A DNA stretch of 64,000 nt. It comes from Escherichia phage vB_EcoM-RPN187. How positions within the stretch are numbered: the first letter of the stretch is position 1; each line of letters starts with the position of its first letter. Of this stretch, positions 1 through 64,000 are shown in pieces. Made by a program: the position numbers and the translations under genes. Where the stretch lies: sequence record OL770074.2. The stretch is one strand, 5' to 3'. Under the pieces are notes generated by a model. It was not told the origin of the DNA, did not search any database, and was given only the letters and a program-made list of their open reading frames with translations.

Positions 1-2214
1 TTATTTGGCCGCTTCCACGGCCTTCATGAATTTAACGATTTGAGCGACCTGTTCTTTAGAAAGAGTACCACGTCGTCCCATGTATTCTGACACAATATGA
101 TAATTGGTTTCAAATTCAATAACCATTTTATCATCATTATCGTAAGCATTATCTTTAAGCTTATCGAAAATTTTAGCACACAATTCTAACTTCTTATTCA
201 GATCTCTGTTAGTAGCACCTGAGAATCGATTCCATCCCCAACGATTATTTACTGTTGAAAGTTTTGCAAAATCTTTACTGATTTCTTTGTTCTTAGAGCT
301 AAAATACTTACTAAGGAAGTTAAGCTCTTCATTACGAGTAATATGATTCAAATAAGGCTGTGCTCTACGACTTGGTGATACATACTCATCATAATCCACT
401 TTATCAATTAGCGTAATATAGTCATTAATTGATTTTTCGAACAAGCATTCTACTTCACCAAGTTTACGAACTTTCTTAGCAATCTGTGGACGGACTACAG
501 TGAACTCTTTAATACCTGACAAATCAGCAATACGGGTCAAGAAATTGGAGTCATAGTTCAACCAACCTTTATCTGCGTCAAGACATTCAGCATTAGAACG
601 ATTACGAACTATAGCATAACCTTGGATTTCATCAGCTTCACTCGCTGGAATAAAGAGATCTTCTGATACCCAAACATCGTTTTCATTCTTAAAGAACCGA
701 TGAGCACTTGGGGATTTAGGACGAGGCCCATTAGAACGAGTCTTGACTTCAATCCATGGCTTAACGATTTGTAAAAGCTCTGAAGTCTTGTACATGTTAA
801 TGTTGTCGCCATCAAAGATAACTTTAAGGCGTTCCAGAAGTTTCATTGCATCTTCGTCTGTAGGGTCAACGAATAGTACGCTTTTACCAAAACCGCTTGG
901 AACTTTACCGGTTAATTTAACCTCGTCTTTAGACATTTCAATTGAATTAAGAGCTCGCATTAATGGAACACGTCCCTTAACGTCGTCAATAACAATTTCA
1001 ACGTTTTTAATGTTAATGCCAATCAGACTGTTAATTGAAATAGTTGCAGATGAGCTACCACTTTCACGAATACGACGAAGACGAGGGTCTTCAATGATAT
1101 CGTATACGACGCCGAGATTACACCATTCAGGTCCCATTTTAAAACGTTTGTACAACTCAGAATAAGTTAGCTGTTCTTTAGAATATTTCAGTGATTCAAT
1201 ATTAGTCCCAGCCTTTTCCATGTATTTGCGAGCGGTATAGCCAAGAGAATCAATTTCACGGAACACATGACGCGGGTATTTACAATCAATCCATTTCTTA
1301 GAATCTTCAGCAAATAATTTTGCATCGATTTCTGCAACACGTTTATGGATATTTGCTACTGTACGTTTATCAAATGACAATGCTTCACGAGACGGGGCTA
1401 CATCTAGTTCACCCATAGGGAATTTAATATAAGCTGTAGTGCATCGCGTCATCATCCATGTTTGTTCTTTAATAACACTTCCGATTGGATATACAATACC
1501 ACCATAAACAGCCATGATATTACCACGTTCACCCCATGGAGCTTCCTTGGCTAAATAAACATCATCGAATTCCGGGAAGTATTTGATATCTTTAACACCA
1601 CGAACTTCTGCAATATCGCCGAGAGGACGCATAACATAAGCAATTTCGGATGCGAACTTTTCAAAATCTTCTGGGTTAACAGGCACAACTACTTCTACAC
1701 CCGTACGGTCATCAGGACCCATCTTATCTACGAAGGTTGGCTTAATCTGTGGACCGCTGTCATCTTGATAAATTACATAACCACGAACTTCACCATTGTG
1801 ATAAGACGTAAGGTTAAACGTATCGGTATATGCTAGTGGAGCTTTAGAGCCGAGTCCGAATCCACCAATGAAATCGTTACTCGATGTTTTAGTTGAAGCA
1901 AAATATGAGTTATAGATTCCTGGCTCTTCGTCATTACCTCGAATGGTGAAATCACTCATACCAGGACCAAAGTCTCGAACTACAAAACGTGGGTCTAAAC
2001 GACCTGGAGCCTGAACAATAAACTTATCAGTGCAACCATTAAGAATTTGACCATCGATACAGTTTGTGATTAATTCACGTACACAAGCCAATTCTTTGTT
2101 TGTATAAAGGTCATTAGACAAAATCTTATAAACTTTGCTATTGCCTTGAATAGTAAATGCTGTGCTCTTACCGCCTGAACCAATAATCGTTTCTTTAGCC
2201 GTTTCAATAATCAT
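1..2214 (-). CDS. rIIA: rIIA protein (N-terminal GHKL/HSP90-like ATPase fold)
   Basis: 737 aa ORF, ATG at 2214..2212, stop at window nt 1-3; size and position match T4 rIIA; followed by rIIA.1-size ORF. Confidence 0.88.
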   Translation of the reverse strand: MIIETAKETIIGSGGKSTAFTIQGNSKVYKILSNDLYTNKELACVRELITNCIDGQILNGCTDKFIVQAPGRLDPRFVVRDFGPGMSDFTIRGNDEEPGIYNSYFASTKTSSNDFIGGFGLGSKAPLAYTDTFNLTSYHNGEVRGYVIYQDDSGPQIKPTFVDKMGPDDRTGVEVVVPVNPEDFEKFASEIAYVMRPLGDIAEVRGVKDIKYFPEFDDVYLAKEAPWGERGNIMAVYGGIVYPIGSVIKEQTWMMTRCTTAYIKFPMGELDVAPSREALSFDKRTVANIHKRVAEIDAKLFAEDSKKWIDCKYPRHVFREIDSLGYTARKYMEKAGTNIESLKYSKEQLTYSELYKRFKMGPEWCNLGVVYDIIEDPRLRRIRESGSSSATISINSLIGINIKNVEIVIDDVKGRVPLMRALNSIEMSKDEVKLTGKVPSGFGKSVLFVDPTDEDAMKLLERLKVIFDGDNINMYKTSELLQIVKPWIEVKTRSNGPRPKSPSAHRFFKNENDVWVSEDLFIPASEADEIQGYAIVRNRSNAECLDADKGWLNYDSNFLTRIADLSGIKEFTVVRPQIAKKVRKLGEVECLFEKSINDYITLIDKVDYDEYVSPSRRAQPYLNHITRNEELNFLSKYFSSKNKEISKDFAKLSTVNNRWGWNRFSGATNRDLNKKLELCAKIFDKLKDNAYDNDDKMVIEFETNYHIVSEYMGRRGTLSKEQVAQIVKFMKAVEAAK

Positions 2215-2226
2215 ATTTTTCTCTCA

Positions 2227-2427
2227 TCACAAGTTACGTTTAAAAATTTCTGCTACTTCAAGAAGTTCTTCTTTAGTAGCTGTATCGGTTTGTATTTTAT
2301 ATCGAATTTCCTTAAAGCGTTCTTTAAAGGCTTCAGCTGATTCGATATCAAAAAATCTTTGGATAAGCCGGAATTCCCGGAGCACAGCTTTATCAAAAAG
2401 TTCCAAGTCCACGTTATATGTTCTCAT
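2227..2427 (-). CDS. hypothetical small protein (rIIA.1 position)
   Basis: 66 aa ORF with ATG start directly upstream of rIIA. Confidence 0.5.
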   Translation of the reverse strand: MRTYNVDLELFDKAVLREFRLIQRFFDIESAEAFKERFKEIRYKIQTDTATKEELLEVAEIFKRNL

Positions 2428-2451
2428 AATATTCTCTTCAGTAGATTCCTA

Positions 2452-2503
2452 GGGCACTATTACTAAAGACCATATAATCTATCATCTTATGTGTAATAGT
2501 GCC
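2452..2503. repeat. 11-bp perfect inverted repeat (ggcactattac / gtaatagtgcc) with 29-nt loop, rIIA.1-upstream intergenic
   Basis: read directly from sequence. Confidence 0.6.
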
Positions 2504-2519
2504 TCAGGCTATTCAGGAT

Positions 2520-3620
2520 TTACGCTGTGAAGATTTTATCCCACATCGCAACAACTGCATCTCGATTATACTTCTTCCATACTGCTTCAGCACGTTTAAC
2601 TCGAGCTTCGTATGTGTCAGTGAATTCTAATACAGCTTTTGTGTAAAGCGCAACTACTTCTTTCTTAGGAGTAGAGGAATCAATTTCTACACGCACAGTA
2701 TCTGGGTCGTATTCGAATGTCGCATGAGGATAATCCTTAAAAACTAACTGGATTACAGGGACACCTTTAGAGATAGCTTCAATAGAACTATTCTCTACTG
2801 TACCTGTGTCAGGACACGTATTAATAAGTGCTTTAGCTGTTTTAAGACGTTCCATGATTTCACTGTGTGGAGCATCAATAATAACAGGATATTTAGCTGG
2901 TGGTGCCCATTTACTAGGACAGTATCCTACACCATTTTCGCCTAGTGCTTTAATCGCTTCAAGAGCAACATCAGTACGACGCATTTTAGTGTCATAACGT
3001 TGTGCACTAATAATCAAATCAGTCGCCGGAAGAACTTCCGGTTTTTCAGTCAAACAAATAACCGGATAATCTTCGGCTTCAAACAATGGATTTGCTCGCC
3101 AATAATCATAATCAATTTTGTCAGTCAGACCTGAAGTCATATAACAATATTTGCGTTCAAATTCACGGAAGGCTTTAGTAGGAGCATAACTCTTACCACC
3201 ATTCTTATGAATTTGAATAGTCTGGTCCCAAATTTGAACAATGCCACGAGATACTGGTTCAAATGGTGTTGCCATAAAATTCTTATGAACTTTAGAGAGA
3301 CCTGCGTCTTTAATTGCCTGAACGGTTAGTTTAGTCGGTTCCATAGTAACAACAAAATCGTATTCATGGATGCCGGCTAGTTCAACAATCTTACGAGCCA
3401 TAGTATAACTCATACCTAGACTGAATTTAGTCAGATGACCAACAGGATGGTGTGTAACTTTCCAGTCACCAAACGTGTCATTATCAAAGCCGATATAATC
3501 AATATCAGCACCAATAGAAACTAAATATTTCAACACATTTAAATGTACTGCTTCAAGGCCACCTTGTACACGGTCAGGATTAAATGGGACTGCACGAGAT
3601 GGGATAAACATAACTTTCAT
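2520..3620 (-). CDS. GT-B fold glycosyltransferase; candidate DNA (hmC) sugar transferase, Aat-like
   Basis: 366 aa; C-terminal GTVENSSIEAISKGVPVIQ resembles the E..EA..G.PVI sugar-donor motif of GT-B (GT4-like) enzymes; sits between rIIA.1 and gp39. Confidence 0.65.
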   Translation of the reverse strand: MKVMFIPSRAVPFNPDRVQGGLEAVHLNVLKYLVSIGADIDYIGFDNDTFGDWKVTHHPVGHLTKFSLGMSYTMARKIVELAGIHEYDFVVTMEPTKLTVQAIKDAGLSKVHKNFMATPFEPVSRGIVQIWDQTIQIHKNGGKSYAPTKAFREFERKYCYMTSGLTDKIDYDYWRANPLFEAEDYPVICLTEKPEVLPATDLIISAQRYDTKMRRTDVALEAIKALGENGVGYCPSKWAPPAKYPVIIDAPHSEIMERLKTAKALINTCPDTGTVENSSIEAISKGVPVIQLVFKDYPHATFEYDPDTVRVEIDSSTPKKEVVALYTKAVLEFTDTYEARVKRAEAVWKKYNRDAVVAMWDKIFTA

Positions 3621-3662
3621 AATTAAGCCTTATTAAAATTAAAATGAAACTCCCGAAGGAGC

Positions 3663-5480
3663 TTAGGACATCCATTCTTTACGAAGTTCTGAATCGTCAC
3701 CCAACAACATTTCAAAGAGTTCTTTCCAATTTTCAGGAAGTTTAACTACGTCGTACACAGGGTTCTGAATCATTTCACGATATTCTGACTTTTCAAGGGA
3801 GCCTAATCCCTTGATGTATCGAATACTATGCTTAGGAAGTGTATCTTTAGCTTCTTCATACTCAGCTACAGTATAAAACCATTTTTGAGTTTTGCCAATT
3901 TGTGCAATAATTACAGGCGTTTTAACAAAGCGAATACGTCCTTGTTCAAACAATTCAGGCCAATTACTAAAGAAAGCAAGCAAAGCCGGATAAATACTTC
4001 CAAGACCATCATGATCGGCATCGGTCATAATTGCAATATTACGATAGTTCGTATTCTCTGCCTTTTCACCAAGAATAAGACCTGTGATAGCACAGATATC
4101 AAAGAGCTCTTTGTTCTTCATCATATCGGCATATGACATACCCCAGCTATTCATCACCTTACCACGTAATGGGAATCCGCCGTGTAGTTCACGGTCACGA
4201 ACATCAATGAGATAACCAATTGCCGAATCACCTTCTGTTAAAAACAATGTCGTATCTGCATCTTTACCACATTGGTTAGCTTTAATATGCTTATGAACCT
4301 TAGCTTTAGTTGCCTTTTTAGCTGCTTTAGTTTCTGCAGCCTTTTCTGCCGCCAATTTACGAGCTAATGCTGCTTCAACAATAGGCATAATCAAGGCTTC
4401 GTTTTTAAGAAGTGCCTGAGCAATTTTCTTAGCATCTAATTGGATATGATTACGAATATCACCATACGTTGACGTTAAACGTTCTTTAGTCTGAGAATCA
4501 AAACGCATGTTGCTCATGTCTCTAATAAACATCAACATTGTGAGGCATTCTTTAACACGAGCTTTAGTGACTTCAATACCCTTATATTTCTTTTTAATGC
4601 CAGGCAAAAGATGTTCGCAAATATCATCCATTACACATTCAACATGATGACCACCATTTTTAGTATGGATGTTATTCACATAAGTTAAATGACGGAAGCC
4701 ATCTGGTGATGTTGTGAATGCTATAGAGACTTTATCATTTTCTTGAATGATGTTATCTTCACCAAATTGTTTAGCAAATCGTTTAAAATTACCATCAACC
4801 TTTTTACCATTAAATGTGAACTTGATATCAGGATAAACGACTGCCAATGTTTGAAGACGGTCTAAAGTAATATCTAAATAAATTTGAGATAAATTATGCT
4901 CTTCAAATGAAGAGAAATCAGGAGTGAAGATTACTTTAGTGCCTTTACCTTTAGATTTCTTAGAAGACCATGATTTGTTTTCCATTCCGTTTGAACAGTT
5001 AACAGTGATTTCATTTTCGCCATCTGACGTGATGCCTGTAAACAACGTAGAGAAGATATTAGTTAAACTACTCCCGACGCCGTTCATACCACCAGTCTTG
5101 CGTTCAGAGTCGTCACCAAAGTTACCGCCAGCCTTTGGAATAGTCCAGGCTGCTACAGGCCCAGGAATCTGTTCACCATTTTGGTCGGTGACCATTGCTT
5201 GAGGAATACCACGTCCGTTATCTTCCACTGAGACTTGATTATTTTTAATTTGCACATCAATTTTATTTGCAAACTTAAATGATGTACGAATAGCTTCATC
5301 AACCGAGTTGTCAATAATCTCATCGATTAATTTAACCAGACCAGGAACATATTCAACTTGTTGATATTTACCAAACAAAAAACGCTCGTGGGCTTCTTTG
5401 GCCGAAGAACCAATATACATGCCACTACGTTTCTTAATATGTTCTACATCTGACAATACCTTAATTTCATTTTTAATCAT
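3663..5480 (-). CDS. 39: DNA topoisomerase II large (ATPase, GyrB-like) subunit, unsplit gp39 including the gp60 segment
   Basis: 605 aa, GHKL ATPase motifs, strong SD GAGGAG; T4 has this as two genes 39 (516 aa) + 60. Confidence 0.9.
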   Translation of the reverse strand: MIKNEIKVLSDVEHIKKRSGMYIGSSAKEAHERFLFGKYQQVEYVPGLVKLIDEIIDNSVDEAIRTSFKFANKIDVQIKNNQVSVEDNGRGIPQAMVTDQNGEQIPGPVAAWTIPKAGGNFGDDSERKTGGMNGVGSSLTNIFSTLFTGITSDGENEITVNCSNGMENKSWSSKKSKGKGTKVIFTPDFSSFEEHNLSQIYLDITLDRLQTLAVVYPDIKFTFNGKKVDGNFKRFAKQFGEDNIIQENDKVSIAFTTSPDGFRHLTYVNNIHTKNGGHHVECVMDDICEHLLPGIKKKYKGIEVTKARVKECLTMLMFIRDMSNMRFDSQTKERLTSTYGDIRNHIQLDAKKIAQALLKNEALIMPIVEAALARKLAAEKAAETKAAKKATKAKVHKHIKANQCGKDADTTLFLTEGDSAIGYLIDVRDRELHGGFPLRGKVMNSWGMSYADMMKNKELFDICAITGLILGEKAENTNYRNIAIMTDADHDGLGSIYPALLAFFSNWPELFEQGRIRFVKTPVIIAQIGKTQKWFYTVAEYEEAKDTLPKHSIRYIKGLGSLEKSEYREMIQNPVYDVVKLPENWKELFEMLLGDDSELRKEWMS

Positions 5481-5525
5481 GTTGTCTCCTCGTTATGAAG
5501 GTATTCTATCATCCGAAATCTAAAG

Positions 5526-5544
5526 CAAAAAGGGCCGAAGCCCT
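5526..5544 (-). terminator. intrinsic terminator-like hairpin (AGGGC-UUCG-GCCCU) followed by U-run on minus strand
   Basis: hairpin with cgaa/UUCG loop immediately after stop of ORF 5544..5969, A-run on plus. Confidence 0.5.
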
Positions 5545-5969
5545 TATTTAAATTTAATTTTCTGAAGTGCATCAATTGCAGCCAAACGCCCTTGTTCACT
5601 TTTAACTGTAATGACCACATCGCCTGATACGATCACCGAACCATCAACAAATTCTATAGAGCCTTTTTTGAAATCGACAGCTGTATCTGGTTCCGGAACT
5701 TCTTCAAAGAATTTAAATTCTGCACCATAAATCAGAATATCACCTTGCATACTATGAATAGTTCGGCCATAATCGCCTACGGCTTCTACAGCAATCACCG
5801 AAACGCCGTAACCAATCATCTCTTCCACAATAAAATCTTTGGACAATAAAGTAGTATGCAGATTAGTATTAAGACGTTTACCAGTCGTATTAAGCATTCT
5901 CAAGAAATTATCTTCTTGACCTTTGATAATACGATATTTCTTACCAACTTCAAAACCTTTAAAAGCCAT
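5544..5969 (-). CDS. hypothetical protein
   Basis: 141 aa ORF, ATG start. Confidence 0.55.
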   Translation of the reverse strand: MAFKGFEVGKKYRIIKGQEDNFLRMLNTTGKRLNTNLHTTLLSKDFIVEEMIGYGVSVIAVEAVGDYGRTIHSMQGDILIYGAEFKFFEEVPEPDTAVDFKKGSIEFVDGSVIVSGDVVITVKSEQGRLAAIDALQKIKFK

Positions 5970-5971
5970 AA

Positions 5972-6151
5972 TTAACCCTTCTTAAGTAAGTCGTAAAAAC
6001 CACCGTTCACATGTTTAGGAGCAGAAACCCGACGAGTAGACAGACGATGACATTCAGGGCAAACATCGGTTTCTCGTTCAGAAATCCTTTTAATTTTTTC
6101 ATATTCATGACCACAATCTTCAGATTGACATTTATAGTCGTATAACGGCAT
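5972..6151 (-). CDS. FmdB-family zinc-ribbon small protein (59 aa)
   Basis: my own translation MPLYDYKCQSEDCGHEYE...CPEC; below ORF-track cutoff; fits between neighbours with TAATAATG junction. Confidence 0.5.
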   Translation of the reverse strand: MPLYDYKCQSEDCGHEYEKIKRISERETDVCPECHRLSTRRVSAPKHVNGGFYDLLKKG

Positions 6152-6153
6152 TA

Positions 6154-6564
6154 TTATTCCTTAAAATGTGCTTTCAACATTTGATACAAAGACCATGCCT
6201 GGTCGTTATTTTCGATAGTAATCGTCATCACCGGAAATTCAGACAATTCGTCAAGTTCATCAGAATCTTGCTCTTCGGACGCTTGATATGGATTTTCAAC
6301 TTCATCAAAGAACTCTGCTTCATTCGTGGAGAGCCAGATAAAGTTTTCATCAAGGATATCACCACCTGTTGCGTATCCAACCGTGCCAGTAGATGTCACA
6401 ATTTTAGTAGGACGTCCGAGATGGTCAACATCTAAAATTTTAAAAGGTTCCATGCCAAGACGTCGTGCATAAATCCCATTATCAGTGTGGTCTTTAATAA
6501 ACTCTTCTTGGGCACGTTTATCTATAAATTGGTACCATGAGTTAACTCGGAATTTATTAGCCAT
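6154..6564 (-). CDS. hypothetical acidic protein
   Basis: ORF-track start is TTG; first ATG (MANKFRV) has SD AAGGAAA. Confidence 0.55.
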
Positions 6565-6791
6565 TAGTAAGTTTCCTTCCAATAAGTTGTACCATTTTCA
6601 GTGATTTCACGGAAGATACCATAGATAGGCATTTCATCACCGAGTTTTTCGTAAACGTAAACCACTTCAGTGTAGCATAAAAATTCTGTCCAGTTTTTCT
6701 GTACAACAACTAAATCAGGATTAAACAGAACATCTTCAAACTCATCGATGTTTGAATCAGTAGTTACATTTTTAATGATTTGGCGTTTCAT
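6564..6791 (-). CDS. hypothetical protein (75 aa)
   Basis: ORF-track N-terminus translates the promoter cassette; ATG (MKRQII) with SD GAGGAG chosen. Confidence 0.5.
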
Positions 6792-6819
6792 AATATTCTC
6801 CTCTTGTTTTGATAGGTCT

Positions 6820-6849
6820 ATAGTATCATAGGCCATAGTTGTTGTACAT
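6820..6849 (-). promoter_or_regulatory. early-type promoter cassette, variant -35 TGTACA, -10 TACTAT
   Basis: member of gataggtctata repeat family upstream of gene start. Confidence 0.4.
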
Positions 6850-7373
6850 CATTTTAGCAAAATAAAATCAACTTGTTCTGCCAATGAACGTCTGAACATT
6901 AATTGACAACTTCCGAGGATGAAATCAGGTGCTTCATAGACCGCGATGTAGTATCCTTTAGCTTTCAAGAGTTCAACATCCACCTGGTCATCAAACCATG
7001 CATAAACCGCGTCAACACTTTCAAATCCAAAATAGAACCCTTTAGCCCAATCTTCACTCAATTCAAATGTTTGCTCAATTCTATAGTATCTTAAGATATT
7101 TTGTTCAAGGAGTTTGTCTTCATTTACTGTAGGACGATTAGGGACATTGTAGTTGTCGCCGTGATGGTAGAAGTTACCTGAGAGTATTCCATGCTTATCA
7201 AGGAACTCCCATGTTTCTTCAGAGTTGTCGGTGCCCGACCAACCGTATGGCGAACGAGGTTCTTTATTCCAAGAGGTTTCCCAAATTCTGACGGCTTTAC
7301 CATCTTCGATAGCAATTCCTGGTAATGATTCACGTTGAGTACAAAAACTACGTTCTACGCGGTAAACTAACAT
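6849..7373 (-). CDS. hypothetical protein
   Basis: 174 aa, ATG start. Confidence 0.55.
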   Translation of the reverse strand: MLVYRVERSFCTQRESLPGIAIEDGKAVRIWETSWNKEPRSPYGWSGTDNSEETWEFLDKHGILSGNFYHHGDNYNVPNRPTVNEDKLLEQNILRYYRIEQTFELSEDWAKGFYFGFESVDAVYAWFDDQVDVELLKAKGYYIAVYEAPDFILGSCQLMFRRSLAEQVDFILLK

Positions 7374-7398
7374 ATTATTCTCCTCTGGTTGTTATGGT

Positions 7399-7427
7399 TA
7401 TAATATCAAAACCAGAGGAGAAGTAAA
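7399..7427 (-). promoter_or_regulatory. early promoter cassette: -35 GTTTAC, 17-nt spacer, -10 TATTAT; flanked by 9-bp inverted repeat overlapping the SD
   Basis: read on minus strand; arms cctctggtt 7381-7389 and aaccagagg 7410-7418. Confidence 0.6.
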
Positions 7428-7432
7428 CAACT

Positions 7433-7852
7433 TTATGCGAAAGCAGCTGGGCTATATTTTTTAATTTGGAATTCAGGAACTACCATGAACTGACCAGCGA
7501 AAACGATGTTATAAAGCTTAACACCATCTTCTACCCAACGGTCGCTAATAAATCCGGCGATTTGCTTAGTTTTCCACGGTGTTCCATCAGTTGCCGCAGC
7601 AATAGTGAATTCATGGTCTTTTTCAACAGAAACTGATCTGCATAGTCCCCATTTGAATGCTTTTTCTTCCGGTTCAATGAATTGGCTTTTAACATAACCA
7701 ATGTTACCATCGGCGTCACGAACTTTAACTTCGTTACGTCCAAAAACCGGATCACTCACAGAAAGAACTTCAACCAACTTCCCGGCAACTTTAGAGCGAG
7801 AAGCAACAGATACATATACGTAATCACCTGTAGAGAGATTTACAATATTCAT
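7433..7852 (-). CDS. hypothetical protein, paralog of 7862..8317
   Basis: 139 aa; shares SRSK.AG.LVEV and GFISD.WVEDG.KLYNIVF motifs with neighbour. Confidence 0.55.
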   Translation of the reverse strand: MNIVNLSTGDYVYVSVASRSKVAGKLVEVLSVSDPVFGRNEVKVRDADGNIGYVKSQFIEPEEKAFKWGLCRSVSVEKDHEFTIAAATDGTPWKTKQIAGFISDRWVEDGVKLYNIVFAGQFMVVPEFQIKKYSPAAFA

Positions 7853-7861
7853 AATAATTCC

Positions 7862-8317
7862 TTAAGCTTTACGAGGAGACACATAACGAGTGATTTCAGA
7901 TTCTTTAACAACTCGGAAGTCACCTAAGAATACGATATTGTATAACTTTTCGCCATCTTCAACCCATTGGTCACTAATGAAGCCACACATAGTATCAGTT
8001 TTGCTTGGATAACCGTATTCATCGATGAAGTCAAATTCTTTATCAGTCTGGAATTCAACACCTTTACAAAGCTCCCATTTGAACTGTACATTAGGTTCAG
8101 TAGAAGAAAAATGAGCGCTCACACGAGTTTCCAGGAATTTAGGACTTACGTAAGCGTACTGAGTATCCTGACGTCCAAAACTAGGAACGATTCGAACTTT
8201 AACTTCTTTAATGCGTCCCATGCCATTTGTGCGAAGTCCGACAACTTCAACCAGACGACCTGCGGCTTTAGACCGGGATGCAGTTGATACACGCTTAATT
8301 TCACCAATAGTAATCAT
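7862..8317 (-). CDS. hypothetical protein, paralog of 7433..7852
   Basis: start set to MITIGEIKRV (aligns with paralog); ORF-track N-terminus MEYNEF is the TATAAT promoter region. Confidence 0.55.
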   Translation of the reverse strand: MITIGEIKRVSTASRSKAAGRLVEVVGLRTNGMGRIKEVKVRIVPSFGRQDTQYAYVSPKFLETRVSAHFSSTEPNVQFKWELCKGVEFQTDKEFDFIDEYGYPSKTDTMCGFISDQWVEDGEKLYNIVFLGDFRVVKESEITRYVSPRKA

Positions 8318-8347
8318 AATTTTTCTCTCTTTGTTTAAGTTGAATTC

Positions 8348-8377
8348 ATTATACTCCATCCATCCATGGATGTAAAC
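8348..8377 (-). promoter_or_regulatory. early promoter: -35 GTTTAC, 18-nt spacer containing CCATGG palindrome, -10 TATAAT
   Basis: minus-strand read upstream of 7862..8317. Confidence 0.55.
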
Positions 8378-8382
8378 TGGTT

Positions 8383-9060
8383 TTATCGCTGTTTTACACT
8401 TAACGGGTCAGGATTTTCAGGGACATCTTCAAGACCAAGCGCATAACGCTGAGCATATTTTAACATCAAAATATCTTTAGCACAATCATGAATACTATCA
8501 TGGGCAACGAATCCTTTTAGCGTACCCATCGGTAATGGACACATACTTAATCCTCGTGTCAACGAGTAAGCTTCGATTGCCGTACGAATATCGCGTTGAG
8601 CCCAGAATTTAACCGGTTCTAATTTATCAGTATCAATATCTGGTTCAAGAACACCTTCATCACGATAGAGGTCACGAATCAAATCGACCAAGATCGGGAA
8701 GTCAAAGCTCATACCACGGCACCACATCTGTGATTTCCATTGGTCAACTTTATTAGCTCGGCAATAGTCTAAAAAGATTTTAATGCCTTCAAGCGTAGTG
8801 ACATCGTCTTCAGACGGAGCCAAGTTTTTACGTGCTTCAGCCGATTGTTCTTTCCACCATTTCATAGTGGATTTAGCGAAAACTCGCTTCCCTTTCTGAG
8901 AAGCTAAATTAAATTTAATTCGCTTACCTCGTTGAACAAGTTCTTCAAATGATTCAACAACTTCAGGGTCGGAATTATATGCAATAACCGCAAGGTCAAT
9001 AACAGCCGCTTTTGATGTATTGCCGAATGTTTCAAAATCTATAATAACATCAGTGCTCAT
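8383..9060 (-). CDS. dexA: exonuclease A (DEDD 3'-5' exonuclease)
   Basis: 225 aa; N-terminal IIDFETFG exo motif; T4 dexA position and size. Confidence 0.8.
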   Translation of the reverse strand: MSTDVIIDFETFGNTSKAAVIDLAVIAYNSDPEVVESFEELVQRGKRIKFNLASQKGKRVFAKSTMKWWKEQSAEARKNLAPSEDDVTTLEGIKIFLDYCRANKVDQWKSQMWCRGMSFDFPILVDLIRDLYRDEGVLEPDIDTDKLEPVKFWAQRDIRTAIEAYSLTRGLSMCPLPMGTLKGFVAHDSIHDCAKDILMLKYAQRYALGLEDVPENPDPLSVKQR

Positions 9061-9069
9061 AATTTTCTC

Positions 9070-10383
9070 TCAAATAAAATGGACGTCAAACCGGCCACGA
9101 GTTGTGCCGACATACAATAACTGTTTAGCTAATTCTGAATCGGCATAATGGATACACGGTGTATAAACAAAGGCCGTGTCAACAGACATACCCTGGGCCT
9201 TATGGAAGGTTGATACTGGTAGTGCCTTCACCTTAGTGAACATACGTTTAGCATCCCAGAATTCGCTCCATGGAGCTTTACCACCTTTATTCCAAAATTT
9301 GTATGTTTCTGCGGCCTTAGCCAAAAACAAATTGAATTTATAAAGCTCTTCTTCAGAAGAAATAACCTTTATATCTTCGCGGATGTATTCTTCATCATCC
9401 CCATATGTTTCTACTGTAAGATTCCAGTATCGTATCATATATTCGCCTGAAACACCACGTGCTTTAACGAATGTAGACGTTTCTACAGCATCTCGAATAC
9501 GAACGAATTGGCCGTTATTGAAAAGCATTTCGGTCATATTTTTACCATCTAGCTTATATGTCTTAGTAAATGGCTCTTGTAGAACAATGACTTCGTCTTT
9601 AATAAATGGTTTTTCTGTTTCAAGAAGTTTTCGGCGAATAATTGAATTTAACTTGTCCACCGACTTATTTGTGAATGCCATCATTCGATTTTCGAAAAGG
9701 TCTTCAGGAGTTTTAACGACGTTAAAATAGTTCATCATATACGATTTAAGGTCTGTATATCCGTGAACACCATGTCCATCAACTACTTTATCGTAAATCC
9801 ATTTGCCATTACGAATATCAGTCGCAACATCAATAATTGGTGCATTGCTACGTTTAACTTCTGTAAGGTTGCATTGCACGAAGTCTTTGTGAGTGAAGAA
9901 AGGACTTAGATACGCAGTTGATTCGCCTGGGTCTACCGGACGAATCTGGCATCGGTCGCCGATTCCAATTACTGTACACCATTTAGGGATACTAGCTAAC
10001 ATTATTTTAAACAGAGAACGGTCGCACATTGACGCTTCATCAAATAACAGTACACGGCACAAGGCTAAGTCTGGAACCTTTTTCTGTTCAAACAATACGT
10101 TTTCTTCGTATGTAGTTGGGTTGATTTTAAGAATGCTATGAATAGTCGATGCTTCTTGACCCGCAAGTTTGCTTAGAACCTTTTTAGCAGCATGTGTAGG
10201 GGCTGCTAAAATAATACCTGATTCTCCAGAAGAAATAAGGGCTTCAACGATGAATCTAGTAAGGGTTGTTTTACCTGTACCAGCAGGCCCATTAATAGTT
10301 ACGTGATGTTTCTTTTCTTTAATAGCGTTCATAACAACGTTGAAGGCGTTTTTCTGGCCTTCAGTCAAATCATCAAATGTCAT
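9070..10383 (-). CDS. dda: Dda DNA helicase (SF1)
   Basis: 437 aa; Walker A GPAGTGKTT; T4 Dda size and position. Confidence 0.9.
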   Translation of the reverse strand: MTFDDLTEGQKNAFNVVMNAIKEKKHHVTINGPAGTGKTTLTRFIVEALISSGESGIILAAPTHAAKKVLSKLAGQEASTIHSILKINPTTYEENVLFEQKKVPDLALCRVLLFDEASMCDRSLFKIMLASIPKWCTVIGIGDRCQIRPVDPGESTAYLSPFFTHKDFVQCNLTEVKRSNAPIIDVATDIRNGKWIYDKVVDGHGVHGYTDLKSYMMNYFNVVKTPEDLFENRMMAFTNKSVDKLNSIIRRKLLETEKPFIKDEVIVLQEPFTKTYKLDGKNMTEMLFNNGQFVRIRDAVETSTFVKARGVSGEYMIRYWNLTVETYGDDEEYIREDIKVISSEEELYKFNLFLAKAAETYKFWNKGGKAPWSEFWDAKRMFTKVKALPVSTFHKAQGMSVDTAFVYTPCIHYADSELAKQLLYVGTTRGRFDVHFI

Positions 10384-10691
10384 CGTAAAGTCCCTGCAAT
10401 TGGAATACTAACAATACGGCCTGTATCCAGGATTCGTTGATACAATTTTTGCGTCTCCGCATCTAGTTTAACGTGTTTCATTTCAAGCTTATTAAACCAG
10501 AACTTACGCGGAGTTTCGACCATTCTTAGAACTCCCATTTTTAAATCTGTTTTATACTGTGTTTTCAAAGTATCGAAAACTTTATCTGCAATATCCTTTC
10601 TAAAAAATACTGCAGGACGATGCTCATCAAGTGGAACCGGGACAGTAAATCCTTCCATATCTCGATAAACTATTGCATATACATAAACCAT
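10380..10691 (-). CDS. hypothetical protein (dda.1 position)
   Basis: 103 aa, ATG, overlaps dda start by 4 nt. Confidence 0.55.
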   Translation of the reverse strand: MVYVYAIVYRDMEGFTVPVPLDEHRPAVFFRKDIADKVFDTLKTQYKTDLKMGVLRMVETPRKFWFNKLEMKHVKLDAETQKLYQRILDTGRIVSIPIAGTLR

Positions 10692-10693
10692 AA

Positions 10694-11440
10694 TTAACCT
10701 TTAATCAGTTGGAATAATGATGCGCTAAGTGGTAAGCCGCGTTTCAATTTTAATTTACCAATGAAACCGATCTTTTCAAAACGTTGCAGACCTTGGATAA
10801 CTTTATCATATGTATCGAAAAGCGATTCAGCGTCAGTTAATTTAGTTTTAGTTTTCCAGTCAGAGCCTTTAAGAAGAACGTTGAGTTTAGTAAGTTCATG
10901 GCCTTCTGCTTGATGTGAGCCATTAATGCGTGCTTTCAAAGCAACAATTCTAAGTTTAGATTCGTTAGATAAGGGTTGATTTTTCATCATGTTCGCCATA
11001 TGCTTAACACGATTTTCACGTTTTGCTCGGATTTTTAAAATAGTGCCATAAACCTTTTTAATTTGGGCCCATTTCTTCTCGTCGAGATTAAGTTTCTCTA
11101 CTTTACGGGCAGAAGGATTAGCGATACGTCTTGCAATGGCATCACGTTTCTCAATAAGTTCTTCTAATGTTAAATCAGAACGAGCCGTGTTATATTTTTT
11201 CTTAACTGGGATAACATTACCTTTAATGTAGCCGATATCGTTATTAAAACGTTCTAAGGATAATTTCTCACCTTCAACAGAGTTATTGAAAGATTCACCT
11301 GAGTAAGCGCAGACCTTTTGATCAAGAATGTTTTTAAGGTAATTAAAATCTAAGTTAAAATCCTTAGAGCGTCTCTTTGCAGAAGCTCTAGTGTGGTCAA
11401 GACGACGATTGATTTTGTTAATTTTATTATTTGATAACAT
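10694..11440 (-). CDS. srd: Srd-like protein (assigned by synteny only)
   Basis: 248 aa basic protein between dda.1 and modA as in T4. Confidence 0.45.
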   Translation of the reverse strand: MLSNNKINKINRRLDHTRASAKRRSKDFNLDFNYLKNILDQKVCAYSGESFNNSVEGEKLSLERFNNDIGYIKGNVIPVKKKYNTARSDLTLEELIEKRDAIARRIANPSARKVEKLNLDEKKWAQIKKVYGTILKIRAKRENRVKHMANMMKNQPLSNESKLRIVALKARINGSHQAEGHELTKLNVLLKGSDWKTKTKLTDAESLFDTYDKVIQGLQRFEKIGFIGKLKLKRGLPLSASLFQLIKG

Positions 11441-11593
11441 AATATTTTCCTCTGTCTTACGGACGTTAAGGTCATTTAGCTGATAGGTCTATAATATCAT
11501 GCCCTCAGGTAGTGTACACTCTTTTTTCGTAAAATGCTTTAATTTTTTATGTGTTATAATGGTTCTGAGTTCCATCCGGTTATTCCAATCCAG

Positions 11594-12202
11594 TCAGTAA
11601 CTGACAATAGACATATTCCAGATTGTATAACTTCCATCTTGAATAATAGAATCTACACGCAGTGTAGTCCCTATAGGGAGCATAAATTCACATTCGTCAG
11701 ATATAAGTCTAGCATTAGACCGTCTTGTCGCTTCAGGGAAAGCTCCATTGAACTCACAAGATGGCGCAGCCAGAATCATGTTAAGCATATGTTCACGGAA
11801 GTTGAAAGCAAATGGTGCATCTTTGATGCAGAACATATTAAATGTTCCGTAAAAATTATACGAAGCAAAGTTACGTGCTACACCAAACACTGGACTAAAG
11901 CTCATTACTCTGTCAAATTTAATAATACTACCAATGCCTTTATCGTCGAGTGTGGCCATAGTTTTCTTAGAGATTCCACGATACATTGTCTCAGGAACTG
12001 AAGAAGACCAATTTCTACGAACAATTGCACTTAAATCTTGTTGGATGCTGTCTGGCTTGTTTTCCATACACTGCCATAGTACACTTTGTTCAATGTCGCT
12101 GAATTGCTCATCGATTTTGTACTGAAGCATATCTTGATAATCCGGGCATTGAGCACGTCGAACCATTTCTTCAATTTCACACTCGTTATACGGCATAAAC
12201 AT
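11594..12202 (-). CDS. modA: ADP-ribosyltransferase ModA-like (R-S-E class)
   Basis: 202 aa; YRG, SFS..ARNF and ECEF motifs; SD AGGAG. Confidence 0.75.
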   Translation of the reverse strand: MFMPYNECEIEEMVRRAQCPDYQDMLQYKIDEQFSDIEQSVLWQCMENKPDSIQQDLSAIVRRNWSSSVPETMYRGISKKTMATLDDKGIGSIIKFDRVMSFSPVFGVARNFASYNFYGTFNMFCIKDAPFAFNFREHMLNMILAAPSCEFNGAFPEATRRSNARLISDECEFMLPIGTTLRVDSIIQDGSYTIWNMSIVSY

Positions 12203-12259
12203 TTAGATTTCTCCTATGGTTGATAAAGGTATAGTATCATCATCGGAAGAGTTTGTACA

Positions 12260-12841
12260 CTAAAAATTCAACATTTTCAAATGAATGATTTTGTATAATC
12301 GAGATAAAGGGTCATATTCTAAGTCTTCAATTTCCACAATCTCAAATCTAGAGATACCTGAGACCATGTACTCTTGTTCAGATTCAATCATATCTAGGAC
12401 GTCAACACGTGTTTCTTCCATAACATGCTTAGGGTTCTTTCCGGCAAGTACAATGTTAACCATGTTTTGGTAGTAATCAAAAATGAATGGAGCATTCCTG
12501 AGACTAAGAATAGTGTACGTCTGATATTCCCAATTCCCAGAGAATTGACGAGCTGTACTGAAATCAGTTGTGAACGATGTTACTCGTCCAGGAGACCAAT
12601 GACATCCAACAGAAAGAAGGGAAAGACGTTCTACTTCTTCTGGAGTTACACCACGGTAGAGTTCTACTGGTACTGTAGAAGTCATATGCTTACGAACAAG
12701 ATGGTCTAATTCATAGTGGAAATCCGGGTCTTCCTTAGAATCAGTGCAAGCCCAGAGAATGTTTTGTTCTTGGCGGGTGAATTTGCTATCAATCAGATTT
12801 GTTAGGTATTCACGTTCTTGAAGTTCAGATTGACATGTCAT
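12260..12841 (-). CDS. modB: ADP-ribosyltransferase ModB-like (R-S-E class)
   Basis: 193 aa; YRG, STARQF, EQEYMV motifs; paralog of modA. Confidence 0.75.
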   Translation of the reverse strand: MTCQSELQEREYLTNLIDSKFTRQEQNILWACTDSKEDPDFHYELDHLVRKHMTSTVPVELYRGVTPEEVERLSLLSVGCHWSPGRVTSFTTDFSTARQFSGNWEYQTYTILSLRNAPFIFDYYQNMVNIVLAGKNPKHVMEETRVDVLDMIESEQEYMVSGISRFEIVEIEDLEYDPLSRLYKIIHLKMLNF

Positions 12842-12868
12842 GATAGACCTCCATTTAAAGATAAGCCT

Positions 12869-12897
12869 ATCATAACACGAGAGGAGGGAATGTAAAC
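12869..12897 (-). promoter_or_regulatory. early promoter: -35 GTTTAC, 17 nt, -10 TATGAT
   Basis: minus-strand read upstream of modB-like gene. Confidence 0.5.
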
Positions 12898-13057
12898 TAC
12901 TTTTTAAGCTTTCCTACTAAAGGTCCATCAGGTCCAGGTTGTTCTAACATGAATAAGGATGCTTTAAAAAGCAATGCCAACCCTTTCACCATTCGATACC
13001 ATGTCTCAAAGTCTTTTTCCTTGATTTCTAGTAAGAATTTCTCTTTAAATTTCTCTT

Positions 13058-13237
13058 TCATTTCCAAGGACTCCATGGTGGAGGGTCGTCATAATAAGAG
13101 GCAAGGTCTTTCAGGGCTTCAACAGGTAAACTAAAGCCGTGACGTTGTATAATACTATCTAGTTCATCAACAAGTTCACTACGATGCACTTTAGGAGCCT
13201 CAACTTCGGGCTCATCAAACATACTCATCAAGTCCAT
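13058..13237 (-). CDS. hypothetical small acidic protein
   Basis: ORF-track start is GTG; ATG (MDLMSMF) with SD GGTGA. Confidence 0.4.
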   Translation of the reverse strand: MDLMSMFDEPEVEAPKVHRSELVDELDSIIQRHGFSLPVEALKDLASYYDDPPPWSPWK

Positions 13238-13238
13238 A

Positions 13239-13703
13239 TTATTCACCGAGATAAAAACTAGCAGGTTCAGAGAATGTTTCTAGTGCTACGCCTTTTGTCT
13301 TAAAAAATTTCCAAATAGCTCGTTGCAAATGGATTAAATCTGCTAATGATGTAATAAAGTATTTTTTAGCAAAATACTTATGGTCTCGCTTTTCAAACAA
13401 ATCTAAACGCTTTTCTGGATTCACATAAATGGCATTTTCCGTAGATTCATAACCTAAGTCCTTTATGCCTTCTTCAAGACTAAACGGAGAATTTTTAGAA
13501 TGAGTAATAGCTCCAACTCGCTCTACACGAATTTTGTAACCTTTAGGAATCTGCAATTTGCAGAATTCTTCTACGATATATTGCGGATTATTTAGACTTT
13601 TGTTAATGAGAATAGCTATTTCTAGTGGAGTCTTATCTTCTACTGGTATATGTTTAAACGACTTGGCTTCAAGCAAATACATTTTAAATAACATAGCATC
13701 CAT
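13239..13703 (-). CDS. hypothetical protein
   Basis: 154 aa, ATG, SD GAGGAAA. Confidence 0.55.
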   Translation of the reverse strand: MDAMLFKMYLLEAKSFKHIPVEDKTPLEIAILINKSLNNPQYIVEEFCKLQIPKGYKIRVERVGAITHSKNSPFSLEEGIKDLGYESTENAIYVNPEKRLDLFEKRDHKYFAKKYFITSLADLIHLQRAIWKFFKTKGVALETFSEPASFYLGE

Positions 13704-13882
13704 TATAATTTCCTCGATGGTTCACCCATATAAAGTTTTACAATACGTTCGCCTTCATCTTCGATGAGCTTCTCTTCGTGTTTCTGGAATTCTTTAGCCA
13801 TATTCTCTTCAAGAACATCCAGCCAATCTTCCAGACCGACACCATCGTCCCAGCTTTTAAACCATCTTACCACTCTGTTCAT
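13703..13882 (-). CDS. hypothetical small protein
   Basis: ORF-track start TTG; ATG (MNRVVRW) with SD AGGGAG; ATGA overlap with upstream stop. Confidence 0.4.
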   Translation of the reverse strand: MNRVVRWFKSWDDGVGLEDWLDVLEENMAKEFQKHEEKLIEDEGERIVKLYMGEPSRKL

Positions 13883-14127
13883 TCGCAGCTCCCTGAGATT
13901 GAACCACAATCAGAATAACTTGTCCCAGAATCACCAGGCCAAGACGATACGTATGAATGATTATAATCGGAAGAGCTTGAAGCATTAACCTGTTTTGTTT
14001 TTGGACGAACAACTTCTTCCATCATTCCGTCACCGATATATTCCCAACTTTTTTCGTGTGTATCAGGAATAGGCATCATACCTTCGCCTGGATTAACAGC
14101 AAACAACTTCTTCAGCATCGTAAGCAT
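13879..14127 (-). CDS. hypothetical protein (start uncertain)
   Basis: internal ATG with SD GAGGAA chosen to limit overlap with 14093..14320. Confidence 0.35.
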   Translation of the reverse strand: MLTMLKKLFAVNPGEGMMPIPDTHEKSWEYIGDGMMEEVVRPKTKQVNASSSSDYNHSYVSSWPGDSGTSYSDCGSISGSCE

Positions 14128-14320
14128 TAATTGTTCCTCGAACAAAACGAACACCGCCATCGTCCCAACGGATTTCGGCATTAAATTTGACGTCTTCACC
14201 ATCCATCATGAATGAGTGTACGACTACATCATCATAGTATCCAAGACCGTATTTCAACGAAACTTCTTGAGCAATCAAAGCACCTAATGTGTTATTAGGT
14301 TTAATCCAACGATTTAACAT
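14093..14320 (-). CDS. hypothetical protein (75 aa)
   Basis: ATG (MLNRWIK) with SD GAGGAG; ORF-track N-terminus reads through terminator and promoter. Confidence 0.5.
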   Translation of the reverse strand: MLNRWIKPNNTLGALIAQEVSLKYGLGYYDDVVVHSFMMDGEDVKFNAEIRWDDGGVRFVRGTINAYDAEEVVCC

Positions 14321-14387
14321 ATTGTTCTCCTCTTGAGTAAGTAAGAATATCTTAACACAGTTTTTAGTGGTTGTAAACTGTAGAAAC

Positions 14388-14412
14388 AAAAAAAGGAATC
14401 CCGAAGGATTCC
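14388..14412 (-). terminator. rho-independent terminator downstream of soc: GGAAUCC-UUCG-GGAUUCC followed by U7
   Basis: perfect 7-bp stem, UUCG loop, 7 A on plus (U-run on minus). Confidence 0.7.
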
Positions 14413-14420
14413 TTGAATTA

Positions 14421-14657
14421 TTAACCACCTACTGCTGTAGGCGTAAACATTGCAGCATTCTTAGTTTTCCAATCAGATGCATCAGAAACTACAGTAGAAT
14501 ATGCTGCCTTTTCTGATGGAAAGATTTGGTAATGAGAATCTGCAATCCGATGTTCGTTTGAATAAATCTCAAACGGTACAGAAACTTCCATACCTTTAAC
14601 TTCTTTGCCTTCACCAGCAGGATGCGTAAAGGTTTTGATGTTTACATAACCACCCAT
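14421..14657 (-). CDS. soc: small outer capsid protein Soc
   Basis: 78 aa; GYVNIKTF...HYQ.FPSEKAAYSTV matches recalled T4 Soc. Confidence 0.85.
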   Translation of the reverse strand: MGGYVNIKTFTHPAGEGKEVKGMEVSVPFEIYSNEHRIADSHYQIFPSEKAAYSTVVSDASDWKTKNAAMFTPTAVGG

Positions 14658-14703
14658 AATTAACTCCTTTGTTGTTTAATTACAGGTGTATTTATATCAG
14701 TAA

Positions 14704-15225
14704 TCAGTAACCATTATCTTGGCGTTCAAAGTTGTGTTGGTTTTTCAAGTAGTAAAGTTTAAAGATTTCTTCAGCCGTAAGACCCAGACCTTGGAACATA
14801 TTCAGAACAAAGTGCAGAATATCAATCATCTCGAATTTAATTTCAAGCTGGTCTTCAGGAGACAGTTCATCGATACGACGATTTCGATATTCAACATGTT
14901 GAGCTTTCCACGGCTTCCATACAGAGCTAGCGGCTTTTTCACCATTGCTCATACCACCAAGTGAAGTCAGCAGTTCACGGAATTCATCATCAATATAATC
15001 TTTCTGATTACGCAGCCAATCAACAACATCACCAGCAGTGGCCAATTCATCAGGATGTTTGTTATGTTCAGGCTTGTCATTTGCCAGACGAACCTGTAAA
15101 GATTTCTGCATATCAAGCATTACCTGCAGAGGGTCTTTATCTTCGTGAATCAGAGCATTAAAATAAGCTTCTTCTGCTTTATCAACACCAGAAATAAGTT
15201 GTGAACATTCGTTAAAGTGTGCCAT
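14704..15225 (-). CDS. 56: dCTP pyrophosphatase gp56 (MazG-like)
   Basis: 173 aa from ATG (MAHFNE) with SD AAAGGAAAA; T4 gp56 171 aa; ORF-track start is TTG. Confidence 0.8.
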   Translation of the reverse strand: MAHFNECSQLISGVDKAEEAYFNALIHEDKDPLQVMLDMQKSLQVRLANDKPEHNKHPDELATAGDVVDWLRNQKDYIDDEFRELLTSLGGMSNGEKAASSVWKPWKAQHVEYRNRRIDELSPEDQLEIKFEMIDILHFVLNMFQGLGLTAEEIFKLYYLKNQHNFERQDNGY

Positions 15226-15315
15226 TATTTTTCCTTTCAATTCAGTATAAGAGAAGTTAATTCTAACATTAATTTTATAAAGCGTAATAAATAATAAGGT
15301 AACTAAGGAGATATT

Positions 15316-15513
15316 ATGTTTAAACTTCCATCGTTAATCAACGCTATTAAAGGCAATAAAAAGAAAACTGCTATCGCTGCAATAGTTGTAGGTGGCATTA
15401 TTTCATGGAACTTCGGGATTGCACCATTGTTAGTTGCCCATGGTGTTATGGTTCCTTCTGTTCCATTGGATACTGTAGTTGATTTAGCCTTTGCTATTAT
15501 AGGGCTTGTCTAA
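15316..15513 (+). CDS. hypothetical small hydrophobic/membrane protein, plus strand
   Basis: 65 aa, strong SD AAGGAG 6 nt before ATG; convergent with gp61, stop codons overlap. Confidence 0.55.
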   Translation: MFKLPSLINAIKGNKKKTAIAAIVVGGIISWNFGIAPLLVAHGVMVPSVPLDTVVDLAFAIIGLV

Positions 15514-16532
15514 ATCTTAGAATAATGAGATAATCTCATTTTAGCATGCAACCCACTTGAAATATTCTGTTTCATATATTCTAAAATTTCTTGTGGTGTT
15601 GCATTTTCTTTCATTACCATATCATTCACATCCTTTGATCTCCATGGAGCTCGGTCCCAGAACATGACACGTTCGCCTGCATCAACTAATCGCTTCATGC
15701 GAGCTATAGTATCCGGATGCCTAGGTTCATTATCCATTACCCATACCCGACGTTCTTTAAATGGTACCACATCTAAATCTATTGAGCCGCCTGTAATAGC
15801 GATTGCGTTGGGTATGAATAAACTATCAATAGGGCCTTCCATTACCCAGACGTCTCCTTCCTTAACACGTTCAGCACCATAAATTTTTGTTGCAGACTCA
15901 AACGCTTTAATAGTGATATATTTCTGAGGAGCATCTTTACGAAGTGCACGTCCTTGGAATGACTCAGCCTTCCCATCTTTATTAAAAATAGGAATCACTA
16001 AACGTGGTTCGGGAATCTCTTTCTTATACGTACCAGGTTGAATCTTGTTGACCAATTTGGGCCATTCTAATGTGAACCATAATCTGTTCCATGATTCTTT
16101 AGGAATGCATCGAGACTTAACATATTTCACAATAGGATGCTCTTCAGGCAGCTTGTCCAGACGAGAACAAGACGGCAAAGAATTTATAGTCTTTTTCTCT
16201 GGTTCTGGTTTATGTTCAGGAACCTTTTCAATCTTTGGTTCCATTCTAGCTTTTTCTTTACGAACTTCCATTAGATATTCGCGATAAAGCTCTTCATCAT
16301 ACTCTTTTAAGTATCCGGAAATTGTATTGTGGTATTGGCAGTTATAGCAATGTACATTACCAGGAGTACCACCATAATACCATCCGCGAGCTTTCATTGC
16401 ATCTGTCTGGGAGTCGCCACAAACTGGACACCGAAACGTTAATTTAAATGTGCTTGAATTATTGATTTGTCTAAAACGAGGGAGGTGAGAAAACGCACGA
16501 TAAGCAAATTCATTATCTATCCATTCAGCCAT
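15510..16532 (-). CDS. 61: DNA primase gp61
   Basis: 340 aa; zinc-ribbon CPVCGD...CYNC; T4 gp61 342 aa; SD GGAG. Confidence 0.9.
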   Translation of the reverse strand: MAEWIDNEFAYRAFSHLPRFRQINNSSTFKLTFRCPVCGDSQTDAMKARGWYYGGTPGNVHCYNCQYHNTISGYLKEYDEELYREYLMEVRKEKARMEPKIEKVPEHKPEPEKKTINSLPSCSRLDKLPEEHPIVKYVKSRCIPKESWNRLWFTLEWPKLVNKIQPGTYKKEIPEPRLVIPIFNKDGKAESFQGRALRKDAPQKYITIKAFESATKIYGAERVKEGDVWVMEGPIDSLFIPNAIAITGGSIDLDVVPFKERRVWVMDNEPRHPDTIARMKRLVDAGERVMFWDRAPWRSKDVNDMVMKENATPQEILEYMKQNISSGLHAKMRLSHYSKI

Positions 16533-16571
16533 AGTATTCTCCAGAGGCCTTAAATTAATAAGGCCATCATA

Positions 16572-17039
16572 TCACAACTTATTAATATTTACTTTAATTC
16601 GCTTTCTTTTCTTGGAAGGAATTTGTTCTGGACCTTTATTTACGACTGCACCTGTAGTTGTTCCTGATGCAATAGCTTGAGGACTACCGCCTGAATCACC
16701 AGCAACCATATCCTCAAATAAAGGGAGTTCTTTAAATATTTCTTTCTGTTGTTCTTCCGTAATGTTATAGCGTGAAGCTACAGCACTCCAGGCAGACATC
16801 ATTGAGGCCATTCCATTAAGACCTGGAACAGTGCTCATCATTCGCTTCATTGAACGAACTGAAGCATGAAAAGGTGTATAAGCCGCTTTCTCTTCGGGAG
16901 TAGAAGGACGTTTAAGAACACTTCCACGTTCATCGATGATTTTGGCTTCGTATGCTTTCCATTCGGTAAAAGGTTTTTGCATTAGTCGAATAAACTTATA
17001 TGCATAAACAGAATCTATTGCAGTGTTAATAATACCCAT
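16572..17039 (-). CDS. hypothetical protein (61.1 region)
   Basis: ORF-track start TTG; ATG (MGIINT) with strong SD AGGAGGT. Confidence 0.5.
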   Translation of the reverse strand: MGIINTAIDSVYAYKFIRLMQKPFTEWKAYEAKIIDERGSVLKRPSTPEEKAAYTPFHASVRSMKRMMSTVPGLNGMASMMSAWSAVASRYNITEEQQKEIFKELPLFEDMVAGDSGGSPQAIASGTTTGAVVNKGPEQIPSKKRKRIKVNINKL

Positions 17040-17058
17040 AGGTACCTCCTGAGTATAT

Positions 17059-17256
17059 TTAATCAATTACAAAGATTGCTTTGTCACCATTTATATCTGT
17101 GACTTCATACGTAGTGCCTTCATACTGCGGAATATTCCAAATTACACCATCATTAGCTTTTACGCTAATATGGTATTGGTGTTTTGAAACAACTTCATAA
17201 TCTTCAAAACTTGTAAAAACACTAATTTTAGAACCAGTGCAAATTGCAGTAGTCAT
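17059..17256 (-). CDS. hypothetical small protein
   Basis: 65 aa, ATG, SD GAGGT. Confidence 0.45.
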   Translation of the reverse strand: MTTAICTGSKISVFTSFEDYEVVSKHQYHISVKANDGVIWNIPQYEGTTYEVTDINGDKAIFVID

Positions 17257-17257
17257 T

Positions 17258-17908
17258 TTAACCTCGATTCATAAATGCATTAAATATTTGGTCATCAACA
17301 GAAATTTCTAATTCGACTTCAATTGCTTCAGCCTTTTCTTCAGGTGGTAATTCGTATCCACACACTACAATTTTTTCATCGATATCAAAATATACAGAAG
17401 CAATATGATTAATGTTATTTTCGGTTAAGTCTAAATCAACATCAACATCTTTTTGACCTACACTTAAAGGATAACTAATACGGGTTATTTTATTATCTTT
17501 AACAAAGAGTCCACCGACATACTCTGTGCTATGTTTGAAGCTTACACGTTTCCGAAATGAAAGATATGATGCATCTTTACCGTGAGCTCGGCTCATAGGA
17601 CATAATGAATAGCTAGAATAAGAGATGTCAAATCCTACACCTTCAATATGAGCCAACGCGTCATGATTAAACCAATTATAATCATATGCCAAATCCATTA
17701 TATTGTAATATGTGAAAGGCACTGGATTAACATCATACGTTGTACCTTTAAAATCTGCCCAGGCAACAATTTCGTTATCTTTAACAATTACAAAAATTAC
17801 ACCAATATGGTATCCGTTATTATTTTCATTCGGCGTTATATTATAACATTGTGCATTAGGAAATTTACCATATTTAAATGGTGCGTTTTTGTGCATGTAA
17901 TAAATCAT
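17258..17908 (-). CDS. hypothetical protein
   Basis: ORF-track start GTG; ATG (MIYYMHK) with SD AGGTGA; TAATATG junction with sp. Confidence 0.5.
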   Translation of the reverse strand: MIYYMHKNAPFKYGKFPNAQCYNITPNENNNGYHIGVIFVIVKDNEIVAWADFKGTTYDVNPVPFTYYNIMDLAYDYNWFNHDALAHIEGVGFDISYSSYSLCPMSRAHGKDASYLSFRKRVSFKHSTEYVGGLFVKDNKITRISYPLSVGQKDVDVDLDLTENNINHIASVYFDIDEKIVVCGYELPPEEKAEAIEVELEISVDDQIFNAFMNRG

Positions 17909-17909
17909 A

Positions 17910-18203
17910 TTATTCACCTGTGATTTCGGTTACGATATCTTTGTTATCGAAATTAGGGTCACAATACAAAACATAGTTGTACTGCATGATACCGCCAGAC
18001 TTAAGTTGTCCAACAACTTTATTAACCATATTAGGACGGTCTCGTTTAGTGATGTTCATGATATCAGAGAAGATTTGTTGTTCAACATCTTCTTGATTTG
18101 CAGTCATTGACCACTCACAGAGGTCTTTATCATAACCTGCCGTAACTGGAGCTGGTGCACATGATACTGCAAGTAAGATTGCTGCCAATGATAACTTTTT
18201 CAT
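17910..18203 (-). CDS. sp: spackle-like periplasmic protein with signal peptide
   Basis: 97 aa as T4 Sp; N-terminal signal peptide MKKLSLAAILLAVSCAPA; SD AGGAG. Confidence 0.65.
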   Translation of the reverse strand: MKKLSLAAILLAVSCAPAPVTAGYDKDLCEWSMTANQEDVEQQIFSDIMNITKRDRPNMVNKVVGQLKSGGIMQYNYVLYCDPNFDNKDIVTEITGE

Positions 18204-18232
18204 TTTAACTCCTTAGTTGATTTGATAGGACT

Positions 18233-18262
18233 ACTATACCATAGTCCATCTATAATGTAAAC
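18233..18262 (-). promoter_or_regulatory. early promoter: -35 GTTTAC, 18 nt, -10 TATAGT
   Basis: minus-strand read upstream of sp. Confidence 0.5.
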
Positions 18263-18266
18263 AACT

Positions 18267-18515
18267 TTATTCTTTTTCGCGAATAATAATTACTTGTTGA
18301 GGCTGCTGGGCAGATTTCTTTTCGGCAACGATAGACCAAATTAAAGTTCCAATCCAACCAACCATCGTCCAGTTAAAGAGTAAAGACACAAAGAAGATTG
18401 CTGTTGTGCTTTTTGTGCCACGAATAAGTGCGATTACCCAAGGCAACATGTAAATGATGATTGAACCAATACCTGCGATTAAAACCGCTACTGAACTAGC
18501 TACGAATAATTCCAT
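18267..18515 (-). CDS. hypothetical membrane protein (2 TM)
   Basis: 82 aa hydrophobic, ATG, SD GGAAA. Confidence 0.55.
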   Translation of the reverse strand: MELFVASSVAVLIAGIGSIIIYMLPWVIALIRGTKSTTAIFFVSLLFNWTMVGWIGTLIWSIVAEKKSAQQPQQVIIIREKE

Positions 18516-18543
18516 GTTAATTTCCTCTTGATTTGTTATGTTT

Positions 18544-18573
18544 ATAATATCTTATTTTAACTTTGGTGTAAAC
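18544..18573 (-). promoter_or_regulatory. early promoter: -35 GTTTAC, 18 nt, -10 TATTAT
   Basis: minus-strand read upstream of 18267..18515. Confidence 0.5.
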
Positions 18574-18576
18574 CAA

Positions 18577-18945
18577 TTAGTTAAATTTGTTTAAACGTTC
18601 AATACACTGGACGTAGTTATTTGCAATTTGTTTCTGGGTGGGCTCTTTACCAGTTGTTTCAACATAACGAATGAATGCGATTTCAGTAGCCTGTAGACAA
18701 TGTTCTTTAACACGTTGTTCTTTTGACAATGCTACAGTATCAGAGTCACGATAACGTTGAGCATAGGCATCAGCTTGAATCATTCGATTACCTACAGTAA
18801 CAGGGTCTTCCACTTCAACTTTAGGTTGGTCATACTGTTTAACATTCGGATTGTAAATCAGTTGGCCAACGTTATTAGGGATAAAGCCATGGGCACCACA
18901 TCCGGTTAATCCAAATACCATTGCTAAAGCGATTAATTTTTTCAT
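18577..18945 (-). CDS. putative lipoprotein
   Basis: 122 aa; signal peptide with lipobox LTGC. Confidence 0.6.
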   Translation of the reverse strand: MKKLIALAMVFGLTGCGAHGFIPNNVGQLIYNPNVKQYDQPKVEVEDPVTVGNRMIQADAYAQRYRDSDTVALSKEQRVKEHCLQATEIAFIRYVETTGKEPTQKQIANNYVQCIERLNKFN

Positions 18946-18973
18946 TTCAATTTCCTCTGTAGTTGATAGAAAG

Positions 18974-19003
18974 ATAGTAACACAGTATGTGGTGCTTGTA
19001 AAC
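18974..19003 (-). promoter_or_regulatory. early promoter: -35 GTTTAC, 18 nt, -10 TACTAT
   Basis: minus-strand read upstream of lipoprotein gene. Confidence 0.5.
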
Positions 19004-19015
19004 AGTTATTTAAAA

Positions 19016-19204
19016 TTATCGAAAATCTGCTTCAAAAACTTTCTCGTCATTAACAAATGCTTTAACTAATGCGTTGTTCACTTCAGCAAGTTGTACCGTA
19101 ACCCACTCGATTTCTTCGCGATCACCTGATAACATGATATCTTTAGTGAACATCTCGCCGCTTTTAAACCAACCGATAAAAGTAACTTTAGTTAATTTGC
19201 TCAT
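19016..19204 (-). CDS. dmd: Dmd-like antitoxin (discriminator of mRNA degradation)
   Basis: 62 aa from ATG (MSKLTKV) with SD GAGGA; FIGWFKSGEMFTKDI...AEVNNALVKAFVNDEKV matches recalled T4 Dmd; T4 position upstream of gene 41. Confidence 0.7.
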   Translation of the reverse strand: MSKLTKVTFIGWFKSGEMFTKDIMLSGDREEIEWVTVQLAEVNNALVKAFVNDEKVFEADFR

Positions 19205-19518
19205 ATTTCCTCGCAAAATGCCCATTCAGCGTGATAAACTGTAGCACCTTTAGTATTATTCATTTGAACTACGTCTACCGGAGAAATTACTCGATAGAGA
19301 CGTGGTTCACCTCCATAAGAGCGTGCTGCTCGTCCTGCATAAATCTTTGCTAAACCGATATCTTCAGTAAAGAATACACGATCCAAGTTTTTCTTACGTC
19401 CTGTTTCAGACAGAACTCCTGTTTCCTCAGGAGGACAAAGCATGTTTTCGATGTTAGCTGAACTACTTGAACCGTGATAAAAAATCTTAAATTCTGCTTT
19501 ACAATCGATGGTTTTCAT
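19201..19518 (-). CDS. hypothetical protein
   Basis: 105 aa, ATG, SD GGAG inside cassette stem. Confidence 0.5.
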   Translation of the reverse strand: MKTIDCKAEFKIFYHGSSSSANIENMLCPPEETGVLSETGRKKNLDRVFFTEDIGLAKIYAGRAARSYGGEPRLYRVISPVDVVQMNNTKGATVYHAEWAFCEEI

Positions 19519-19544
19519 TTTGTTCTCCAGTAGTTGATAGGTCT

Positions 19545-19573
19545 ATAATAACACAACTACTGGAGAAGTAAAC
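19545..19573 (-). promoter_or_regulatory. early promoter cassette: -35 GTTTAC, 17 nt, -10 TATTAT, flanked by 12-bp perfect inverted repeat containing the SD
   Basis: arms ctccagtagttg 19525-19536 and caactactggag 19554-19565. Confidence 0.6.
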
Positions 19574-19948
19574 TTAAAAATGTAATTTAGATATATCTGC
19601 GTTGATTTCGTTTTGGTTTGCGTCATATGCAATTAAACGAACCGCTTTAGATGGGTCATTCAATGCATAGAAATGATGGAACATTGCTCGAACGATATCA
19701 CCATTTACGAGTTTTACCTGGATAGGAGAACCTTTTTCGAGTTGGAAATGTTCATAAGCTTTGATGGTTCGCAGATAATCAAGTTTTTGATTTCCGGCTC
19801 CAACAATTTGTACGATACGTTTGCCCATGTTTTCCATACGAGATACAATAGTTTTAGGAGCAAGAATAACGTAGGTTGCCAGCGGAGAAACTACTTCAAC
19901 AGTTGTGTTTTCGGTGATTGCAGTAAAAATTGCTTGAGACATATTCAT
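19574..19948 (-). CDS. hypothetical protein
   Basis: 124 aa, ATG, SD GAGGAAAA. Confidence 0.5.
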   Translation of the reverse strand: MNMSQAIFTAITENTTVEVVSPLATYVILAPKTIVSRMENMGKRIVQIVGAGNQKLDYLRTIKAYEHFQLEKGSPIQVKLVNGDIVRAMFHHFYALNDPSKAVRLIAYDANQNEINADISKLHF

Positions 19949-19977
19949 AATGTTTTCCTCTTGTTTGGTGTAAATAC

Positions 19978-20007
19978 ATCATATCATGCCTAGAGGAAGA
20001 TGTAAAC
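19978..20007 (-). promoter_or_regulatory. early promoter: -35 GTTTAC, 18 nt, -10 TATGAT
   Basis: minus-strand read upstream of 19574..19948. Confidence 0.5.
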
Positions 20008-20010
20008 CCC

Positions 20011-20033
20011 GAAAGGAGACCGAAGTCTCCTTT
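20011..20033 (-). terminator. stem-loop after gene 41 (GGAGAC-UUCG-GUCUCC), terminator-like
   Basis: 6-9 bp stem with UUCG loop right after gp41 stop; U-run imperfect on minus, stronger on plus. Confidence 0.45.
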
Positions 20034-20036
20034 TTG

Positions 20037-21479
20037 TTAAAATTTTAACTCATTGGCTAAGCTATCTAGGTCAGCACGTGTTGTTTTGGCTTTACCTACG
20101 CGTTCCGTACGATTCATCTCTGCCTGACGCATCTGAGCACCTGCGTTTTCATTTACTGTGTTAGGTGTGTTCATGCCTTCTTGCTCAATCTCAACCCATT
20201 TCTGGTTGCCTTTACGTACACCCATCAGGAATTTATTCCACTTATTCTTATCACCGTATCGTGATTTGATTTGTTTGATAAGTTGTTGTTCAGCTTGTGC
20301 AAGTTCTTCAGTTTCAATTACGGCCAACATGAAATCTGCCGTTGCTGGTAAACCTGCTGATTCTGCAATATCGCTCATGTTCATATCCGAAGCATCCCAT
20401 GCTGCACGTCCTACTTGAGCTGCAGTCCATAGAACTGTTTCAGATTCTACTGCTAATGCACGAAGTTCTTCTGCGATAGCTTTAACTAATGTGTAACTAT
20501 TTTCAGTGTAAACTCTGATACGACAAGACCCACAAATACCTAAGTAATCAACCATGATTACAGATGGCACAAAGTTCTTCTTGAGTTTCAATTCATTAAG
20601 CAATGCACGGAATGTATTAGCATTAGCTCCACCAGTAGGATACTGTTTAACTACTAAACGTCCTAATGTAGATTTTGAACGCCATTTTTCCATCTTGGCT
20701 TTATATTCAGCATAAGATACGTTACCATCATCAATATCATCAAGCGATACGTCAAGCATGTTTGCATCTATACGCTTAGCGCAAACTTCTTCGGCCATTT
20801 CCATAGAAATATAAAGAACATTATGACCTGTTTGAAGATAATCTGCAGCAAGTGAACAAAGGCCTAAAGATTTACCAACGTTAACACCAGCCATTAAAAC
20901 ATTCAGTGTACCGGTTTCAGCACCACCTTTAGTGATTTTATTCAGAATGTTTAATTTGAACGGGACCTTACGTGCTTTGTTCAGATAAGAAAGCCAGCGG
21001 GCTTCGTAGTCTTCCATCCAGTCATGTCCAACATAACTATCAAACGAAATTGAAAGTGCTTGACGCATAATATCAGGAATAGCTCCTACGTCAGGCATTT
21101 TCTTGTTACGTTGTTCTGGAGGTAGTTCAGCATTAGACTGAATCTCAATGATTTTGGACGTAGCGTTATACATCGCTTTTTGCTGGACATATTTCTCAGT
21201 TTCTTTAACCAACCATTCGTGGTCTTCAGGAGTATCAGCCAATTTTTCAATTAAGTCTGAAGTTCCTTTATATTCGGCTTCAGTTAAAGAACTGTTATCT
21301 AAAGCCACCTTTAACGCATTGATAGATGGCATTGCATTATATTCGTTAACGTGGCTCTTTATAATTTTAAAGACGTTTTTTGCCGGTCCACGCTCAAAAT
21401 ACTCAGAATCCATATAAGGCCAGACCTTAGAAAAATAAGCCTGGTCATATACTAGATGAGACAAAATAATTTCTACCAC
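20037..21479 (-). CDS. 41: replicative DNA helicase gp41 (DnaB-like)
   Basis: 480 aa; Walker A GVNVGKS; GTG start preceded by SD AAGGAG; MVEIILSHL matches recalled T4 gp41. Confidence 0.9.
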   Translation of the reverse strand: MVEIILSHLVYDQAYFSKVWPYMDSEYFERGPAKNVFKIIKSHVNEYNAMPSINALKVALDNSSLTEAEYKGTSDLIEKLADTPEDHEWLVKETEKYVQQKAMYNATSKIIEIQSNAELPPEQRNKKMPDVGAIPDIMRQALSISFDSYVGHDWMEDYEARWLSYLNKARKVPFKLNILNKITKGGAETGTLNVLMAGVNVGKSLGLCSLAADYLQTGHNVLYISMEMAEEVCAKRIDANMLDVSLDDIDDGNVSYAEYKAKMEKWRSKSTLGRLVVKQYPTGGANANTFRALLNELKLKKNFVPSVIMVDYLGICGSCRIRVYTENSYTLVKAIAEELRALAVESETVLWTAAQVGRAAWDASDMNMSDIAESAGLPATADFMLAVIETEELAQAEQQLIKQIKSRYGDKNKWNKFLMGVRKGNQKWVEIEQEGMNTPNTVNENAGAQMRQAEMNRTERVGKAKTTRADLDSLANELKF

Positions 21480-21488
21480 GATAACTCC

Positions 21489-21830
21489 TTAAAAGAATTT
21501 AAATTTTTTCTTGGCCCGTTCATTAAAAGCTTGTTGTACTTGCATTGTAACACATTTTTCAACATGTGGTGCAAGTTCTGCTTTTCTGTCCTGGTCAAGA
21601 ACTGCAAAGTCCATTACGATTTTACCATCAACCCAGTCTAGTTTTGTAATATAGACTATATGATGAGAACCATCTTCAAGTGTAATCAGAATCTCTTGAA
21701 TGACATTTTCCATTGCTGAACGGATAATTTTAAGAGATTCATTAAACACTCGTTCTTTGCGAATGTCTTCCCCTTCCGAAGAAGGGGATTCATCAACGAT
21801 TTCTAGATTTAAATCATCGAGATTATTCAT
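21489..21830 (-). CDS. 40: gp40-like protein (assigned by synteny), start uncertain
   Basis: between gp41 and uvsX as in T4; internal ATG (MNNLDD) chosen to limit overlap with uvsX. Confidence 0.45.
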   Translation of the reverse strand: MNNLDDLNLEIVDESPSSEGEDIRKERVFNESLKIIRSAMENVIQEILITLEDGSHHIVYITKLDWVDGKIVMDFAVLDQDRKAELAPHVEKCVTMQVQQAFNERAKKKFKFF

Positions 21831-22995
21831 CGAAATCTTCCATTTCGTCAAGGTCATTTTCTATATCTGCTGCAGACGGAGCATCAGAAGTTTTAACCGG
21901 AACTTTAGTTGTTGCTTTGCAATTAATAAGGTCGTTAACAGCGTCATCAACTTCTTTAATAGAAGAGATAGCACCTAGTTTATATTTAGTTTCAATTGCA
22001 TCTCGGAAAGGTTTGTGTTTAAACAAAGGTCCCCAGAATTCTACACAATCAGTAGCTTTAGCACGCCATGATTTTTCTTCACGAATCATTTCGCCAGTTT
22101 CTTCGTCAAGGAATTCACGAGCATACCACCCGGCTTTAGGCTTAACTACAAAACCAATTTCAGTTGCCATTTCCAACAAGCCACTGAATGGGTCGATACC
22201 ACCATCAAAATTAACCGTGATTGGGAAAGTAGATTTTTCTTTAACGGTGCGAGATTTTTCTGCTTTCAGTGTGAAATCGTATCCGGTCAATTCTGTACCT
22301 TCTTTAACCTGACGTTTAGAGATAAAGAATACGGTGTTAGCAGAGTAAAGAATACCTGTACCACCGCCCATAATCTCTTTAGGATACAATCCGCCGATTT
22401 CCATTGCTGTATGGTTGATTGCAACACACGGAATATCTTTAATAGTCAGATACGGAGTCACAATGCGGAATAGAGATTTAAGTGCCTTAGCACGAGACAT
22501 ATCACCTACGACTTTCTCGTTCAATGCATCTTCAGTTTCTTTCTTAGATGCAGTATTACCGATTGAATCGATAAAGATAATAACTTTATCACCGCGTTCA
22601 ATAGCGTCAAGCTGATTAGTCATATCAACTTTAAGCTGTTCGACAGATTGAATCGGAGTATGAACTACACGGTCTAAATCAACACCCATTGAACGAAAAT
22701 AAGATTCCGAAGCACCAAATTCTGAATCATAGAACAAACAAATTGCATCTTTATATTTCTTCATATATGCTGCAACCATGGTCAGACCAAACAACGTTTT
22801 AAAGTGTTTAGAAGGAGCAGCAAAAATAGTTAAGCCTGATTGCAACCCGGCATTCAGTGCACCACCTAATGCAATATTCAACATCGGAATACGAGTAGGG
22901 ACTTCATCGCGATTATTAAACAACTTAGACTTAGTCAAGTCTGCAGTCATTTTAGAAGTAGAAGCTTTAATCAGACGAGATTTTAAATCAGACAT
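21823..22995 (-). CDS. uvsX: UvsX recombinase (RecA-like)
   Basis: 390 aa; N-terminus MSDLKSRLIKASTSK matches recalled T4 UvsX. Confidence 0.9.
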   Translation of the reverse strand: MSDLKSRLIKASTSKMTADLTKSKLFNNRDEVPTRIPMLNIALGGALNAGLQSGLTIFAAPSKHFKTLFGLTMVAAYMKKYKDAICLFYDSEFGASESYFRSMGVDLDRVVHTPIQSVEQLKVDMTNQLDAIERGDKVIIFIDSIGNTASKKETEDALNEKVVGDMSRAKALKSLFRIVTPYLTIKDIPCVAINHTAMEIGGLYPKEIMGGGTGILYSANTVFFISKRQVKEGTELTGYDFTLKAEKSRTVKEKSTFPITVNFDGGIDPFSGLLEMATEIGFVVKPKAGWYAREFLDEETGEMIREEKSWRAKATDCVEFWGPLFKHKPFRDAIETKYKLGAISSIKEVDDAVNDLINCKATTKVPVKTSDAPSAADIENDLDEMEDFDE

Positions 22996-23094
22996 TGTAT
23001 TTTTCCATAGGCATCATTATATTTTACTCATGTTTAAAAGATAAGACGATTATATACTAAGGGTTATACAGCATTTAAAACTTTAAACAGGCTC

Positions 23095-23643
23095 TTAACG
23101 AGCCCATTTGATAATTTCTGTAATCAAATTATTACGTTCGCTTGCATTAAATCCTATAACTTTGTTAGCACTATCATGATTAAGTAATTGATACGTTTGG
23201 ATTTTGTTATGAATTGCAAACTCTTCAAAATATGAAATGACTGTATTAAAACCGAATGAAGACAAAGTAATAAGGTCGTCTTCAAAACTTTCAGTCATTT
23301 CGTTACGTGTTAAAATAATTGTGAACACATCATGGTTTTGGCAAAGACGAACATAATCCTGTTCATAAACGTCAAGAACCGAGTCCACATCTTGTCGAAT
23401 ACGTCCATAAACCCAGTTACTAATATATCCACGGTCTAACAGATAAATCTTAGTAGGGTCTAAATAATTCAACATCGTTTCGAAACAGCCAACTTCATTT
23501 CGAGACTTAACATCAAAACGTCCATCAACTGTTCGTTTAGGGAAATCAATCTTTACATATCTTTCACTAATTTCCATTATGTCATTAATGAAAGTTGTTT
23601 TACCAGCATTATCCGGGCCATCTACTAAAATAATTTTAGCCAT
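23095..23643 (-). CDS. thymidylate kinase-like P-loop nucleotide kinase
   Basis: 182 aa; N-terminal ILVDGPDNAGKTT P-loop and LLDRGYIS (TMK DRY-like) motif; SD GAGGAA. Confidence 0.55.
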   Translation of the reverse strand: MAKIILVDGPDNAGKTTFINDIMEISERYVKIDFPKRTVDGRFDVKSRNEVGCFETMLNYLDPTKIYLLDRGYISNWVYGRIRQDVDSVLDVYEQDYVRLCQNHDVFTIILTRNEMTESFEDDLITLSSFGFNTVISYFEEFAIHNKIQTYQLLNHDSANKVIGFNASERNNLITEIIKWAR

Positions 23644-23644
23644 T

Positions 23645-24544
23645 TTATTCCTCGATTACGACATCTTCATATTTAGGTATATTATACGGCGAAGAAATTA
23701 AAGCATTAAAGTAGATGAACTCGCCAAGACCTGGATGGAATACTTCTTCAGGATTTTCGAAGTATTGAATCTTCGGACGTCCTTTAAGAATTTGATAGTA
23801 CTCAGTTTTAGTTGGTTTAAAAATTCGAATCAGCGCTTCTTCAGGATACTTATTTCTGTCGAAGCTATTATTTGGATCGGTTATATAAAGCGGTTGACCT
23901 AATTGAATTGCACATTCAACCACTTGTTCAAAACGATAACACGGGTCACTAATTCGAAATGGATGAAAAATACCATCTAGATGAATAGGAGCCAAATCAC
24001 CTACAAGACGCTGCATGATGGAAGGACGTATAACTTTCTGGGTTACGATAATCTTATTACCATCTGCACCTGCGTTAACCAGCACTTCTTTTTGACGTTC
24101 ATTCAACACAGTAGTTTGAAGTGAACGATTAACCGACAACATGTCGGTTTTTAAGAATTCGTCAATGTAAAAACGTGGTTTATTAGGGTCTGCAGTGATA
24201 TTGAAATTGAATTCTACATCAAAAGCGCCGTCATATCCAGTGATATCTGTGATTAGAAAATCACAATCATAATAAGCAATTAATGAATCAACCACAAATT
24301 CATTTTCAGACCAGAAATATTTACGAGTGTTATACGCGTTATCTTTATACCATAATGGAACAAACTTAAATTCTGGGAAAAGACGTTCGCATTCTTTAAT
24401 ATCAGATGCATTACGTGGATATGTAATAACATCACCTGGATTAGCACGGTGCAAATGAAGTTGGAAGTTGCCATCCTTAAGGATAGCATACTGTCCAGTT
24501 TCATAAGACCGCATACTCAAGATAGGTACGCGGAAAATAGCCAT
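23645..24544 (-). CDS. hypothetical protein at the T4 beta-glucosyltransferase locus
   Basis: 299 aa, ATG overlapping gp42 stop (TAATG); no motif recognised. Confidence 0.5.
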   Translation of the reverse strand: MAIFRVPILSMRSYETGQYAILKDGNFQLHLHRANPGDVITYPRNASDIKECERLFPEFKFVPLWYKDNAYNTRKYFWSENEFVVDSLIAYYDCDFLITDITGYDGAFDVEFNFNITADPNKPRFYIDEFLKTDMLSVNRSLQTTVLNERQKEVLVNAGADGNKIIVTQKVIRPSIMQRLVGDLAPIHLDGIFHPFRISDPCYRFEQVVECAIQLGQPLYITDPNNSFDRNKYPEEALIRIFKPTKTEYYQILKGRPKIQYFENPEEVFHPGLGEFIYFNALISSPYNIPKYEDVVIEE

Positions 24545-25260
24545 TAGTCAAGAAATCCTTTAACATAATCAAAATCACGTTCAAACACATGGGCACTTAC
24601 CATGGTATGAGTATAATCACCAACTTCTACACCACATTCGTTAGCGATATAATGAAGTAATTTTCCTTGGAGATAAAAATCCAACTGCATAACAACAGCA
24701 CAGTTCTGAGAACGCATATGACAGTGGGTATAAAGCTTACCATCACGAATATAATAAGTCACTGAGTCGGTACATGGATATTCAAGTGTTTCGTCTGAAT
24801 CAAGCAAAGCCTGATCAGAACTTTCTAGAATTTGGAACACAACTCTTCGAGAGTTAGGTTTTTCTTTAAGTTCTTTTAGAAGAGTTGGTAACTGGGCCGC
24901 AATGCGAGGACCATAGAAAGTGTTGAAGTTCGCAGGCAAAGCATCTGATTTTGGTTTAGAAATAAATTTAGCGACGTTAGGATATGCCTTAAATGCTTCT
25001 TCTGCATCAGTACCACCAGAAATCATAAATTTCCAGAAATCTTCAGCATATTCATAAGAGATGCGATTAATACGTGGGTCGGTCATTTTGAATGATGAAG
25101 GGGTATCAACAACTACTGTCATAGACCCAATTTCATTACAACGTCCAATACGAGAATCAGTTACGAATTCCGGGTTTTCTAAAATTTCACGATTGACTGC
25201 TTTAAATGCGGATTGAAAATCTGCGGCTTTAATATATTTCATTGTGTTATGTTTTCCCAT
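24544..25260 (-). CDS. 42: dCMP hydroxymethylase gp42 (thymidylate-synthase fold)
   Basis: 238 aa; CTDSVTYYIRD...MRSQN resembles recalled T4 gp42 active-site region; SD GAGGT. Confidence 0.7.
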   Translation of the reverse strand: MGKHNTMKYIKAADFQSAFKAVNREILENPEFVTDSRIGRCNEIGSMTVVVDTPSSFKMTDPRINRISYEYAEDFWKFMISGGTDAEEAFKAYPNVAKFISKPKSDALPANFNTFYGPRIAAQLPTLLKELKEKPNSRRVVFQILESSDQALLDSDETLEYPCTDSVTYYIRDGKLYTHCHMRSQNCAVVMQLDFYLQGKLLHYIANECGVEVGDYTHTMVSAHVFERDFDYVKGFLD

Positions 25261-25278
25261 GTTTACCTCAATACAGTT

Positions 25279-25302
25279 ATTATATACTCAATTCATAAAG
25301 CT
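25279..25302 (-). promoter_or_regulatory. possible middle-type promoter (MotA-box-like AGCTTTA 11 nt upstream of -10 TATAAT) before gene 42
   Basis: box deviates from TGCTT consensus at first position. Confidence 0.3.
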
Positions 25303-25393
25303 TATTTGAATTTCTTAGCGATGTTGATATAACGTAGAGCTTCGGCATCGATACTTCCAAGGACGCTATGAAGGAACGCGTCGACATAGTATT

Positions 25394-25543
25394 CTAGTTG
25401 AACAGGTTCTCTTTAATCACTTTAGCCGCTTTAGTTTCAAACAGGCCCATAAGGGCCTTTTTAAGAATTTGTTCGTTGTTGTTAATTTTAATAGTCAAAA
25501 TCTCTTCGTTAAGTTGGTGATTAAAAGTTTTTCTAGAAATCAT
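25394..25543 (-). CDS. possible small ORF (49 aa) coupled to upstream gene by ATGA overlap
   Basis: own translation MISRKTFNHQL...; contains a GGCCC/GGGCC hairpin, so may be non-coding. Confidence 0.25.
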   Translation of the reverse strand: MISRKTFNHQLNEEILTIKINNNEQILKKALMGLFETKAAKVIKENLFN

Positions 25544-26709
25544 TCTGGGTACCTCAAAGCGTCATCAGAGTTAGTTATATCAATAATAGATATAGAGTTT
25601 TCCGATAACCCATTTTTAGATAACTGACGTTTATAATATCTTTCACAATATGTACACGTCGTCCCGCAGATTTCATTAGCACAATCGAAATCTGGATGTT
25701 TGAACCACCTTTTTTCTAAAAAGCCATCTAACAAAGAGGTTTCAATATTTACCGTATGTGAAAACTCAGTCTCATTTTCAAGAGTGAAAATGGTCTCTAA
25801 AGGCTTCCACAATTCCAACAAATTACCTTCAAATTTTTCGGAAGCATAAGCTTCAAGAACTTTCAAAATGTAGTCTGTGCTACCTGTACGTCCTGAAACT
25901 TTGAATTGAGTGATACCAATATCATTATAAAGTTTCAAATCTTGAGGACGAACAAAACGAGTTCTCAACCAGTTAAATGGGTCTGTATCACGAGCTTTAA
26001 TACAGTGTTGCATTGGATATCCATTTAAGGATTTGGCATCATCTACTGTAACGTCGGTGCTATGGAAAATATAGCAAGAGTCACGATAACTACAATGTGT
26101 TGTATACCCTTTACCAGCATTAGAACAGAACTCATTTACAAGAACTTCAAATATTATATTGTTCTTATTGCAAAACTCTGCTGCACGCTTCAGGAAAGAA
26201 ACTGAACGGTTCTTATGAATTCCACAACAGACCTTTTTGATATTATACTGGTCATGCAAGTATTTGATTTGAGTTACAGCATCGACATGTAGAATTGTTG
26301 AAACTTCAATCTCAATGTCTTTATTGACTTCACGAACAATTTCCATAACAACAGGGTTAGCGATAGTAATACGCCATACGCCTATTGACCAAAGATACTG
26401 AACATAATCCTGAATAGCTTTCTTCTTCCACTCAACTAGTTCTCTTTTTGAACCAGGATTTATCGTGTTGAGTGTATAGTTAAAGCAAATACCTAATTCG
26501 TTACAACGTTTAACGTAATCTTCTAACATCTTTTTGTCAACGTCAGGAAGCCTAAAATCAGGTCTGGCTGCTACAAAAGCCATTTCTCTTGTAGAGCCGT
26601 ATACTTCGTTTATCAAGCTATTAGGATAAGTTTTATTGAGCTCTACGATTTTATCAAGAAGAGCTAAATCAAAATTCGTTCCGATTTTAAAGGTATTCAT
26701 TTTTTGCAT
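25540..26709 (-). CDS. hypothetical protein with weak resemblance to peptidase U32 (PrtC/RlhA/UbiU-type) family
   Basis: 389 aa; Cys-rich EFCSNAGKGYTTHCS and FKVSGRTGS reminiscent of U32 signature/LKIEGR motif; assignment tentative. Confidence 0.45.
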   Translation of the reverse strand: MQKMNTFKIGTNFDLALLDKIVELNKTYPNSLINEVYGSTREMAFVAARPDFRLPDVDKKMLEDYVKRCNELGICFNYTLNTINPGSKRELVEWKKKAIQDYVQYLWSIGVWRITIANPVVMEIVREVNKDIEIEVSTILHVDAVTQIKYLHDQYNIKKVCCGIHKNRSVSFLKRAAEFCNKNNIIFEVLVNEFCSNAGKGYTTHCSYRDSCYIFHSTDVTVDDAKSLNGYPMQHCIKARDTDPFNWLRTRFVRPQDLKLYNDIGITQFKVSGRTGSTDYILKVLEAYASEKFEGNLLELWKPLETIFTLENETEFSHTVNIETSLLDGFLEKRWFKHPDFDCANEICGTTCTYCERYYKRQLSKNGLSENSISIIDITNSDDALRYPE

Positions 26710-26756
26710 CTCGCCGTTAATTGATGCGATGGTTTTTGCAGGTCTTACTTAAATTA

Positions 26757-27158
26757 TTATAGATTCGGTTTATATGATTTAAATGTTTCGAATTCGCCTT
26801 TATTCATAAGAGCTTTGAATTCGTCAGGACGCATAGCTTTGTCGTCGATAATCCAATCATATACTGGTTTATGTGTTAGCAAATTATGGTACTTCAATCC
26901 AATGTTTGCCAAGTTCTGAATCAGACTTGGGAGAATGTCAATTGCTATACGACCCGGACCGACTGACTTCATACCGCGAGCAGTGTAAAGCGTTATGGTA
27001 TGCCCTGCATCATACAGGGCATTAATGGCAGACACCATTTCGACGTCTGGTTTGAAGTTCACGTAATCACGATTGTTATTCCACTCTGTTATACAATCAT
27101 CGACATCAAAACAAAGATTAAGCATGTTTTCTACACGGTGCATTAGATTCGTTCCCAT
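26757..27158 (-). CDS. small HAD-superfamily-like phosphatase (start uncertain)
   Basis: LCFDVDDCIT resembles HAD motif I; alternative starts at M6 (TAATG coupling) or M12. Confidence 0.45.
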   Translation of the reverse strand: MGTNLMHRVENMLNLCFDVDDCITEWNNNRDYVNFKPDVEMVSAINALYDAGHTITLYTARGMKSVGPGRIAIDILPSLIQNLANIGLKYHNLLTHKPVYDWIIDDKAMRPDEFKALMNKGEFETFKSYKPNL

Positions 27159-28828
27159 TGATGAGTGATATCGCCACCGATTGGACGATAGGAAACACCA
27201 GTTTCTTTATCAGTTAGTACCCATTTACCAGGATTTTTTGTAATCAGAGTAGCCGTTACAGGTTCTGCTACGTCATAACTAATAGAGCCGTCCTGAAGTA
27301 CACGGCCCATGTTACGTAATTGCTTAGTCAGAAGTTCCATACCTTTATAATATGCGGCTACCGCTTTAAGTGGATTATTCTTGAAATAACCACCTAATGC
27401 AATCCAGATAATTGCCACTGCCAAATGATGATACTCGTTAAACGAACTCATCTTTCCATATTTGTAAACTAATGGATTGATGTTAATAGTCACATTACAA
27501 GTTGTTTCATCAATAGTAAACTGTCCCCAGGTCGGATTAGCGTTGAATTCATCATACCCTGAAACAGCATAAAGCACTTTAGCTTCGTCATACAATTTTG
27601 GCCCGTAAATCTTGGTTTCACCAAAATATCCACGAGGGTCAATAAACTTGACTTCACCATTATCAGTAATCATAGTATTACTGAAGTTCGGGTCACCATG
27701 AATAACAGAGTACTGTCCCTGAGAACGGTTATGATAACGAATAAGGTGTTCTAAAGCTTGTCTCAACATTGGCTTCAGACGTCCAATCTTAGTGTAGTTC
27801 ACATGTGTGATTTTACCAAATGAATCAATCAATGGTTGAATACTTTCACAACGATCAATAACTTTCGTATAGAATTCTTTAGTGAAATCACGACGAACAG
27901 TTTCAGGACTTACAAAATAAGTGTCTGTGCTGAATTTCAGTGCATCTAAAATTGCATCAACAATTTGTGGACGAGCAAGACTTGATTTGGATTTAATATA
28001 TTCAAATGCCGGCTTACCTTTAATGCGTTCCATTTCAAAGTTATTTTCATTAACAGAAACTAACTGAGGAACTGAATCTGATTTCACTTTAAGATACCAT
28101 GAAATCTCATCTTTCTGAAGAGCTCGGCCCTGTTCGGTTAATGCGAATTTAGTTACAGTTTCTTCACCAATTTCAACTGCGTTAAAACTACGATTAAGTT
28201 CACGAACTTCATGAGCTTTTTCAAGTTTAGGCATATCACCTAAATCAATTAGATTCATAAGCTCTGATTTATTGAATGCGCTGCCGTAAAGGAATTCTAC
28301 GAAATCACGTCCTTTGCAGTATTCATGAATTTCCTCATCAGTAGAACCCATATAGAATTCCCAGTCTTTGAACTGATAAATTCCTACAACATTACCACCT
28401 GTTGAACCTACGTTAGTGATATTTTCACCGTCGAAATTATATCGACATTCGTCGCCCTTAACATAGATTGCGTTAACATTCCAAGACCACGAACCAAAAT
28501 CAGGAATAATATCACACCAGTTAACAATTACATTATGGCCGTCTAAATCTTTGTGCAATTTAGCAAGAGCATAAGCAGAACCATATGCTTCATCAACTGT
28601 ACGAATAGTCACATTGAACCCTTCTTGCTCACAATAAGCTCGAACAGTTTCAGCAAATTTTGAATGAACTACTACAATAATTTCATCTGCGCCAAGGTCA
28701 GAATAAATTGTATACAAATTGCTCAGAATAGTGTCTTGTTTATAGTTAACAAGCACCTTAGGAATATGATGCGTTATTGGATACAAACGAGTTGCCAGTC
28801 CAGCACCAAGAATAACAGCTTTTTTCAT
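27143..28828 (-). CDS. bifunctional sugar-phosphate nucleotidyltransferase (N-terminal) / APH-like kinase (C-terminal)
   Basis: 561 aa; N-terminal ILGAGLATRL (GxGxR NTase motif); C-terminal HGDPNFSNTMI and FIDPRGYFG (Brenner/APH kinase motifs); SD GAGGA. Confidence 0.7.
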   Translation of the reverse strand: MKKAVILGAGLATRLYPITHHIPKVLVNYKQDTILSNLYTIYSDLGADEIIVVVHSKFAETVRAYCEQEGFNVTIRTVDEAYGSAYALAKLHKDLDGHNVIVNWCDIIPDFGSWSWNVNAIYVKGDECRYNFDGENITNVGSTGGNVVGIYQFKDWEFYMGSTDEEIHEYCKGRDFVEFLYGSAFNKSELMNLIDLGDMPKLEKAHEVRELNRSFNAVEIGEETVTKFALTEQGRALQKDEISWYLKVKSDSVPQLVSVNENNFEMERIKGKPAFEYIKSKSSLARPQIVDAILDALKFSTDTYFVSPETVRRDFTKEFYTKVIDRCESIQPLIDSFGKITHVNYTKIGRLKPMLRQALEHLIRYHNRSQGQYSVIHGDPNFSNTMITDNGEVKFIDPRGYFGETKIYGPKLYDEAKVLYAVSGYDEFNANPTWGQFTIDETTCNVTININPLVYKYGKMSSFNEYHHLAVAIIWIALGGYFKNNPLKAVAAYYKGMELLTKQLRNMGRVLQDGSISYDVAEPVTATLITKNPGKWVLTDKETGVSYRPIGGDITHQWERI

Positions 28829-28869
28829 GTTGTGGTCCTCATTGGTAAGTAGGAGTATTGTACACTATT

Positions 28870-29013
28870 CTAGTTAAAGCATTCATACTTTGCTTGTAGT
28901 CCAATCATAATCCATCCGATTATAAGAGTCGGAATCATTACTGGAGCCGTTAAGCTCCAGTAGATAGTCATGACAAGCATCAATAGTAAAAGTCCTATTG
29001 TTATTGCTTTCAT
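28870..29013 (-). CDS. possible small two-TM membrane protein (47 aa), coupled to the SIS gene stop
   Basis: own translation MKAITIGLLLLMLVMTIYW...; ATG overlaps upstream TGA. Confidence 0.4.
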   Translation of the reverse strand: MKAITIGLLLLMLVMTIYWSLTAPVMIPTLIIGWIMIGLQAKYECFN

Positions 29014-29645
29014 TGTTCGCCTCGTAACATGGCACCTAGTGCACCGCCAGGGTGGAACTTAAGGAAGTCATTAGAGGTAAATCCACGTTCAGACGAAAGG
29101 TTGATAGCAAACGTATCGATAAGCGCTAACAACAATGTAGTGGACATGGTCGGAGCCAGAGAATTCTCATCAACCTCTACTGCGATGCCTGTACAGAACG
29201 TATAATCAAAAAGAGCTTCGTATTCTTGTGGAATGTCCGGGTTACAATGCAACAGAATCTGTTTGACGTTCGGACGAATCATTTTAAGATGCTTAGCCAC
29301 GCCTATCATTTCTTCAGTTTTACCAGAACGACTAATATGAATCAACACATCATTAGGCGCAATGAATCCTGCATCACCGTGAGAATAATGTCCAGTGTTC
29401 AAGTACATACTCGGGATACCGAGTGAAGCAAATGTCTCAGAAGCTTTAGTTGCAATATTAGCATTCTTACCAACACCTGTAATAATTACTCGGCTTTCAT
29501 AATTACTAAGTCCAGGACGTCGAAGAGTTTCTAGAATAGCATTATAACGAGCAGGGTTTTGACTAATTACTTTGGCCATAGCGGCCAAAGAAGAAGCTTG
29601 TTTTATGATTGCGTCAATAGCGATAGTAATAGGAGTAGTTTTCAT
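29010..29645 (-). CDS. SIS-domain sugar-phosphate isomerase (KdsD/GutQ-like arabinose-5-phosphate isomerase)
   Basis: 211 aa; ITGVGKNANIA and ISRSGKTEE SIS motifs; SD GAGAG. Confidence 0.7.
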   Translation of the reverse strand: MKTTPITIAIDAIIKQASSLAAMAKVISQNPARYNAILETLRRPGLSNYESRVIITGVGKNANIATKASETFASLGIPSMYLNTGHYSHGDAGFIAPNDVLIHISRSGKTEEMIGVAKHLKMIRPNVKQILLHCNPDIPQEYEALFDYTFCTGIAVEVDENSLAPTMSTTLLLALIDTFAINLSSERGFTSNDFLKFHPGGALGAMLRGEQ

Positions 29646-29685
29646 ATTTCTCTCATTTAATTAGTTTGCCGTCCATGTCATTATA

Positions 29686-32397
29686 TCAAAAATCGAACAT
29701 ATCGAACAGAGATGCTTTCTTCTCGTAATCGAGTTTCGCTGCTGATGTGAATCCTTCAAGTGGTTTAATAAATGTCTTCTCAAGGAGAACAGTGTAGTCC
29801 ATCCAATGAAGTACGTCGTCTTTAATTAAATCTGTGATTTCAGTACCAGAAGGCCATGCGATACATTTATCACCGAATGGGTTTCCTTCACGTAAAGGCA
29901 GAACATATACTTTTTCACCTTCTACAACTTGTGGTGCATCGATATTACCTTTGATAGCACGGTTATACGTCAGAATTCCACGAATATGGAATGGGCATTT
30001 AGGACCAGGGAATCCACCTACATCATATTTAGCAATGTTATTCGCAGAAGATACTGACGCGATGCTAATATAATTCAATTGACGGAATTCTTTTTCAAAC
30101 TCTTTAAAATATTCTTGTAATGATTCTTCGCCTTCCTGAAGCATACGACGAATACATTCTTTAAGAGCTTTCTGTACTGCTTTAGGAGTCGAAGATTTCT
30201 GAGTCTCTAGACCCATGATTTTGAGTTTAGGCTCAGCGTATCTGGTTCCTTCCATATCCCACACGTTTAATGCATAACGTTTCTTACCAGTCCAGAATCC
30301 ACCAATACCTTTAGAACCGAGTGGAGGCCCAGCGATAGCTTCTCGGTCCATGAACATTAAGTGTTGTTTATTGTTCATGTATTCACACATTTCACGGAAA
30401 CCTCTATCAATAGCTGGTTCCATACGTTCACGTGCAAACTTATCTAAGAAGTCTACCCAATGGTTGGTATCACGGAATTTAGATTCACCAACCTTATCGA
30501 TAATTTTATCAGCAGATACGTAAATAGAGTCTGTATCACCATAAAGAACGAAAGCTTCACCTTCTGTGCCACAAACTTCATTCAGATATTCATTAACTTT
30601 ACGTTCAATCCACTGTAAAGCCATTTGCCCGAATGTTGTGATTGCAGTAGCATTACGCAAATCGTAATAACGGAACCAAACGTTGCCAAGTGCACCATAA
30701 AGTGAGTTGATAAGCAATTTACGGTTAATTTGGGCAGTCATACCTGCAACTTCAGTACGTTGAGCTCTAAACAACATTTCATTAAGAGATTTAGCAGACA
30801 ACTTTTTAATCTTTTCTTTAATCTCATCACTGAAGTCGAAACGATAATCAACATCTAATGGTTCGTCAACAGAAAGATTAGGATTATGCAATGCCTCTTT
30901 AATTATTTCACCATTACGTTGAGCTGCAAGCATGTAACCTTTATGTTCTTTACGTTGATTAAAGACCTTAGTGATTTCAGTTGGAACAACACCGTCACGG
31001 TCTTTATAATACATCATGCCGTTAGGAGAACAACTGTACACATCAGAAGGACGTTCAGCAACAGCGTTAATATAATCATGTAATGGAGCTACTTTAAACG
31101 TTCCTGCTATTGTTTCTGGGCTAATATTCACTTGGCGAATAATACTTGGATACAGAGATGTAAGGTCGAAACTCATTACATATTTGTATCGATTTGGAAT
31201 AGGTTCCTTAACAAAAGCGCCTGGATAAGGTTGAACCGGGTGAGAACGACCTTGTGGAATCACCTTGTTCTGCTCTTTAAGGCTATTAAAAATAATAGCA
31301 TCCCATGTTTTAATTGGACTAAACACAGATTGAATCTGTATCTTAGCATAATAACCCATATCCAAACTCAAGTTGATGAACTGACGCTTAGCATCAATTT
31401 GCAATACACGATACACGTCGATAATGTTATAAGAAATATATCGTTGGTGATTGCTTTCACGAAGCTTAGAAATAGGGCCGTCATATTTCAGTTTACCAAC
31501 GTTCAATTCAAATTCTGAAATGTAATCCAGAGAATATGACGGTTGATTGGTAAAAGAGAATTTTTTGTAAAGGTCAATGTAATCAAGAACAGAGATACCG
31601 AACAATGTAATGATTTCACGAGAACCATACATGTTTTCGATAACTTTAACACGAGTTTTACGATGTGGTGATAAACGTTTCGCAGTAGATTCGCCAAAAA
31701 TATTCTTTATTCGGTTATACACATACGGAATATCAAATGACTCAACGTTCCATCCAGTCAAAACGACAGGAGTTTTCTGTTGCCAGAAGTTGAGATATTC
31801 CATCAACAATTCTTTTTCGTTATCGAACGGCATATAAATGATTTTATCGATAATTTCGGATGGAACTTCATCACCACCTTGTTCTTGAAGCTTAGCCGCA
31901 ATTTCGATAGACCATTCTTCTACATTACCATATGGAGAATTCAAAAGGTCAAATACGTAGAACCTGTCGTCAATTGAGTCATAATGAGTGATAGCATCAA
32001 TCGGGTGTTTTGCTTGTGACGGCTCAGGGAACCCATCCGGAGATGTTACTTCGATGTCGAAGTTAGCCACACGAATTTTTGTATGGTCGTATTTGATTTC
32101 ATAGTTATAAGTGTCAGACAAATACGCCAATTTGAAATCGTCCATGCCAAGTGCTTCAAGTCCGATATCTTCCATGCGTTTAATCCATTGGGAGGCATCA
32201 CGCATATTGGCGAACAACTTACGAGTACACGGCTTACCGTAGATATCGAAATATTTCGTAGCCTGACTTTCTGGACAATGAGCAAACAGTGATGGTTTAT
32301 ATTCTACTTCACGAGTACGTTCACGGCCGTTAGAATCGATGTAACGTTCAAAAATTGAATCACCAATCTGTTCAACCGTTAAGTAAAATTCTTTCAT
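29686..32397 (-). CDS. 43: DNA polymerase gp43 (family B, with 3'-5' exonuclease)
   Basis: 903 aa; exo and pol motifs (FDIE, YGDTDS, SLYGALG); T4 gp43 898 aa. Confidence 0.92.
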   Translation of the reverse strand: MKEFYLTVEQIGDSIFERYIDSNGRERTREVEYKPSLFAHCPESQATKYFDIYGKPCTRKLFANMRDASQWIKRMEDIGLEALGMDDFKLAYLSDTYNYEIKYDHTKIRVANFDIEVTSPDGFPEPSQAKHPIDAITHYDSIDDRFYVFDLLNSPYGNVEEWSIEIAAKLQEQGGDEVPSEIIDKIIYMPFDNEKELLMEYLNFWQQKTPVVLTGWNVESFDIPYVYNRIKNIFGESTAKRLSPHRKTRVKVIENMYGSREIITLFGISVLDYIDLYKKFSFTNQPSYSLDYISEFELNVGKLKYDGPISKLRESNHQRYISYNIIDVYRVLQIDAKRQFINLSLDMGYYAKIQIQSVFSPIKTWDAIIFNSLKEQNKVIPQGRSHPVQPYPGAFVKEPIPNRYKYVMSFDLTSLYPSIIRQVNISPETIAGTFKVAPLHDYINAVAERPSDVYSCSPNGMMYYKDRDGVVPTEITKVFNQRKEHKGYMLAAQRNGEIIKEALHNPNLSVDEPLDVDYRFDFSDEIKEKIKKLSAKSLNEMLFRAQRTEVAGMTAQINRKLLINSLYGALGNVWFRYYDLRNATAITTFGQMALQWIERKVNEYLNEVCGTEGEAFVLYGDTDSIYVSADKIIDKVGESKFRDTNHWVDFLDKFARERMEPAIDRGFREMCEYMNNKQHLMFMDREAIAGPPLGSKGIGGFWTGKKRYALNVWDMEGTRYAEPKLKIMGLETQKSSTPKAVQKALKECIRRMLQEGEESLQEYFKEFEKEFRQLNYISIASVSSANNIAKYDVGGFPGPKCPFHIRGILTYNRAIKGNIDAPQVVEGEKVYVLPLREGNPFGDKCIAWPSGTEITDLIKDDVLHWMDYTVLLEKTFIKPLEGFTSAAKLDYEKKASLFDMFDF

Positions 32398-32446
32398 TTA
32401 ATTTCCTTTAGACGAGTTATTGTCTTTTGTTTGTTGATGAACTTAT

Positions 32447-32466
32447 TATACTCCAAATGGGACCGA
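32447..32466 (-). terminator. stable stem-loop AAUGGGAC-UUCG-GUCCCAUU between regA and gene 43 (terminator-like, no clean U-run)
   Basis: 8-bp perfect stem with UUCG loop about 60-80 nt upstream of gp43 ATG. Confidence 0.4.
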
Positions 32467-32482
32467 AGTCCCATTGCTTGCT

Positions 32483-32851
32483 TTAATTACCAATTGTATA
32501 TTTTGCTTTCAAAGTCCAGTCATCTTTCTGTTTAAAAGAGATAACACGGAAGTTATTAGTCAGGCTAAATAGATCTTCACGAGCAGAGTCTTCAATAACA
32601 ATCAATCCCCAGTCTTCAAGCAACTGAGCAATCGAATCACGTCGCTGATAGTCTTCACCATCAATATCAACCTGACGTCCGTCCATACGCAGCATTTCTT
32701 TAAAGTGGACGATATAGTACTTACCTTGCTTTTGGAGGATATGACAAGACTGGTAAAGGACTTTATCCTTGTTATTAGCGATGCCCATACGGGTCAAAGT
32801 CTCTTTGACTTTCAGAAAATCTTCAGGGTTCTTCAATTTAATTTCAATCAT
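32483..32851 (-). CDS. regA: translational repressor RegA
   Basis: 122 aa from ATG (MIEIKLKNPEDFLKVKETLTRMGIANNKDKVLYQSCHILQK), matches recalled T4 RegA. Confidence 0.85.
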   Translation of the reverse strand: MIEIKLKNPEDFLKVKETLTRMGIANNKDKVLYQSCHILQKQGKYYIVHFKEMLRMDGRQVDIDGEDYQRRDSIAQLLEDWGLIVIEDSAREDLFSLTNNFRVISFKQKDDWTLKAKYTIGN

Positions 32852-32853
32852 TT

Positions 32854-33417
32854 TTACCATTCCAATGCTAATTTTTTAAATTGTTTTTGTTCTTTCACAT
32901 TTTTTGTAACTTCTTTGAGAAACTCATCAGTGACCATGGCCTTCAGTTCTTTAAGGACTATTGGCAACTTGTTATTTTTTTCAAGGAGCCGCTTATACTC
33001 AGTAGCATCATTCATGTTGATTGTGTAATGTTTCATCAACAGTTTGATAACTAGTAACTCTGAAGTGTCTTCGACTAGTTTAGCCCATTTAGAGAATCGA
33101 CGACCACGCGGAATTGCCGCCATCATATAGTTGAAGTGCGCTTCATCACTTAATTCAGAACCGACTAAGTTCATCATGTAAACAGCTGGCATACATTCTG
33201 GGAACTGGGATAATGAGTTCTCAACCATAAATTTTGAGTAGTCGACCTGAGCAATTGACATAGATTTCTTTTCATTAATAGCATTAATGATTTTAAAGAA
33301 TTCATTCTCAGGTTTTTCTTTAAACATATCAGCACATTTTTGAATCGCATCAGCGTCATTAGACTTCCATGCAATTTGGTGCTCGTTAAGCTGGACGTCA
33401 TCATCGAATAAGTTCAT
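32854..33417 (-). CDS. 62: clamp loader small subunit gp62
   Basis: 187 aa as T4 gp62; between gp44 and regA; TAATATG junction. Confidence 0.8.
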
Positions 33418-33418
33418 A

Positions 33419-34381
33419 TTATTTCCAAGTCAGTTCGCAGGTCAGTTGAAGAAGCATATACATAACATGTAATTCAATATTACTTGCTAATCCATGAAAC
33501 TTATTGTTTTCGCCTGCAATTTCATAAAGCGAAATAATACTTTTACCAGGTGCAACTTGGTCATAACATTCTGAAACTAATTTATCGATGAACCATGAAT
33601 AATCTGCGGCATATTTTGGAGCTAATGCACGAAGCTGTTTGATATCTTTGTTCTTCATTGCTTCGATAACATCAGAGACTGTGCCACGGTCATTAGTTAC
33701 GATAGACAAAATACCCGCATCAAGAACACCTTTAGACGAGTACTGGTCTAATTGACCAATTGTGCGACGAAAGTCTGGGAAGTTCTTTTTAACCAGAGCT
33801 GCAACAACTTTCATATCAGCGATTTCGATATTTTCGTTCTTACAGATTTCAACCATACGATGAATCATTTTCTTCATCATCGAGATTTTATCTTCTTCGG
33901 TTGGACGTCCGAATTCGATAACTCGACAACGACTACGTAATGGTTCAATAATTCCATCGATGTTGTTAGCAGTAATAATAATAGAGCAGTTACTAGAGAA
34001 TTCTTCCATAAACGTACGAAGGTGACGTTGTGATTCGGCGAGACCACTACGGTCAAATTCATCGATAACAATAACTTTCGGCTTGCCTTCCATTGAGACT
34101 GAACGAGCAAATGCGGTTAACGGTCCCCGTACAAAATCAATCTTACAATCAGAACCGTTGACGAACATCATTTCGGCATTGATATCATTACATAATGCTT
34201 TTGCTACGGTTGTTTTACCTGTACCAGGAGAAGGAGAGTGCAAAATAATATGAGGAAGTTTTCCTTTAGATACTAAAGACTTGAATGTTTCATGGTCATA
34301 CGCAGGCAGAATACATTCGTCAATGGAAGAAGGACGATATTTCTGTTCTAGAATGTGTTCTTTGGAATTGATAGTAATCAT
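33419..34381 (-). CDS. 44: clamp loader ATPase gp44 (AAA+, RFC-like)
   Basis: 320 aa; Walker [14 protein letters not shown] motif (LRSRC). Confidence 0.9.
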
Positions 34382-34415
34382 GTAATTTTCCTCATTATCA
34401 TTAAACTGGAGGATT

Positions 34416-34431
34416 TCTCCTCCATAATAGT
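34416..34431 (-). promoter_or_regulatory. hairpin GGAGGA-gaaa-UCCUCC in the gene 45-44 intercistronic region
   Basis: perfect 6-bp inverted repeat about 30 nt upstream of gp44 ATG. Confidence 0.35.
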
Positions 34432-34456
34432 ACTACATTAAACGTAAAGCTTTGAC

Positions 34457-35143
34457 TTAGAAGTCGTGAGTAGAATCGGCTTCCATCGCAATAACATAAC
34501 TTACTTGGGAGCTTTCAAACTTGGCTGCAACTTTATCACCAGCTCCCCACAACATTACTTTATAGTTACCTGGCTGGATTTTCATATTAGCCATATTGAT
34601 TACGAAGTTAAAATTGTTAGAACCGTCATAATCGGTAAGAGTCAAAGAATACTTAGGACGAGTTAGTCCAGAATCTTCAACTTTATTATAGCCATTGATA
34701 ACAATTTTACCATCTTTATTTGTAATAGCAATTGTATCAATCTGAAGACCACGTGAAACTCGAAGCAATTGTTGAAGGTCTTCAGCTTTAATTTCAGTAA
34801 TCACAGAAGCCACTGGGAATTGAATTGGCTTATTAGGAAAAACAATGGTGCTCTTGTCAGCGGCAGGCCAATAAACCGTGGAACGTGTATCTGCAATTTT
34901 AATATTGCCATCGGTGTGCATTGAAATTTCAGCATCATCAGACACTAGACTCAAAATGCTTAAGAAGCTATTCAAATCATAAAGTGCTACGTCAAAATCA
35001 ATTTCATCAGAGATATTTGCTTCCGCATAAGTGGTGCCATTAACTGCACGAGTCATAATAAATTTACCTTGACTCAGCAGAATGCCAGAGTTAATAGAGG
35101 CAAAGTTTTTCAGAATAGCGATAGTATCTTTAGACAGTTTCAT
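34457..35143 (-). CDS. 45: sliding clamp gp45
   Basis: 228 aa from ATG (MKLSKDTIAILKNF) matching recalled T4 gp45; ORF-track start is TTG. Confidence 0.9.
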   Translation of the reverse strand: MKLSKDTIAILKNFASINSGILLSQGKFIMTRAVNGTTYAEANISDEIDFDVALYDLNSFLSILSLVSDDAEISMHTDGNIKIADTRSTVYWPAADKSTIVFPNKPIQFPVASVITEIKAEDLQQLLRVSRGLQIDTIAITNKDGKIVINGYNKVEDSGLTRPKYSLTLTDYDGSNNFNFVINMANMKIQPGNYKVMLWGAGDKVAAKFESSQVSYVIAMEADSTHDF

Positions 35144-35183
35144 TTTATTTCCTTTCAAGACAATTCAAAGTTTAACAAATTTA

Positions 35184-35600
35184 TTATGCAGTAACCATTT
35201 GCTTTTTAATAGCTTCAGGCAGTGATTCAATATATTCTGGAATTTTAGAAGCAACAATTTCGCCGGCTGCAATTAGTTGTTCGTCGGCATCAACACAGTA
35301 GAAATCTTCCAGACGCTCAGAACCATCTTTATCAAGAACGATTTTTCCGCCGGCTTCAATAGAATCTTTATAGTGCTTACGCATCAGATGAATCCACATA
35401 TCAGATACATCGTTATCAATAAAACCATAAATCATAAAACGAGTTTCTTGTGGCAAAGATTGGAGTTTTTTAGCACTTGCGTCATCACAATGCAGGACCC
35501 ATGCTTTACGAACACGATTATGGTTATGTGGGTTAGCGTCAGTACGGATAGAAGTAACTTTCAGATCAGCAGCAGTGAAACCTTTAGCAGTAGTAAACAT
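35184..35600 (-). CDS. rpbA: RNA polymerase-binding protein RpbA-like (by synteny)
   Basis: 138 aa immediately downstream of gene 45 as in T4. Confidence 0.55.
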   Translation of the reverse strand: MFTTAKGFTAADLKVTSIRTDANPHNHNRVRKAWVLHCDDASAKKLQSLPQETRFMIYGFIDNDVSDMWIHLMRKHYKDSIEAGGKIVLDKDGSERLEDFYCVDADEQLIAAGEIVASKIPEYIESLPEAIKKQMVTA

Positions 35601-35612
35601 ATTATTTCTCTC

Positions 35613-35813
35613 TTATTCGTAGAAGTCGGTAACTGTCCATGCGGAATTGCGATTAGACATTATTTTATTATACTCATCTTTAAAAGCAGATTTGAGCATT
35701 TGTTCAGTAACAATATGTTCTTCACCTGAAAACGTATTGGTCAAAACATATTTTTTAATTTCAGGGACAACGAGAAGATGTTGGCCAGTTGAATACTCCA
35801 TGTTGTTCTCCAT
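35613..35813 (-). CDS. hypothetical small protein
   Basis: 66 aa, ATG. Confidence 0.45.
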   Translation of the reverse strand: MENNMEYSTGQHLLVVPEIKKYVLTNTFSGEEHIVTEQMLKSAFKDEYNKIMSNRNSAWTVTDFYE

Positions 35814-35855
35814 TTAATTTGATGTGGTCATTATAACCACATCGTGTTAAAGCGT

Positions 35856-37544
35856 TTATGAAACAGTCATTACCGTAAATCGTCCAACTTTGCTCATCTG
35901 AAGATGCTGTCCATACCGTTGAGGGTCATGGTCTCGATGAGAGATAATGAACACATTAGTATTTTGTAAACTTCCAAGAATGGTATCTATAGCCTTAACA
36001 GCCTCAGAATCGACAGCGCCATCAAAAACCTCATCAAGAATCAGAGTGTTGATTTTAACACCAGAGACCTTTTCAGCAATATCTCGCCATGTAAACAACA
36101 ATGCGATATCGATACGTGCCTTTTCACCTTGACTAAATGAAGCATAACTAAAATCTTCACGACCACGTGATTTTATAGATTCATTGAATTCTTCGTCAAT
36201 AGAAAACACGTAATCAGCTTCCATGATTTTAAGATAATAGTTAATCTGCTTGTTGAACAGAGGCACATATTTTTTAATGATAGCACCTTTAATACCAGAA
36301 TCTTTTAACATATCTGTGATAATACCACGATGGTATTTTTCAAGAACGATATCCGATTTTGTTTTAATGATTTTATCAAGTTCTTTTTGAAGCAAAGCTA
36401 TCTCATCGGCATGGTCGATAAATTCCGCTGAGGCTTGTTCTATTGCAGCTTTAACTTTCTTAGCTTTATCAATAGTGGCAATCATTGCTTGTTTCTTGGT
36501 ACGAATATCAGATGCAAGGTCCTGTTTAGTCTTAACATTAGCTCTATATTCGTCCACTAGGACACTCAGATTATCTCTGTGACATGTAAGTTGCTCGAAT
36601 GAGTGATTACATTCGTGAAGCTTATCGGTAATCTTAGAGACAATAGGATCACCCTGGTGCAACTGTGATGCACAAGTAGGACATGTGCCGCCGTCATGAT
36701 ACATCTTAATAACTTTGTTATATGAGTCAATTTTAGATTTAATCAAGAATGCTTCTTGTCCTATCTTGTTGAATGCCTCAGTAGGGTCTTCATCAAGAAC
36801 GATATTAAGTAGTCGCTCATTAGCTTCTTCGATTTCTGCTTTTAATGAACGAGCTTCTTTGGCTAGGTCGTCATACATATTCTGTAGACGCGCTACATTA
36901 TCACCAGATAATTTCTTTTGACGTTCGATATTCTCGTTATAAATCTTAATTTGTTGGATAACACCATCTTTCTTGGCATCGAGAACTTGTCCCTGGGAAT
37001 TAAGTTCTCGAACTTGAGACTTATTGATTTTATCCATTTCAGCGAGTGTGCCGACTTCTAAAAGGTCTTCAACAAGTTTTCTGCGAGCAGGGGTGCTAAG
37101 AGCCATGAAAGGGGTATACCCTGCCGTCCCAAGCACAACGATTTGTTTAAAAGACGCGTATGACATTCCGATGCTACGTTCAAATTCTTCTTGGAAGTCA
37201 CGACTGCTGGCAGATTCATCAAGACGAACACCGTCAACGGAGATTTCGAAAATATTGGGCTTTTGGCCACGTTTAATGAAGTATTTTTTACCATCAAATT
37301 CCATCCAAAGCTCAACTAAGAGCTCTTTCTTGTTCGTGCTATTAATGATTTGCCCTTTCTTAACATCACGAAATGGTTTACCGAAAAGTCCAAAAGTAAT
37401 GGCTTCTAACATCGTAGATTTACCACCACCATTTTTACCAGTGATTAATGTCTTTTGGACTTTATCTAATTGGATGTCAATAGGATTCCCGCCTACCGAC
37501 ATGATGTTTTGATAACGAACACGATTTAATTTAAATGATTTCAT
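35856..37544 (-). CDS. 46: recombination/repair ATPase gp46 (Rad50/SbcC-like)
   Basis: 562 aa; Walker A GKNGGGKST, coiled coil, CPTC zinc hook, C-terminal LILDEVFDG. Confidence 0.88.
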   Translation of the reverse strand: MKSFKLNRVRYQNIMSVGGNPIDIQLDKVQKTLITGKNGGGKSTMLEAITFGLFGKPFRDVKKGQIINSTNKKELLVELWMEFDGKKYFIKRGQKPNIFEISVDGVRLDESASSRDFQEEFERSIGMSYASFKQIVVLGTAGYTPFMALSTPARRKLVEDLLEVGTLAEMDKINKSQVRELNSQGQVLDAKKDGVIQQIKIYNENIERQKKLSGDNVARLQNMYDDLAKEARSLKAEIEEANERLLNIVLDEDPTEAFNKIGQEAFLIKSKIDSYNKVIKMYHDGGTCPTCASQLHQGDPIVSKITDKLHECNHSFEQLTCHRDNLSVLVDEYRANVKTKQDLASDIRTKKQAMIATIDKAKKVKAAIEQASAEFIDHADEIALLQKELDKIIKTKSDIVLEKYHRGIITDMLKDSGIKGAIIKKYVPLFNKQINYYLKIMEADYVFSIDEEFNESIKSRGREDFSYASFSQGEKARIDIALLFTWRDIAEKVSGVKINTLILDEVFDGAVDSEAVKAIDTILGSLQNTNVFIISHRDHDPQRYGQHLQMSKVGRFTVMTVS

Positions 37545-37780
37545 ATGTATTCTCTTCGAATGAAGTCCTCTACATATTTTAACATGTCATCTCTATCAGC
37601 AAAATATTCATCTAGTTCTGCATACATAACAACACCCGGTGCGTACTCACAGGTAACATACATTGTTCCAAAGAAACGAGGAGTTGATTCCTCGTAATTC
37701 TCAGTCCATTCAACGACACCAATATAACCGTCACCAATACTAAATTCATGACGTTGGATTTCGTAATCAGTCTTCGTCAT
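37541..37780 (-). CDS. hypothetical small protein
   Basis: ATG (MTKTDY) with SD GAGGA; ORF-track start TTG. Confidence 0.45.
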   Translation of the reverse strand: MTKTDYEIQRHEFSIGDGYIGVVEWTENYEESTPRFFGTMYVTCEYAPGVVMYAELDEYFADRDDMLKYVEDFIRREYI

Positions 37781-38024
37781 TATACGCGTCCTCAATACAC
37801 GCTTCAGCCATTTTAAGAATAGAGCCAGGAGTATCGTTGTCCATTATATTAAAGCTAAATTCAATAGCCCAGTCAGTGCAGACATGAACTGCTTTAACTT
37901 CATTGCCTTCAACGCGTAATGGCTCAATCCAATACTTGATAGTGTTCTCGAATCCATCATCATCTTTAACGTCCATTTCAACTTCAAGCCTGAGTCCAGC
38001 ATTGTTAAATTCATCTAAAGTCAT
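37767..38024 (-). CDS. hypothetical small acidic protein
   Basis: 85 aa; ATGA overlap with gp47 stop. Confidence 0.45.
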   Translation of the reverse strand: MTLDEFNNAGLRLEVEMDVKDDDGFENTIKYWIEPLRVEGNEVKAVHVCTDWAIEFSFNIMDNDTPGSILKMAEACIEDAYNDED

Positions 38025-39040
38025 TGTGTTGCCTCAATATAAAGTTCGTTGGAATATTTGACCAGCGCTTCTCTGTCTTCGTCTGAGATATCTGGAATCG
38101 CGTCAATATATTCTTTAATGATATCTTGAAGTGATTTAATCTCGATTTCCTGGTCGTCATCAGATTCAACACTGTTATCAACTTTAGAAACCATACGAAG
38201 AGAGTGAACTACTTTTTCAAGTTCAGATTCAAACTTAGTCAACTCTGAATCAATTTCTGATACTATAACACGTACGGCTAGATTAGTATAATCAGAATAA
38301 TTGATTTTGCCTTTAAACGGATAAGTGATTCGTCGATGCCATGTTGTTTCATTAGGAATAAATTCCATACGTTCAACATCGGTGTCAAATACCCAGAATC
38401 CTCGAGGGTCGTTTTCATCACCTGCAGTAAGGGTCCATGGTGTCCCAATATATTTGACGTTAGCAGCTTCAGAGATTGTGTGGAAGTGGCCGGACCAGAC
38501 TTGTTTATAGGTCTTTAAAAAATCAGGTTCAAGCCCATGAGACTTCATTCCTTTATAGAAATAAAAACCATTCAGTTCCCAGTGCCCAACACAATACGCG
38601 GCAGAAGAAGTCTTGATGTGCTCTAAGATTTCACCAGTATTTTCTTCGCACATCCAAGGAATTAAATCAATCAAACATCCGTCAAAATCTACTGTAGTAG
38701 GCTTATCATATACTTTAACATTAGGATATTTAGCTAAAAGCTCAGTAGAAGCGTTTGGAGTTAAAGTATTTTTAAAGTGCATATCATGGTTTCCTACAAC
38801 AGTATGTAGGGTAATACCAGCCTCATCAAGCATTTGAACTATTTCACGTGCGAACTCCATAGTTTTATGCGTGATTGCTTTTCGCACATCAAAAATATCG
38901 CCGTATTGAATCCATGTAGTAATTCCATTTTTCTTAGAATATTCTATCGCCTGCTTAATTCCATCCAACTGAATGGATTGAACCCACTCATCATCGGCTT
39001 TAACACCTAAATGCCAATCACCTAAATTTAAAATTTTCAT
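38021..39040 (-). CDS. 47: recombination nuclease gp47 (Mre11/SbcD-like)
   Basis: 339 aa; phosphoesterase motifs GDWHLG, GDIFD, GNHD; SD GAGGAAA. Confidence 0.9.
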   Translation of the reverse strand: MKILNLGDWHLGVKADDEWVQSIQLDGIKQAIEYSKKNGITTWIQYGDIFDVRKAITHKTMEFAREIVQMLDEAGITLHTVVGNHDMHFKNTLTPNASTELLAKYPNVKVYDKPTTVDFDGCLIDLIPWMCEENTGEILEHIKTSSAAYCVGHWELNGFYFYKGMKSHGLEPDFLKTYKQVWSGHFHTISEAANVKYIGTPWTLTAGDENDPRGFWVFDTDVERMEFIPNETTWHRRITYPFKGKINYSDYTNLAVRVIVSEIDSELTKFESELEKVVHSLRMVSKVDNSVESDDDQEIEIKSLQDIIKEYIDAIPDISDEDREALVKYSNELYIEATQ

Positions 39041-39086
39041 ATTATTTCCTCATTAGTTAATTCATTCTATCATCCGTTTATAAAGC

Positions 39087-39114
39087 AAAAAAAAAAGGAA
39101 CTCCGAAGAGTTCC
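39087..39114 (-). terminator. rho-independent terminator GGAACUC-UUCG-GAGUUCC followed by U10
   Basis: perfect 7-bp stem, UUCG loop, 10 A on plus strand. Confidence 0.7.
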
Positions 39115-39287
39115 TATCCACATAGTACACCGTACAGAGGCTCATTTGAACTTTTAAATCGAATGGGCTTGTATGTAATAGTTCCTTCGGCTTTAGCTTT
39201 ATCATAAGACTCTTTAAAACGTCTCATTCTTTCTGCTTTGCCTTTACGGATTTTATCGAAATTTTCAGAAGTCGGGATGTTCGTCAT
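39114..39287 (-). CDS. possible small basic protein (57 aa)
   Basis: own translation MTNIPTSENFDKIRKGKAERMRRFKESYDK...; SD GAGAGG; stop inside terminator stem. Confidence 0.3.
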   Translation of the reverse strand: MTNIPTSENFDKIRKGKAERMRRFKESYDKAKAEGTITYKPIRFKSSNEPLYGVLCG

Positions 39288-39326
39288 GCATAAGCACCTC
39301 TCAGAAAATGCCTAAATCGATTTCTC

Positions 39327-39533
39327 TCATCGTTTCCACCATTTCTTAACTTGAAATGAATCAACCCACACGAGTTGTTTTGGGTCTGCCTTTACAATAG
39401 GCGGACAAATTTCTGTAATAGAACCGTCGTGATATTCCTTTTCAGAGATTTTAACGCAAAGAGGACCTCCCAATTTAAGGGTGAACCCTGCGTTCAGCTT
39501 CAGACGTTTAAACTTTGTTTGAACTAGCGCCAT
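39327..39533 (-). CDS. hypothetical small protein
   Basis: ATG (MALVQTKF) with SD GAGGA; ORF-track start TTG. Confidence 0.4.
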   Translation of the reverse strand: MALVQTKFKRLKLNAGFTLKLGGPLCVKISEKEYHDGSITEICPPIVKADPKQLVWVDSFQVKKWWKR

Positions 39534-39831
39534 TAATGATGTCCTCAATAGCCTGACGAGTAGTAACCCACTGGATTTTAATTAACTTGTCGTTATATGG
39601 TTGTCGTAGAATATCCCGAGATTTCTTAATAGCATATTCGTAAGCTTCGAAGTTGTTTTGAATTGCTGCTTCTTGAGCATGAGCATAAAGACGGTTTAGT
39701 TCAAAACGATTCTTTTTAAGAATCTTTTCGGATTTTTTACGTGCTTCAGCTTCATTTTTCTTTTGGATTTCTTGTAGCATTTTAGCTACTGCATCTTCTG
39801 CTTCTTTATTTTCAATAATCTCGGTAGTCAT
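39508..39831 (-). CDS. hypothetical protein
   Basis: 107 aa, ATG. Confidence 0.5.
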   Translation of the reverse strand: MTTEIIENKEAEDAVAKMLQEIQKKNEAEARKKSEKILKKNRFELNRLYAHAQEAAIQNNFEAYEYAIKKSRDILRQPYNDKLIKIQWVTTRQAIEDIINGASSNKV

Positions 39832-39832
39832 A

Positions 39833-40048
39833 TTATCTCATTAAATTAAAATAAAAACGTCCATCCTCTTCAATACAGAACTCATACTCAACCGGAGTCC
39901 CATTTATCGAAAATGACACGTCATGTGGGTTCAAAGGGTCGATGTCAAAATTAATTTTAAATTCACGACCCAACAGTTTTACCAAATAAGGGATTGCTTC
40001 GTCAAAAGGTTCTTCTAAGTAGTTAGAGATGTCAATTGTCATCCTCAT
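39833..40048 (-). CDS. hypothetical small protein (start uncertain)
   Basis: internal ATG chosen because longer ORF overlaps gp55 by about 95 nt. Confidence 0.35.
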
Positions 40049-40589
40049 ATAAAAAATCCAAACTAGGCGAATCGCTAACAACTTCCTTCTTTTCAGCCCC
40101 AGGAGCTTTATAAGCGGATTCTTCATAATGCGTCATTTTATCGTAGATGTCTTGAATAAACGTTTCATCTACCAACGCTACCATATCATCGTCATGACTG
40201 TCGTAGACGTTATGAACGAAGTAACTATATTTCTTTGCAACTTCCTTACGTTCTTTTTTGATACGTTGGACAAAAGCATTAAAACAAGCTCGAGTTATGT
40301 ATGCATGTGGGTTATTGTACTTAGTTTCGTCGAAATTATGAAGTCCCTTAATAGAGGCTTCAATCCCATCTGCAATCATCTCCTGCTTCCAAGACTGGGT
40401 ATATCCTGAAAAGTTGAAACGTTTGGACAGGCCTTCAGCGATAAGCATAATTGCTAAACCGATGGTATCATTCTGACGAATAATTTTGTTTGGGTCTTTA
40501 TTATTTAAGAGCTCCTTTTTCCACTCGATTATAGCGGCGAGAAGCTCTTTATTATTCACATAGTTATTTTTAGGTTTTTGTTCAGTCAT
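40032..40589 (-). CDS. 55: late-transcription sigma factor gp55
   Basis: 185 aa as T4 gp55; N-terminus [17 protein letters not shown] resembles recalled T4 gp55; SD AGAGGT. Confidence 0.85.
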
Positions 40590-40661
40590 AAGTACCTCTT
40601 AGCTCAATTCATAGGTCTATTATATCATAATATTTAGAGACCTATCTTAAAGCACGAGATA

Positions 40662-40931
40662 CTATCGGAGCAAACAATAAGCCTGAAACACTTTTTCCAT
40701 TAAACGTTTGAACTCATGGATATCGATATAAAGCTCAGTAAGACCGGCATTATAAAGAAAATCTAAAAAGTTCTCATGTGTTTCGTTATAGTCGCCTTCG
40801 TTTAATTGAGATACATGAGTTTCCCAAAAACCAACACCTTTAACGAATGGAAAATACGTGACTTTCATGTATTCGTCAACATAAAATTCGCCCAGCTTTT
40901 CTTCAGTTATACTGATTCGAGTTAATTTCAT
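40662..40931 (-). CDS. hypothetical protein
   Basis: 89 aa, ATG, SD AGGAA. Confidence 0.5.
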   Translation of the reverse strand: MKLTRISITEEKLGEFYVDEYMKVTYFPFVKGVGFWETHVSQLNEGDYNETHENFLDFLYNAGLTELYIDIHEFKRLMEKVFQAYCLLR

Positions 40932-41155
40932 TCTAGTTCCTTTGCTGCTTCAAGAGCATCATCCAACGAATCAAATTGGTCAACGAAATCGATATTCAAC
41001 GCATCGTCAGCCGTAGCATATAGCCACCATTGTTTGAATTCATATTCTAGGATAAATCCAAGCCCTTCAATCTGAGAAAGACCTAGGCTATTTGTACCAA
41101 CTTCGTAACCAGCTAGACGCAGGTCATTAATCAAAGATTCTGTTAATACGCTCAT
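40928..41155 (-). CDS. hypothetical small acidic protein
   Basis: 75 aa, ATGA overlap. Confidence 0.5.
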   Translation of the reverse strand: MSVLTESLINDLRLAGYEVGTNSLGLSQIEGLGFILEYEFKQWWLYATADDALNIDFVDQFDSLDDALEAAKELE

Positions 41156-41484
41156 TTTACCGCCTTAACAATTTTCAGGTCAACGAATTTTTTCTTACGT
41201 TGATTTTTCATACGACGGATAGTCTTTTCAGAGATTTCATGTTTCTGATAAGCTTTAGATTCAACACCAAATGCAGCAACGTCAAATTCAGAAAGAATAT
41301 ATTGTACTAGAATTTCACGAATAGAATTACGTCCAATTTTCTGGTCGTGTTTTTGCATGATTTCATAAAGACGGAATTCCCATGCGTCAAGGACTTGAGG
41401 AGTAACAATATTGCCGGATTCCAGAAGAGCAACAACTTTATCGAAAGCGAAAGAATTAACTACGTTTTTGATTTTAGTAGACAT
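41152..41484 (-). CDS. hypothetical protein
   Basis: ATG (MSTKIKNV) with SD GAGGAAA chosen over longer ORF. Confidence 0.5.
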   Translation of the reverse strand: MSTKIKNVVNSFAFDKVVALLESGNIVTPQVLDAWEFRLYEIMQKHDQKIGRNSIREILVQYILSEFDVAAFGVESKAYQKHEISEKTIRRMKNQRKKKFVDLKIVKAVK

Positions 41485-41550
41485 ATTATTTTCCTCGGTT
41501 ATTTTATTATCCAATGAGAGCATTATACTCTGCTCTCAAGAGTTTGTGCA

Positions 41551-41790
41551 TTATTCCGTGATAAGATAATGTAAATAGTTTGCTTGACGAACACTGATAT
41601 CAACACCCATATCAAAGATACCTTTATAGAACGGGTATTTGTTTTCAGTAGAATCTAGACTAAAAGCCTTTCCACCACAACTAACGGTAATAGCATCAGT
41701 TAAAGTGTCATATACAAACTTAATAGTTGAGCCATTCACTACGACTTCAAGACGTTTTTTCGATGTAATAACGTCTAATTCTTGTTCCAT
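41551..41790 (-). CDS. hypothetical small protein
   Basis: 79 aa, ATG, SD GAGGAAA. Confidence 0.5.
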   Translation of the reverse strand: MEQELDVITSKKRLEVVVNGSTIKFVYDTLTDAITVSCGGKAFSLDSTENKYPFYKGIFDMGVDISVRQANYLHYLITE

Positions 41791-41853
41791 GATATTTTCC
41801 TCATTTTAAGACGATAGGAAGATAATAACACGTCTTCCTATCGTTGTACATTA

Positions 41854-42054
41854 TTAACCGAACTTTTTAGCGCCTTTCCAGCCTTCATACATAGCTGCAC
41901 AAGTCAGTAGTACAGCGTGCTGGCATTCTTTGTATTTGTAAATCCAGAACCAACGTAAAAAGTCTTCGTCCTCAACGCCGTTGAGTTTCATATTGGCAAA
42001 GAATTCGGCACGTTCTTCACGAAGTTGCCATGACACAATATTTTCAGGATTCAT
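41854..42054 (-). CDS. hypothetical small protein
   Basis: ATG (MNPENIV) with ATGA overlap; ORF-track start GTG. Confidence 0.4.
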   Translation of the reverse strand: MNPENIVSWQLREERAEFFANMKLNGVEDEDFLRWFWIYKYKECQHAVLLTCAAMYEGWKGAKKFG

Positions 42055-42185
42055 TTTGTGTTCCACGTCCCATTTTCATCGATGAACTTAATCCAGTCAT
42101 TTACAGACCATTTAGTTGTATCACCCTTTGGATTAACATTTAAAGTATATAATCCCTGCTTAAAAAGCATTCGTTTGATATTCAT
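42051..42185 (-). CDS. possible small protein (44 aa)
   Basis: ATG (MNIKRML) 4 nt after strong SD GAGGAAA; longer track ORF overlaps neighbour by 86 nt. Confidence 0.35.
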   Translation of the reverse strand: MNIKRMLFKQGLYTLNVNPKGDTTKWSVNDWIKFIDENGTWNTK

Positions 42186-42192
42186 AATTTCC

Positions 42193-42486
42193 TCAACTGT
42201 AACGATAACATTCATTAGCTTTACGTTTGGCTTCAGTATGAGAAGTATTATAATCATAATCTTCTTTACTGTAAACATCTTTTTTCAACTTACGAACTTC
42301 TTTGCGGAGTTGTCGATTCATTTCGTTCTTGACTTCAGAATCAACGCCTTTCATACGTTTCCATTTATCTGAGCGGAAAATGTTTTCAACCATGTCTTTG
42401 TGGCTAACACCGTCAGGAGCTTTACGTTTACCAAAATAGTCGTAATCACGAACTTTCAAATCTTTACGACGATACGTTTTACCCAT
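42193..42486 (-). CDS. hypothetical basic protein
   Basis: ATG (MGKTYRR) with SD GAGGT; ORF-track start TTG. Confidence 0.45.
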   Translation of the reverse strand: MGKTYRRKDLKVRDYDYFGKRKAPDGVSHKDMVENIFRSDKWKRMKGVDSEVKNEMNRQLRKEVRKLKKDVYSKEDYDYNTSHTEAKRKANECYRYS

Positions 42487-42493
42487 AAGTACC

Positions 42494-42742
42494 TCAGAGG
42501 TTGATTGATACAATGCGTTTGATAAAATTTACTTCACTTACTGAAAGGTCTTTAAGACCAATTGATTCTAAACGCTGAGTAAGCGTCAACATTGGGATAT
42601 AGTCCCAATGTATTTTAGACGTTTGATAAGTACGGACGCCATTAGCAATTTCAACGTTCAAATCGGAAATGGTAATGAACACCAGACGTTCGTTGTTTAC
42701 ATTAAGAGTTAGAACAACTTTCTTTGAATCTAAACTAATCAT
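42494..42742 (-). CDS. hypothetical small protein
   Basis: 82 aa, ATG, SD AGGAAA. Confidence 0.5.
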   Translation of the reverse strand: MISLDSKKVVLTLNVNNERLVFITISDLNVEIANGVRTYQTSKIHWDYIPMLTLTQRLESIGLKDLSVSEVNFIKRIVSINL

Positions 42743-42921
42743 GGCTTAATTTCCTTCGCAATTGAACAGAAGATACCACGGTCACAAAGCATTTCACCAA
42801 TTTCTGGATATTTGATTGAACGGTACCAAACATCCAGGCTTGAAACTCTGGTTATCTGTACTGCATTACCATTGACAGAATAGTACTGGTCGACCTTAAT
42901 TTCTTTATCTTCAATTGTCAT
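42739..42921 (-). CDS. hypothetical small protein (60 aa)
   Basis: ATG (MTIEDKEIK) with SD GGAAA; track N-terminus translates intergenic cassette. Confidence 0.45.
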   Translation of the reverse strand: MTIEDKEIKVDQYYSVNGNAVQITRVSSLDVWYRSIKYPEIGEMLCDRGIFCSIAKEIKP

Positions 42922-42949
42922 TTTATTTTCCTCTATAGTAGATGGTTTA

Positions 42950-42978
42950 ATCTTAACACATCTATTGAGGATGTAAAC
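42950..42978 (-). promoter_or_regulatory. early promoter: -35 GTTTAC, 17 nt, -10 TAAGAT (weak)
   Basis: minus-strand read upstream of 42739..42921. Confidence 0.4.
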
Positions 42979-43070
42979 TGTTTTATGAAAATATTTTCGA
43001 TTTGAGAGGGGCACAAGGAGATAGTGAAGTGAAGATTCCAATTGGATTATATTAGAAATGAGATAAAGAA

Positions 43071-43089
43071 GACCAGGCGGCACCTGGTC
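43071..43089 (-). terminator. hairpin GACCAGG-ugccg-CCUGGUC followed by U-rich tract (terminator-like)
   Basis: 7-bp stem overlapping stop of 43088 gene; U-rich on minus. Confidence 0.45.
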
Positions 43090-43411
43090 AATCTTCTATG
43101 ATATCAGAGTCATATCCTAATGAAATCAAGGACTTTTTAAACTCTGCAATATTCTTTTGTTTCTTATCATTTAAAAATATGACAGGATAACGAATATTAA
43201 GTGAAGTGAATCCTGCACGTTTAGCAAGAGATACGATTAAAGGACGGTCATATTCAATCTTACCATTATTAGTGAGGACTTTATAAAATGTATAAGGAGC
43301 ATTGAGCTCCTTTAAAAGTTTTGTAACAGTATAACATCCCGGACAACGTCCTACTTCTTCAGGGATGCCATAAATTTCAATCTTGTTCTTTAAGTTCGAG
43401 TTTTGTTCCAC
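43088..43411 (-). CDS. glutaredoxin/NrdH-like redoxin (start uncertain, possibly GTG)
   Basis: CPGC active-site motif in C-terminal about 85 aa; longer ORF overlaps upstream gene; no internal ATG. Confidence 0.45.
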   Translation of the reverse strand: MEQNSNLKNKIEIYGIPEEVGRCPGCYTVTKLLKELNAPYTFYKVLTNNGKIEYDRPLIVSLAKRAGFTSLNIRYPVIFLNDKKQKNIAEFKKSLISLGYDSDIIED

Positions 43412-43694
43412 GAGAAATAATTCCTTGGTAAGCCCAATAAGGAGGATTAACAGAATCCTCACCAGAGTTTTCTTCAGGAAAATAAACCTGGATAACAAAT
43501 CCAGATTCATCAAAGGTAAAATAAACTGTAGGTAATTCACCTAACAATTCAGCACGATTATTAATTTCTTCGAGTTCTCGTTCACATCCAGCCCAAAAAC
43601 TAGGATTTAAACTACATTCGTAAAAATAATAGTCATTACCGAACATATCAAAACCATTCCAACTCTCAACCACATACCGCTCAAAACTAATCAT
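43377..43694 (-). CDS. hypothetical acidic protein
   Basis: 105 aa, ATG. Confidence 0.5.
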   Translation of the reverse strand: MISFERYVVESWNGFDMFGNDYYFYECSLNPSFWAGCERELEEINNRAELLGELPTVYFTFDESGFVIQVYFPEENSGEDSVNPPYWAYQGIISRGTKLELKEQD

Positions 43695-43696
43695 AA

Positions 43697-43912
43697 TTAA
43701 GCCTTTTTATCAAGAACAGAATTCAGTTTATTAGTAATTTTGTCCAAACGTTCATTGAATTCGCTGGAGGATAAACCCTTTTCCGGAGAAATTAAACTAA
43801 TCACGAAAAATACAACAGTAAAAGGAATAAGAAAAATAGCTCCAACTGCCATAAACAAAAAGAACGTTACAGTTGTAAGAAAATCAGCTAAACCTTTACG
43901 AAATTTATACAT
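43697..43912 (-). CDS. hypothetical membrane protein (1-2 TM)
   Basis: 71 aa, hydrophobic core, SD AAGGGT. Confidence 0.5.
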   Translation of the reverse strand: MYKFRKGLADFLTTVTFFLFMAVGAIFLIPFTVVFFVISLISPEKGLSSSEFNERLDKITNKLNSVLDKKA

Positions 43913-43921
43913 ATTTTACCC

Positions 43922-44035
43922 TTAATTGATTATCCAAGCATTGATAAGCACTAAACTATATTGTGAATAAAATTCTGGACCAAAATTAAAAATCATATCA
44001 TTTATAGTATCCATAATATAATTCAATTTAATCAT
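43922..44035 (-). CDS. possible small ORF (37 aa)
   Basis: ATG overlapping nrdG stop; longer track ORF overlaps nrdG by about 120 nt. Confidence 0.2.
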   Translation of the reverse strand: MIKLNYIMDTINDMIFNFGPEFYSQYSLVLINAWIIN

Positions 44036-44498
44036 GTTTCCACACCCCATCGGTATTTGACCAAAGTCGCTGATTATCTGATCCTCGCCACAGTTTTTTG
44101 GTCGGAAGATTTTTCTCATACTTCCCATCAATAATAACATCAACATATTTAAGCATTTCTAGTTGTTTAATATCTTCAAACTTATATCCTGTCCACAACC
44201 AAATGCTTTTATTGGGATAAAGATTTTTTACTGTTTGAACGATGCAATGAACAACATCTCGGTTATCAGGATAGAGAGGGTCTCCTCCAGTTATAGTTAA
44301 TCCTTCTATATAATCGTTATTCAAACATTCAATTAATTGCTCTAGTGTTTCACCCGTAAATGGAATACCATTTCTAGCGTTCCATGTTGATTTATTATAA
44401 CACCCCTCGCATTTATGCAAACAACCTGTAACGAAAAGAACGACCCTGCAACCAGGGCCATTCACAAAATCGCAAGGATAAAATCTATCATAATTCAT
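44028..44498 (-). CDS. nrdG: anaerobic ribonucleotide reductase activating protein NrdG (radical SAM)
   Basis: 156 aa; CDFVNGPGCRVVLFVTGCLHKCEGC motif; ATGA overlap with nrdD. Confidence 0.9.
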   Translation of the reverse strand: MNYDRFYPCDFVNGPGCRVVLFVTGCLHKCEGCYNKSTWNARNGIPFTGETLEQLIECLNNDYIEGLTITGGDPLYPDNRDVVHCIVQTVKNLYPNKSIWLWTGYKFEDIKQLEMLKYVDVIIDGKYEKNLPTKKLWRGSDNQRLWSNTDGVWKHD

Positions 44499-46312
44499 TG
44501 GTGTTTAACCCTATGCATGATTTCTTTATTTTTGCCGAGATTAAATCCGCGTTCGTTCGGATTTCCAAGATATCCGCATGTTCTTCTTATGGTGTTCATC
44601 TTTTTAGGATCAGTTTCTCCACAAACTGAACAAACAAATCCGTTTTCAGTAGGAGTCATTTCATGGGTACTTCCGCACGTAAAACATTTATCTACTGGCA
44701 TATTAACACCAAAATAATCTAAATGTTGTGCAGCATAATCCCATACAGCCTCAAGACCTTTTAGGTTATTTTTCATATCAGGAAGTTCAACATAAGAAAT
44801 GTGACCACCTGTCGCAATGAAATGATATGGCGCTTCACGAGAAATCTTTTCAAATGGAGTAATATTTTCTTCTACTGAAACATGGAAACTATTAGTGTAC
44901 CAGCCTTTATCAGTAACATCTTTTACACTTCCATATTTTTCTGTATCAAGTTTACAGAAGCGATAACAAAGGTTTTCAGCAGGAGTAGAATACAGGCTAA
45001 AAGCAAAACCGGTTCTTTCAGTCCACTGCTTAAGACGAGCATTCATTTTAGTCAAAATTTCCTGTCCAATATCACGTCCGACAAGAATATTCAATTCGTG
45101 AATACCAACGTATCCTAAAGACACCGAACTTCTACCGTTTTTAAATAACTCAATTATGTCGTCATCAGGTTTAAGACGAACCCCGAATGCACCTTCTTGG
45201 TAAAGAATAGGAGCAACAGTAGCTTTAACTCCTTTTAAGGAACTAATTCTACACATCAATGCTTCAAAACACAAATCCATTCGTTCATTGAACAATTCGG
45301 CAAATTTCTGTTCATTGAACTGTGTTCCAATATAAGAATCTAATGCAATACGAGGAAGATTCAGTGTTACAACGCCAAGATTATTACGTCCATCAAGAAT
45401 TTCATTACCAGTCGAATCTTTCCATACGCTCAAGAAACTGCGGCAACCCATTGGAGAAACAGGAACAGATGAACCGGTGATAGCTTTATTATTCTTAACT
45501 GAAATAATATCAGGATACATTCTTTTGCTTGCGCATTCTAAAGCAAGCTGCTTAATATCATAGTTCGGATCGTCTTTATAAAGATTAACACCCTCTTCAA
45601 CAAACATAACAAGTTTAGGGAAAATAGGAGTTATCCCATCGCGTCCAAGGCCTTTAATACGATTTTTCAGAATTGCTTTCTGAATCATTCGTTCAGTCCA
45701 GTCAGTTCCCGTACCAAACGTAATTGTTACAAAAGGCGTTTGTCCGTTTGAACTAAAGAGAGTATTTACTTCATATTCATACGCTTGGAATGCATCGTAT
45801 ACATCTTTTTCTGTTTTAGATTGGGCATAATTCAACGCATCAGCGATTTGCCATTTTTCTGCATCCTCAATATGTTTTGCATAGGTGCGTTTAACATAAG
45901 GAGAAAGAACTTTATCGACATTCGCAAATGTAGTTCCACCATACTGATGCGAAGCAACCTGTGCAGTAATTTGCGCCATAATTGCAGTAGCAACACCGAT
46001 TGATTTAGGAGTTTCAATCTGTGCATTACCGAGCTTAAATCCGTTCTCAAGCATTCCTTTTAAATCTACTAAACAGCAATTAGTAAACGGAAGAGCAGGG
46101 GAATAATCAATATCGTGCACGTGAATAATTCCGCTTTCATGCGCTTTCATAATAAAAGACGGGACCATATTTTTGGCAATGTGCTTAGACACAATACCAG
46201 CCATAAGGTCCCGTTGAGTTGGAAAAACACGAGAATCTTTATTAGCATTCTCGTTTAAAAGGTCTTTATTAGTTTTATGAATCAATCCTTCAATTTCTTT
46301 TTCAATTGTCAT
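44495..46312 (-). CDS. nrdD: anaerobic ribonucleoside-triphosphate reductase NrdD (glycyl radical enzyme), intron-free
   Basis: 605 aa; C-terminal zinc ribbon CFTCGS...CSVCG and glycyl radical motif RTCGYLG. Confidence 0.9.
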   Translation of the reverse strand: MTIEKEIEGLIHKTNKDLLNENANKDSRVFPTQRDLMAGIVSKHIAKNMVPSFIMKAHESGIIHVHDIDYSPALPFTNCCLVDLKGMLENGFKLGNAQIETPKSIGVATAIMAQITAQVASHQYGGTTFANVDKVLSPYVKRTYAKHIEDAEKWQIADALNYAQSKTEKDVYDAFQAYEYEVNTLFSSNGQTPFVTITFGTGTDWTERMIQKAILKNRIKGLGRDGITPIFPKLVMFVEEGVNLYKDDPNYDIKQLALECASKRMYPDIISVKNNKAITGSSVPVSPMGCRSFLSVWKDSTGNEILDGRNNLGVVTLNLPRIALDSYIGTQFNEQKFAELFNERMDLCFEALMCRISSLKGVKATVAPILYQEGAFGVRLKPDDDIIELFKNGRSSVSLGYVGIHELNILVGRDIGQEILTKMNARLKQWTERTGFAFSLYSTPAENLCYRFCKLDTEKYGSVKDVTDKGWYTNSFHVSVEENITPFEKISREAPYHFIATGGHISYVELPDMKNNLKGLEAVWDYAAQHLDYFGVNMPVDKCFTCGSTHEMTPTENGFVCSVCGETDPKKMNTIRRTCGYLGNPNERGFNLGKNKEIMHRVKHQ

Positions 46313-46782
46313 TTTAAACTCTTTCTAAGCTGCTTTTTGAATGAAGCTATTAATTGTGTTTTAGTATCAGATTCATTATATTCAAATCCTCTTTGAAGCA
46401 TCTCAGCCATCATTTCCTCTTTACCTAGTCTTGAGAACTCTTTAGTTTTGTCTGGAACAAAATTAGGATGGATATTATTATCAGAATAATCTTGTTTCAA
46501 ATAAGCGAGAAGAGCTTCAAGCCATTCGAGGTAGTCGACATCACGTCCTTTAAGACCGGAACGGTTGAACTTATGCTTCATTTGACCTTCTGCTGCGTTG
46601 CACAGATTACAGAGTAATCCACGAACTCTACCGGCTTTTGGCCCGTTTAATTCATGGTCGTGGTCAAGATGGTTACCTTGAACATCAGGGTCTAATTCAC
46701 GGTGGCAAATAGGACACTTACCGTTCTGTGCATCATAAAATTTTTGTTTTTCTTCTTTATATTTTGCGCCTGATAATAACAT
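46309..46782 (-). CDS. 49: recombination endonuclease VII gp49
   Basis: 157 aa; CPICHREL...HLDHDHELNGPKAG.VRGLLCNLCNAAEG matches recalled T4 endo VII. Confidence 0.9.
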   Translation of the reverse strand: MLLSGAKYKEEKQKFYDAQNGKCPICHRELDPDVQGNHLDHDHELNGPKAGRVRGLLCNLCNAAEGQMKHKFNRSGLKGRDVDYLEWLEALLAYLKQDYSDNNIHPNFVPDKTKEFSRLGKEEMMAEMLQRGFEYNESDTKTQLIASFKKQLRKSLK

Positions 46783-46807
46783 GATAAACCCTTACCTTAA
46801 ATAGATA
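46783..46807 (-). promoter_or_regulatory. hairpin CCCUUA...UAAGGG whose 3' arm contains the gene 49 SD
   Basis: 6-bp inverted repeat directly upstream of gp49 ATG; T4 gene 49 is known to have SD-sequestering structure. Confidence 0.4.
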
Positions 46808-46817
46808 AGGGTATTTA

Positions 46818-47243
46818 TTAACTTAAACGTCTTTCTAAATATTCAATGTATTCTGCGGCTGCTTGCATCAGGTTACCTTCATAGCCGTCGTTATTTTCTT
46901 GTCCAGCTAATTTAGCTAATGCATAAGAAATTCGTTCACCTTCGAATTCACCAAGTTTACTACCTAGCACATCCGCAATATCAGCCGAATCAATTTCTTC
47001 GAGTTCATCTATTGAATGGGATTCCCAGAAGCACCAAAGAGAAGTATCACGGTCATAGATGCAAAGTTTCTCACCTGTGTTCAACATCACTTCGATAATG
47101 CCATGGCCGCCATAACCATCTTCGGTAGTAGTACCAATTACCTTGATGATTGTTCCTTTCTTTAATTCAGGAAACTTGTCTTGTAGTTCTTCATCTTCTT
47201 TAACAATCTTGAACCATTTACCGCGAGTTTCAGAAATATTCAT
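46818..47243 (-). CDS. hypothetical acidic protein
   Basis: 141 aa, ATG, SD AGAGGA. Confidence 0.5.
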   Translation of the reverse strand: MNISETRGKWFKIVKEDEELQDKFPELKKGTIIKVIGTTTEDGYGGHGIIEVMLNTGEKLCIYDRDTSLWCFWESHSIDELEEIDSADIADVLGSKLGEFEGERISYALAKLAGQENNDGYEGNLMQAAAEYIEYLERRLS

Positions 47244-47244
47244 A

Positions 47245-47415
47245 TCAATATCCTCTATAAAAGTTGCGATGCGTGCGTTTCGCTTTGCGAAGCTGACGTT
47301 TAGTTGGTCGAACCGTAAATGGTCGTCCGGAGAAAAAATTTGGTTCGGTTTTAATCAACACATACCAATCGTGTTCGCCACTTTTTAATAAACGGTACAA
47401 TAATTTAACTTGCAT
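47245..47415 (-). CDS. possible small basic protein (56 aa)
   Basis: ATG (MQVKLLY) with SD GGAAGAG; ORF-track start TTG. Confidence 0.35.
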   Translation of the reverse strand: MQVKLLYRLLKSGEHDWYVLIKTEPNFFSGRPFTVRPTKRQLRKAKRTHRNFYRGY

Positions 47416-47464
47416 AATAATCTCTTCCCATTTCCAAATCAATCATATCGTTTACTGTAGGTTC

Positions 47465-47494
47465 ATCATAACACGTTTCTTCGTCGTTGTAAAC
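47465..47494 (-). promoter_or_regulatory. early promoter: -35 GTTTAC, 18 nt, -10 TATGAT, preceded by 8-bp hairpin CGGCUCGA/UCGAGCCG
   Basis: minus-strand read. Confidence 0.45.
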
Positions 47495-47543
47495 TGTTTC
47501 GACGTCCGGCTCGACAGTTTCCCATCGAGCCGAATACCATGGT

Positions 47544-47861
47544 TTAACCCCGGAGTTTATTGAGCTCTTCATAATCAATCCAGGATTCTAGCCCTGACGG
47601 CAGGTCACATTCAATGTTCCACAGAAGCTCTTCGATGGCTTGTAGGCGATTATATTCTTCAACAGTAATAGTAACCATTGTTTCAGGCTTTTTAACCATC
47701 ATGTCATTCATCAGAATGTACAGGTCGTCCCATGTCCATATTTCAGCATCTCGAACTAATGAAGTCGGAATCGAATTTAAAACTTCAATCTTAGTAGGAG
47801 CGTCAGGGCCGAGAAGAGTTGCTACAAATTTATACGCTCTGGCGAAATCAATATCATTCAT
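47544..47861 (-). CDS. hypothetical protein
   Basis: 105 aa, ATGA overlap with nrdC stop. Confidence 0.5.
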   Translation of the reverse strand: MNDIDFARAYKFVATLLGPDAPTKIEVLNSIPTSLVRDAEIWTWDDLYILMNDMMVKKPETMVTITVEEYNRLQAIEELLWNIECDLPSGLESWIDYEELNKLRG

Positions 47862-48121
47862 TTAAAATATTCTCGCAGTTGGTCAAATCCACCAATGTGA
47901 CTTCCGTCAGGAGCAAACACTTGAGGCATAGTCAATCCGACTTGTGATTCACGTCCAAGCTTAACCAGAAGCTCAGCAATTTTCTCATCATCAAAAACAC
48001 CTTTTTCTGGCATAACATTAATGAATTCAAATGGCTGTTTCTTAACAGTCAGCAATCGTTTCGCATTATCGCAATAAATGCATTTATGAATAGTAGAGTC
48101 ATACCCATACACTTTAAACAT
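47858..48121 (-). CDS. nrdC: thioredoxin/glutaredoxin NrdC
   Basis: 87 aa from ATG (MFKVYGYDS...CIYC), nearly identical to recalled T4 NrdC. Confidence 0.85.
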   Translation of the reverse strand: MFKVYGYDSTIHKCIYCDNAKRLLTVKKQPFEFINVMPEKGVFDDEKIAELLVKLGRESQVGLTMPQVFAPDGSHIGGFDQLREYFK

Positions 48122-48527
48122 TATTTTTCCTTTCATCAATTAAATATGCAATGCCAAATACAATACATGTAATAAAACCTGTGATACAGATAGAAACCAA
48201 CAACACTGTACCAAAGAACCAAATCAAGTTATCTTTAGTAGTTTGTTTGATATCCATCTCACGAATTTCTATAGCTATCGTATCACCTTTATTAAGAAGC
48301 GTATAAAACGATGGTGATACATGCCTGTCAAAAACTCGTCCTTGTTCATCTTTATAAACTGCAATAAATTCTAATTTAGAATATTTTCCTGTAGATTGAC
48401 CTGAGATTAATTCTACTACCTCCACAGGAATTACTTTAGTTTCCATGTAAGTATTCTGGCTGTTCCAAATGAATGGAATGATGGCAAAAACTAAAGCTGT
48501 AATAAAACAACGAAGGCTATATCTCAT
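48114..48527 (-). CDS. hypothetical membrane protein
   Basis: 137 aa; N- and C-terminal hydrophobic segments. Confidence 0.5.
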   Translation of the reverse strand: MRYSLRCFITALVFAIIPFIWNSQNTYMETKVIPVEVVELISGQSTGKYSKLEFIAVYKDEQGRVFDRHVSPSFYTLLNKGDTIAIEIREMDIKQTTKDNLIWFFGTVLLVSICITGFITCIVFGIAYLIDERKNNV

Positions 48528-48832
48528 TATAATGTTCTCTCAAATTTGTGGAAGCATTTACGGCATTTCAATTTCAAGTTATCAGTGGTCCAGTTAACCA
48601 GTTGGACTTGGATAGTTCCACATTCCGGACATGGATGTTTTGCTGCCGATTTGGCAGCATTTTCACGTCGTTCAACCATTTTCATTATTTCGTTCCATGC
48701 CGGAGGAACGAACTCTTCTTCACCGTGGATTTTATCTCGCTGAACAAATTCAATCTTTGAACTATCGTCGATAAACTTAACCAAGCTGTGATTAGTGCTC
48801 ATGTCAATATCCTCTAAAAGACGTAGTTTCAT
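48527..48832 (-). CDS. hypothetical zinc-ribbon protein
   Basis: 101 aa; CPECG...CRKC; SD GAGGT. Confidence 0.5.
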   Translation of the reverse strand: MKLRLLEDIDMSTNHSLVKFIDDSSKIEFVQRDKIHGEEEFVPPAWNEIMKMVERRENAAKSAAKHPCPECGTIQVQLVNWTTDNLKLKCRKCFHKFERTL

Positions 48833-49782
48833 TATAAAACCTCAATGGCATTTCGTAAACCATCCGCTTTCGCATTCAGAGCTTTTAACGATTTAGTTTT
48901 TTCTGCAATCTGGGCTTCGACTTCTTTCAGTCGAGATTTGAGATATTCGCGTTCTTCTCTTAAATTATCAACTTTTTCTACTTTAGGTTCTTTAATAGGC
49001 TTAGGTTTATACGTATTAGGGTTCTTCAGTTTAATTAGAATGTGTGAACTGTACAGCATTGAACCATTATCTTCGGTTTCGTCATACATTTCCACTACGT
49101 CCATCATCTCCACCATCGTGCAGAGTTTATAAGACAACGAACGAATAGTTTTGTTGTGCTTATTAATTTCTTTAGAGTTCATGGTGCCTAGATTACGCGA
49201 GTAGTAATAAGGAACCTGGATATCAATTGTCAATGATGCGTTACCATTACCAGTTGGTTTGAATACTGCAGTAACCCAATCTTTAACATGAACTTTATTT
49301 GTACGACCATCGCCACCTGTGAATAATTTACGAGAATGTTTAAAAAGCATATTCACTTGGTTATTGAATTCACAAGCAAATTTATCAGCAAATTTAGTTT
49401 CAGGAATGGTAGATAACCAATCAGCCAAGTAGGTCTTTTTAACATCGTTAACAATAGTAAATTCAACCAAATCGGTTATAGATGTCGCAGTTTTAATGAA
49501 GCTCGGCTTCATAAAGTTTTTAATGTTATCGCGAGCTACAGTAGAAGATAATAAACGAGAACGTTTGAACCATTGAAGCAGTGTCCCTAATGAATGAGAA
49601 TACGCGTTTTGAGTATCTTTACAGATATGATTTTCTTGGCCTGTGTATGTACCAAAATCGCGAAGAATGCCACTTACTACAACTCGGTGTGGAACATCAA
49701 ATCCTAATGATCCAGAAGCACGTTGGGCATGAACGTTAGCGATAAGACCTGCAAAATAATCAATGTAATGTGAACGTGTCAT
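48832..49782 (-). CDS. hypothetical protein with C-terminal coiled coil
   Basis: 316 aa, ATG, SD GAGAGGAAA. Confidence 0.55.
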   Translation of the reverse strand: MTRSHYIDYFAGLIANVHAQRASGSLGFDVPHRVVVSGILRDFGTYTGQENHICKDTQNAYSHSLGTLLQWFKRSRLLSSTVARDNIKNFMKPSFIKTATSITDLVEFTIVNDVKKTYLADWLSTIPETKFADKFACEFNNQVNMLFKHSRKLFTGGDGRTNKVHVKDWVTAVFKPTGNGNASLTIDIQVPYYYSRNLGTMNSKEINKHNKTIRSLSYKLCTMVEMMDVVEMYDETEDNGSMLYSSHILIKLKNPNTYKPKPIKEPKVEKVDNLREEREYLKSRLKEVEAQIAEKTKSLKALNAKADGLRNAIEVL

Positions 49783-49810
49783 AATATTTTCCTCTCGTTA
49801 AGATAGAAAG

Positions 49811-49840
49811 ATTATACTCCAACCATCCTTGGTTGTAAAC
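49811..49840 (-). promoter_or_regulatory. early promoter: -35 GTTTAC, 18-nt spacer with small hairpin, -10 TATAAT
   Basis: minus-strand read; near-identical copy at 50804..50831. Confidence 0.55.
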
Positions 49841-49844
49841 TGAT

Positions 49845-50777
49845 TTATGATTTTAATGCATTCATTGCGTTAAAAAGTTTAGAGTACTGCAACTGGAGCT
49901 TGGTGACTACTTGTTGAGCATCACGAAGCTTAGCTTGTGCTTTGTCAAGTTCAACAGACAGTTGGTCCACAGTGCCTTTGATTTGATTATAATAGTAATC
50001 TTCTGCAGGAAGAAGACCGTTAGAGATTTCCAGTTTAGTCGACGGTGTGCCATTAAACATAACAGGTTGTGCTGAAGCCGCATTAATCTTACCGATAGTC
50101 GGGGCGACAATAATTGACGCTTCGAACGTTGCATTTTCCTTTTTAAGATTTTTATAATATTCAGAGTCTTTGTGCCACCATGGTGCAGGAACCTTTTTAC
50201 CAATAGATACACGAGCCTGGATAGCGATATGGCCCTTATTCTTGATAGGGTCGATAATATTAAGCTCACGAGAATAAATTGCTTTAATCTGGTGGATATT
50301 ATCACCTAACACTTCCAACGCTTGGTGGAATACACGAGCAACGTTATCATTCTTAGGTTTATACGTAAGAGTGAACTCGTTCTCACTGATAACCATGATT
50401 TCTAACTTATCGTAAGTATATTTCAAATGTTTCATGTTAATTGCTTGAGGACGAATACGAGAAGCAATGGCCATCAAATTGTTAAGGTTATTCCGGAACT
50501 GCTTAGCGAAATATTGTCCTTCACCGCCAATACAAAAATTACGAAGTTTCTGTTTGGCTAATAAACGGCTGAACTCACCATTTTTAATGAACTCTTTAAC
50601 GGGTGTGTTAGTAACGCATTCAAATTGAGTAAACTTACGAGAAGTAATCCCATAATATGAACAGATTTCCTCAATCTCTTCAGGAGTCTTTACAGGCATA
50701 CGGATAGGATTAGGACCTGGGGTATATGCGTTCGAGGTAAATTCTTTGATAAGTTCTCTACGTGTAATAGAAGCCAT
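49845..50777 (-). CDS. hypothetical protein with C-terminal coiled coil
   Basis: 310 aa, ATG, SD AGGA. Confidence 0.55.
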   Translation of the reverse strand: MASITRRELIKEFTSNAYTPGPNPIRMPVKTPEEIEEICSYYGITSRKFTQFECVTNTPVKEFIKNGEFSRLLAKQKLRNFCIGGEGQYFAKQFRNNLNNLMAIASRIRPQAINMKHLKYTYDKLEIMVISENEFTLTYKPKNDNVARVFHQALEVLGDNIHQIKAIYSRELNIIDPIKNKGHIAIQARVSIGKKVPAPWWHKDSEYYKNLKKENATFEASIIVAPTIGKINAASAQPVMFNGTPSTKLEISNGLLPAEDYYYNQIKGTVDQLSVELDKAQAKLRDAQQVVTKLQLQYSKLFNAMNALKS

Positions 50778-50803
50778 TTTATATTCCTCATGTTGAAAAA
50801 TTT

Positions 50804-50831
50804 ATTATACTCCAACCATCCTTGGTTGTAC
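50804..50831 (-). promoter_or_regulatory. early promoter, variant -35 GTACAA, -10 TATAAT
   Basis: near-identical to cassette at 49811..49840. Confidence 0.45.
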
Positions 50832-50832
50832 A

Positions 50833-51828
50833 TCATTCCTTAAGAAGTTTTACTACTTGAATAAGATTAGCTCGTTCTGTTTTATTTTTACCGTTTAAGC
50901 CTGCTAATCGTGAGATTTCATCGTCAGTCTGTTGAATAGTTACATTAAGTTCGTTAATCAAAGCTTCAAAGTATTTGATTTGCTCAGCATGTTTTGATTC
51001 AAATTTCTGAACCGGAATAACGTCTTGGTTCAGTTCATCAATAAGGTCTTTAAGAGCATCTTCTTGATTGATATCATATTCAACTTCTTTTATTTCTTCA
51101 ACGAGCTCGTCTTTATATCTAACGTCTTTTAGTCCTGGTGCTGGTCCTGAAATCTCTTCTTTAAGAGTACAAACATATCCAATACGGTATCCAATGCCGT
51201 CTCGCTTGATATCAACTTCGTCAATAAATCCACAATGTTTAAGACCAGAGCCGATTAAGTCAAAATATCCTTGACGACGTCCTTCAAACGTTACACGAAC
51301 TACTAAGACAGTTTTACCTGCAACCTTTTGAAGCTCACATTTATAAAAGTTTGTTGAACCTGAATAACGTGGATGAGTTTTAAAGTTCATCTGACGATCT
51401 AGGCCCATTTGTAAGCGTGCTGATACGGCCATAAAACGTGTTTGGTTCTCGTTAAGATGAGCAACAATCCATTTCAAAGGCATTTTACACTGTTCACGTC
51501 CGAACAAATCAGTACGTCCTAGATTACGCAGGATGTTGTTAGAGTTAATCATCGACAGAACGTTAAGTTTATTCAGCGCGCTGAAGATTCCATCGGCCAT
51601 TGATTTTCCGTAACCTTTACACGCTTTAATAAGCGCTCGCGGTAGATTAGTATAGATTTCAGACGGCATATGAAAATCAAATTTACTAGTCAGTAATTGA
51701 TGAACTTGGATAGCAATTTGCTCATAATTAAGTGCTCTGCGATCATTATGGTCTTTAAACCACACTTTAATCTGTGAAGCACATAAACCGTTAATTTCAT
51801 GTTTTACCGCATCAGATGTAATGCTCAT
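50833..51828 (-). CDS. hypothetical protein with C-terminal coiled coil
   Basis: 331 aa, ATG, SD GAGGAAA. Confidence 0.55.
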   Translation of the reverse strand: MSITSDAVKHEINGLCASQIKVWFKDHNDRRALNYEQIAIQVHQLLTSKFDFHMPSEIYTNLPRALIKACKGYGKSMADGIFSALNKLNVLSMINSNNILRNLGRTDLFGREQCKMPLKWIVAHLNENQTRFMAVSARLQMGLDRQMNFKTHPRYSGSTNFYKCELQKVAGKTVLVVRVTFEGRRQGYFDLIGSGLKHCGFIDEVDIKRDGIGYRIGYVCTLKEEISGPAPGLKDVRYKDELVEEIKEVEYDINQEDALKDLIDELNQDVIPVQKFESKHAEQIKYFEALINELNVTIQQTDDEISRLAGLNGKNKTERANLIQVVKLLKE

Positions 51829-51863
51829 AACTATTTCCTCAGATTGAATTGGAACTCAAAACC

Positions 51864-51889
51864 ATTATAACCCGTCCTTGGGTAAAGCG
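51864..51889 (-). promoter_or_regulatory. possible middle-type promoter (CGCTTTA box 13 nt upstream of -10 TATAAT)
   Basis: box deviates from TGCTT consensus. Confidence 0.3.
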
Positions 51890-51890
51890 T

Positions 51891-52418
51891 TTATGCGTGA
51901 ACCGTCTTTAAACGTTCTTCAAATTTCCGAAGAGTACTAATACGTTCTGCTTTCTGTTTTGTATAGTTTGCAATACGTTCTGAAGTGAGAGCGTATCGTT
52001 CATTTACTGTTTCTTTCATGAAGTCAGGGATTTCACGAGAAGCTTTAATTTCATCAAACTTATCGAGTACTGCCTGGTCTTCAGTGATTAAATTTTCGTA
52101 CATCTCGATATCTTTCTTGATGAAGTCGATATCTTCCTGGGTTACTTTGGATAAACGAGATGCTTTATCCTTTTTGTACTGCTCGTTAGTTTCACGAGAC
52201 CAGAATAATGTACGTTTTTTGTTAGTGTTTTTGTAGACTTCCACAATTCCAACTGAATCAATGATAGCAATCCAATTCCAGCGAGATTTGAAAATCTGAC
52301 CTCCGTCCACGGTAATCTCGTTACCATAAGCAACGTCATTAAAGAACTTGCTTTGTGCTTCAGATTTAAATTTACCGTCGTTATAATTTACCAGGTTGAA
52401 AATATCTTTAGCGTTCAT
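51891..52418 (-). CDS. hypothetical protein
   Basis: 175 aa, ATG, SD GGAGGT. Confidence 0.55.
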   Translation of the reverse strand: MNAKDIFNLVNYNDGKFKSEAQSKFFNDVAYGNEITVDGGQIFKSRWNWIAIIDSVGIVEVYKNTNKKRTLFWSRETNEQYKKDKASRLSKVTQEDIDFIKKDIEMYENLITEDQAVLDKFDEIKASREIPDFMKETVNERYALTSERIANYTKQKAERISTLRKFEERLKTVHA

Positions 52419-52445
52419 GTTTTACCTCCAGTAGTTGATAGGTCT

Positions 52446-52474
52446 ATAATAACACAACCATAGACCTTGTAAAC
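52446..52474 (-). promoter_or_regulatory. early promoter: -35 GTTTAC, 17 nt, -10 TATTAT
   Basis: minus-strand read; contains gataggtctataata core. Confidence 0.55.
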
Positions 52475-52476
52475 AA

Positions 52477-52764
52477 CTAAAAGAAACTTTTTTCGGTATT
52501 TTTTCCACTGAACCAAACAGACTTCGGGACTTTCTGTAATTTTTCAGATTTAAGTTTCTCTTCCTGTTCTTTCTTATATGCATCCTTGTCGTACTGGAAC
52601 AACTCTAGGGCATTCTTTTGTAGACGGTCTAAGGTAATTAAGGCTTTAGTTTTTCCTTTCAAGGAAGAGTCCTGGCGAACCTCCTCGCTATATTGCATCG
52701 TAGAACTAACCATACGATGAGCATACAGTTCGACTGCGGCTTTAATTTTTTGCATAAAATCCAT
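52477..52764 (-). CDS. hypothetical protein
   Basis: 95 aa, ATG, SD GAGGA. Confidence 0.5.
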   Translation of the reverse strand: MDFMQKIKAAVELYAHRMVSSTMQYSEEVRQDSSLKGKTKALITLDRLQKNALELFQYDKDAYKKEQEEKLKSEKLQKVPKSVWFSGKNTEKSFF

Positions 52765-52902
52765 AACATATCCTCTTTGATTTGTACACCATTATTTTTA
52801 AATATTTCTATGCCCTCAGTAGGTTCCTGGTGTCCTTCTTTGAGGTAAGCCATATGATTATTCATCTTTATGGCTTTTGTTACCTCAGAACTTCCTATAA
52901 GC

Positions 52903-53883
52903 TTATTTCAGTAAAGTTACTTCAGAGATTTCTTCCCAACCATCTTTATCAGTTGAAATAAAATCTGCTACATAAAGAGCCGTACGTAATGATACATTGC
53001 GAAGACGAGATACGTTAGCCTTCATCCAGGACAATGCTTTATACGTTTCTGCATCGGTCAGACCACGTTTCTGCATCATGTCAGTAGATAATATTACATC
53101 TTCAACTCGAACCATAATCTCTTCATTAGAGTGTACTCCAAGGTCGAGATACACCGAACGAGATACTAAAGCTTGAAGGTGTGGGGCAAGTTTCGAACCG
53201 CGTTCTAACTCTTTATCGATATCAACGTTTGTAATGAAAACGATAGTACCTTCAAACTCAAATTCTTTATCAATACCCTTATCATCGAGATAAGATGACG
53301 CAGTGCTCCAGCAAACTTTGCGTTTATCTCCAGTATCTAATGCTGCTTTAAGAAGGTTCAAGATGTCCATATCTGAGAATACGTCAACGTCGTCGATTAA
53401 GAGAACGCTGTCTGCATCACGGTTGAGCCAAAGTTGTTCGTAAAGGCCAATACCGGAGATTTTACCATTAATGCTTTTGTATTTGATGAAACCATTATCA
53501 TTAGCGTTATTAAGTGCTTTATCCAGAGAATACGTCTTACCAATACCAGCTGCACCTGAAATAATGAGTGAACGAATTTTGCCATCGATAATGCCATTCG
53601 TCATCATGTTCATTACTTTAAAGCGTTTGTTGATACGAGTTTTCATATCTTCAGTGCTTTCAACAACTGCAACTGGTGATGTCTCAACTCCTTCCATTAC
53701 GATGTCTGATTTGAAGACCCATACTCCACGTTCAGAACCATCAATCATAACGAAAATTTTACCATCACCTAAGTGGGAACATTCAGGATTAAGCTTTGCC
53801 GGGAACCATGTCTTTGTGGCGACATAAGAACCAGAGATTTCGTTATTACGATAGATACCTTTTTTGATTTGAACGTTGAACAT
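52903..53883 (-). CDS. P-loop NTPase (AAA-like) of unknown function
   Basis: Walker A GAAGIGKT, Walker B LLIDDVD; ATG (MFNVQIKKG) with SD GGAG chosen. Confidence 0.55.
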   Translation of the reverse strand: MFNVQIKKGIYRNNEISGSYVATKTWFPAKLNPECSHLGDGKIFVMIDGSERGVWVFKSDIVMEGVETSPVAVVESTEDMKTRINKRFKVMNMMTNGIIDGKIRSLIISGAAGIGKTYSLDKALNNANDNGFIKYKSINGKISGIGLYEQLWLNRDADSVLLIDDVDVFSDMDILNLLKAALDTGDKRKVCWSTASSYLDDKGIDKEFEFEGTIVFITNVDIDKELERGSKLAPHLQALVSRSVYLDLGVHSNEEIMVRVEDVILSTDMMQKRGLTDAETYKALSWMKANVSRLRNVSLRTALYVADFISTDKDGWEEISEVTLLK

Positions 53884-53921
53884 TTTATTCTCCAATTTAC
53901 TCATTTCGTTTCGATAGGTCT

Positions 53922-53950
53922 ATAATAACATGTTTAAAGCAAAAGTAAAC
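53922..53950 (-). promoter_or_regulatory. early promoter: -35 GTTTAC, 17 nt, -10 TATTAT
   Basis: minus-strand read. Confidence 0.55.
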
Positions 53951-53952
53951 AA

Positions 53953-54171
53953 TTATTTGCGACGAGATTTTTTGGTAAGAGGTTGAAAGAACACTGCTTT
54001 ACCTGCTGGGGTTAAGGTGACTCGTAACGCATTACCGATTCCCAAGGATGCTTTAACTAGACCTTTAGCTTTCAGTTCACCGAATGCTTGACGTTGGTCT
54101 GCATCACGAGTGTTAACCATAAGACCTTTATCACCAGCTTCACGAATCATTTCTAACATTTTGGTTTTCAT
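53953..54171 (-). CDS. hypothetical small basic protein (72 aa)
   Basis: ATG (MKTKMLEM) with SD GAGGAG; track N-terminus is translated cassette (IDLSKQEEN). Confidence 0.5.
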   Translation of the reverse strand: MKTKMLEMIREAGDKGLMVNTRDADQRQAFGELKAKGLVKASLGIGNALRVTLTPAGKAVFFQPLTKKSRRK

Positions 54172-54199
54172 TTTGTTCTCCTCTTGTTTTGATAGGTCT

Positions 54200-54227
54200 A
54201 TAATAACATATCCTAAAAGCATGTACA
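54200..54227 (-). promoter_or_regulatory. early promoter, variant -35 TGTACA, -10 TATTAT
   Basis: gataggtctataata core. Confidence 0.45.
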
Positions 54228-54280
54228 CTACTTTTTTAAAAATATTTTAACCCCCTAAAGGGACCCGAAGGTCCCCACAT

Positions 54281-54562
54281 TTACTTATCACACTTAGCAA
54301 CATAATTAGGCATATCACAGAATACGGAGCGAGTAACTACTCGGCCCTTTGACCATGCTTCAGTTGCTTGTCCGGCTGTGCTATTGATATAGCTTGATCT
54401 AATGTTCTCAATACCCTGAGAATGTGATGCATTTACCGAACCATTAGAAGACCCAGAAGACTGGTTACCACCAGCTCCTGCGCTACCGCTGGCTGCACCC
54501 GTGGTAGCACCGACAGAGAATGCCATCATTACTGCGAATAAACCAATTACTAATTTTTTCAT
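54281..54562 (-). CDS. hypothetical secreted Gly/Ser-rich small protein
   Basis: 93 aa; signal peptide MKKLVIGLFAVMMAFSVGA; SD GAGGT. Confidence 0.5.
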   Translation of the reverse strand: MKKLVIGLFAVMMAFSVGATTGAASGSAGAGGNQSSGSSNGSVNASHSQGIENIRSSYINSTAGQATEAWSKGRVVTRSVFCDMPNYVAKCDK

Positions 54563-54593
54563 ATTTACCTCAAGTTAATGGTTATTTATCTAC

Positions 54594-55583
54594 TTATTTA
54601 TAGTAAGAATTATGATTTTCGAGATAGACTTGTTCAAGGAAGTCATCCCAGAAACTCATATCTACTTTTTGTCGCATACCGTTCTTGGCAGCTTGTTCTG
54701 ACGCATGTTCAACTTGGTCAACGATATCTTCTAGGAATTCTTGTACAGTTTTAAACGTATGTTTACCAAGCTTAACATCGAGAATAAATGGAGCATCCTG
54801 AAGTGGGTAAACCAGGTCGCCGGTTTTATAAATTTCTAATAGTTGAAGTCCACCACGACATGCATGACTCAATGCTTTCCAGTCAATACCTTCGTTAGCT
54901 TCTGCCTTACGAGCACGTTCACCATAGTTCTCTTCCAGTTTAACCAGGATGGCATTGAACTCTTTATTGGTTAATGTGTCTTGGAATTTACGGTCTAACA
55001 GATTATAGAATGTTTGCTTACCTGTTTTCTCGTTTTCAGTTTCAACCCACGAAGCAAATTCACCTACAGGCAGAACATTCTTCATATGTGATAAACGAAT
55101 TACTGCACCATTATCAAAGTATTGTCCCCATTCATTAGAACGTTTAAGGGCTTGACGAAGAACAGCCAGTCGAGAACCCTTGACACCGTATTTAGAAGCT
55201 TGCTTACGGACATACCCTAAATAAGATTTCATGTTAGTGGTATAGAAACGAGACCTGTTATCTTGAATATACTTCCATACATCAGGCAAATCAGATTTAA
55301 CTACTAAACTTGGTGGAGTGTGAAGCATATCTAATGCGACGGTTTCACCATCCGCCGCTAATTTAAAGAAATATTTGAGACTATACAACTCATGGTCCAC
55401 GTCGTCTTTTGTGTTCTTAGAAGATGTGTTATTCGTGTTCTTGCTCATGTGTTCTTTAACGTTACCTGTCAAGATGTCACGAGCATGAGGGACATAAATT
55501 TCTTTAAAATCGACGTCAGATTCAGGAGTAGACGTTCCGTAAAGGTGGCTACCAAAGTAGCCTTTCATAATTGTTTTCATCAT
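54594..55583 (-). CDS. predicted nucleotidyltransferase (Pol-beta/minimal NTase fold)
   Basis: 329 aa; N-terminal GSHLYGTSTPESDVD fits GS-x(9-13)-DxD NTase signature. Confidence 0.55.
   Translation of the reverse strand: MMKTIMKGYFGSHLYGTSTPESDVDFKEIYVPHARDILTGNVKEHMSKNTNNTSSKNTKDDVDHELYSLKYFFKLAADGETVALDMLHTPPSLVVKSDLPDVWKYIQDNRSRFYTTNMKSYLGYVRKQASKYGVKGSRLAVLRQALKRSNEWGQYFDNGAVIRLSHMKNVLPVGEFASWVETENEKTGKQTFYNLLDRKFQDTLTNKEFNAILVKLEENYGERARKAEANEGIDWKALSHACRGGLQLLEIYKTGDLVYPLQDAPFILDVKLGKHTFKTVQEFLEDIVDQVEHASEQAAKNGMRQKVDMSFWDDFLEQVYLENHNSYYK
54595..54602 (-). promoter_or_regulatory. T4-type late promoter box TATAAATA (minus strand), about 33 nt upstream of 54281..54562 start
   Basis: exact match to late promoter consensus; overlaps 3' end of upstream gene. 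Confidence 0.45.
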
Positions 55584-56053
55584 TTAGCCTTATATTCAAG
55601 AGTAGGACAGATTTTTTCTTTACGAGCTTTAAGGTATTCACCTATTAATGATTTCTTACGTTCAATAGGTTCAAGTCCGTTTTTAATTCGTTCTTGGTTT
55701 TGCGCAATGAGCTCAATTTCTTTATAATATTTTCTGTCGTTATATTTGTCTAACAACCAAGACGGACCAATTACCAACCCGGTAGCAATAAAAGCCATGA
55801 CTGCTACCATTAAAATGCCTACACCAATTGAGGCCGGAACTAATGTCCATAGACTGCTAAAAACAAAGAATCTAGTTAAAATTTCCTGGCCAATGATTAC
55901 GACTGCTGCTAAAATAGCAAATCCGATAATTGAAACAGACAATACCGGGATTAACGTTTTCCAAAAATAAGCACACAACGTTTTCGGGCGATTCCATGTA
56001 CTATTGAACGCGGCATAAATTTTAAAGTGCCAAGAGTTTTCATTAATAATCAT
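55580..56053 (-). CDS. hypothetical integral membrane protein (about 3 TM)
   Basis: 157 aa, hydrophobic segments, SD AGGAA. Confidence 0.55.
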   Translation of the reverse strand: MIINENSWHFKIYAAFNSTWNRPKTLCAYFWKTLIPVLSVSIIGFAILAAVVIIGQEILTRFFVFSSLWTLVPASIGVGILMVAVMAFIATGLVIGPSWLLDKYNDRKYYKEIELIAQNQERIKNGLEPIERKKSLIGEYLKARKEKICPTLEYKAK

Positions 56054-56062
56054 AATAATTCC

Positions 56063-56593
56063 TTATTTCAAAGTCGGGATAATAGAATCAAGATAAGCTT
56101 TAAGAGCAACTGCTTCATCTTTGTCTAATGTAATGATATGTTGACGAAGGTCATCAATTTGACGAATAACTACGACATCACCATCTTCATACGAAGGATT
56201 AACGCCTAAGACCGTTGTAGAGTCAGGGTTGGCCGGATTTGTAATAAAAGCATTACGGCATTTAGCCCATTGAAGTTTGGCCTTTTTGGCTGTTTCAGAT
56301 TCCACGAATTCTTTCACCTTAGTGACGAATGTTTTCCAATTATTAATAGAAAAACATTCGTCTTCAGTTTCGATATTAACCCCACTATAAAGTCCATGAT
56401 AAAAACGAACTTGAAGGTCTTCATTAATGTTAATTACAGATGCATGACCCGGTGGATTGAGTTTCAAAATCTTGTCCAGTTCCATAGGAAGAATAGTAGC
56501 AGCATCATCTTCTTGTGTCAGAACATACACATAACCACGTTTTTCGATACATAAATCACCAAACAACTCGGTTGTTTCAATTACAGTTTTCAT
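56063..56593 (-). CDS. hypothetical protein
   Basis: ATG (MKTVIETT) with SD GGTGA; ORF-track start TTG. Confidence 0.5.
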   Translation of the reverse strand: MKTVIETTELFGDLCIEKRGYVYVLTQEDDAATILPMELDKILKLNPPGHASVININEDLQVRFYHGLYSGVNIETEDECFSINNWKTFVTKVKEFVESETAKKAKLQWAKCRNAFITNPANPDSTTVLGVNPSYEDGDVVVIRQIDDLRQHIITLDKDEAVALKAYLDSIIPTLK

Positions 56594-56594
56594 A

Positions 56595-56774
56595 TTATTC
56601 ACCAATTAAAGTTTCAACAAAATTCACCAAAGCATTCTGACAAGCATCAACCTGATTTTCATAAAAGCCTACATTATCATTTACCGCATGATAAGCTACA
56701 TCATTCAAATCTGAATCAGCTTCGCGCAAGTCACGAATAAGGTCCATCAATTTATTAGCTTGTTCACGGGTCAT
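56595..56774 (-). CDS. possible small acidic protein (59 aa)
   Basis: own translation MTREQANKLMDLIRDLREADSDL...; TAATATG junction with downstream gene. Confidence 0.35.
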   Translation of the reverse strand: MTREQANKLMDLIRDLREADSDLNDVAYHAVNDNVGFYENQVDACQNALVNFVETLIGE

Positions 56775-56881
56775 TTTACCATACTCGTTTCAATAAGATT
56801 CACTATGCCGTTTACCATGTTATAAGTAAACATCGGATAATTGTATTGTACTACAACATAAGCGATAAGCAAAAGTTTCAT
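56771..56881 (-). CDS. possible small hydrophobic peptide (36 aa)
   Basis: own translation MKLLLIAYVVVQYNYP...; SD GGAG; ATGA overlap with next ORF. Confidence 0.25.
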   Translation of the reverse strand: MKLLLIAYVVVQYNYPMFTYNMVNGIVNLIETSMVK

Positions 56882-56909
56882 TTTGTTCTCCATTTGTTTT
56901 GGTAGGACT

Positions 56910-56939
56910 ACTATAACATAGTCCTACCAAGACGTAAAC
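56910..56939 (-). promoter_or_regulatory. early promoter: -35 GTTTAC, 18 nt, -10 TATAGT within 10-bp inverted repeat GGTAGGACTA/TAGTCCTACC
   Basis: minus-strand read. Confidence 0.55.
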
Positions 56940-57154
56940 TACCGATTATGTTTTAAAATACTATAAAGAGCTTCTACTTGGCTTGCATCCAGGTAAATAA
57001 CATCATCATCTTGCTCAATGGAAATTCCGCCAGTATTACCTTCAACGAAATTACATTCGCATACTTCAACGGTGCGATATACATCACCAACTGGATGCCC
57101 AGGCTCCAGAACAATCACACCATCTTCAGAACAACCGCTTGGGTCATATAACAT
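56939..57154 (-). CDS. hypothetical small Cys-containing protein, paralog of 57246..57410
   Basis: ATG (MLYDPSGCSEDGV) with strong SD GAGGAAA. Confidence 0.45.
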   Translation of the reverse strand: MLYDPSGCSEDGVIVLEPGHPVGDVYRTVEVCECNFVEGNTGGISIEQDDDVIYLDASQVEALYSILKHNR

Positions 57155-57245
57155 TACAGTTTCCTCGCTAACCATGAAAAGAATAAACCAATTAAAACAG
57201 GTCCTACAGCCATTGTTAACCAAGCCCAAGGTTCAAGATAATAAA

Positions 57246-57410
57246 TCATCTCATGCTCCTGTGCCAACAGTTTCTTGGTTCACGTTTAAAAATTTCATCA
57301 TGCATTGATTGACAACCAACACAATATATCACCACCATATCATCTTCAGCGCTTTCAGGTAAAAGTTCAAGTACACCGTCTTCAGATTTTCCAGTATAAT
57401 CGTAAAGCAT
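57246..57410 (-). CDS. hypothetical small protein, paralog of 56939..57154
   Basis: ATG (MLYDYTGKSEDGV) with SD GAGGA; CVGC motif. Confidence 0.4.
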   Translation of the reverse strand: MLYDYTGKSEDGVLELLPESAEDDMVVIYCVGCQSMHDEIFKREPRNCWHRSMR

Positions 57411-57417
57411 AATATCC

Positions 57418-57597
57418 TCACATAATCTCGTTAACATACATTTGCAATTCGGTGTGGGCTTCGGCCATCTTTTTCATAGCTCTGTTAATGTCGATGTCTC
57501 CATCTTCGCAACCATGAGCATTTTCCCAATCAGATACAGCATTAGCGTACTCTTCAATCAAAAACATTAACTTAGAAATTTTTTCTTTACGTGACAT
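57418..57597 (-). CDS. hypothetical small protein
   Basis: ATG (MSRKEKI) with SD GGAG; ORF-track start TTG. Confidence 0.45.
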   Translation of the reverse strand: MSRKEKISKLMFLIEEYANAVSDWENAHGCEDGDIDINRAMKKMAEAHTELQMYVNEIM

Positions 57598-57624
57598 AAC
57601 GTTCTCCTCTAGTAAGTAAAGACT

Positions 57625-57653
57625 ACTATAACACAACCTGAGGAGAAGTAAAC
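57625..57653 (-). promoter_or_regulatory. early promoter: -35 GTTTAC, 17 nt, -10 TATAGT; 7-bp inverted repeat includes the SD
   Basis: minus-strand read. Confidence 0.55.
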
Positions 57654-57663
57654 TGCTAAATGC

Positions 57664-57691
57664 AAAAAAGCCCCAACCGTAAGGAAGGGGC
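57664..57691 (-). terminator. rho-independent terminator GCCCC...GGGGC followed by U6
   Basis: GC-rich stem then 6 A on plus (U-run on minus), just downstream of 57699..58001. Confidence 0.6.
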
Positions 57692-57698
57692 TAGTAAA

Positions 57699-58001
57699 TT
57701 AGATAGATGTAGGCTCTAATTTTATTTTCATGAACTCGGCAAATTGTCTGGCAGTTTTTATGCCTTGTTCATGACATTCAAATGCATCATCACAGGGGCT
57801 ATTTTTGTAATGCTTTACCATATACTTATAGAATTTTTCAGAATTCTCAACATTTTGAATTTCAAACAAAGTATATACGTTTTTAATCCCTGATTCCATA
57901 AAGTTATCAAAATATGGGTCGGTATACGCAGTACCAACGTTAGGAGTTGTTGCTGCAAAAAACCCCAGCATCGCCATTACAGCTATCGCTCTTAAGGCCA
58001 T
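57699..58001 (-). CDS. hypothetical secreted protein
   Basis: 100 aa; signal peptide MALRAIAVMAMLGFFAA; strong SD AGGAGG. Confidence 0.55.
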   Translation of the reverse strand: MALRAIAVMAMLGFFAATTPNVGTAYTDPYFDNFMESGIKNVYTLFEIQNVENSEKFYKYMVKHYKNSPCDDAFECHEQGIKTARQFAEFMKIKLEPTSI

Positions 58002-58013
58002 ATAGGCCTCCTG

Positions 58014-58226
58014 TTAATTTTGGCCAGTATTTATTTTTCGCCTTTGGACGGCCTTAACATCTGTGAGGTATTTTTCCAGCTTGCGCTTGCGTGTATAATC
58101 AGCTTTAGAACCGGTTTGACGGATATCCTCGTTTAAATGAGAAATAGAATGTCCTAATTCTCTTCGGATTTCATCCAATTGGGTTACAGTAAGATTACGA
58201 AGTTGTCTTTCGTTTAATTGCTGCAT
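58014..58226 (-). CDS. hypothetical small basic protein
   Basis: 70 aa, ATG, SD GAGGT. Confidence 0.5.
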
Positions 58227-58250
58227 ATATACCTCTTGGTTAGATATTAG

Positions 58251-58258
58251 TATTTATA
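58251..58258 (-). promoter_or_regulatory. T4-type late promoter box TATAAATA (minus strand), about 25 nt upstream of 58014..58226 start
   Basis: exact consensus match; overlaps 3' end of tk. Confidence 0.45.
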
Positions 58259-58835
58259 ACAACCCTGTCAAATCATTCCAATGCTTCCGGCATAATGACA
58301 CATATCTATCAGTATCACCAATTTCAATTTGACTGCCATCTGTAATTGGAAGTCCGTCTTCCGTGACTCTAGCTACCATTGTGGCCTTTTTACCGCAATG
58401 ACAGACACCTTTAAGTTCAACAAGCTTATCGGCAATAGCCATTAATGCTTGAGAACCTTCAAATAGATTACCTTTAAAATCTGTTCGTAGTCCATATGCC
58501 ATTACCGGCACATTGTATACGTCAACAATACGACTAAGTTGATACACCTTTTCAGTAGTTAAGAACTGAGCTTCGTCAACAAATACACAATGAATATCCT
58601 TTTGTGCTGCGGCCCATTTATAGAATTCAAAGATATCCATGTCTTTTGTAATTATATTGGCGTCCTGACGAATACCAATACGAGAGACTATTTCACCTTT
58701 TGAATCGCGAGTATCAATAGCCGGTTTAAGAACTAATACACCCATGCCACGTTCTTTATAGTTATGTGCGGCAGTAAGTAATGAAGCAGACTTACCAGCG
58801 TTCATAGCGGCATATGTAAAAATTAAACTAGCCAT
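58254..58835 (-). CDS. tk: thymidine kinase
   Basis: 193 aa; P-loop AMNAGKS, zinc ribbon CHCGKKA...CRKHW; T4 tk 193 aa. Confidence 0.9.
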   Translation of the reverse strand: MASLIFTYAAMNAGKSASLLTAAHNYKERGMGVLVLKPAIDTRDSKGEIVSRIGIRQDANIITKDMDIFEFYKWAAAQKDIHCVFVDEAQFLTTEKVYQLSRIVDVYNVPVMAYGLRTDFKGNLFEGSQALMAIADKLVELKGVCHCGKKATMVARVTEDGLPITDGSQIEIGDTDRYVSLCRKHWNDLTGLL

Positions 58836-58844
58836 AAGAGTCCC

Positions 58845-59027
58845 TTATAGTGAATTCACGTAGTCAATGAGTTCTTGTTCTTTCCTATCAAATGATTCCA
58901 ACAATGCTTGATATTCTTCATCTGTTAAAGGAGCATATTCATCGTACGCATTGGTGGCTGCTTGCTCATCCAATAGGTCATGGATAAGATCAAACAGTTT
59001 AGCTTTCTCTTCTTTAGTTAATTTCAT
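58845..59027 (-). CDS. hypothetical small acidic protein
   Basis: 60 aa, ATG, ATGA overlap. Confidence 0.5.
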   Translation of the reverse strand: MKLTKEEKAKLFDLIHDLLDEQAATNAYDEYAPLTDEEYQALLESFDRKEQELIDYVNSL

Positions 59028-59230
59028 TTAGGTTCACCTTCTTTAACGAAATCTGGGTAAGGGTAAAATCCTGAGTAAAACCCTTCACCTTTATGATTGC
59101 TACAACCTTTGTTCGAACAGTAACACCAATAATCAAAATCACAAGCCATTTCGTCATTGCATAAAGCAAAAACTACAGGCCATTCGCATTTTTCGCATTT
59201 AGCACCTGTAAGAATTTTTGTTTGACTCAT
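59024..59230 (-). CDS. hypothetical Cys-rich small protein
   Basis: ATG (MSQTKIL) with SD AAGGTGA; CEKCEW...CYCSNKGC. Confidence 0.45.
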   Translation of the reverse strand: MSQTKILTGAKCEKCEWPVVFALCNDEMACDFDYWCYCSNKGCSNHKGEGFYSGFYPYPDFVKEGEPK

Positions 59231-59439
59231 AGCCATGTCACCTTTAAGCAATATTCTTCTACATGTTGTTTACGACCTTTCTTATCAATAAAGGTATATT
59301 CAACGAATGTTCCGATGTAGTCTTTATCTACATCATGTGGACTATTAATTGGACATTTGGTACGACAAATGCGTTCCCATTGACGAATAATTACTGCCTT
59401 ATTCTTTGGGTCATACGGATGTGGATAATGTATATTCAT
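59227..59439 (-). CDS. hypothetical small protein
   Basis: ATG (MNIHYPH) with SD GGGAA; ATGA overlaps both neighbours. Confidence 0.45.
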   Translation of the reverse strand: MNIHYPHPYDPKNKAVIIRQWERICRTKCPINSPHDVDKDYIGTFVEYTFIDKKGRKQHVEEYCLKVTWL

Positions 59440-59903
59440 AATAATGGTTCCCAATCAACAATCACAATTTCTAGTTTAGTGGAATACGTATCTAAAATCT
59501 CTTCGATGACATCCCAGTTTCCACCACCGATACCTGCACCAATTCTTGGCATGTAAATTACAGGCTTTGTTATCTTATTCTTTCCGAATTCATTTAATTC
59601 TATTATACAATTCATTAAAGCAAAGTACTCAAAATTAGGTCCAGGCTCAAACTGCGTATAAAGATTAAAGCAATAAGCTTTATGTGTCTTAAAATATTTT
59701 TCATAAACTGAATAAGTCCCGAGTTTAGACTCGTCTCCGAATTCAGTTTGAAGTTTATCGGCTTCTAGAATTTTTGGATAAGCCTTTGCTAATTGTCCTG
59801 CCACACCAGCGCCCATTGTATGAAAACAATTACACCCATGAGCAATATTATTACCTTTAGAAAACAGGGCGACAATATCGCCCTTGATATAGTTTTTAAT
59901 CAC
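59436..59903 (-). CDS. macro-domain protein (ADP-ribose binding/hydrolase fold); start uncertain, probably GTG
   Basis: NIAHGCNCFHTMGAGVAGQLA and RIGAGIGGG macro-domain motifs; no ATG upstream of domain; GTG with SD GAGGAC. Confidence 0.65.
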   Translation of the reverse strand: MIKNYIKGDIVALFSKGNNIAHGCNCFHTMGAGVAGQLAKAYPKILEADKLQTEFGDESKLGTYSVYEKYFKTHKAYCFNLYTQFEPGPNFEYFALMNCIIELNEFGKNKITKPVIYMPRIGAGIGGGNWDVIEEILDTYSTKLEIVIVDWEPLL

Positions 59904-60243
59904 TTGCTGCAAGTCCTCTAGTATAAGAGTCAACTAGACGGTCCACCATAGAATTGCATGCTGCCTTATCTTTAGGTTCCGCCACCGAGCATTCTAATAT
60001 TTGCCATTTTTTATAGTATCTTTTAATTAAGGTGGACGCCTTGAACCTACTAGTCGCCCCATCTTTTTCTCCGTCTTTATACGCATATAACAATTTTTGT
60101 GAAAAATCTACTTTACACTCTTGACTTTTACCACAATAATCAGACGCTGTTCTGTTTGTATACTCCGTTACATCAGTATATGTAGTATTAGCAAGAGCGT
60201 TAAACGAAACCAAGCCAACTATTAAAGCCAACATTTTGGTCAT
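59896..60243 (-). CDS. hypothetical secreted protein
   Basis: 115 aa; signal peptide MTKMLALIVGLVSFNALA. Confidence 0.55.
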   Translation of the reverse strand: MTKMLALIVGLVSFNALANTTYTDVTEYTNRTASDYCGKSQECKVDFSQKLLYAYKDGEKDGATSRFKASTLIKRYYKKWQILECSVAEPKDKAACNSMVDRLVDSYTRGLAASD

Positions 60244-60782
60244 TCTTTTATTTCCAGTAGTTTGTTTGATTTAAGGTAATTAGCCTTTTCTAGGACTTCA
60301 GAAGCATATTTACTTCCAGCACTTGTCTTCCATCCCGCATTATATGAGGATATAGCTTTTCTTATATCCCCGTTATGTATATTTAACCAATAAGAAAATT
60401 CGATATAAGCCCATCTGGCTGAATTAGACCGCTTAGATAGCATTTTCTTAATTTGGGCATCAGTCATATTATAACCAAGCTGGTTAATTCTTGCCCTCAT
60501 TGTTGGTAGATAATTTTGGAACATTCCATACGCATGGTGACCTTTCTTATCTTTAAGATTAATACCGGCAGATGATTCCTGCCATAGTATTGCGGCCATT
60601 ATGTATCCAAGTCCTTTCTTATGCATGTTTTCATGCGTTTTAAATTTTCCATCCTTAGAAAACTGTTCCCCAAACTGATAAGCATAATTCAAGTTATCGA
60701 GTTGGACATTACTAAAAGTATGCTCGGAGCTATGTGCTGATAATGAAAGAGCAAATAGACCAGCGAGTAGTGCTTTTCTCAT
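60240..60782 (-). CDS. secreted lytic transglycosylase-like protein (SLT domain)
   Basis: 180 aa; signal peptide; LWQESSAG...AYGMFQ resembles SLT catalytic E-S and GLMQ motifs. Confidence 0.55.
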   Translation of the reverse strand: MRKALLAGLFALSLSAHSSEHTFSNVQLDNLNYAYQFGEQFSKDGKFKTHENMHKKGLGYIMAAILWQESSAGINLKDKKGHHAYGMFQNYLPTMRARINQLGYNMTDAQIKKMLSKRSNSARWAYIEFSYWLNIHNGDIRKAISSYNAGWKTSAGSKYASEVLEKANYLKSNKLLEIKE

Positions 60783-60790
60783 GTTTACCT

Positions 60791-61249
60791 CTAGATTTTA
60801 ATCACTGCTTTAGAAGCTTTTCCTGGTAGTCGTTTACTGTTAATAATAGCCATTCTGCATTGAAGAGTCTTCATTTTGAACGCTGGATTTTCGCGACAAA
60901 CTGTAAGTCCTAACCAAAGATTTCCGTCAGTTATTTCTAAACGGCCTGGGCGATATTCGACACCTTCGACAAAATCTTCATCAACATCTGGACGTGCCGG
61001 CATTGATAAAAATTCTGTAACTTCTTTAACATGATTTTTTACTTTACGAAATAATTCAAAAACGTAGTTCTCATCTATTTCTCTCTGGATGGCACGATCT
61101 AAGAGATGTTGAGAATACTTGATATGAAAGCCTGGTAGTCCAAGAGACTTTGCAGCATCTTTTATACCGGCATTTATTTTGCGGAACTCCGTTTCAAAGA
61201 TTCGACGGAGTTTATTACGGCGGATAAAAACGTCAGAATTGATAGTCAT
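60791..61249 (-). CDS. regB: endoribonuclease RegB
   Basis: 152 aa; closely matches recalled T4 RegB (FHIKYSQHLLDRAIQREIDE...RPGRLEITDGNLWLG). Confidence 0.85.
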   Translation of the reverse strand: MTINSDVFIRRNKLRRIFETEFRKINAGIKDAAKSLGLPGFHIKYSQHLLDRAIQREIDENYVFELFRKVKNHVKEVTEFLSMPARPDVDEDFVEGVEYRPGRLEITDGNLWLGLTVCRENPAFKMKTLQCRMAIINSKRLPGKASKAVIKI

Positions 61250-61277
61250 TTTTTATTTCTCCTCTAGTTGACAGGTC

Positions 61278-61306
61278 TATAGTAACACAACTAGAGGAGA
61301 AGTAAA
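61278..61306 (-). promoter_or_regulatory. early promoter cassette: -35 GTTTAC, 17 nt, -10 TACTAT, flanked by 9-bp inverted repeat CTCTAGTTG/CAACTAGAG next to regB SD
   Basis: minus-strand read. Confidence 0.6.
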
Positions 61307-61311
61307 CTACT

Positions 61312-61527
61312 TTATTGATAAAATGGAGTTAAAGCCCAAGATTCTTTAGATACCATATCGGCGAAATGCCTCATCTCTTCGATTTGGCGACGACGCTGGT
61401 CAGCATAGTCTTCTTCGCCTTCTTCCTTACAATCTTCAAGGTCTTCTTCAAGATACTTTAAGTATTCACTACAAATTTTGTTGACCTTTTCTTGAAAGTC
61501 CAATAACCCAGTAATAGTAGAAGCCAT
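61312..61527 (-). CDS. hypothetical small acidic protein
   Basis: 71 aa, TAATG overlap. Confidence 0.5.
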   Translation of the reverse strand: MASTITGLLDFQEKVNKICSEYLKYLEEDLEDCKEEGEEDYADQRRRQIEEMRHFADMVSKESWALTPFYQ

Positions 61528-61793
61528 TAGTATTTTTCCTCAGGTCGAAATACTGCACGACATGCCCACATGCTGGCTTCTTTTAGATGTTGCTTAGCAT
61601 ACTTAAGAGCCTGCACTGCATCCATATCTTCTTTGGTTTGTTGCTCTGATTCATTTTCTTTCAAGATATATGCTTCTTCAATCAGAGCATCAAACATCAA
61701 TCCAAGACGGACTTCTGCATCTTTAATAGCGTTCACTTTACTGATTTTATCATCGGTATGCGGCTTGTAGCCTTTGATGTCTTCAATCGACAT
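61527..61793 (-). CDS. hypothetical protein (88 aa)
   Basis: ATG (MSIEDIKGY) with strong SD GAGGAAA chosen over long track ORF. Confidence 0.45.
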   Translation of the reverse strand: MSIEDIKGYKPHTDDKISKVNAIKDAEVRLGLMFDALIEEAYILKENESEQQTKEDMDAVQALKYAKQHLKEASMWACRAVFRPEEKY

Positions 61794-62007
61794 AAGGAAT
61801 TTCCTCATCGGTGGCAAGGTCATATTCGACCAATTGGATAGGCTCATTAATACCATATCCGCGTACAGTGATATCGGTTGACGGATATTTTCCAGTAATA
61901 TCACCAATTCTAAATGATTCAATGAATGATTGCTCGCCTGAGCAACTAAACCAGGCGGCAAAACATTTTAAAACATCTTCAGACCCTTCTATAATCAATT
62001 TAGCCAT
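61783..62007 (-). CDS. hypothetical small protein
   Basis: 74 aa, TAATG overlap with grcA stop. Confidence 0.5.
   Translation of the reverse strand: MAKLIIEGSEDVLKCFAAWFSCSGEQSFIESFRIGDITGKYPSTDITVRGYGINEPIQLVEYDLATDEEIPYVD

Positions 62008-64000: not shown

Follow-up and report, generated by a model that had tools for sequence, protein, structure and literature searches.

A Mosigvirus-type orthologue of T4 tk.4 (adfM), predicted to encode a stand-alone macrodomain with glutamine at the position of the DarG lysine

Introduction

The closest described counterpart of the gene considered here is tk.4 of phage T4. When a T4 transposon library was challenged with E. coli expressing DarTG2, tk.4 was the sole significant gene, and a clean tk.4 deletion rendered T4 sensitive to DarTG2 (bioRxiv 10.1101/2025.11.20.689424, a preprint of 20 November 2025). 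The same work, whose evidence is genetic, renamed the gene adfM, proposed that the protein removes ADP-ribose from DNA and noted its structural similarity to M. tuberculosis DarG. T4 lacking both adfA and adfN is still resistant to DarTG2 (PMC11825919), a result that had predicted a further factor such as tk.4. A report in Cell Reports in 2026 independently gave the name AdfM to gp104 of phage PhiKZ, which strips ADP-ribose off DarT2-modified DNA in vitro, with weaker removal by the N23A variant (PMC13309987).

Two bacterial enzymes provide the chemical background for these observations. DarG, the antitoxin of DarTG2 (PDB 5M31, 5M3I, 7OMU), has a catalytic lysine, Lys80, and is inactive as K80A (PMC5179494). 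SCO6735, a stand-alone Streptomyces coelicolor macrodomain that removes thymidine-linked ADP-ribose from DNA and guards against DarT, lacks this lysine; its Q85A and Q85E variants are dead and N27S is nearly so (PMC9411070). In the chemistry proposed for SCO6735, Gln85, held by Asn27, would position the distal ribose, and a water molecule bound by the backbone of Val25 would begin cleavage (PMC9411070).

Here we consider a T-even relative of tk.4 in the window, by which we mean the entire 64,000-nucleotide stretch of DNA that was analyzed. The function has already been assigned for the T4 orthologue, and the finding in the window, although real, is to that extent a known one. What we add is small: the substitution of glutamine for lysine in the active site, a kinship nearer to SCO6735 and BT1257 than to DarG, and the non-orthology of the two proteins that are now called AdfM.

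Results

Identity of the gene and its reading frame

The tk.4 region of the window is 98-99% identical to that of Escherichia phages F2, NHEP11, mogra and others (Straboviridae, Tevenvirinae, Mosigvirus), and by its sequence the window is DNA of a Mosigvirus-type T-even phage. The encoded protein aligns with T4 Tk.4 (NP_049723) without gaps over its full length, 130 of the 155 residues (84%) being identical, and the gene order regB, vs.1, vs, tk.4, tk.3, tk.2, tk.1, tk, rI.1, rI is the same in the window and in T4. Judged by these correspondences, the gene occupies the place of T4 tk.4, now adfM (anti-DarT factor, macrodomain), and is its positional orthologue. The two proteins have the same length and start position, are encoded at the same site between vs and tk.3, and share every family-invariant residue. 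They differ by 25 substitutions, none of which falls at an invariant position (T4 has Lys at the position of window Gly126), and the start codon is ATG in T4 but GTG in the window. T4 is a Tequatrovirus, whereas the window phage is a Mosigvirus, and the anti-DarTG2 phenotype is known from T4 alone. Close relatives of the gene are labeled "macro domain protein", "phosphatase" or "Poa1p-like" in GenBank.

The initial annotation had proposed a GTG start, there being no ATG upstream of the domain, and the comparison with related phages bears this out. The minus-strand frame extends from a TTG at 59933 down to the stop codon at 59436-59438, and its first in-frame ATG encodes Met30 (H-T-M-G-A-G), within the macrodomain. 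At the position of the window GTG, tk.4 begins with ATG in both T4 and Shigella phage Sf24, an in-frame TAG stands immediately 5' of that ATG in T4, and the near-identical phage mogra has the identical 468-nt coding sequence annotated under the label "macro domain protein". Thus, the GTG at 59903-59901 is the real start. The upstream TTG was also considered as a start and was ruled out by the T4 stop codon.

The GTG start lies within an 8-nt overlap with the 3' end of vs (GTGATTAA), and at the other end of the gene the tk.3 ATG at 59439 overlaps the tk.4 stop codon (ATGA), so that tk.4 and tk.3 are probably translationally coupled. The vs-tk.4-tk.3 block as a whole is tightly packed, and coupling probably extends across it. 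A promoter scan of the interval from 57.5 to 62.5 kb gave 14 promoter-like sites against 17.2 expected from shuffled sequence, and hence no excess; we therefore propose no promoter in this interval. The features of the locus, together with other loci discussed below, are collected in Table 1.

Table 1. Coordinates of the tk.4 locus, its predicted active-site segments and other loci considered in the text.
Feature	Position	Strand	Basis and remarks
tk.4/adfM coding sequence	59436..59903	minus	155 aa plus stop; macrodomain protein, ALC1/TARG1-like class
GTG start codon	59901..59903	minus	Homologous to the ATG of T4 and Sf24
GAGGA, Shine-Dalgarno-like	59914..59918	minus	10 nt between GAGGA and GTG; read from sequence; GAGGA also in T4 and Sf24
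vs (valyl-tRNA synthetase modifier), upstream neighbor	59896..60243	minus	PHROG 1256, E=1e-34; order as in T4
tk.3, downstream neighbor	59227..59439	minus	PHROG 2008, E=1e-41; mogra annotation; sequence
Codons H22-G23-C24-N25 (H-G-C-N-C motif)	59829..59840	minus	hhalign to SCO6735/BT1257; conservation in 108 sequences
Codons N80-L-Y82-T83-Q84	59652..59666	minus	Placement consistent across two hhalign comparisons and a separate, independent MAFFT alignment
Codons P119-R-I-G-A-G-I-G-G-G128, predicted diphosphate-binding glycine loop	59520..59549	minus	Aligned to PRIGCGLAGG of SCO6735/BT1257
ModA/ModB-type ADP-ribosyltransferases	11594-12202, 12260-12841	minus	PHROG 832, E~1e-38
Metagenomic cassette loci	L003 2010-5483; L004 2161-5474; L005 516-3829		

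The program-made list of open reading frames gives tk.3 a TTG start (59227-59454, minus strand, 75 aa), with the PHROG match beginning at residue 6; in related genomes the gene begins with the ATG at 59439 and encodes 70 aa. In mogra, tk.3 is labeled "putative ABC transporter ATP-binding protein", which seems to be an annotation error passed on between genomes.

Fold and class of the protein

The macrodomain that the initial annotation had recognized at this locus is confirmed by a Pfam match above threshold and by a confident fold model. Pfam Macro (PF01661) matches with 26 bits against a gathering cut-off of 22 (E=9.8e-6), over profile positions 2-117 of 118, and PHROG 335, a family labeled "phosphatase", matches at E=2.7e-66. 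An AlphaFold run on the single sequence was unusable (pLDDT 36) and was replaced by a run on an alignment of 108 homologues, which yielded a model with pLDDT 96 and pTM 0.91 and the three-layer alpha/beta/alpha fold of macrodomains. In the comparison table for this model the nearest structures are BT1257 (18.2, at 30% identity), Poa1p (17.6), the M. tuberculosis DarG macrodomain (17.3), TARG1 (16.8) and Thermosipho DarTG (16.7), with the next group, viral and MacroD-type macrodomains, at 13.7. Foldseek returned the same neighbors. The closest relatives in both structure and sequence are therefore of the TARG1, DarG, Poa1p and SCO6735 class and not of the MacroD, PARG or macroH2A types, and on the strength of this neighbor set and the agreement with Foldseek we place the protein in the ALC1/TARG1-like class.

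DarG models were the sole matches to the protein in NCBIfam and PADLOC. The DarG equivalog model NF048014 scored 29.8 bits, which does not reach its cut-off of 250, and the 31-bit match to the PADLOC DarG model is confined to the macrodomain portion.

A glutamine-type residue constellation

Conservation was assessed in homologue alignments of 34 and then 108 sequences. Thirteen positions are invariant in all of the 108 sequences (G23, N25, G33, A35, D49, G62, N80, Y82, Q84, P119, I121, G122 and G124), and nine more are conserved in at least 90% of them (H22, C24, C26, M30, G31, T83, G127, G128 and W130); H22 is invariant in the 34-sequence alignment. In the hhalign comparison H22, G23 and N25 correspond to His24, Val25 and Asn27 of SCO6735, and N25 is also the counterpart of DarG N22 and PhiKZ AdfM N23 (for the roles of these residues see PMC9411070, PMC5179494 and PMC13309987). 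The glycine loop corresponds to that containing Gly126 and Gly128 of SCO6735, which lie opposite G122 and G124, and to G117-G121 of DarG.

The residue that distinguishes these enzymes is Q84 (codon CAG at 59652-59654). We compared a profile of the Tk.4 family with three others, of which SCO6735 plus BT1257 gave the best match (E=8.6e-18) and placed Q84 opposite Gln85. Against a DarG set (M. tuberculosis, T. aquaticus, T. africanus and PhiKZ gp104; E=2.6e-15) Q84 lies opposite the catalytic Lys80 of the F-P-T-K motif, and against human TARG1, whose sequence was checked against PDB 2LGR (E=6.3e-13), it lies opposite Lys84, with TARG1 Asp125 falling on a glycine. An independent MAFFT alignment of all these proteins puts the same residues in one column, where the Tk.4 family has T-Q, and SCO6735 and BT1257 have G-Q; TARG1, the two DarGs and PhiKZ gp104 have T-K. 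In other words, the catalytic lysine of DarG (K80 in TaqDarG) is replaced in the Tk.4 family by an invariant glutamine, and on these alignments the family carries a residue constellation of the SCO6735 (Gln-dependent) type and not a DarG-like one. The initial annotation had regarded the loss of catalytic macrodomain residues as decisive against a hydrolase. Such a loss is found as far as the DarG/TARG1 lysine is concerned, but its replacement by an invariant glutamine is the arrangement seen in SCO6735, an active DNA hydrolase.

One pairwise alignment differed. A phmmer alignment to BT1257, which runs ungapped through N-x-Y-T-Q, sets Q84 opposite an Asp; it was dropped in favor of the profile-profile and multiple alignments, which are consistent with one another. 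The SCO6735 sequence was recovered via BT1257, and in a PDB query made with only the C-terminal two-thirds of the protein the alignment to SCO6735 covered the glycine loop alone.

Comparison with characterized macrodomains

The residue constellation is shared with SCO6735 and with Bacteroides BT1257 (PDB 5E3B and 2AFC/2FG1), both stand-alone proteins of the ALC1 class with an overall identity to window Tk.4 of about 24-33%, but several features of these enzymes are not. Lys34, a DNA contact in SCO6735, is Ala32 in window Tk.4; the Tk.4 family has no Lys89, a second DNA contact, the mobile loop that carries it in SCO6735 being longer by five residues; and the G-Q of SCO6735 and BT1257 is T-Q. 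Likewise, window Tk.4 has neither the catalytic lysine of DarG nor the tryptophan of its HWR motif, which is thought to stack on thymine. The absence of both SCO6735 lysines, the longer loop and the DarG tryptophan counts against reading Tk.4 as a DNA hydrolase, as does the resemblance of its N-terminal half to Poa1p, which is about as good as that to DarG. DarG also has a C-terminal DarT-binding domain, whereas window Tk.4 consists of a 155-aa macrodomain only and has no adjacent darT; a tblastn search of the 64-kb window with P. aeruginosa DarT2 gave nothing below E=1.

PhiKZ gp104 resembles Tk.4 in being a phage stand-alone macrodomain that acts against DarTG2, and in its conserved Asn (N23, equivalent to window N25). 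In contrast to Tk.4, however, gp104 is a true DarG-type protein with an F-P-T-K-D-N-W-R motif and a match to M. tuberculosis DarG at E=9e-25, and its activity on DarT2-modified DNA was observed in vitro, whereas the evidence for T4 Tk.4 is genetic. Since gp104 is of the DarG type and its BLASTP match to window Tk.4 is a local one of only 23 residues, the two are not orthologues. The name AdfM has thus been given by two groups to unrelated lineages, T4 Tk.4 of the Gln type and PhiKZ gp104 of the DarG-like Lys type, which may mislead annotation transfer.

Distribution of the family

Relatives of Tk.4 were found by tblastn in at least 2,795 phage records from many host genera and, in a search of bacteria with one genome per species, in 215 stretches. 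Among the best 80 of these 215, the N-x-Y-[TS]-Q motif is kept in 79. The stand-alone bacterial homologues with N-x-Y-T-Q (L006-L085) come from Rhodobacterales (Ruegeria, Shimia, Roseovarius), Verrucomicrobiota, Planctomycetota, Desulfobacterales and Bacteroidota. When the genes next to the bacterial homologues were clustered, no partner recurred, and they proved to be housekeeping genes that differ from lineage to lineage; an alpha/beta hydrolase, a PLP-dependent dehydratase-like enzyme and an EEP-family nuclease/phosphatase are among them. A tblastn search with P. aeruginosa DarT2 (sequence from PMC13309987) found nothing below E=1 within 4 kb of the best 80 bacterial loci. With neither a recurrent neighbor nor a DarT near these loci, the Tk.4 family seems, on one DarT query and the best 80 loci, to form a clade of proteins that stand alone in the manner of SCO6735, rather than to stem from the recent detachment of a DarG antitoxin.

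More distant relatives (about 40% protein identity) occur on three metagenomic phage contigs, where UvsY lies upstream and a cassette encoding a P-loop kinase (AAA_33), a T4-type RNA ligase and a PDDEXK nuclease immediately precedes the macrodomain gene. This cassette suggests that in other phages the gene is tied to modules of RNA or DNA repair. No NARP1 genes were seen at the three loci.

Allelic variation and a conserved hairpin

T4 (L002) and Sf24 (L086) differ sharply within tk.4. Over the equivalent of window positions 59136-60203, identity between the two is 97-100% through vs and into tk.4 as far as nt 30, and about 73-90% from there to ~150 nt; in much of the gene body it is only 37-57%, before it recovers to 97-100% in tk.3. 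This drop and recovery indicates that the body of tk.4 has been exchanged as an allele between flanks that are conserved, as is frequent in genes under host-defense pressure. The invariant active-site residues are present in both alleles. The Sf24-type allele has only about 58% protein identity to window Tk.4, and 40-50% nucleotide identity to T4 deeper in the gene.

Codons 7-13 of tk.4 (59866-59884, minus strand) contain a GC-rich hairpin with an 8-bp stem, AGGGCGAT-ATT-GTCGCCCT, followed by GTTTTCT, with a terminator-like score. The folding of 76 nt around it has a z-score of -2.5, and T4 and Sf24 have the same hairpin nucleotide for nucleotide (100% identity). Possible roles are those of an attenuator or of an RNA-processing signal; the hairpin may also simply belong to a conserved recombination flank.

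Discussion

We consider it likely that the gene is a Mosigvirus tk.4/adfM whose product removes DarT2-placed ADP-ribose from thymidines of phage single-stranded DNA by Gln-type chemistry. That window Tk.4 has the activity proposed for its T4 orthologue, and a Gln-type mechanism, we infer from the orthology, the fold, the class and the residue equivalences described above. The gene lies in the vs-tk block, whose genes overlap and are taken to be early. The macrodomain, a stand-alone protein of 155 aa, would bind the ADP-ribose that host DarT2, of DarTG2, has put on thymidines of the phage single-stranded DNA, and would hydrolyze the bond between ribose and thymine, whereupon replication could go on. 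The chemistry is probably unlike that of DarG, with the invariant Q84 standing in for lysine while N25 and H22 are conserved, as in SCO6735. An implication for experimental design is that, with Gln in place of the DarG Lys, any experiment that presumes DarG chemistry (a mutant of a "catalytic Lys", for example) would be misdesigned for Tk.4.

The initial annotation had proposed that the macrodomain reverses phage- or host-derived ADP-ribosylation, and the two halves of this proposal fare differently. A host-derived mark on DNA is supported by the DarTG2 phenotype of T4 tk.4; indeed, the plaque assay on DarTG hosts that had been recommended was already done for the T4 orthologue, in which the tk.4 deletion sensitized T4 to DarTG2. 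A mark made by the phage's own ModA/ModB is not supported. These genes had been put about 47 kb away, which agrees with the 46.6 kb that we measure, and the loci are unlinked. The idea that Tk.4 undoes Alt/ModA/ModB ADP-ribosylation, or the ModB RNAylation of host proteins, can appeal to the presence of ModA/ModB in the same genome and to a superfamily that does strip protein-linked ADP-ribose. We nevertheless regard it as highly improbable, given separate gene blocks with no shared operon, a family that extends to thousands of phage records and to bacteria with unrelated neighbors, and a T4 screen phenotype specific to DarTG2. Alt, ModA and ModB modify arginine, and it is the ARH/DraG family, not macrodomains, that reverses the arginine linkage; we know of no macrodomain for which arginine-linked ADP-ribose is a substrate.

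The historical "phosphatase" label corresponds to another reading, in which Tk.4 is mainly an ADP-ribose-1''-phosphate phosphatase like yeast Poa1p or phage Adpp, converting to ADP-ribose the ADPR-1''P that arises from RES-type NAD+-degrading defenses or from RNA repair. A tblastn search with an N-terminal fragment of Poa1p directly retrieves T-even Tk.4, including RB69 tk.4; the H-x-C-N-C motif is common to Poa1p and Tk.4; and the gene of the metagenomic relatives comes after a kinase and RNA-ligase cassette. Furthermore, a Poa1p-like macrodomain of Vibrio phage Gary was described in January 2026 that dephosphorylates ADPR-1''P and, together with NARP1, beats aRES (bioRxiv 10.64898/2026.01.28.702374); this Gary Adpp (KNV71_gp137) is absent among the top tblastn matches of Poa1p. 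The phage Adpp, however, sits in a NARP1 operon with Adps and Namat, whereas window tk.4 has no such genes beside it and is flanked by vs and tk.3. Of the residues probed in Poa1p crystal structures, His23 is conserved as H22 and Ser30 is conservatively replaced by T29, but Phe152 is lost, its counterpart being Gly126, and a manual alignment of a Poa1p segment places Ser at the position of the invariant Gln. A small-molecule phosphatase would also not explain the DarTG2-specific phenotype of T4. As the main function we therefore think phosphatase activity unlikely; as a second activity of Tk.4 beside DNA hydrolysis it is possible. Less probable still, in our judgment, is protection without catalysis, in which Tk.4 would bind DarT2 or shield ADP-ribosylated DNA. 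There is precedent in the catalytically dead SCO6735 Q85A, which inhibits DarT in vitro through interaction (PMC9411070), and in full-length DarG K80A, which does so too (PMC5179494). The isolated DarG macrodomain with K80A does not inhibit DarT (PMC5179494), however, and Tk.4 is without an extra domain like the DarT-binding one of DarG. The ADP-ribose-binding and catalytic constellation is invariant in 108 phage and 79 bacterial homologues, which argues for selection on catalysis.

Returning to the reading of Tk.4 as a hydrolase of ADP-ribosylated thymidine, we ask how it relates to the DarG antitoxins. We put at about even odds the proposal that T-even AdfM, instead of being a captured "orphan DarG antitoxin", belongs to a separate and widespread stand-alone clade in which hydrolysis of thymidine-linked ADP-ribose is Gln-dependent, as in SCO6735. 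The motifs H-G-C-N-C, N-x-Y-T-Q and P-x-I-G-A-G-I-A-G-G may mark such a clade, and its members may use the lysine-free chemistry of which SCO6735 is so far the only described example.

For the T-even phages, AdfM represents one layer in a set of stacked defenses, AdfA, AdfN and AdfM, against toxin-antitoxin systems that ADP-ribosylate DNA. The "phosphatase" label carried by hundreds of genomes should accordingly become "AdfM/Tk.4 macrodomain, anti-DarTG2". If the separate clade is real, phages would have arrived at two unrelated catalytic answers to DarT2 under one name, a glutamine enzyme in T4 Tk.4 and a lysine enzyme in PhiKZ gp104. A Gln-type enzyme might in that case act on further conjugates of ADP-ribose as well (ADPR-1''P or modified RNA, for example) and thereby give the phage broader protection.

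Follow-up and report, generated by a model that had tools for sequence, protein, structure and literature searches.

The window analyzed here, the whole stretch of 64,000 nucleotides, covers the initial 64 kb of the genome of a Mosigvirus (RB69-like) phage and carries 24 copies of one module, all on the minus strand. Judged by their sequence, the copies are T4-type early promoter and ribosome binding site modules. The family is already known: the copies are early promoters, catalogued before, of a T-even phage like RB69, and as such textbook biology. Stem-loops are a property of a subset, about a third of the copies, and it is this subset that is more useful. Our preferred reading, which we consider probable, is that the cassettes combine an early promoter with a ribosome binding site, that a subset carries a hairpin that would hide the Shine-Dalgarno sequence (SD) in read-through transcripts only, and that the copies also act as recombination patches. 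The hairpin mechanism is well supported in silico for the cassettes upstream of regB, the RB69ORF040c homologue, motB.2 and mobD.2a.

Early promoter cassettes in the window

Mosigvirus AV112 is 99.8% identical to the window, and RB69 is collinear with it from rIIA on, with about 4% divergence and eight indels; gene names are taken from the RB69 record. Read along the minus strand, the module consists of an A/T-rich tract with an upstream stop codon, a -35 element, a spacer, an extended -10, a +1 region, an SD and an ATG. The -35 hexamer is GTTTAC in 18 copies, GTGTAC in three and ATGTAC in three. The extended -10 reads TGTGTTAYTAT, with TGTGT or a similar sequence in most copies, and the +1 region is conserved from -6 to +5 as AGACCTATCAA; transcription starts in the window are placed by this consensus. 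All 24 copies have an SD and an ATG, the leader is about 20 nt long, and the gap between the -10 and the ATG is 25-31 nt in 21 of the 24 (typically about 28 nt). The 20 nt 5' of the -35 are 74% A+T and 40% A, compared with 63% and 33% for the whole strand. An upstream stop codon lies -1 to +5 nt from the -35 in 16 of the 24 copies and -1 to +12 nt from it in 17. The features of T4-type early promoters, i.e. the -35, spacer and -10 arrangement, an A-rich UP-like tract and an orientation 5' of an early-region gene, are thus present.

A first-pass annotation of this DNA had listed 22 copies, each by the low end of its -10 hexamer. All 22 are present on the minus strand, and two more (14378 and 41851; cassettes are cited here by their upper coordinate) had been overlooked. 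Its count of at least 20 intergenic copies stands with the 24 found, except that the copy at 47494 sits within a coding region. The motif that it described also holds: GTTTAC-N17/18-TANNAT has 18 matches on the minus strand and none on the plus strand, against 0.27 +/- 0.47 expected from 100 dinucleotide shuffles, and all spacers measure 17 nt (10 copies) or 18 nt (14 copies). The motif search that it had proposed, run with a profile HMM built from 23 copies, returned 24 sites with E <= 1e-3 and no others; every one of them is on the minus strand. In an independent analysis with a repeat finder, the largest families of direct repeats (D1-D8 and D11) were the cassettes. Two regex matches, at 48860 and 63286, were dropped, being not significant with the profile HMM and having no intergenic context. 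A generic sigma-70 scan gave 58 and 61 matches versus 52.7 and 71.0 expected, so only the T4-specific motif is enriched, and an Rfam search of the entire window returned no family.

All 24 cassettes lie on the coding strand, 12 of them at 6.8-20.0 kb and 12 at 41.8-63.5 kb, and the 21.8-kb block of 41-uvsX-43-45-46-47-55 holds none (P about 4.5e-5). The genes downstream of the cassettes are mostly of unknown function. The following copies and one remnant fall outside the discussion of internal stems below (z compares folding with shuffled sequences).

6789-6849, minus strand: cassette 5' of cef, with -35 ATGTAC, overlapped by the motB.2 stop codon
8315-8377, minus strand: cassette 5' of motB, a hybrid of two RB69 cassettes
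11438-11519, minus strand: cassette 5' of srd, with a long leader (-10 to ATG 50 nt)
12200-12260, minus strand: cassette 5' of modA, z = -0.46
14318-14378, minus strand: cassette 5' of mrh.2, no internal hairpin, z = +0.69
18513-18573, minus strand: cassette 5' of imm, no structure, MFE 0, z = +1.32
18943-19003, minus strand: cassette 5' of imm.1, z = +0.84
47413-47494, minus strand: promoter-like copy within the gp49.1 coding region, HMM E = 1e-5
53881-53950, minus strand: cassette 5' of nrdC.10, with a perfect RegB/S1 site GGAGAATAAAA
54169-54228, minus strand: cassette 5' of the RB69ORF102c homologue, z = -0.15
63439-63496, minus strand: orphan cassette whose ATG opens a 3-codon ORF (ATGACTCGATGA)
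52765-52797, minus strand: truncated cassette 5' of nrdC.9, GTGTACA joined directly to AATCAAAGAGGATATGTTATG, no -10

The copy within gp49.1 is conserved at the same place in T4, and its role as a promoter is uncertain. The 3-codon ORF of the orphan cassette is followed by about 220 nt without a gene and appears, by its sequence, to be left over from the 5' end of denV; denV of T4 starts with ATGACTCGT.

Hairpins and predicted sequestration of the Shine-Dalgarno sequence

Inverted repeats had been attributed to the module in general, and they are found in a subset rather than family-wide. Spacer and leader form a perfect stem of 7 bp or more in 7 of 26 regex copies compared with 2% of shuffled controls, and five copies have stems of at least 11 bp, whereas shuffles never went above 10 bp. 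When folding was compared with shuffles, 7 of 20 cassettes reached z <= -2.4: four (61307, 19573, 7428 and 56939) at z = -5.5 to -5.8 (0/200 shuffles) and three further ones at z = -2.4 to -3.3. About half of the copies have neither a significant internal stem nor an upstream terminator-type hairpin. The cassette 5' of regB is the focal one, and its elements are listed first.

61247-61307, minus strand: cassette 5' of regB, z = -5.58, 0/200 shuffles
61302-61307, minus strand: -35 GTTTAC of the regB cassette
61288-61301, minus strand: 5' arm TTCTCCTCTAGTTG (anti-SD), in the spacer just after the -35
61279-61284, minus strand: -10 TACTAT
61272, minus strand: putative +1 G
61257-61270, minus strand: 3' arm CAACTAGAGGAGAA, which includes the SD and gives a perfect 14-bp stem
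61259-61264, minus strand: SD GAGGAG
61247-61249, minus strand: ATG
19516-19573, minus strand: cassette 5' of the RB69ORF040c homologue, z = -5.48
7371-7428, minus strand: cassette 5' of motB.2, z = -5.81
57595-57653, minus strand: cassette 5' of mobD.2a, z = -1.39
19946-20007, minus strand: cassette 5' of the RB69ORF041c homologue, weak 7-bp TTCCTCT/AGAGGAA stem, z = -0.92
12839-12897, minus strand: cassette 5' of modB, z = -2.40
56879-56939, minus strand: cassette 5' of the 34-codon mobD.2 homologue, z = -5.73
41788-41851, minus strand: cassette 5' of the RB69ORF075c homologue, z = -3.31
42919-42978, minus strand: cassette 5' of a 60-aa gp55.6-like ORF, z = -2.70
52416-52474, minus strand: cassette 5' of nrdC.8, z = -1.72
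49780-49840, minus strand: cassette 5' of nrdC.3, spacer hairpin CAACCA-AGGA-TGGTTG, z = -1.53
50775-50833, minus strand: cassette 5' of nrdC.5, same spacer hairpin as nrdC.3, z = -1.95
18201-18262, minus strand: cassette 5' of sp, 7-bp stem GGACTAT../..TAGTCC around the -10, z = -1.89

The anti-SD:SD type of stem is found 5' of regB, ORF040c, motB.2 and mobD.2a, and in weaker form at ORF041c and the gp55.6-like gene, where an interrupted stem (CCTC..TAGATG / CATCTA..GAGG) extends to the SD. Altogether, the anti-SD 5' arm (TTCTCC...) follows the -35 immediately and the 3' arm is the SD in four to seven copies. In about a third of all copies the hairpin has its 5' arm upstream of the cassette's own start and would therefore be possible only in read-through transcripts; in the focal cassette the arm falls within the promoter spacer and would therefore be missing from transcripts begun at that promoter. 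The stem of ORF040c, which had been given as a perfect 12-bp example, is indeed perfect and measures 14 bp (19554-19567 / 19523-19536); that of motB.2 has 13 bp (7410-7422 / 7378-7390) and that of mobD.2a 8 bp, TTCTCCTC/GAGGAGAA (57640-57647 / 57602-57609). In 8 of the 24 copies the 12 nt that follow the -35 include an anti-SD motif, versus a background of 4.5% (P = 7e-6).

Leader folding gives the same division. The first-pass annotation had proposed that own transcripts lack the 5' arm while read-through hides the SD, and this prediction holds for four cassettes and not across the family. Only in 61307, 19573, 7428 and 57653 is the predicted SD-unpaired probability of read-through leaders as low as 0.01-0.16, against 0.58-0.90 in the promoter-initiated leaders of the same cassettes (ORF040c 0.01 vs 0.81, motB.2 0.02 vs 0.58, mobD.2a 0.12 vs 0.72). 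Across all copies, mean pairing of the SD does not exceed that seen when the upstream half is shuffled (0.42 vs 0.49). With two thirds of the cassettes lacking significant structure and the family average equal to the control, the mechanism fits a minority.

Other stems are placed differently. The modB cassette pairs its -10/+1 region with the start-codon region rather than the SD (AUGAUAGGC.../...GGUCUAUCAUG) and has an anti-SD CCTCC after the -35. Stems around the -10 include 12-13 bp in the mobD.2 cassette (56919-56930 / 56899-56910), which leaves the SD free, 12 bp in the ORF075c cassette (41833-41844 / 41811-41822) and 8-11 bp in the nrdC.8 cassette (AGGTCTAT(GGT)/(ATT)ATAGACCT); in a longer nrdC.8 leader an outer helix also touches the SD (SD unpaired 0.22 vs 0.58).

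In the original reading of the promoter early stem-loop (PeSL) cassettes of T4-type phages, such stems act as attenuators or terminators that block or diminish transcription from upstream, leaving each gene to depend mostly on its own promoter. One RB49 PeSL stem-loop lowered lacZ about as much as the rrnB T1 terminator (PMC2839356), and terminator-like hairpins do stand just 5' of the promoter at 14378, 20007, 54228 and 57653, three of them with a UUCG loop (GGAGACTTCGGTCTCC on the 5' side of the ORF041c cassette and GGGGACCTTCGGGTCCC on that of the ORF102c cassette). Two were delimited as follows.

14393-14414, minus strand: intrinsic terminator AAGGAATCC-TTCG-GGATTCCTT followed by TTTTTG, 5' of cassette 14378
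57664-57691, minus strand: terminator-like hairpin CCCCTTCC-TTAC-GGTTGGGG followed by CTTTTTT, just 5' of 57653, read from sequence

The five strongest internal hairpins belong to cassettes without such an upstream terminator. The SD-pairing and -10-flanking stems themselves, however, are followed by A-rich leaders with no U-tract, and none was flagged by a terminator scan, so by their sequence they are not intrinsic terminators. The SD-pairing stems also have loops of 17-19 nt, and the RB49 stems tested were G/C-rich, unlike those of the window. Attenuation is therefore quite improbable as the role of the internal stems. Plus-strand (antisense) terminators were considered as well and rejected, there being no T-run after the stems on that strand.

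Translational coupling offers a different account of the SD-pairing stems, in which a ribosome ending the upstream gene melts the anti-SD arm and frees the SD, with no silencing. The structural and covariation evidence fits coupling equally well, and the upstream stop codon is close to the -35 (-1 to +5 nt) in the 16 cassettes noted above; at 19573 it abuts the -35, where TTCTCCA of the 5' arm would fall within the ribosome footprint of about 15 nt. At regB and motB.2, by contrast, the stop lies 4 nt before the -35 and the ribosome would reach only 2-3 of the 13-14 pairs, and the -10-flanking stems never touch the SD. We regard coupling as unlikely and retain silencing of read-through RNA as the preferred reading.

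RegB sites in the leaders

The SD of the cassettes is often also a single-strand cleavage site for RegB/S1, GGAGAAYAAAA. Compared with the RegB/S1 sites GGAGRAYARAA (Durand et al., 2006; PMC1702504), 10 of the 24 SD regions match with at most two mismatches and four match perfectly; the ORF040c cassette has a perfect site (GGAGAACAAAA), and GGAGAAATAAA of the focal cassette (61252-61262) has two mismatches. In T4-related phages, RB69 among them, the SD of regB itself is known as a RegB site (PMC1702504). RegB requires its RNA to be single-stranded, structure is inhibitory, and structured GGAG sites of T4 are resistant (PMC1702504).

The helix might consequently be thought of mainly as a shield that hides GGAGAAYAAAA from RegB or another RNase on long polycistronic RNA, which would stay whole to serve the genes downstream, while the short promoter-proximal mRNA is cut. 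All four strong SD-pairing cassettes have GGAG SDs, in keeping with the site matches above. GGAG SDs are, however, frequent in all cassettes (14/26), so the association between hairpin and GGAG is not significant, and denV of T4 has the hairpin yet is a poor RegB substrate, for sequence reasons. As the main function, shielding seems very improbable; it is in any case compatible with silencing of read-through RNA and does not exclude it.

Conservation of the pairing

For regB, orthologues were picked on protein homology and on no other criterion. Of 10 sequences, 7, from 4 of 6 lineage groups, have the long stem, with differing distal sequences. Another group, of two sequences, retains no more than a 6-bp anti-SD pairing, and anti-SD pairing is absent from the most distant of the 10. 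The stem is retained down to 63% RegB identity and the short pairing down to 55%. The covariation score is 0.279 versus 0.110 +/- 0.026 in shuffles (0/500) and falls to 0.06-0.10 in slid registers. It was obtained from ungapped, GGAG-anchored constructs; these took the place of a MAFFT alignment of whole cassettes, in which the stems were misregistered, and of an arm-only alignment that needed a gap. A 13-row class-1 alignment was composed of rows chosen for having stems, so its covariation test is partly circular.

The mismatches within stems are informative as well. Stems of 9 bp or more contain 20 isolated G·U mismatches against 2 A·C and one of another type, with all mismatch types handled alike. 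The G·U count spans related sequences (roughly 13-15 independent events), and the location of some of these pairs in the G/T-rich extended -10 introduces a composition bias. An earlier count that treated both mismatch types as neutral during extension gave 27 and 54 G·U versus 37 and 46 A·C and was noisy from terminal extensions; the later one is limited to isolated internal mismatches. The excess of G·U over A·C points to pairing at the RNA level.

The design is matched in T4 at regB, denV and nrdC.8. The type of hairpin can switch between orthologues: that of nrdC.8 is SD-hiding in T4 and -10-flanking in the window. At the mobD.2 cassette, the T4 orthologue also carries a stem in that position, 14 bp long but unrelated in sequence. 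Only Mosigvirus has the long ORF040c stem, and the motB.2 relatives in IMG/VR are all about 98% identical and give no covariation information.

Recombination between copies

Near-identity over 30-70 nt among the copies makes them patches for homologous recombination that delete or insert the intervening gene. Hybrid cassettes at gene-module indels were found in two clean cases. The cassette at 8377 is a hybrid whose parent cassettes in RB69 flank the motB.1 and ORF012 module, 555 bp that are absent from the window, and the relative L023 has a cassette-to-cassette deletion with a hybrid junction, its partners being 54228 and 53950. Of the other breakpoints, three are no more than 55 bp from a cassette and four are elsewhere. 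The 204-bp RB69 insertion (gene 61.4) at the imm.1 cassette ends about 12-20 bp 5' of the -35, and the truncated nrdC.9 cassette (HMM E = 0.86) lies at a window/RB69 replacement junction. The nrdC.3 cassette shares about 40 identical nt with that of RB69 motB.1, which lies 40 kb away, and the spacer hairpin of nrdC.5 is identical at 27/27 positions to 49811-49837 (D11). Hybrid cassettes offer a concrete view of module swapping between related phages.

The location of cassettes at recombination junctions also fits a feature of the DNA with no RNA function, such as a recombination or cruciform site, a protein site or a by-product of quasi-palindrome template switching. T4 is a classic system for quasi-palindrome correction, and template switching could yield perfect arms without selection. 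The PeSL authors had themselves speculated on a stem-binding protein; each stem has a different sequence, which excludes a single common one. Mismatches of 20 G·U against 2 A·C are nevertheless unexpected for a DNA palindrome, the junctions require homology and no palindrome, and the regB stem is kept across lineages. We give a purely DNA-level origin hardly any weight.

Proposed mechanism and its implications

The preferred reading, a promoter-dependent hairpin in RNA, would operate as follows. Host sigma-70 RNA polymerase would fire the cassette promoters right after infection, as expected by homology for the window; immediate-early firing by the unmodified host RNA polymerase is established for T4 early promoters, that of regB among them (PMC3014915). 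The mRNA from the cassette's own promoter would have no 5' arm, its SD would be open, and the gene would be translated with its SD exposed to RegB. On read-through RNA the anti-SD would pair with the SD and the gene would be silent. Expression would thereby be tied to a short immediate-early window, and tandem promoters would not be additive. More tentatively, it is possible that the promoter-embedded anti-SD is a conserved T-even early-gene design (regB, denV, nrdC.8, motB.2, ORF040c and others) that sets both translation and RegB sensitivity by promoter of origin.

If the anti-SD works as predicted, one gene would have two overlapping mRNAs, one translated and the other silent. This would help explain why the RegB nuclease is confined to the first minutes of infection, the mismatch between transcript and protein timing in T4 omics data, and the non-additive expression of tandem promoter-gene modules. 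It would also provide a compact portable part for synthetic biology, with promoter, insulator and ribosome binding site in about 60 nt.

Comparison with known systems

The closest counterpart is the set of RB69 early promoters (Nolan et al., 2006, Virol J 3:30, Additional file 3), to which 23 of the 24 window cassettes are orthologous; the focal cassette corresponds to Pe:61376. The window -35 starts 12-14 nt inside the listed 5' end of the RB69 Pe sites, and both share GTTTAC, an A-rich upstream tract, a GT-rich extended -10 and conserved C at -3 to -1, the last in agreement with the RB69 logo of Nolan et al. Nolan et al. treat the sites purely as promoters, with no mention of a hairpin or stem-loop. 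The extended -10 of T4 early promoters is TGTG(A/G)TA(C/T)(A/T)AT, and the T4 RefSeq record has no promoter features annotated.

PeSL cassettes were described for RB49/phi1 (Arbiol et al., 2010; PMC2839356) and for PST/T4 and nt-1/KVP40 (Comeau et al., 2014). The resemblance noted in the first-pass annotation extends to the layout (stop codon, A/T tract, early promoter, SD and ATG), to the location in hyperplastic regions with small genes of unknown function, and to hybrid and degraded copies at indel junctions; it does not extend to a terminator or attenuator signature, the internal stems having no U-tract. The tested RB49 stems are G/C-rich terminators and the PST/T4 stem lies upstream of the promoter, whereas most strong stems of the window span the -10, reach the +1 region or the SD, and occur in only about one-third of the copies. 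Pairing with the SD is not included in the PeSL description. Similarly, Durand et al. (2006) define the RegB site as single-stranded and do not discuss its pairing with a promoter-borne anti-SD on read-through RNA, and no description of the early-promoter anti-SD design was found in the papers searched.

The nearest functional parallel is with T4 e, soc, 49 and I-TevI (also segB and Aeh1 mobE), where a helix buries the SD or AUG on long transcripts and a promoter located in that helix yields translated transcripts devoid of the 5' arm. Like these switches, the window cassettes place the promoter such that own transcripts have no 5' arm, and the SD is predicted to be paired in transcripts from upstream in four cassettes, with which the regB covariation agrees. 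All internal promoters described for the e/soc/49/I-TevI type are late (or middle) and expression is delayed, whereas the cassette promoters are of the early class; an early promoter with an anti-SD in its spacer leads to a prediction of early-only expression. Such an early-only arrangement, as modelled here, would be the mirror image of the late-only e/soc/49/I-TevI switches and a modest new variant of them.

Distribution and layout of the cassettes

Over 60000-64000 the sequence shares 99.8% identity with the Mosigvirus Escherichia phage AV112. The window opens with the end of rIIA and from there to ~63.3 kb (63324) is collinear with RB69 (NC_004928), whose record supplies the gene names, at 93-97% identity, with collinearity broken by eight indels or replacements. 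Nearly all genes in the window lie on the minus strand. The first-pass annotation listed 22 intergenic copies of a minus-strand early-promoter cassette, and all of them (22/22) are present, each listed coordinate marking the lower boundary of a -10 hexamer; cassettes are named here by the high-end coordinate of the -35. The minus strand holds 18 matches to the strict pattern GTTTAC-N17/18-TANNAT and the plus strand none (0.27 ± 0.47 in dinucleotide shuffles). A profile HMM trained on 23 copies finds 24 minus-strand sites, and no plus-strand site, at E <= 1e-3, with the next match at E = 0.18, and a repeat finder supplied with no prior returns the cassettes as the window's largest direct-repeat families. 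The repeated family is confirmed by all three approaches. Copies 14378 and 41851 are additions to the list; the regex matches 48860 and 63286 were dropped as not significant. Copy 47494 falls within the coding sequence of gp49.1, as in T4. The repeat finder also returned two stretches resembling the 3' half of a cassette, each with a -10-like element, SD and ATG but no GTTTAC, at 28826-28865 and 35799-35837 (minus strand), in the conserved replication block, which may be middle promoters.

In 16/24 copies the upstream gene ends with a stop codon at -1 to +5 nt from the -35, and A+T makes up 74% of the 20 nt preceding the -35. Spacers measure 17 or 18 nt, and the distance from -10 to ATG is 25-31 nt in 21/24. 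The "conserved core" described earlier, tatagacctatcaa, is the -10 plus positions -6 to +5. This family is already known as the T4-type early class. In RB69, 58 early promoters were predicted and their coordinates deposited (Nolan et al., 2006), and 23 of the 24 cassettes, placed on RB69 by BLAST, each correspond to a "Pe" site of that list, with an offset of exactly 12-14 nt into it. The AGACCTA of the window cassettes agrees with the RB69 preference for C at -3 to -1, and hairpins are not mentioned (Nolan et al., 2006). In RB69 the ORF040c cassette (~20462-20542, minus strand) has a 1-nt spacer deletion (16 nt) and one stem mismatch, which fits its low score in the 2006 list.

Hairpins within the cassettes

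Inverted repeats had been described as a frequent part of the cassette. They occur in a subset and are not family-wide, and complementarity, folding and comparison with other T-even phages agree on this. Of the 26 regex copies, 7 have perfect spacer-leader complementarity of at least 7 bp and 5 of at least 11 bp; with shuffled spacers, 7 bp is attained in 2% of trials, and the maximum is 10 bp. When the -35-to-ATG segments of 20 cassettes were folded against dinucleotide shuffles, seven had the z values listed below and the remaining 13 lay between -1.95 and +1.3. In T4 and five other T-even lineages, roughly a third of cassettes likewise have z < -3. Three geometries are found, plus one special case. 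An anti-SD tetramer at most 12 nt 3' of the -35 is present in 8/24 cassettes, against 4.5% of same-strand windows (P = 7e-6).

Hairpin geometries of the cassettes; P(SD) is the SD-unpaired probability in the long versus the promoter-initiated leader
Geometry 1, anti-SD (TTCTCC...) immediately 3' of the -35, paired to the SD:
61307 (regB), 14 bp, z = -5.6, P(SD) 0.16 versus 0.90
19573 (ORF040c), 14 bp, z = -5.5, P(SD) 0.01 versus 0.81
7428 (motB.2), 13 bp, z = -5.8, P(SD) 0.02 versus 0.58
57653 (mobD.2a), 8 bp, P(SD) 0.12 versus 0.72
20007 and 42978 (z = -2.7), weaker examples
Geometry 2, -10-flanking stem ending in the +1 region:
56939 (z = -5.7), 41851 (z = -3.3), 52474 and 18262
Geometry 3, small hairpin within the spacer:
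49840, 50833 and 8377
Special case:
12897 (modB), 12839-12880 (minus strand), predicted fold pairing the -10/+1 region with the start codon and not the SD, z = -2.4

Shine-Dalgarno accessibility and RegB

Leaders were folded twice, from 30 nt upstream of the -35 (long, as in read-through RNA) and from the inferred +1. Across the 26 regex copies, mean SD-unpaired probability in long leaders is 0.42, not below that with a shuffled upstream half (0.49), and no promoter-initiated leader was predicted to bury its SD. The proposal that read-through transcripts sequester the SD and the cassette's own transcript exposes it is therefore limited, on predicted folds, to about four strong and a few weak cases and does not describe the family.

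The focal cassette, 61307, drives regB. The target of RegB with S1 is the single-stranded 11-mer GGAGRAYARAA, and structure inhibits RegB (PMC1702504); in T4-related phages including RB69, regB mRNA is cleaved within its own SD (PMC3014915). The 11-mer is matched with at most two mismatches by 10/24 cassette SD regions, four of them perfectly. In promoter-initiated mRNA the SD would therefore be accessible to ribosomes and RegB alike, and in read-through RNA with the hairpin formed it should be shut to both.

Conservation of pairing

Loci of regB were gathered by RegB protein homology alone, at identities from 97% down to 40%. The long stem is 14 bp in Mosigvirus, 15 bp including two G·U in the T4 group, and 15 bp and 11-12 bp in two further lineage groups, with distal sequences that differ among groups. 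One group retains no more than a 6-bp anti-SD pairing and a -10-flanking stem, and no stem was found in the most distant relative of the set. In an ungapped alignment anchored solely on the SD GGAG, covariation is 0.279, against 0.110 ± 0.026 for column shuffles (0/500) and 0.06-0.10 for slid registers, and seven stem pairs are altered on both sides. A broader collection of thirteen SD-pairing stems scores 0.371 versus 0.136, a partly circular test as rows were picked for having stems.

T4 has the SD-pairing design at regB, denV (10 bp) and nrdC.8 (11-13 bp), and its mobD.2 and ipI cassettes have -10-flanking stems; at mobD.2 the stem sits where that of the window does, and the two are unrelated in sequence. 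The 14-bp ORF040c stem is Mosigvirus-specific. In other T-even genera, the promoters of ORF040c homologues (loci L042, L046, L049, L051 and L054-L057) carry a short anti-SD, [A/T]TCTCC, immediately 3' of the -35, as well as an upstream UUCG terminator.

The window, T4, RB69 and 16 metagenomic loci supplied stems of 9 or more Watson-Crick pairs, detected with an equal penalty for all mismatch types. Their isolated mismatches number 20 G·U, 2 A·C and one of another type; several sequences are related, leaving about 13-15 independent events, and part of the G·U pairs lie within the G/T-rich extended -10. Such an asymmetry is not expected of a DNA palindrome and, as a sequence pattern, favours pairing in RNA from the transcribed (window minus) strand.

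Terminators

Four cassettes (14378, 20007, 54228 and 57653) have a terminator-type hairpin immediately 5' of the promoter, the arrangement drawn for PST/T4 by Comeau et al. (2014), and three of the four hairpins have a UUCG loop:
14393-14414, minus strand, GGAATCC-TTCG-GGATTCC
~20010-20030, minus strand, GGAGAC-TTCG-GTCTCC
~54269-54285, minus strand, GGGGACC-TTCG-GGTCCC, the right-hand junction of the 54283-54596 insertion

The internal stems could themselves be terminators, a function demonstrated for one G/C-rich RB49 PeSL (promoter-early stem-loop) stem. Sequence signatures speak against this reading for the SD-pairing and -10-flanking stems of the window: none is followed by a U-tract, the SD-pairing loops are 17-19 nt, and a terminator scan flagged neither type, so the RB49 function is not simply transferable. 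The five strongest internal stems all lie in cassettes without an upstream terminator, which, in small numbers, is consistent with stem and terminator being alternative insulators from upstream transcription.

Recombination between cassettes

In RB69, two cassettes flank motB.1 and ORF012 (555 bp). At this place the window has just one, 8377, whose upstream half matches the first RB69 copy and whose downstream half matches the second. Similarly, the ORF102c module between 54228 and 53950 is missing from the metagenomic relative L023, whose junction is a hybrid of the two cassettes. These are textbook PeSL events. Of the other breakpoints, three are situated 15-55 bp 5' of cassettes and four elsewhere. 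Cassettes tens of kilobases apart share identical stretches of 27-42 nt:
49799-49840 (nrdC.3 cassette) and RB69 ~8893-8934 (motB.1 cassette), ~40 nt identical, 40 kb away
19573 and 52474, 33 nt
6849 and 54228, 27 nt
Such identity exceeds what a promoter needs, which implies sequence exchange between copies and suggests gene conversion between distant ones.

Two further cassettes are scars:
52765-52797 (region 52765-52902), minus strand, truncated cassette 5' of nrdC.9, with GTGTACA joined straight to AATCAAAGAGGATATGTTATG and no -10, inside a 170-bp segment substituting 28 bp of RB69
63439-63496, minus strand, orphan cassette whose ATG opens ATGACTCGATGA, a 3-codon ORF followed by ~220 gene-free nt and then vs.8 (window 63184-63496)
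From its likeness to the T4 denV start, ATGACTCGT, the orphan ORF appears to be what remains of a displaced denV.

Two insertions relative to RB69 were also seen:
54281-54596, minus strand, 93-codon ORF absent from RB69, whose start (MKKLVIGLFAVMMAFSVGATTGAASG...) resembles a signal peptide, flanked by nrdC.11 and a UUCG-loop hairpin, with its own SD and no promoter cassette
59035-59446, 411-bp insertion with two overlapping ORFs of ~75 codons, neither end at a cassette

Comparison with known systems

No Rfam family was found across the window. The composite is like PeSLs in anatomy, location and recombination behaviour, but its stems lack a terminator signature and occur in only a fraction of copies. 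The first-pass interpretation is supported in part: the promoter and PeSL anatomy stands, as does predicted SD hiding in a minority; family-wide SD hiding does not. The family itself was already known. The SD-hiding logic of that minority is shared with T4 e, soc, 49 and I-TevI, and also segB and mobE. In every published example, these included, the promoter is late or middle, whereas the window promoters are early, which predicts early-only rather than delayed expression. No account of an early version of this switch was found in the searchable literature, and prior mention is possible in the older T4 literature, which lies outside that search. Comparative sequence evidence gives good support to the promoter-embedded anti-SD predicted in a minority of copies, which would be a modestly novel form of a familiar regulatory device.
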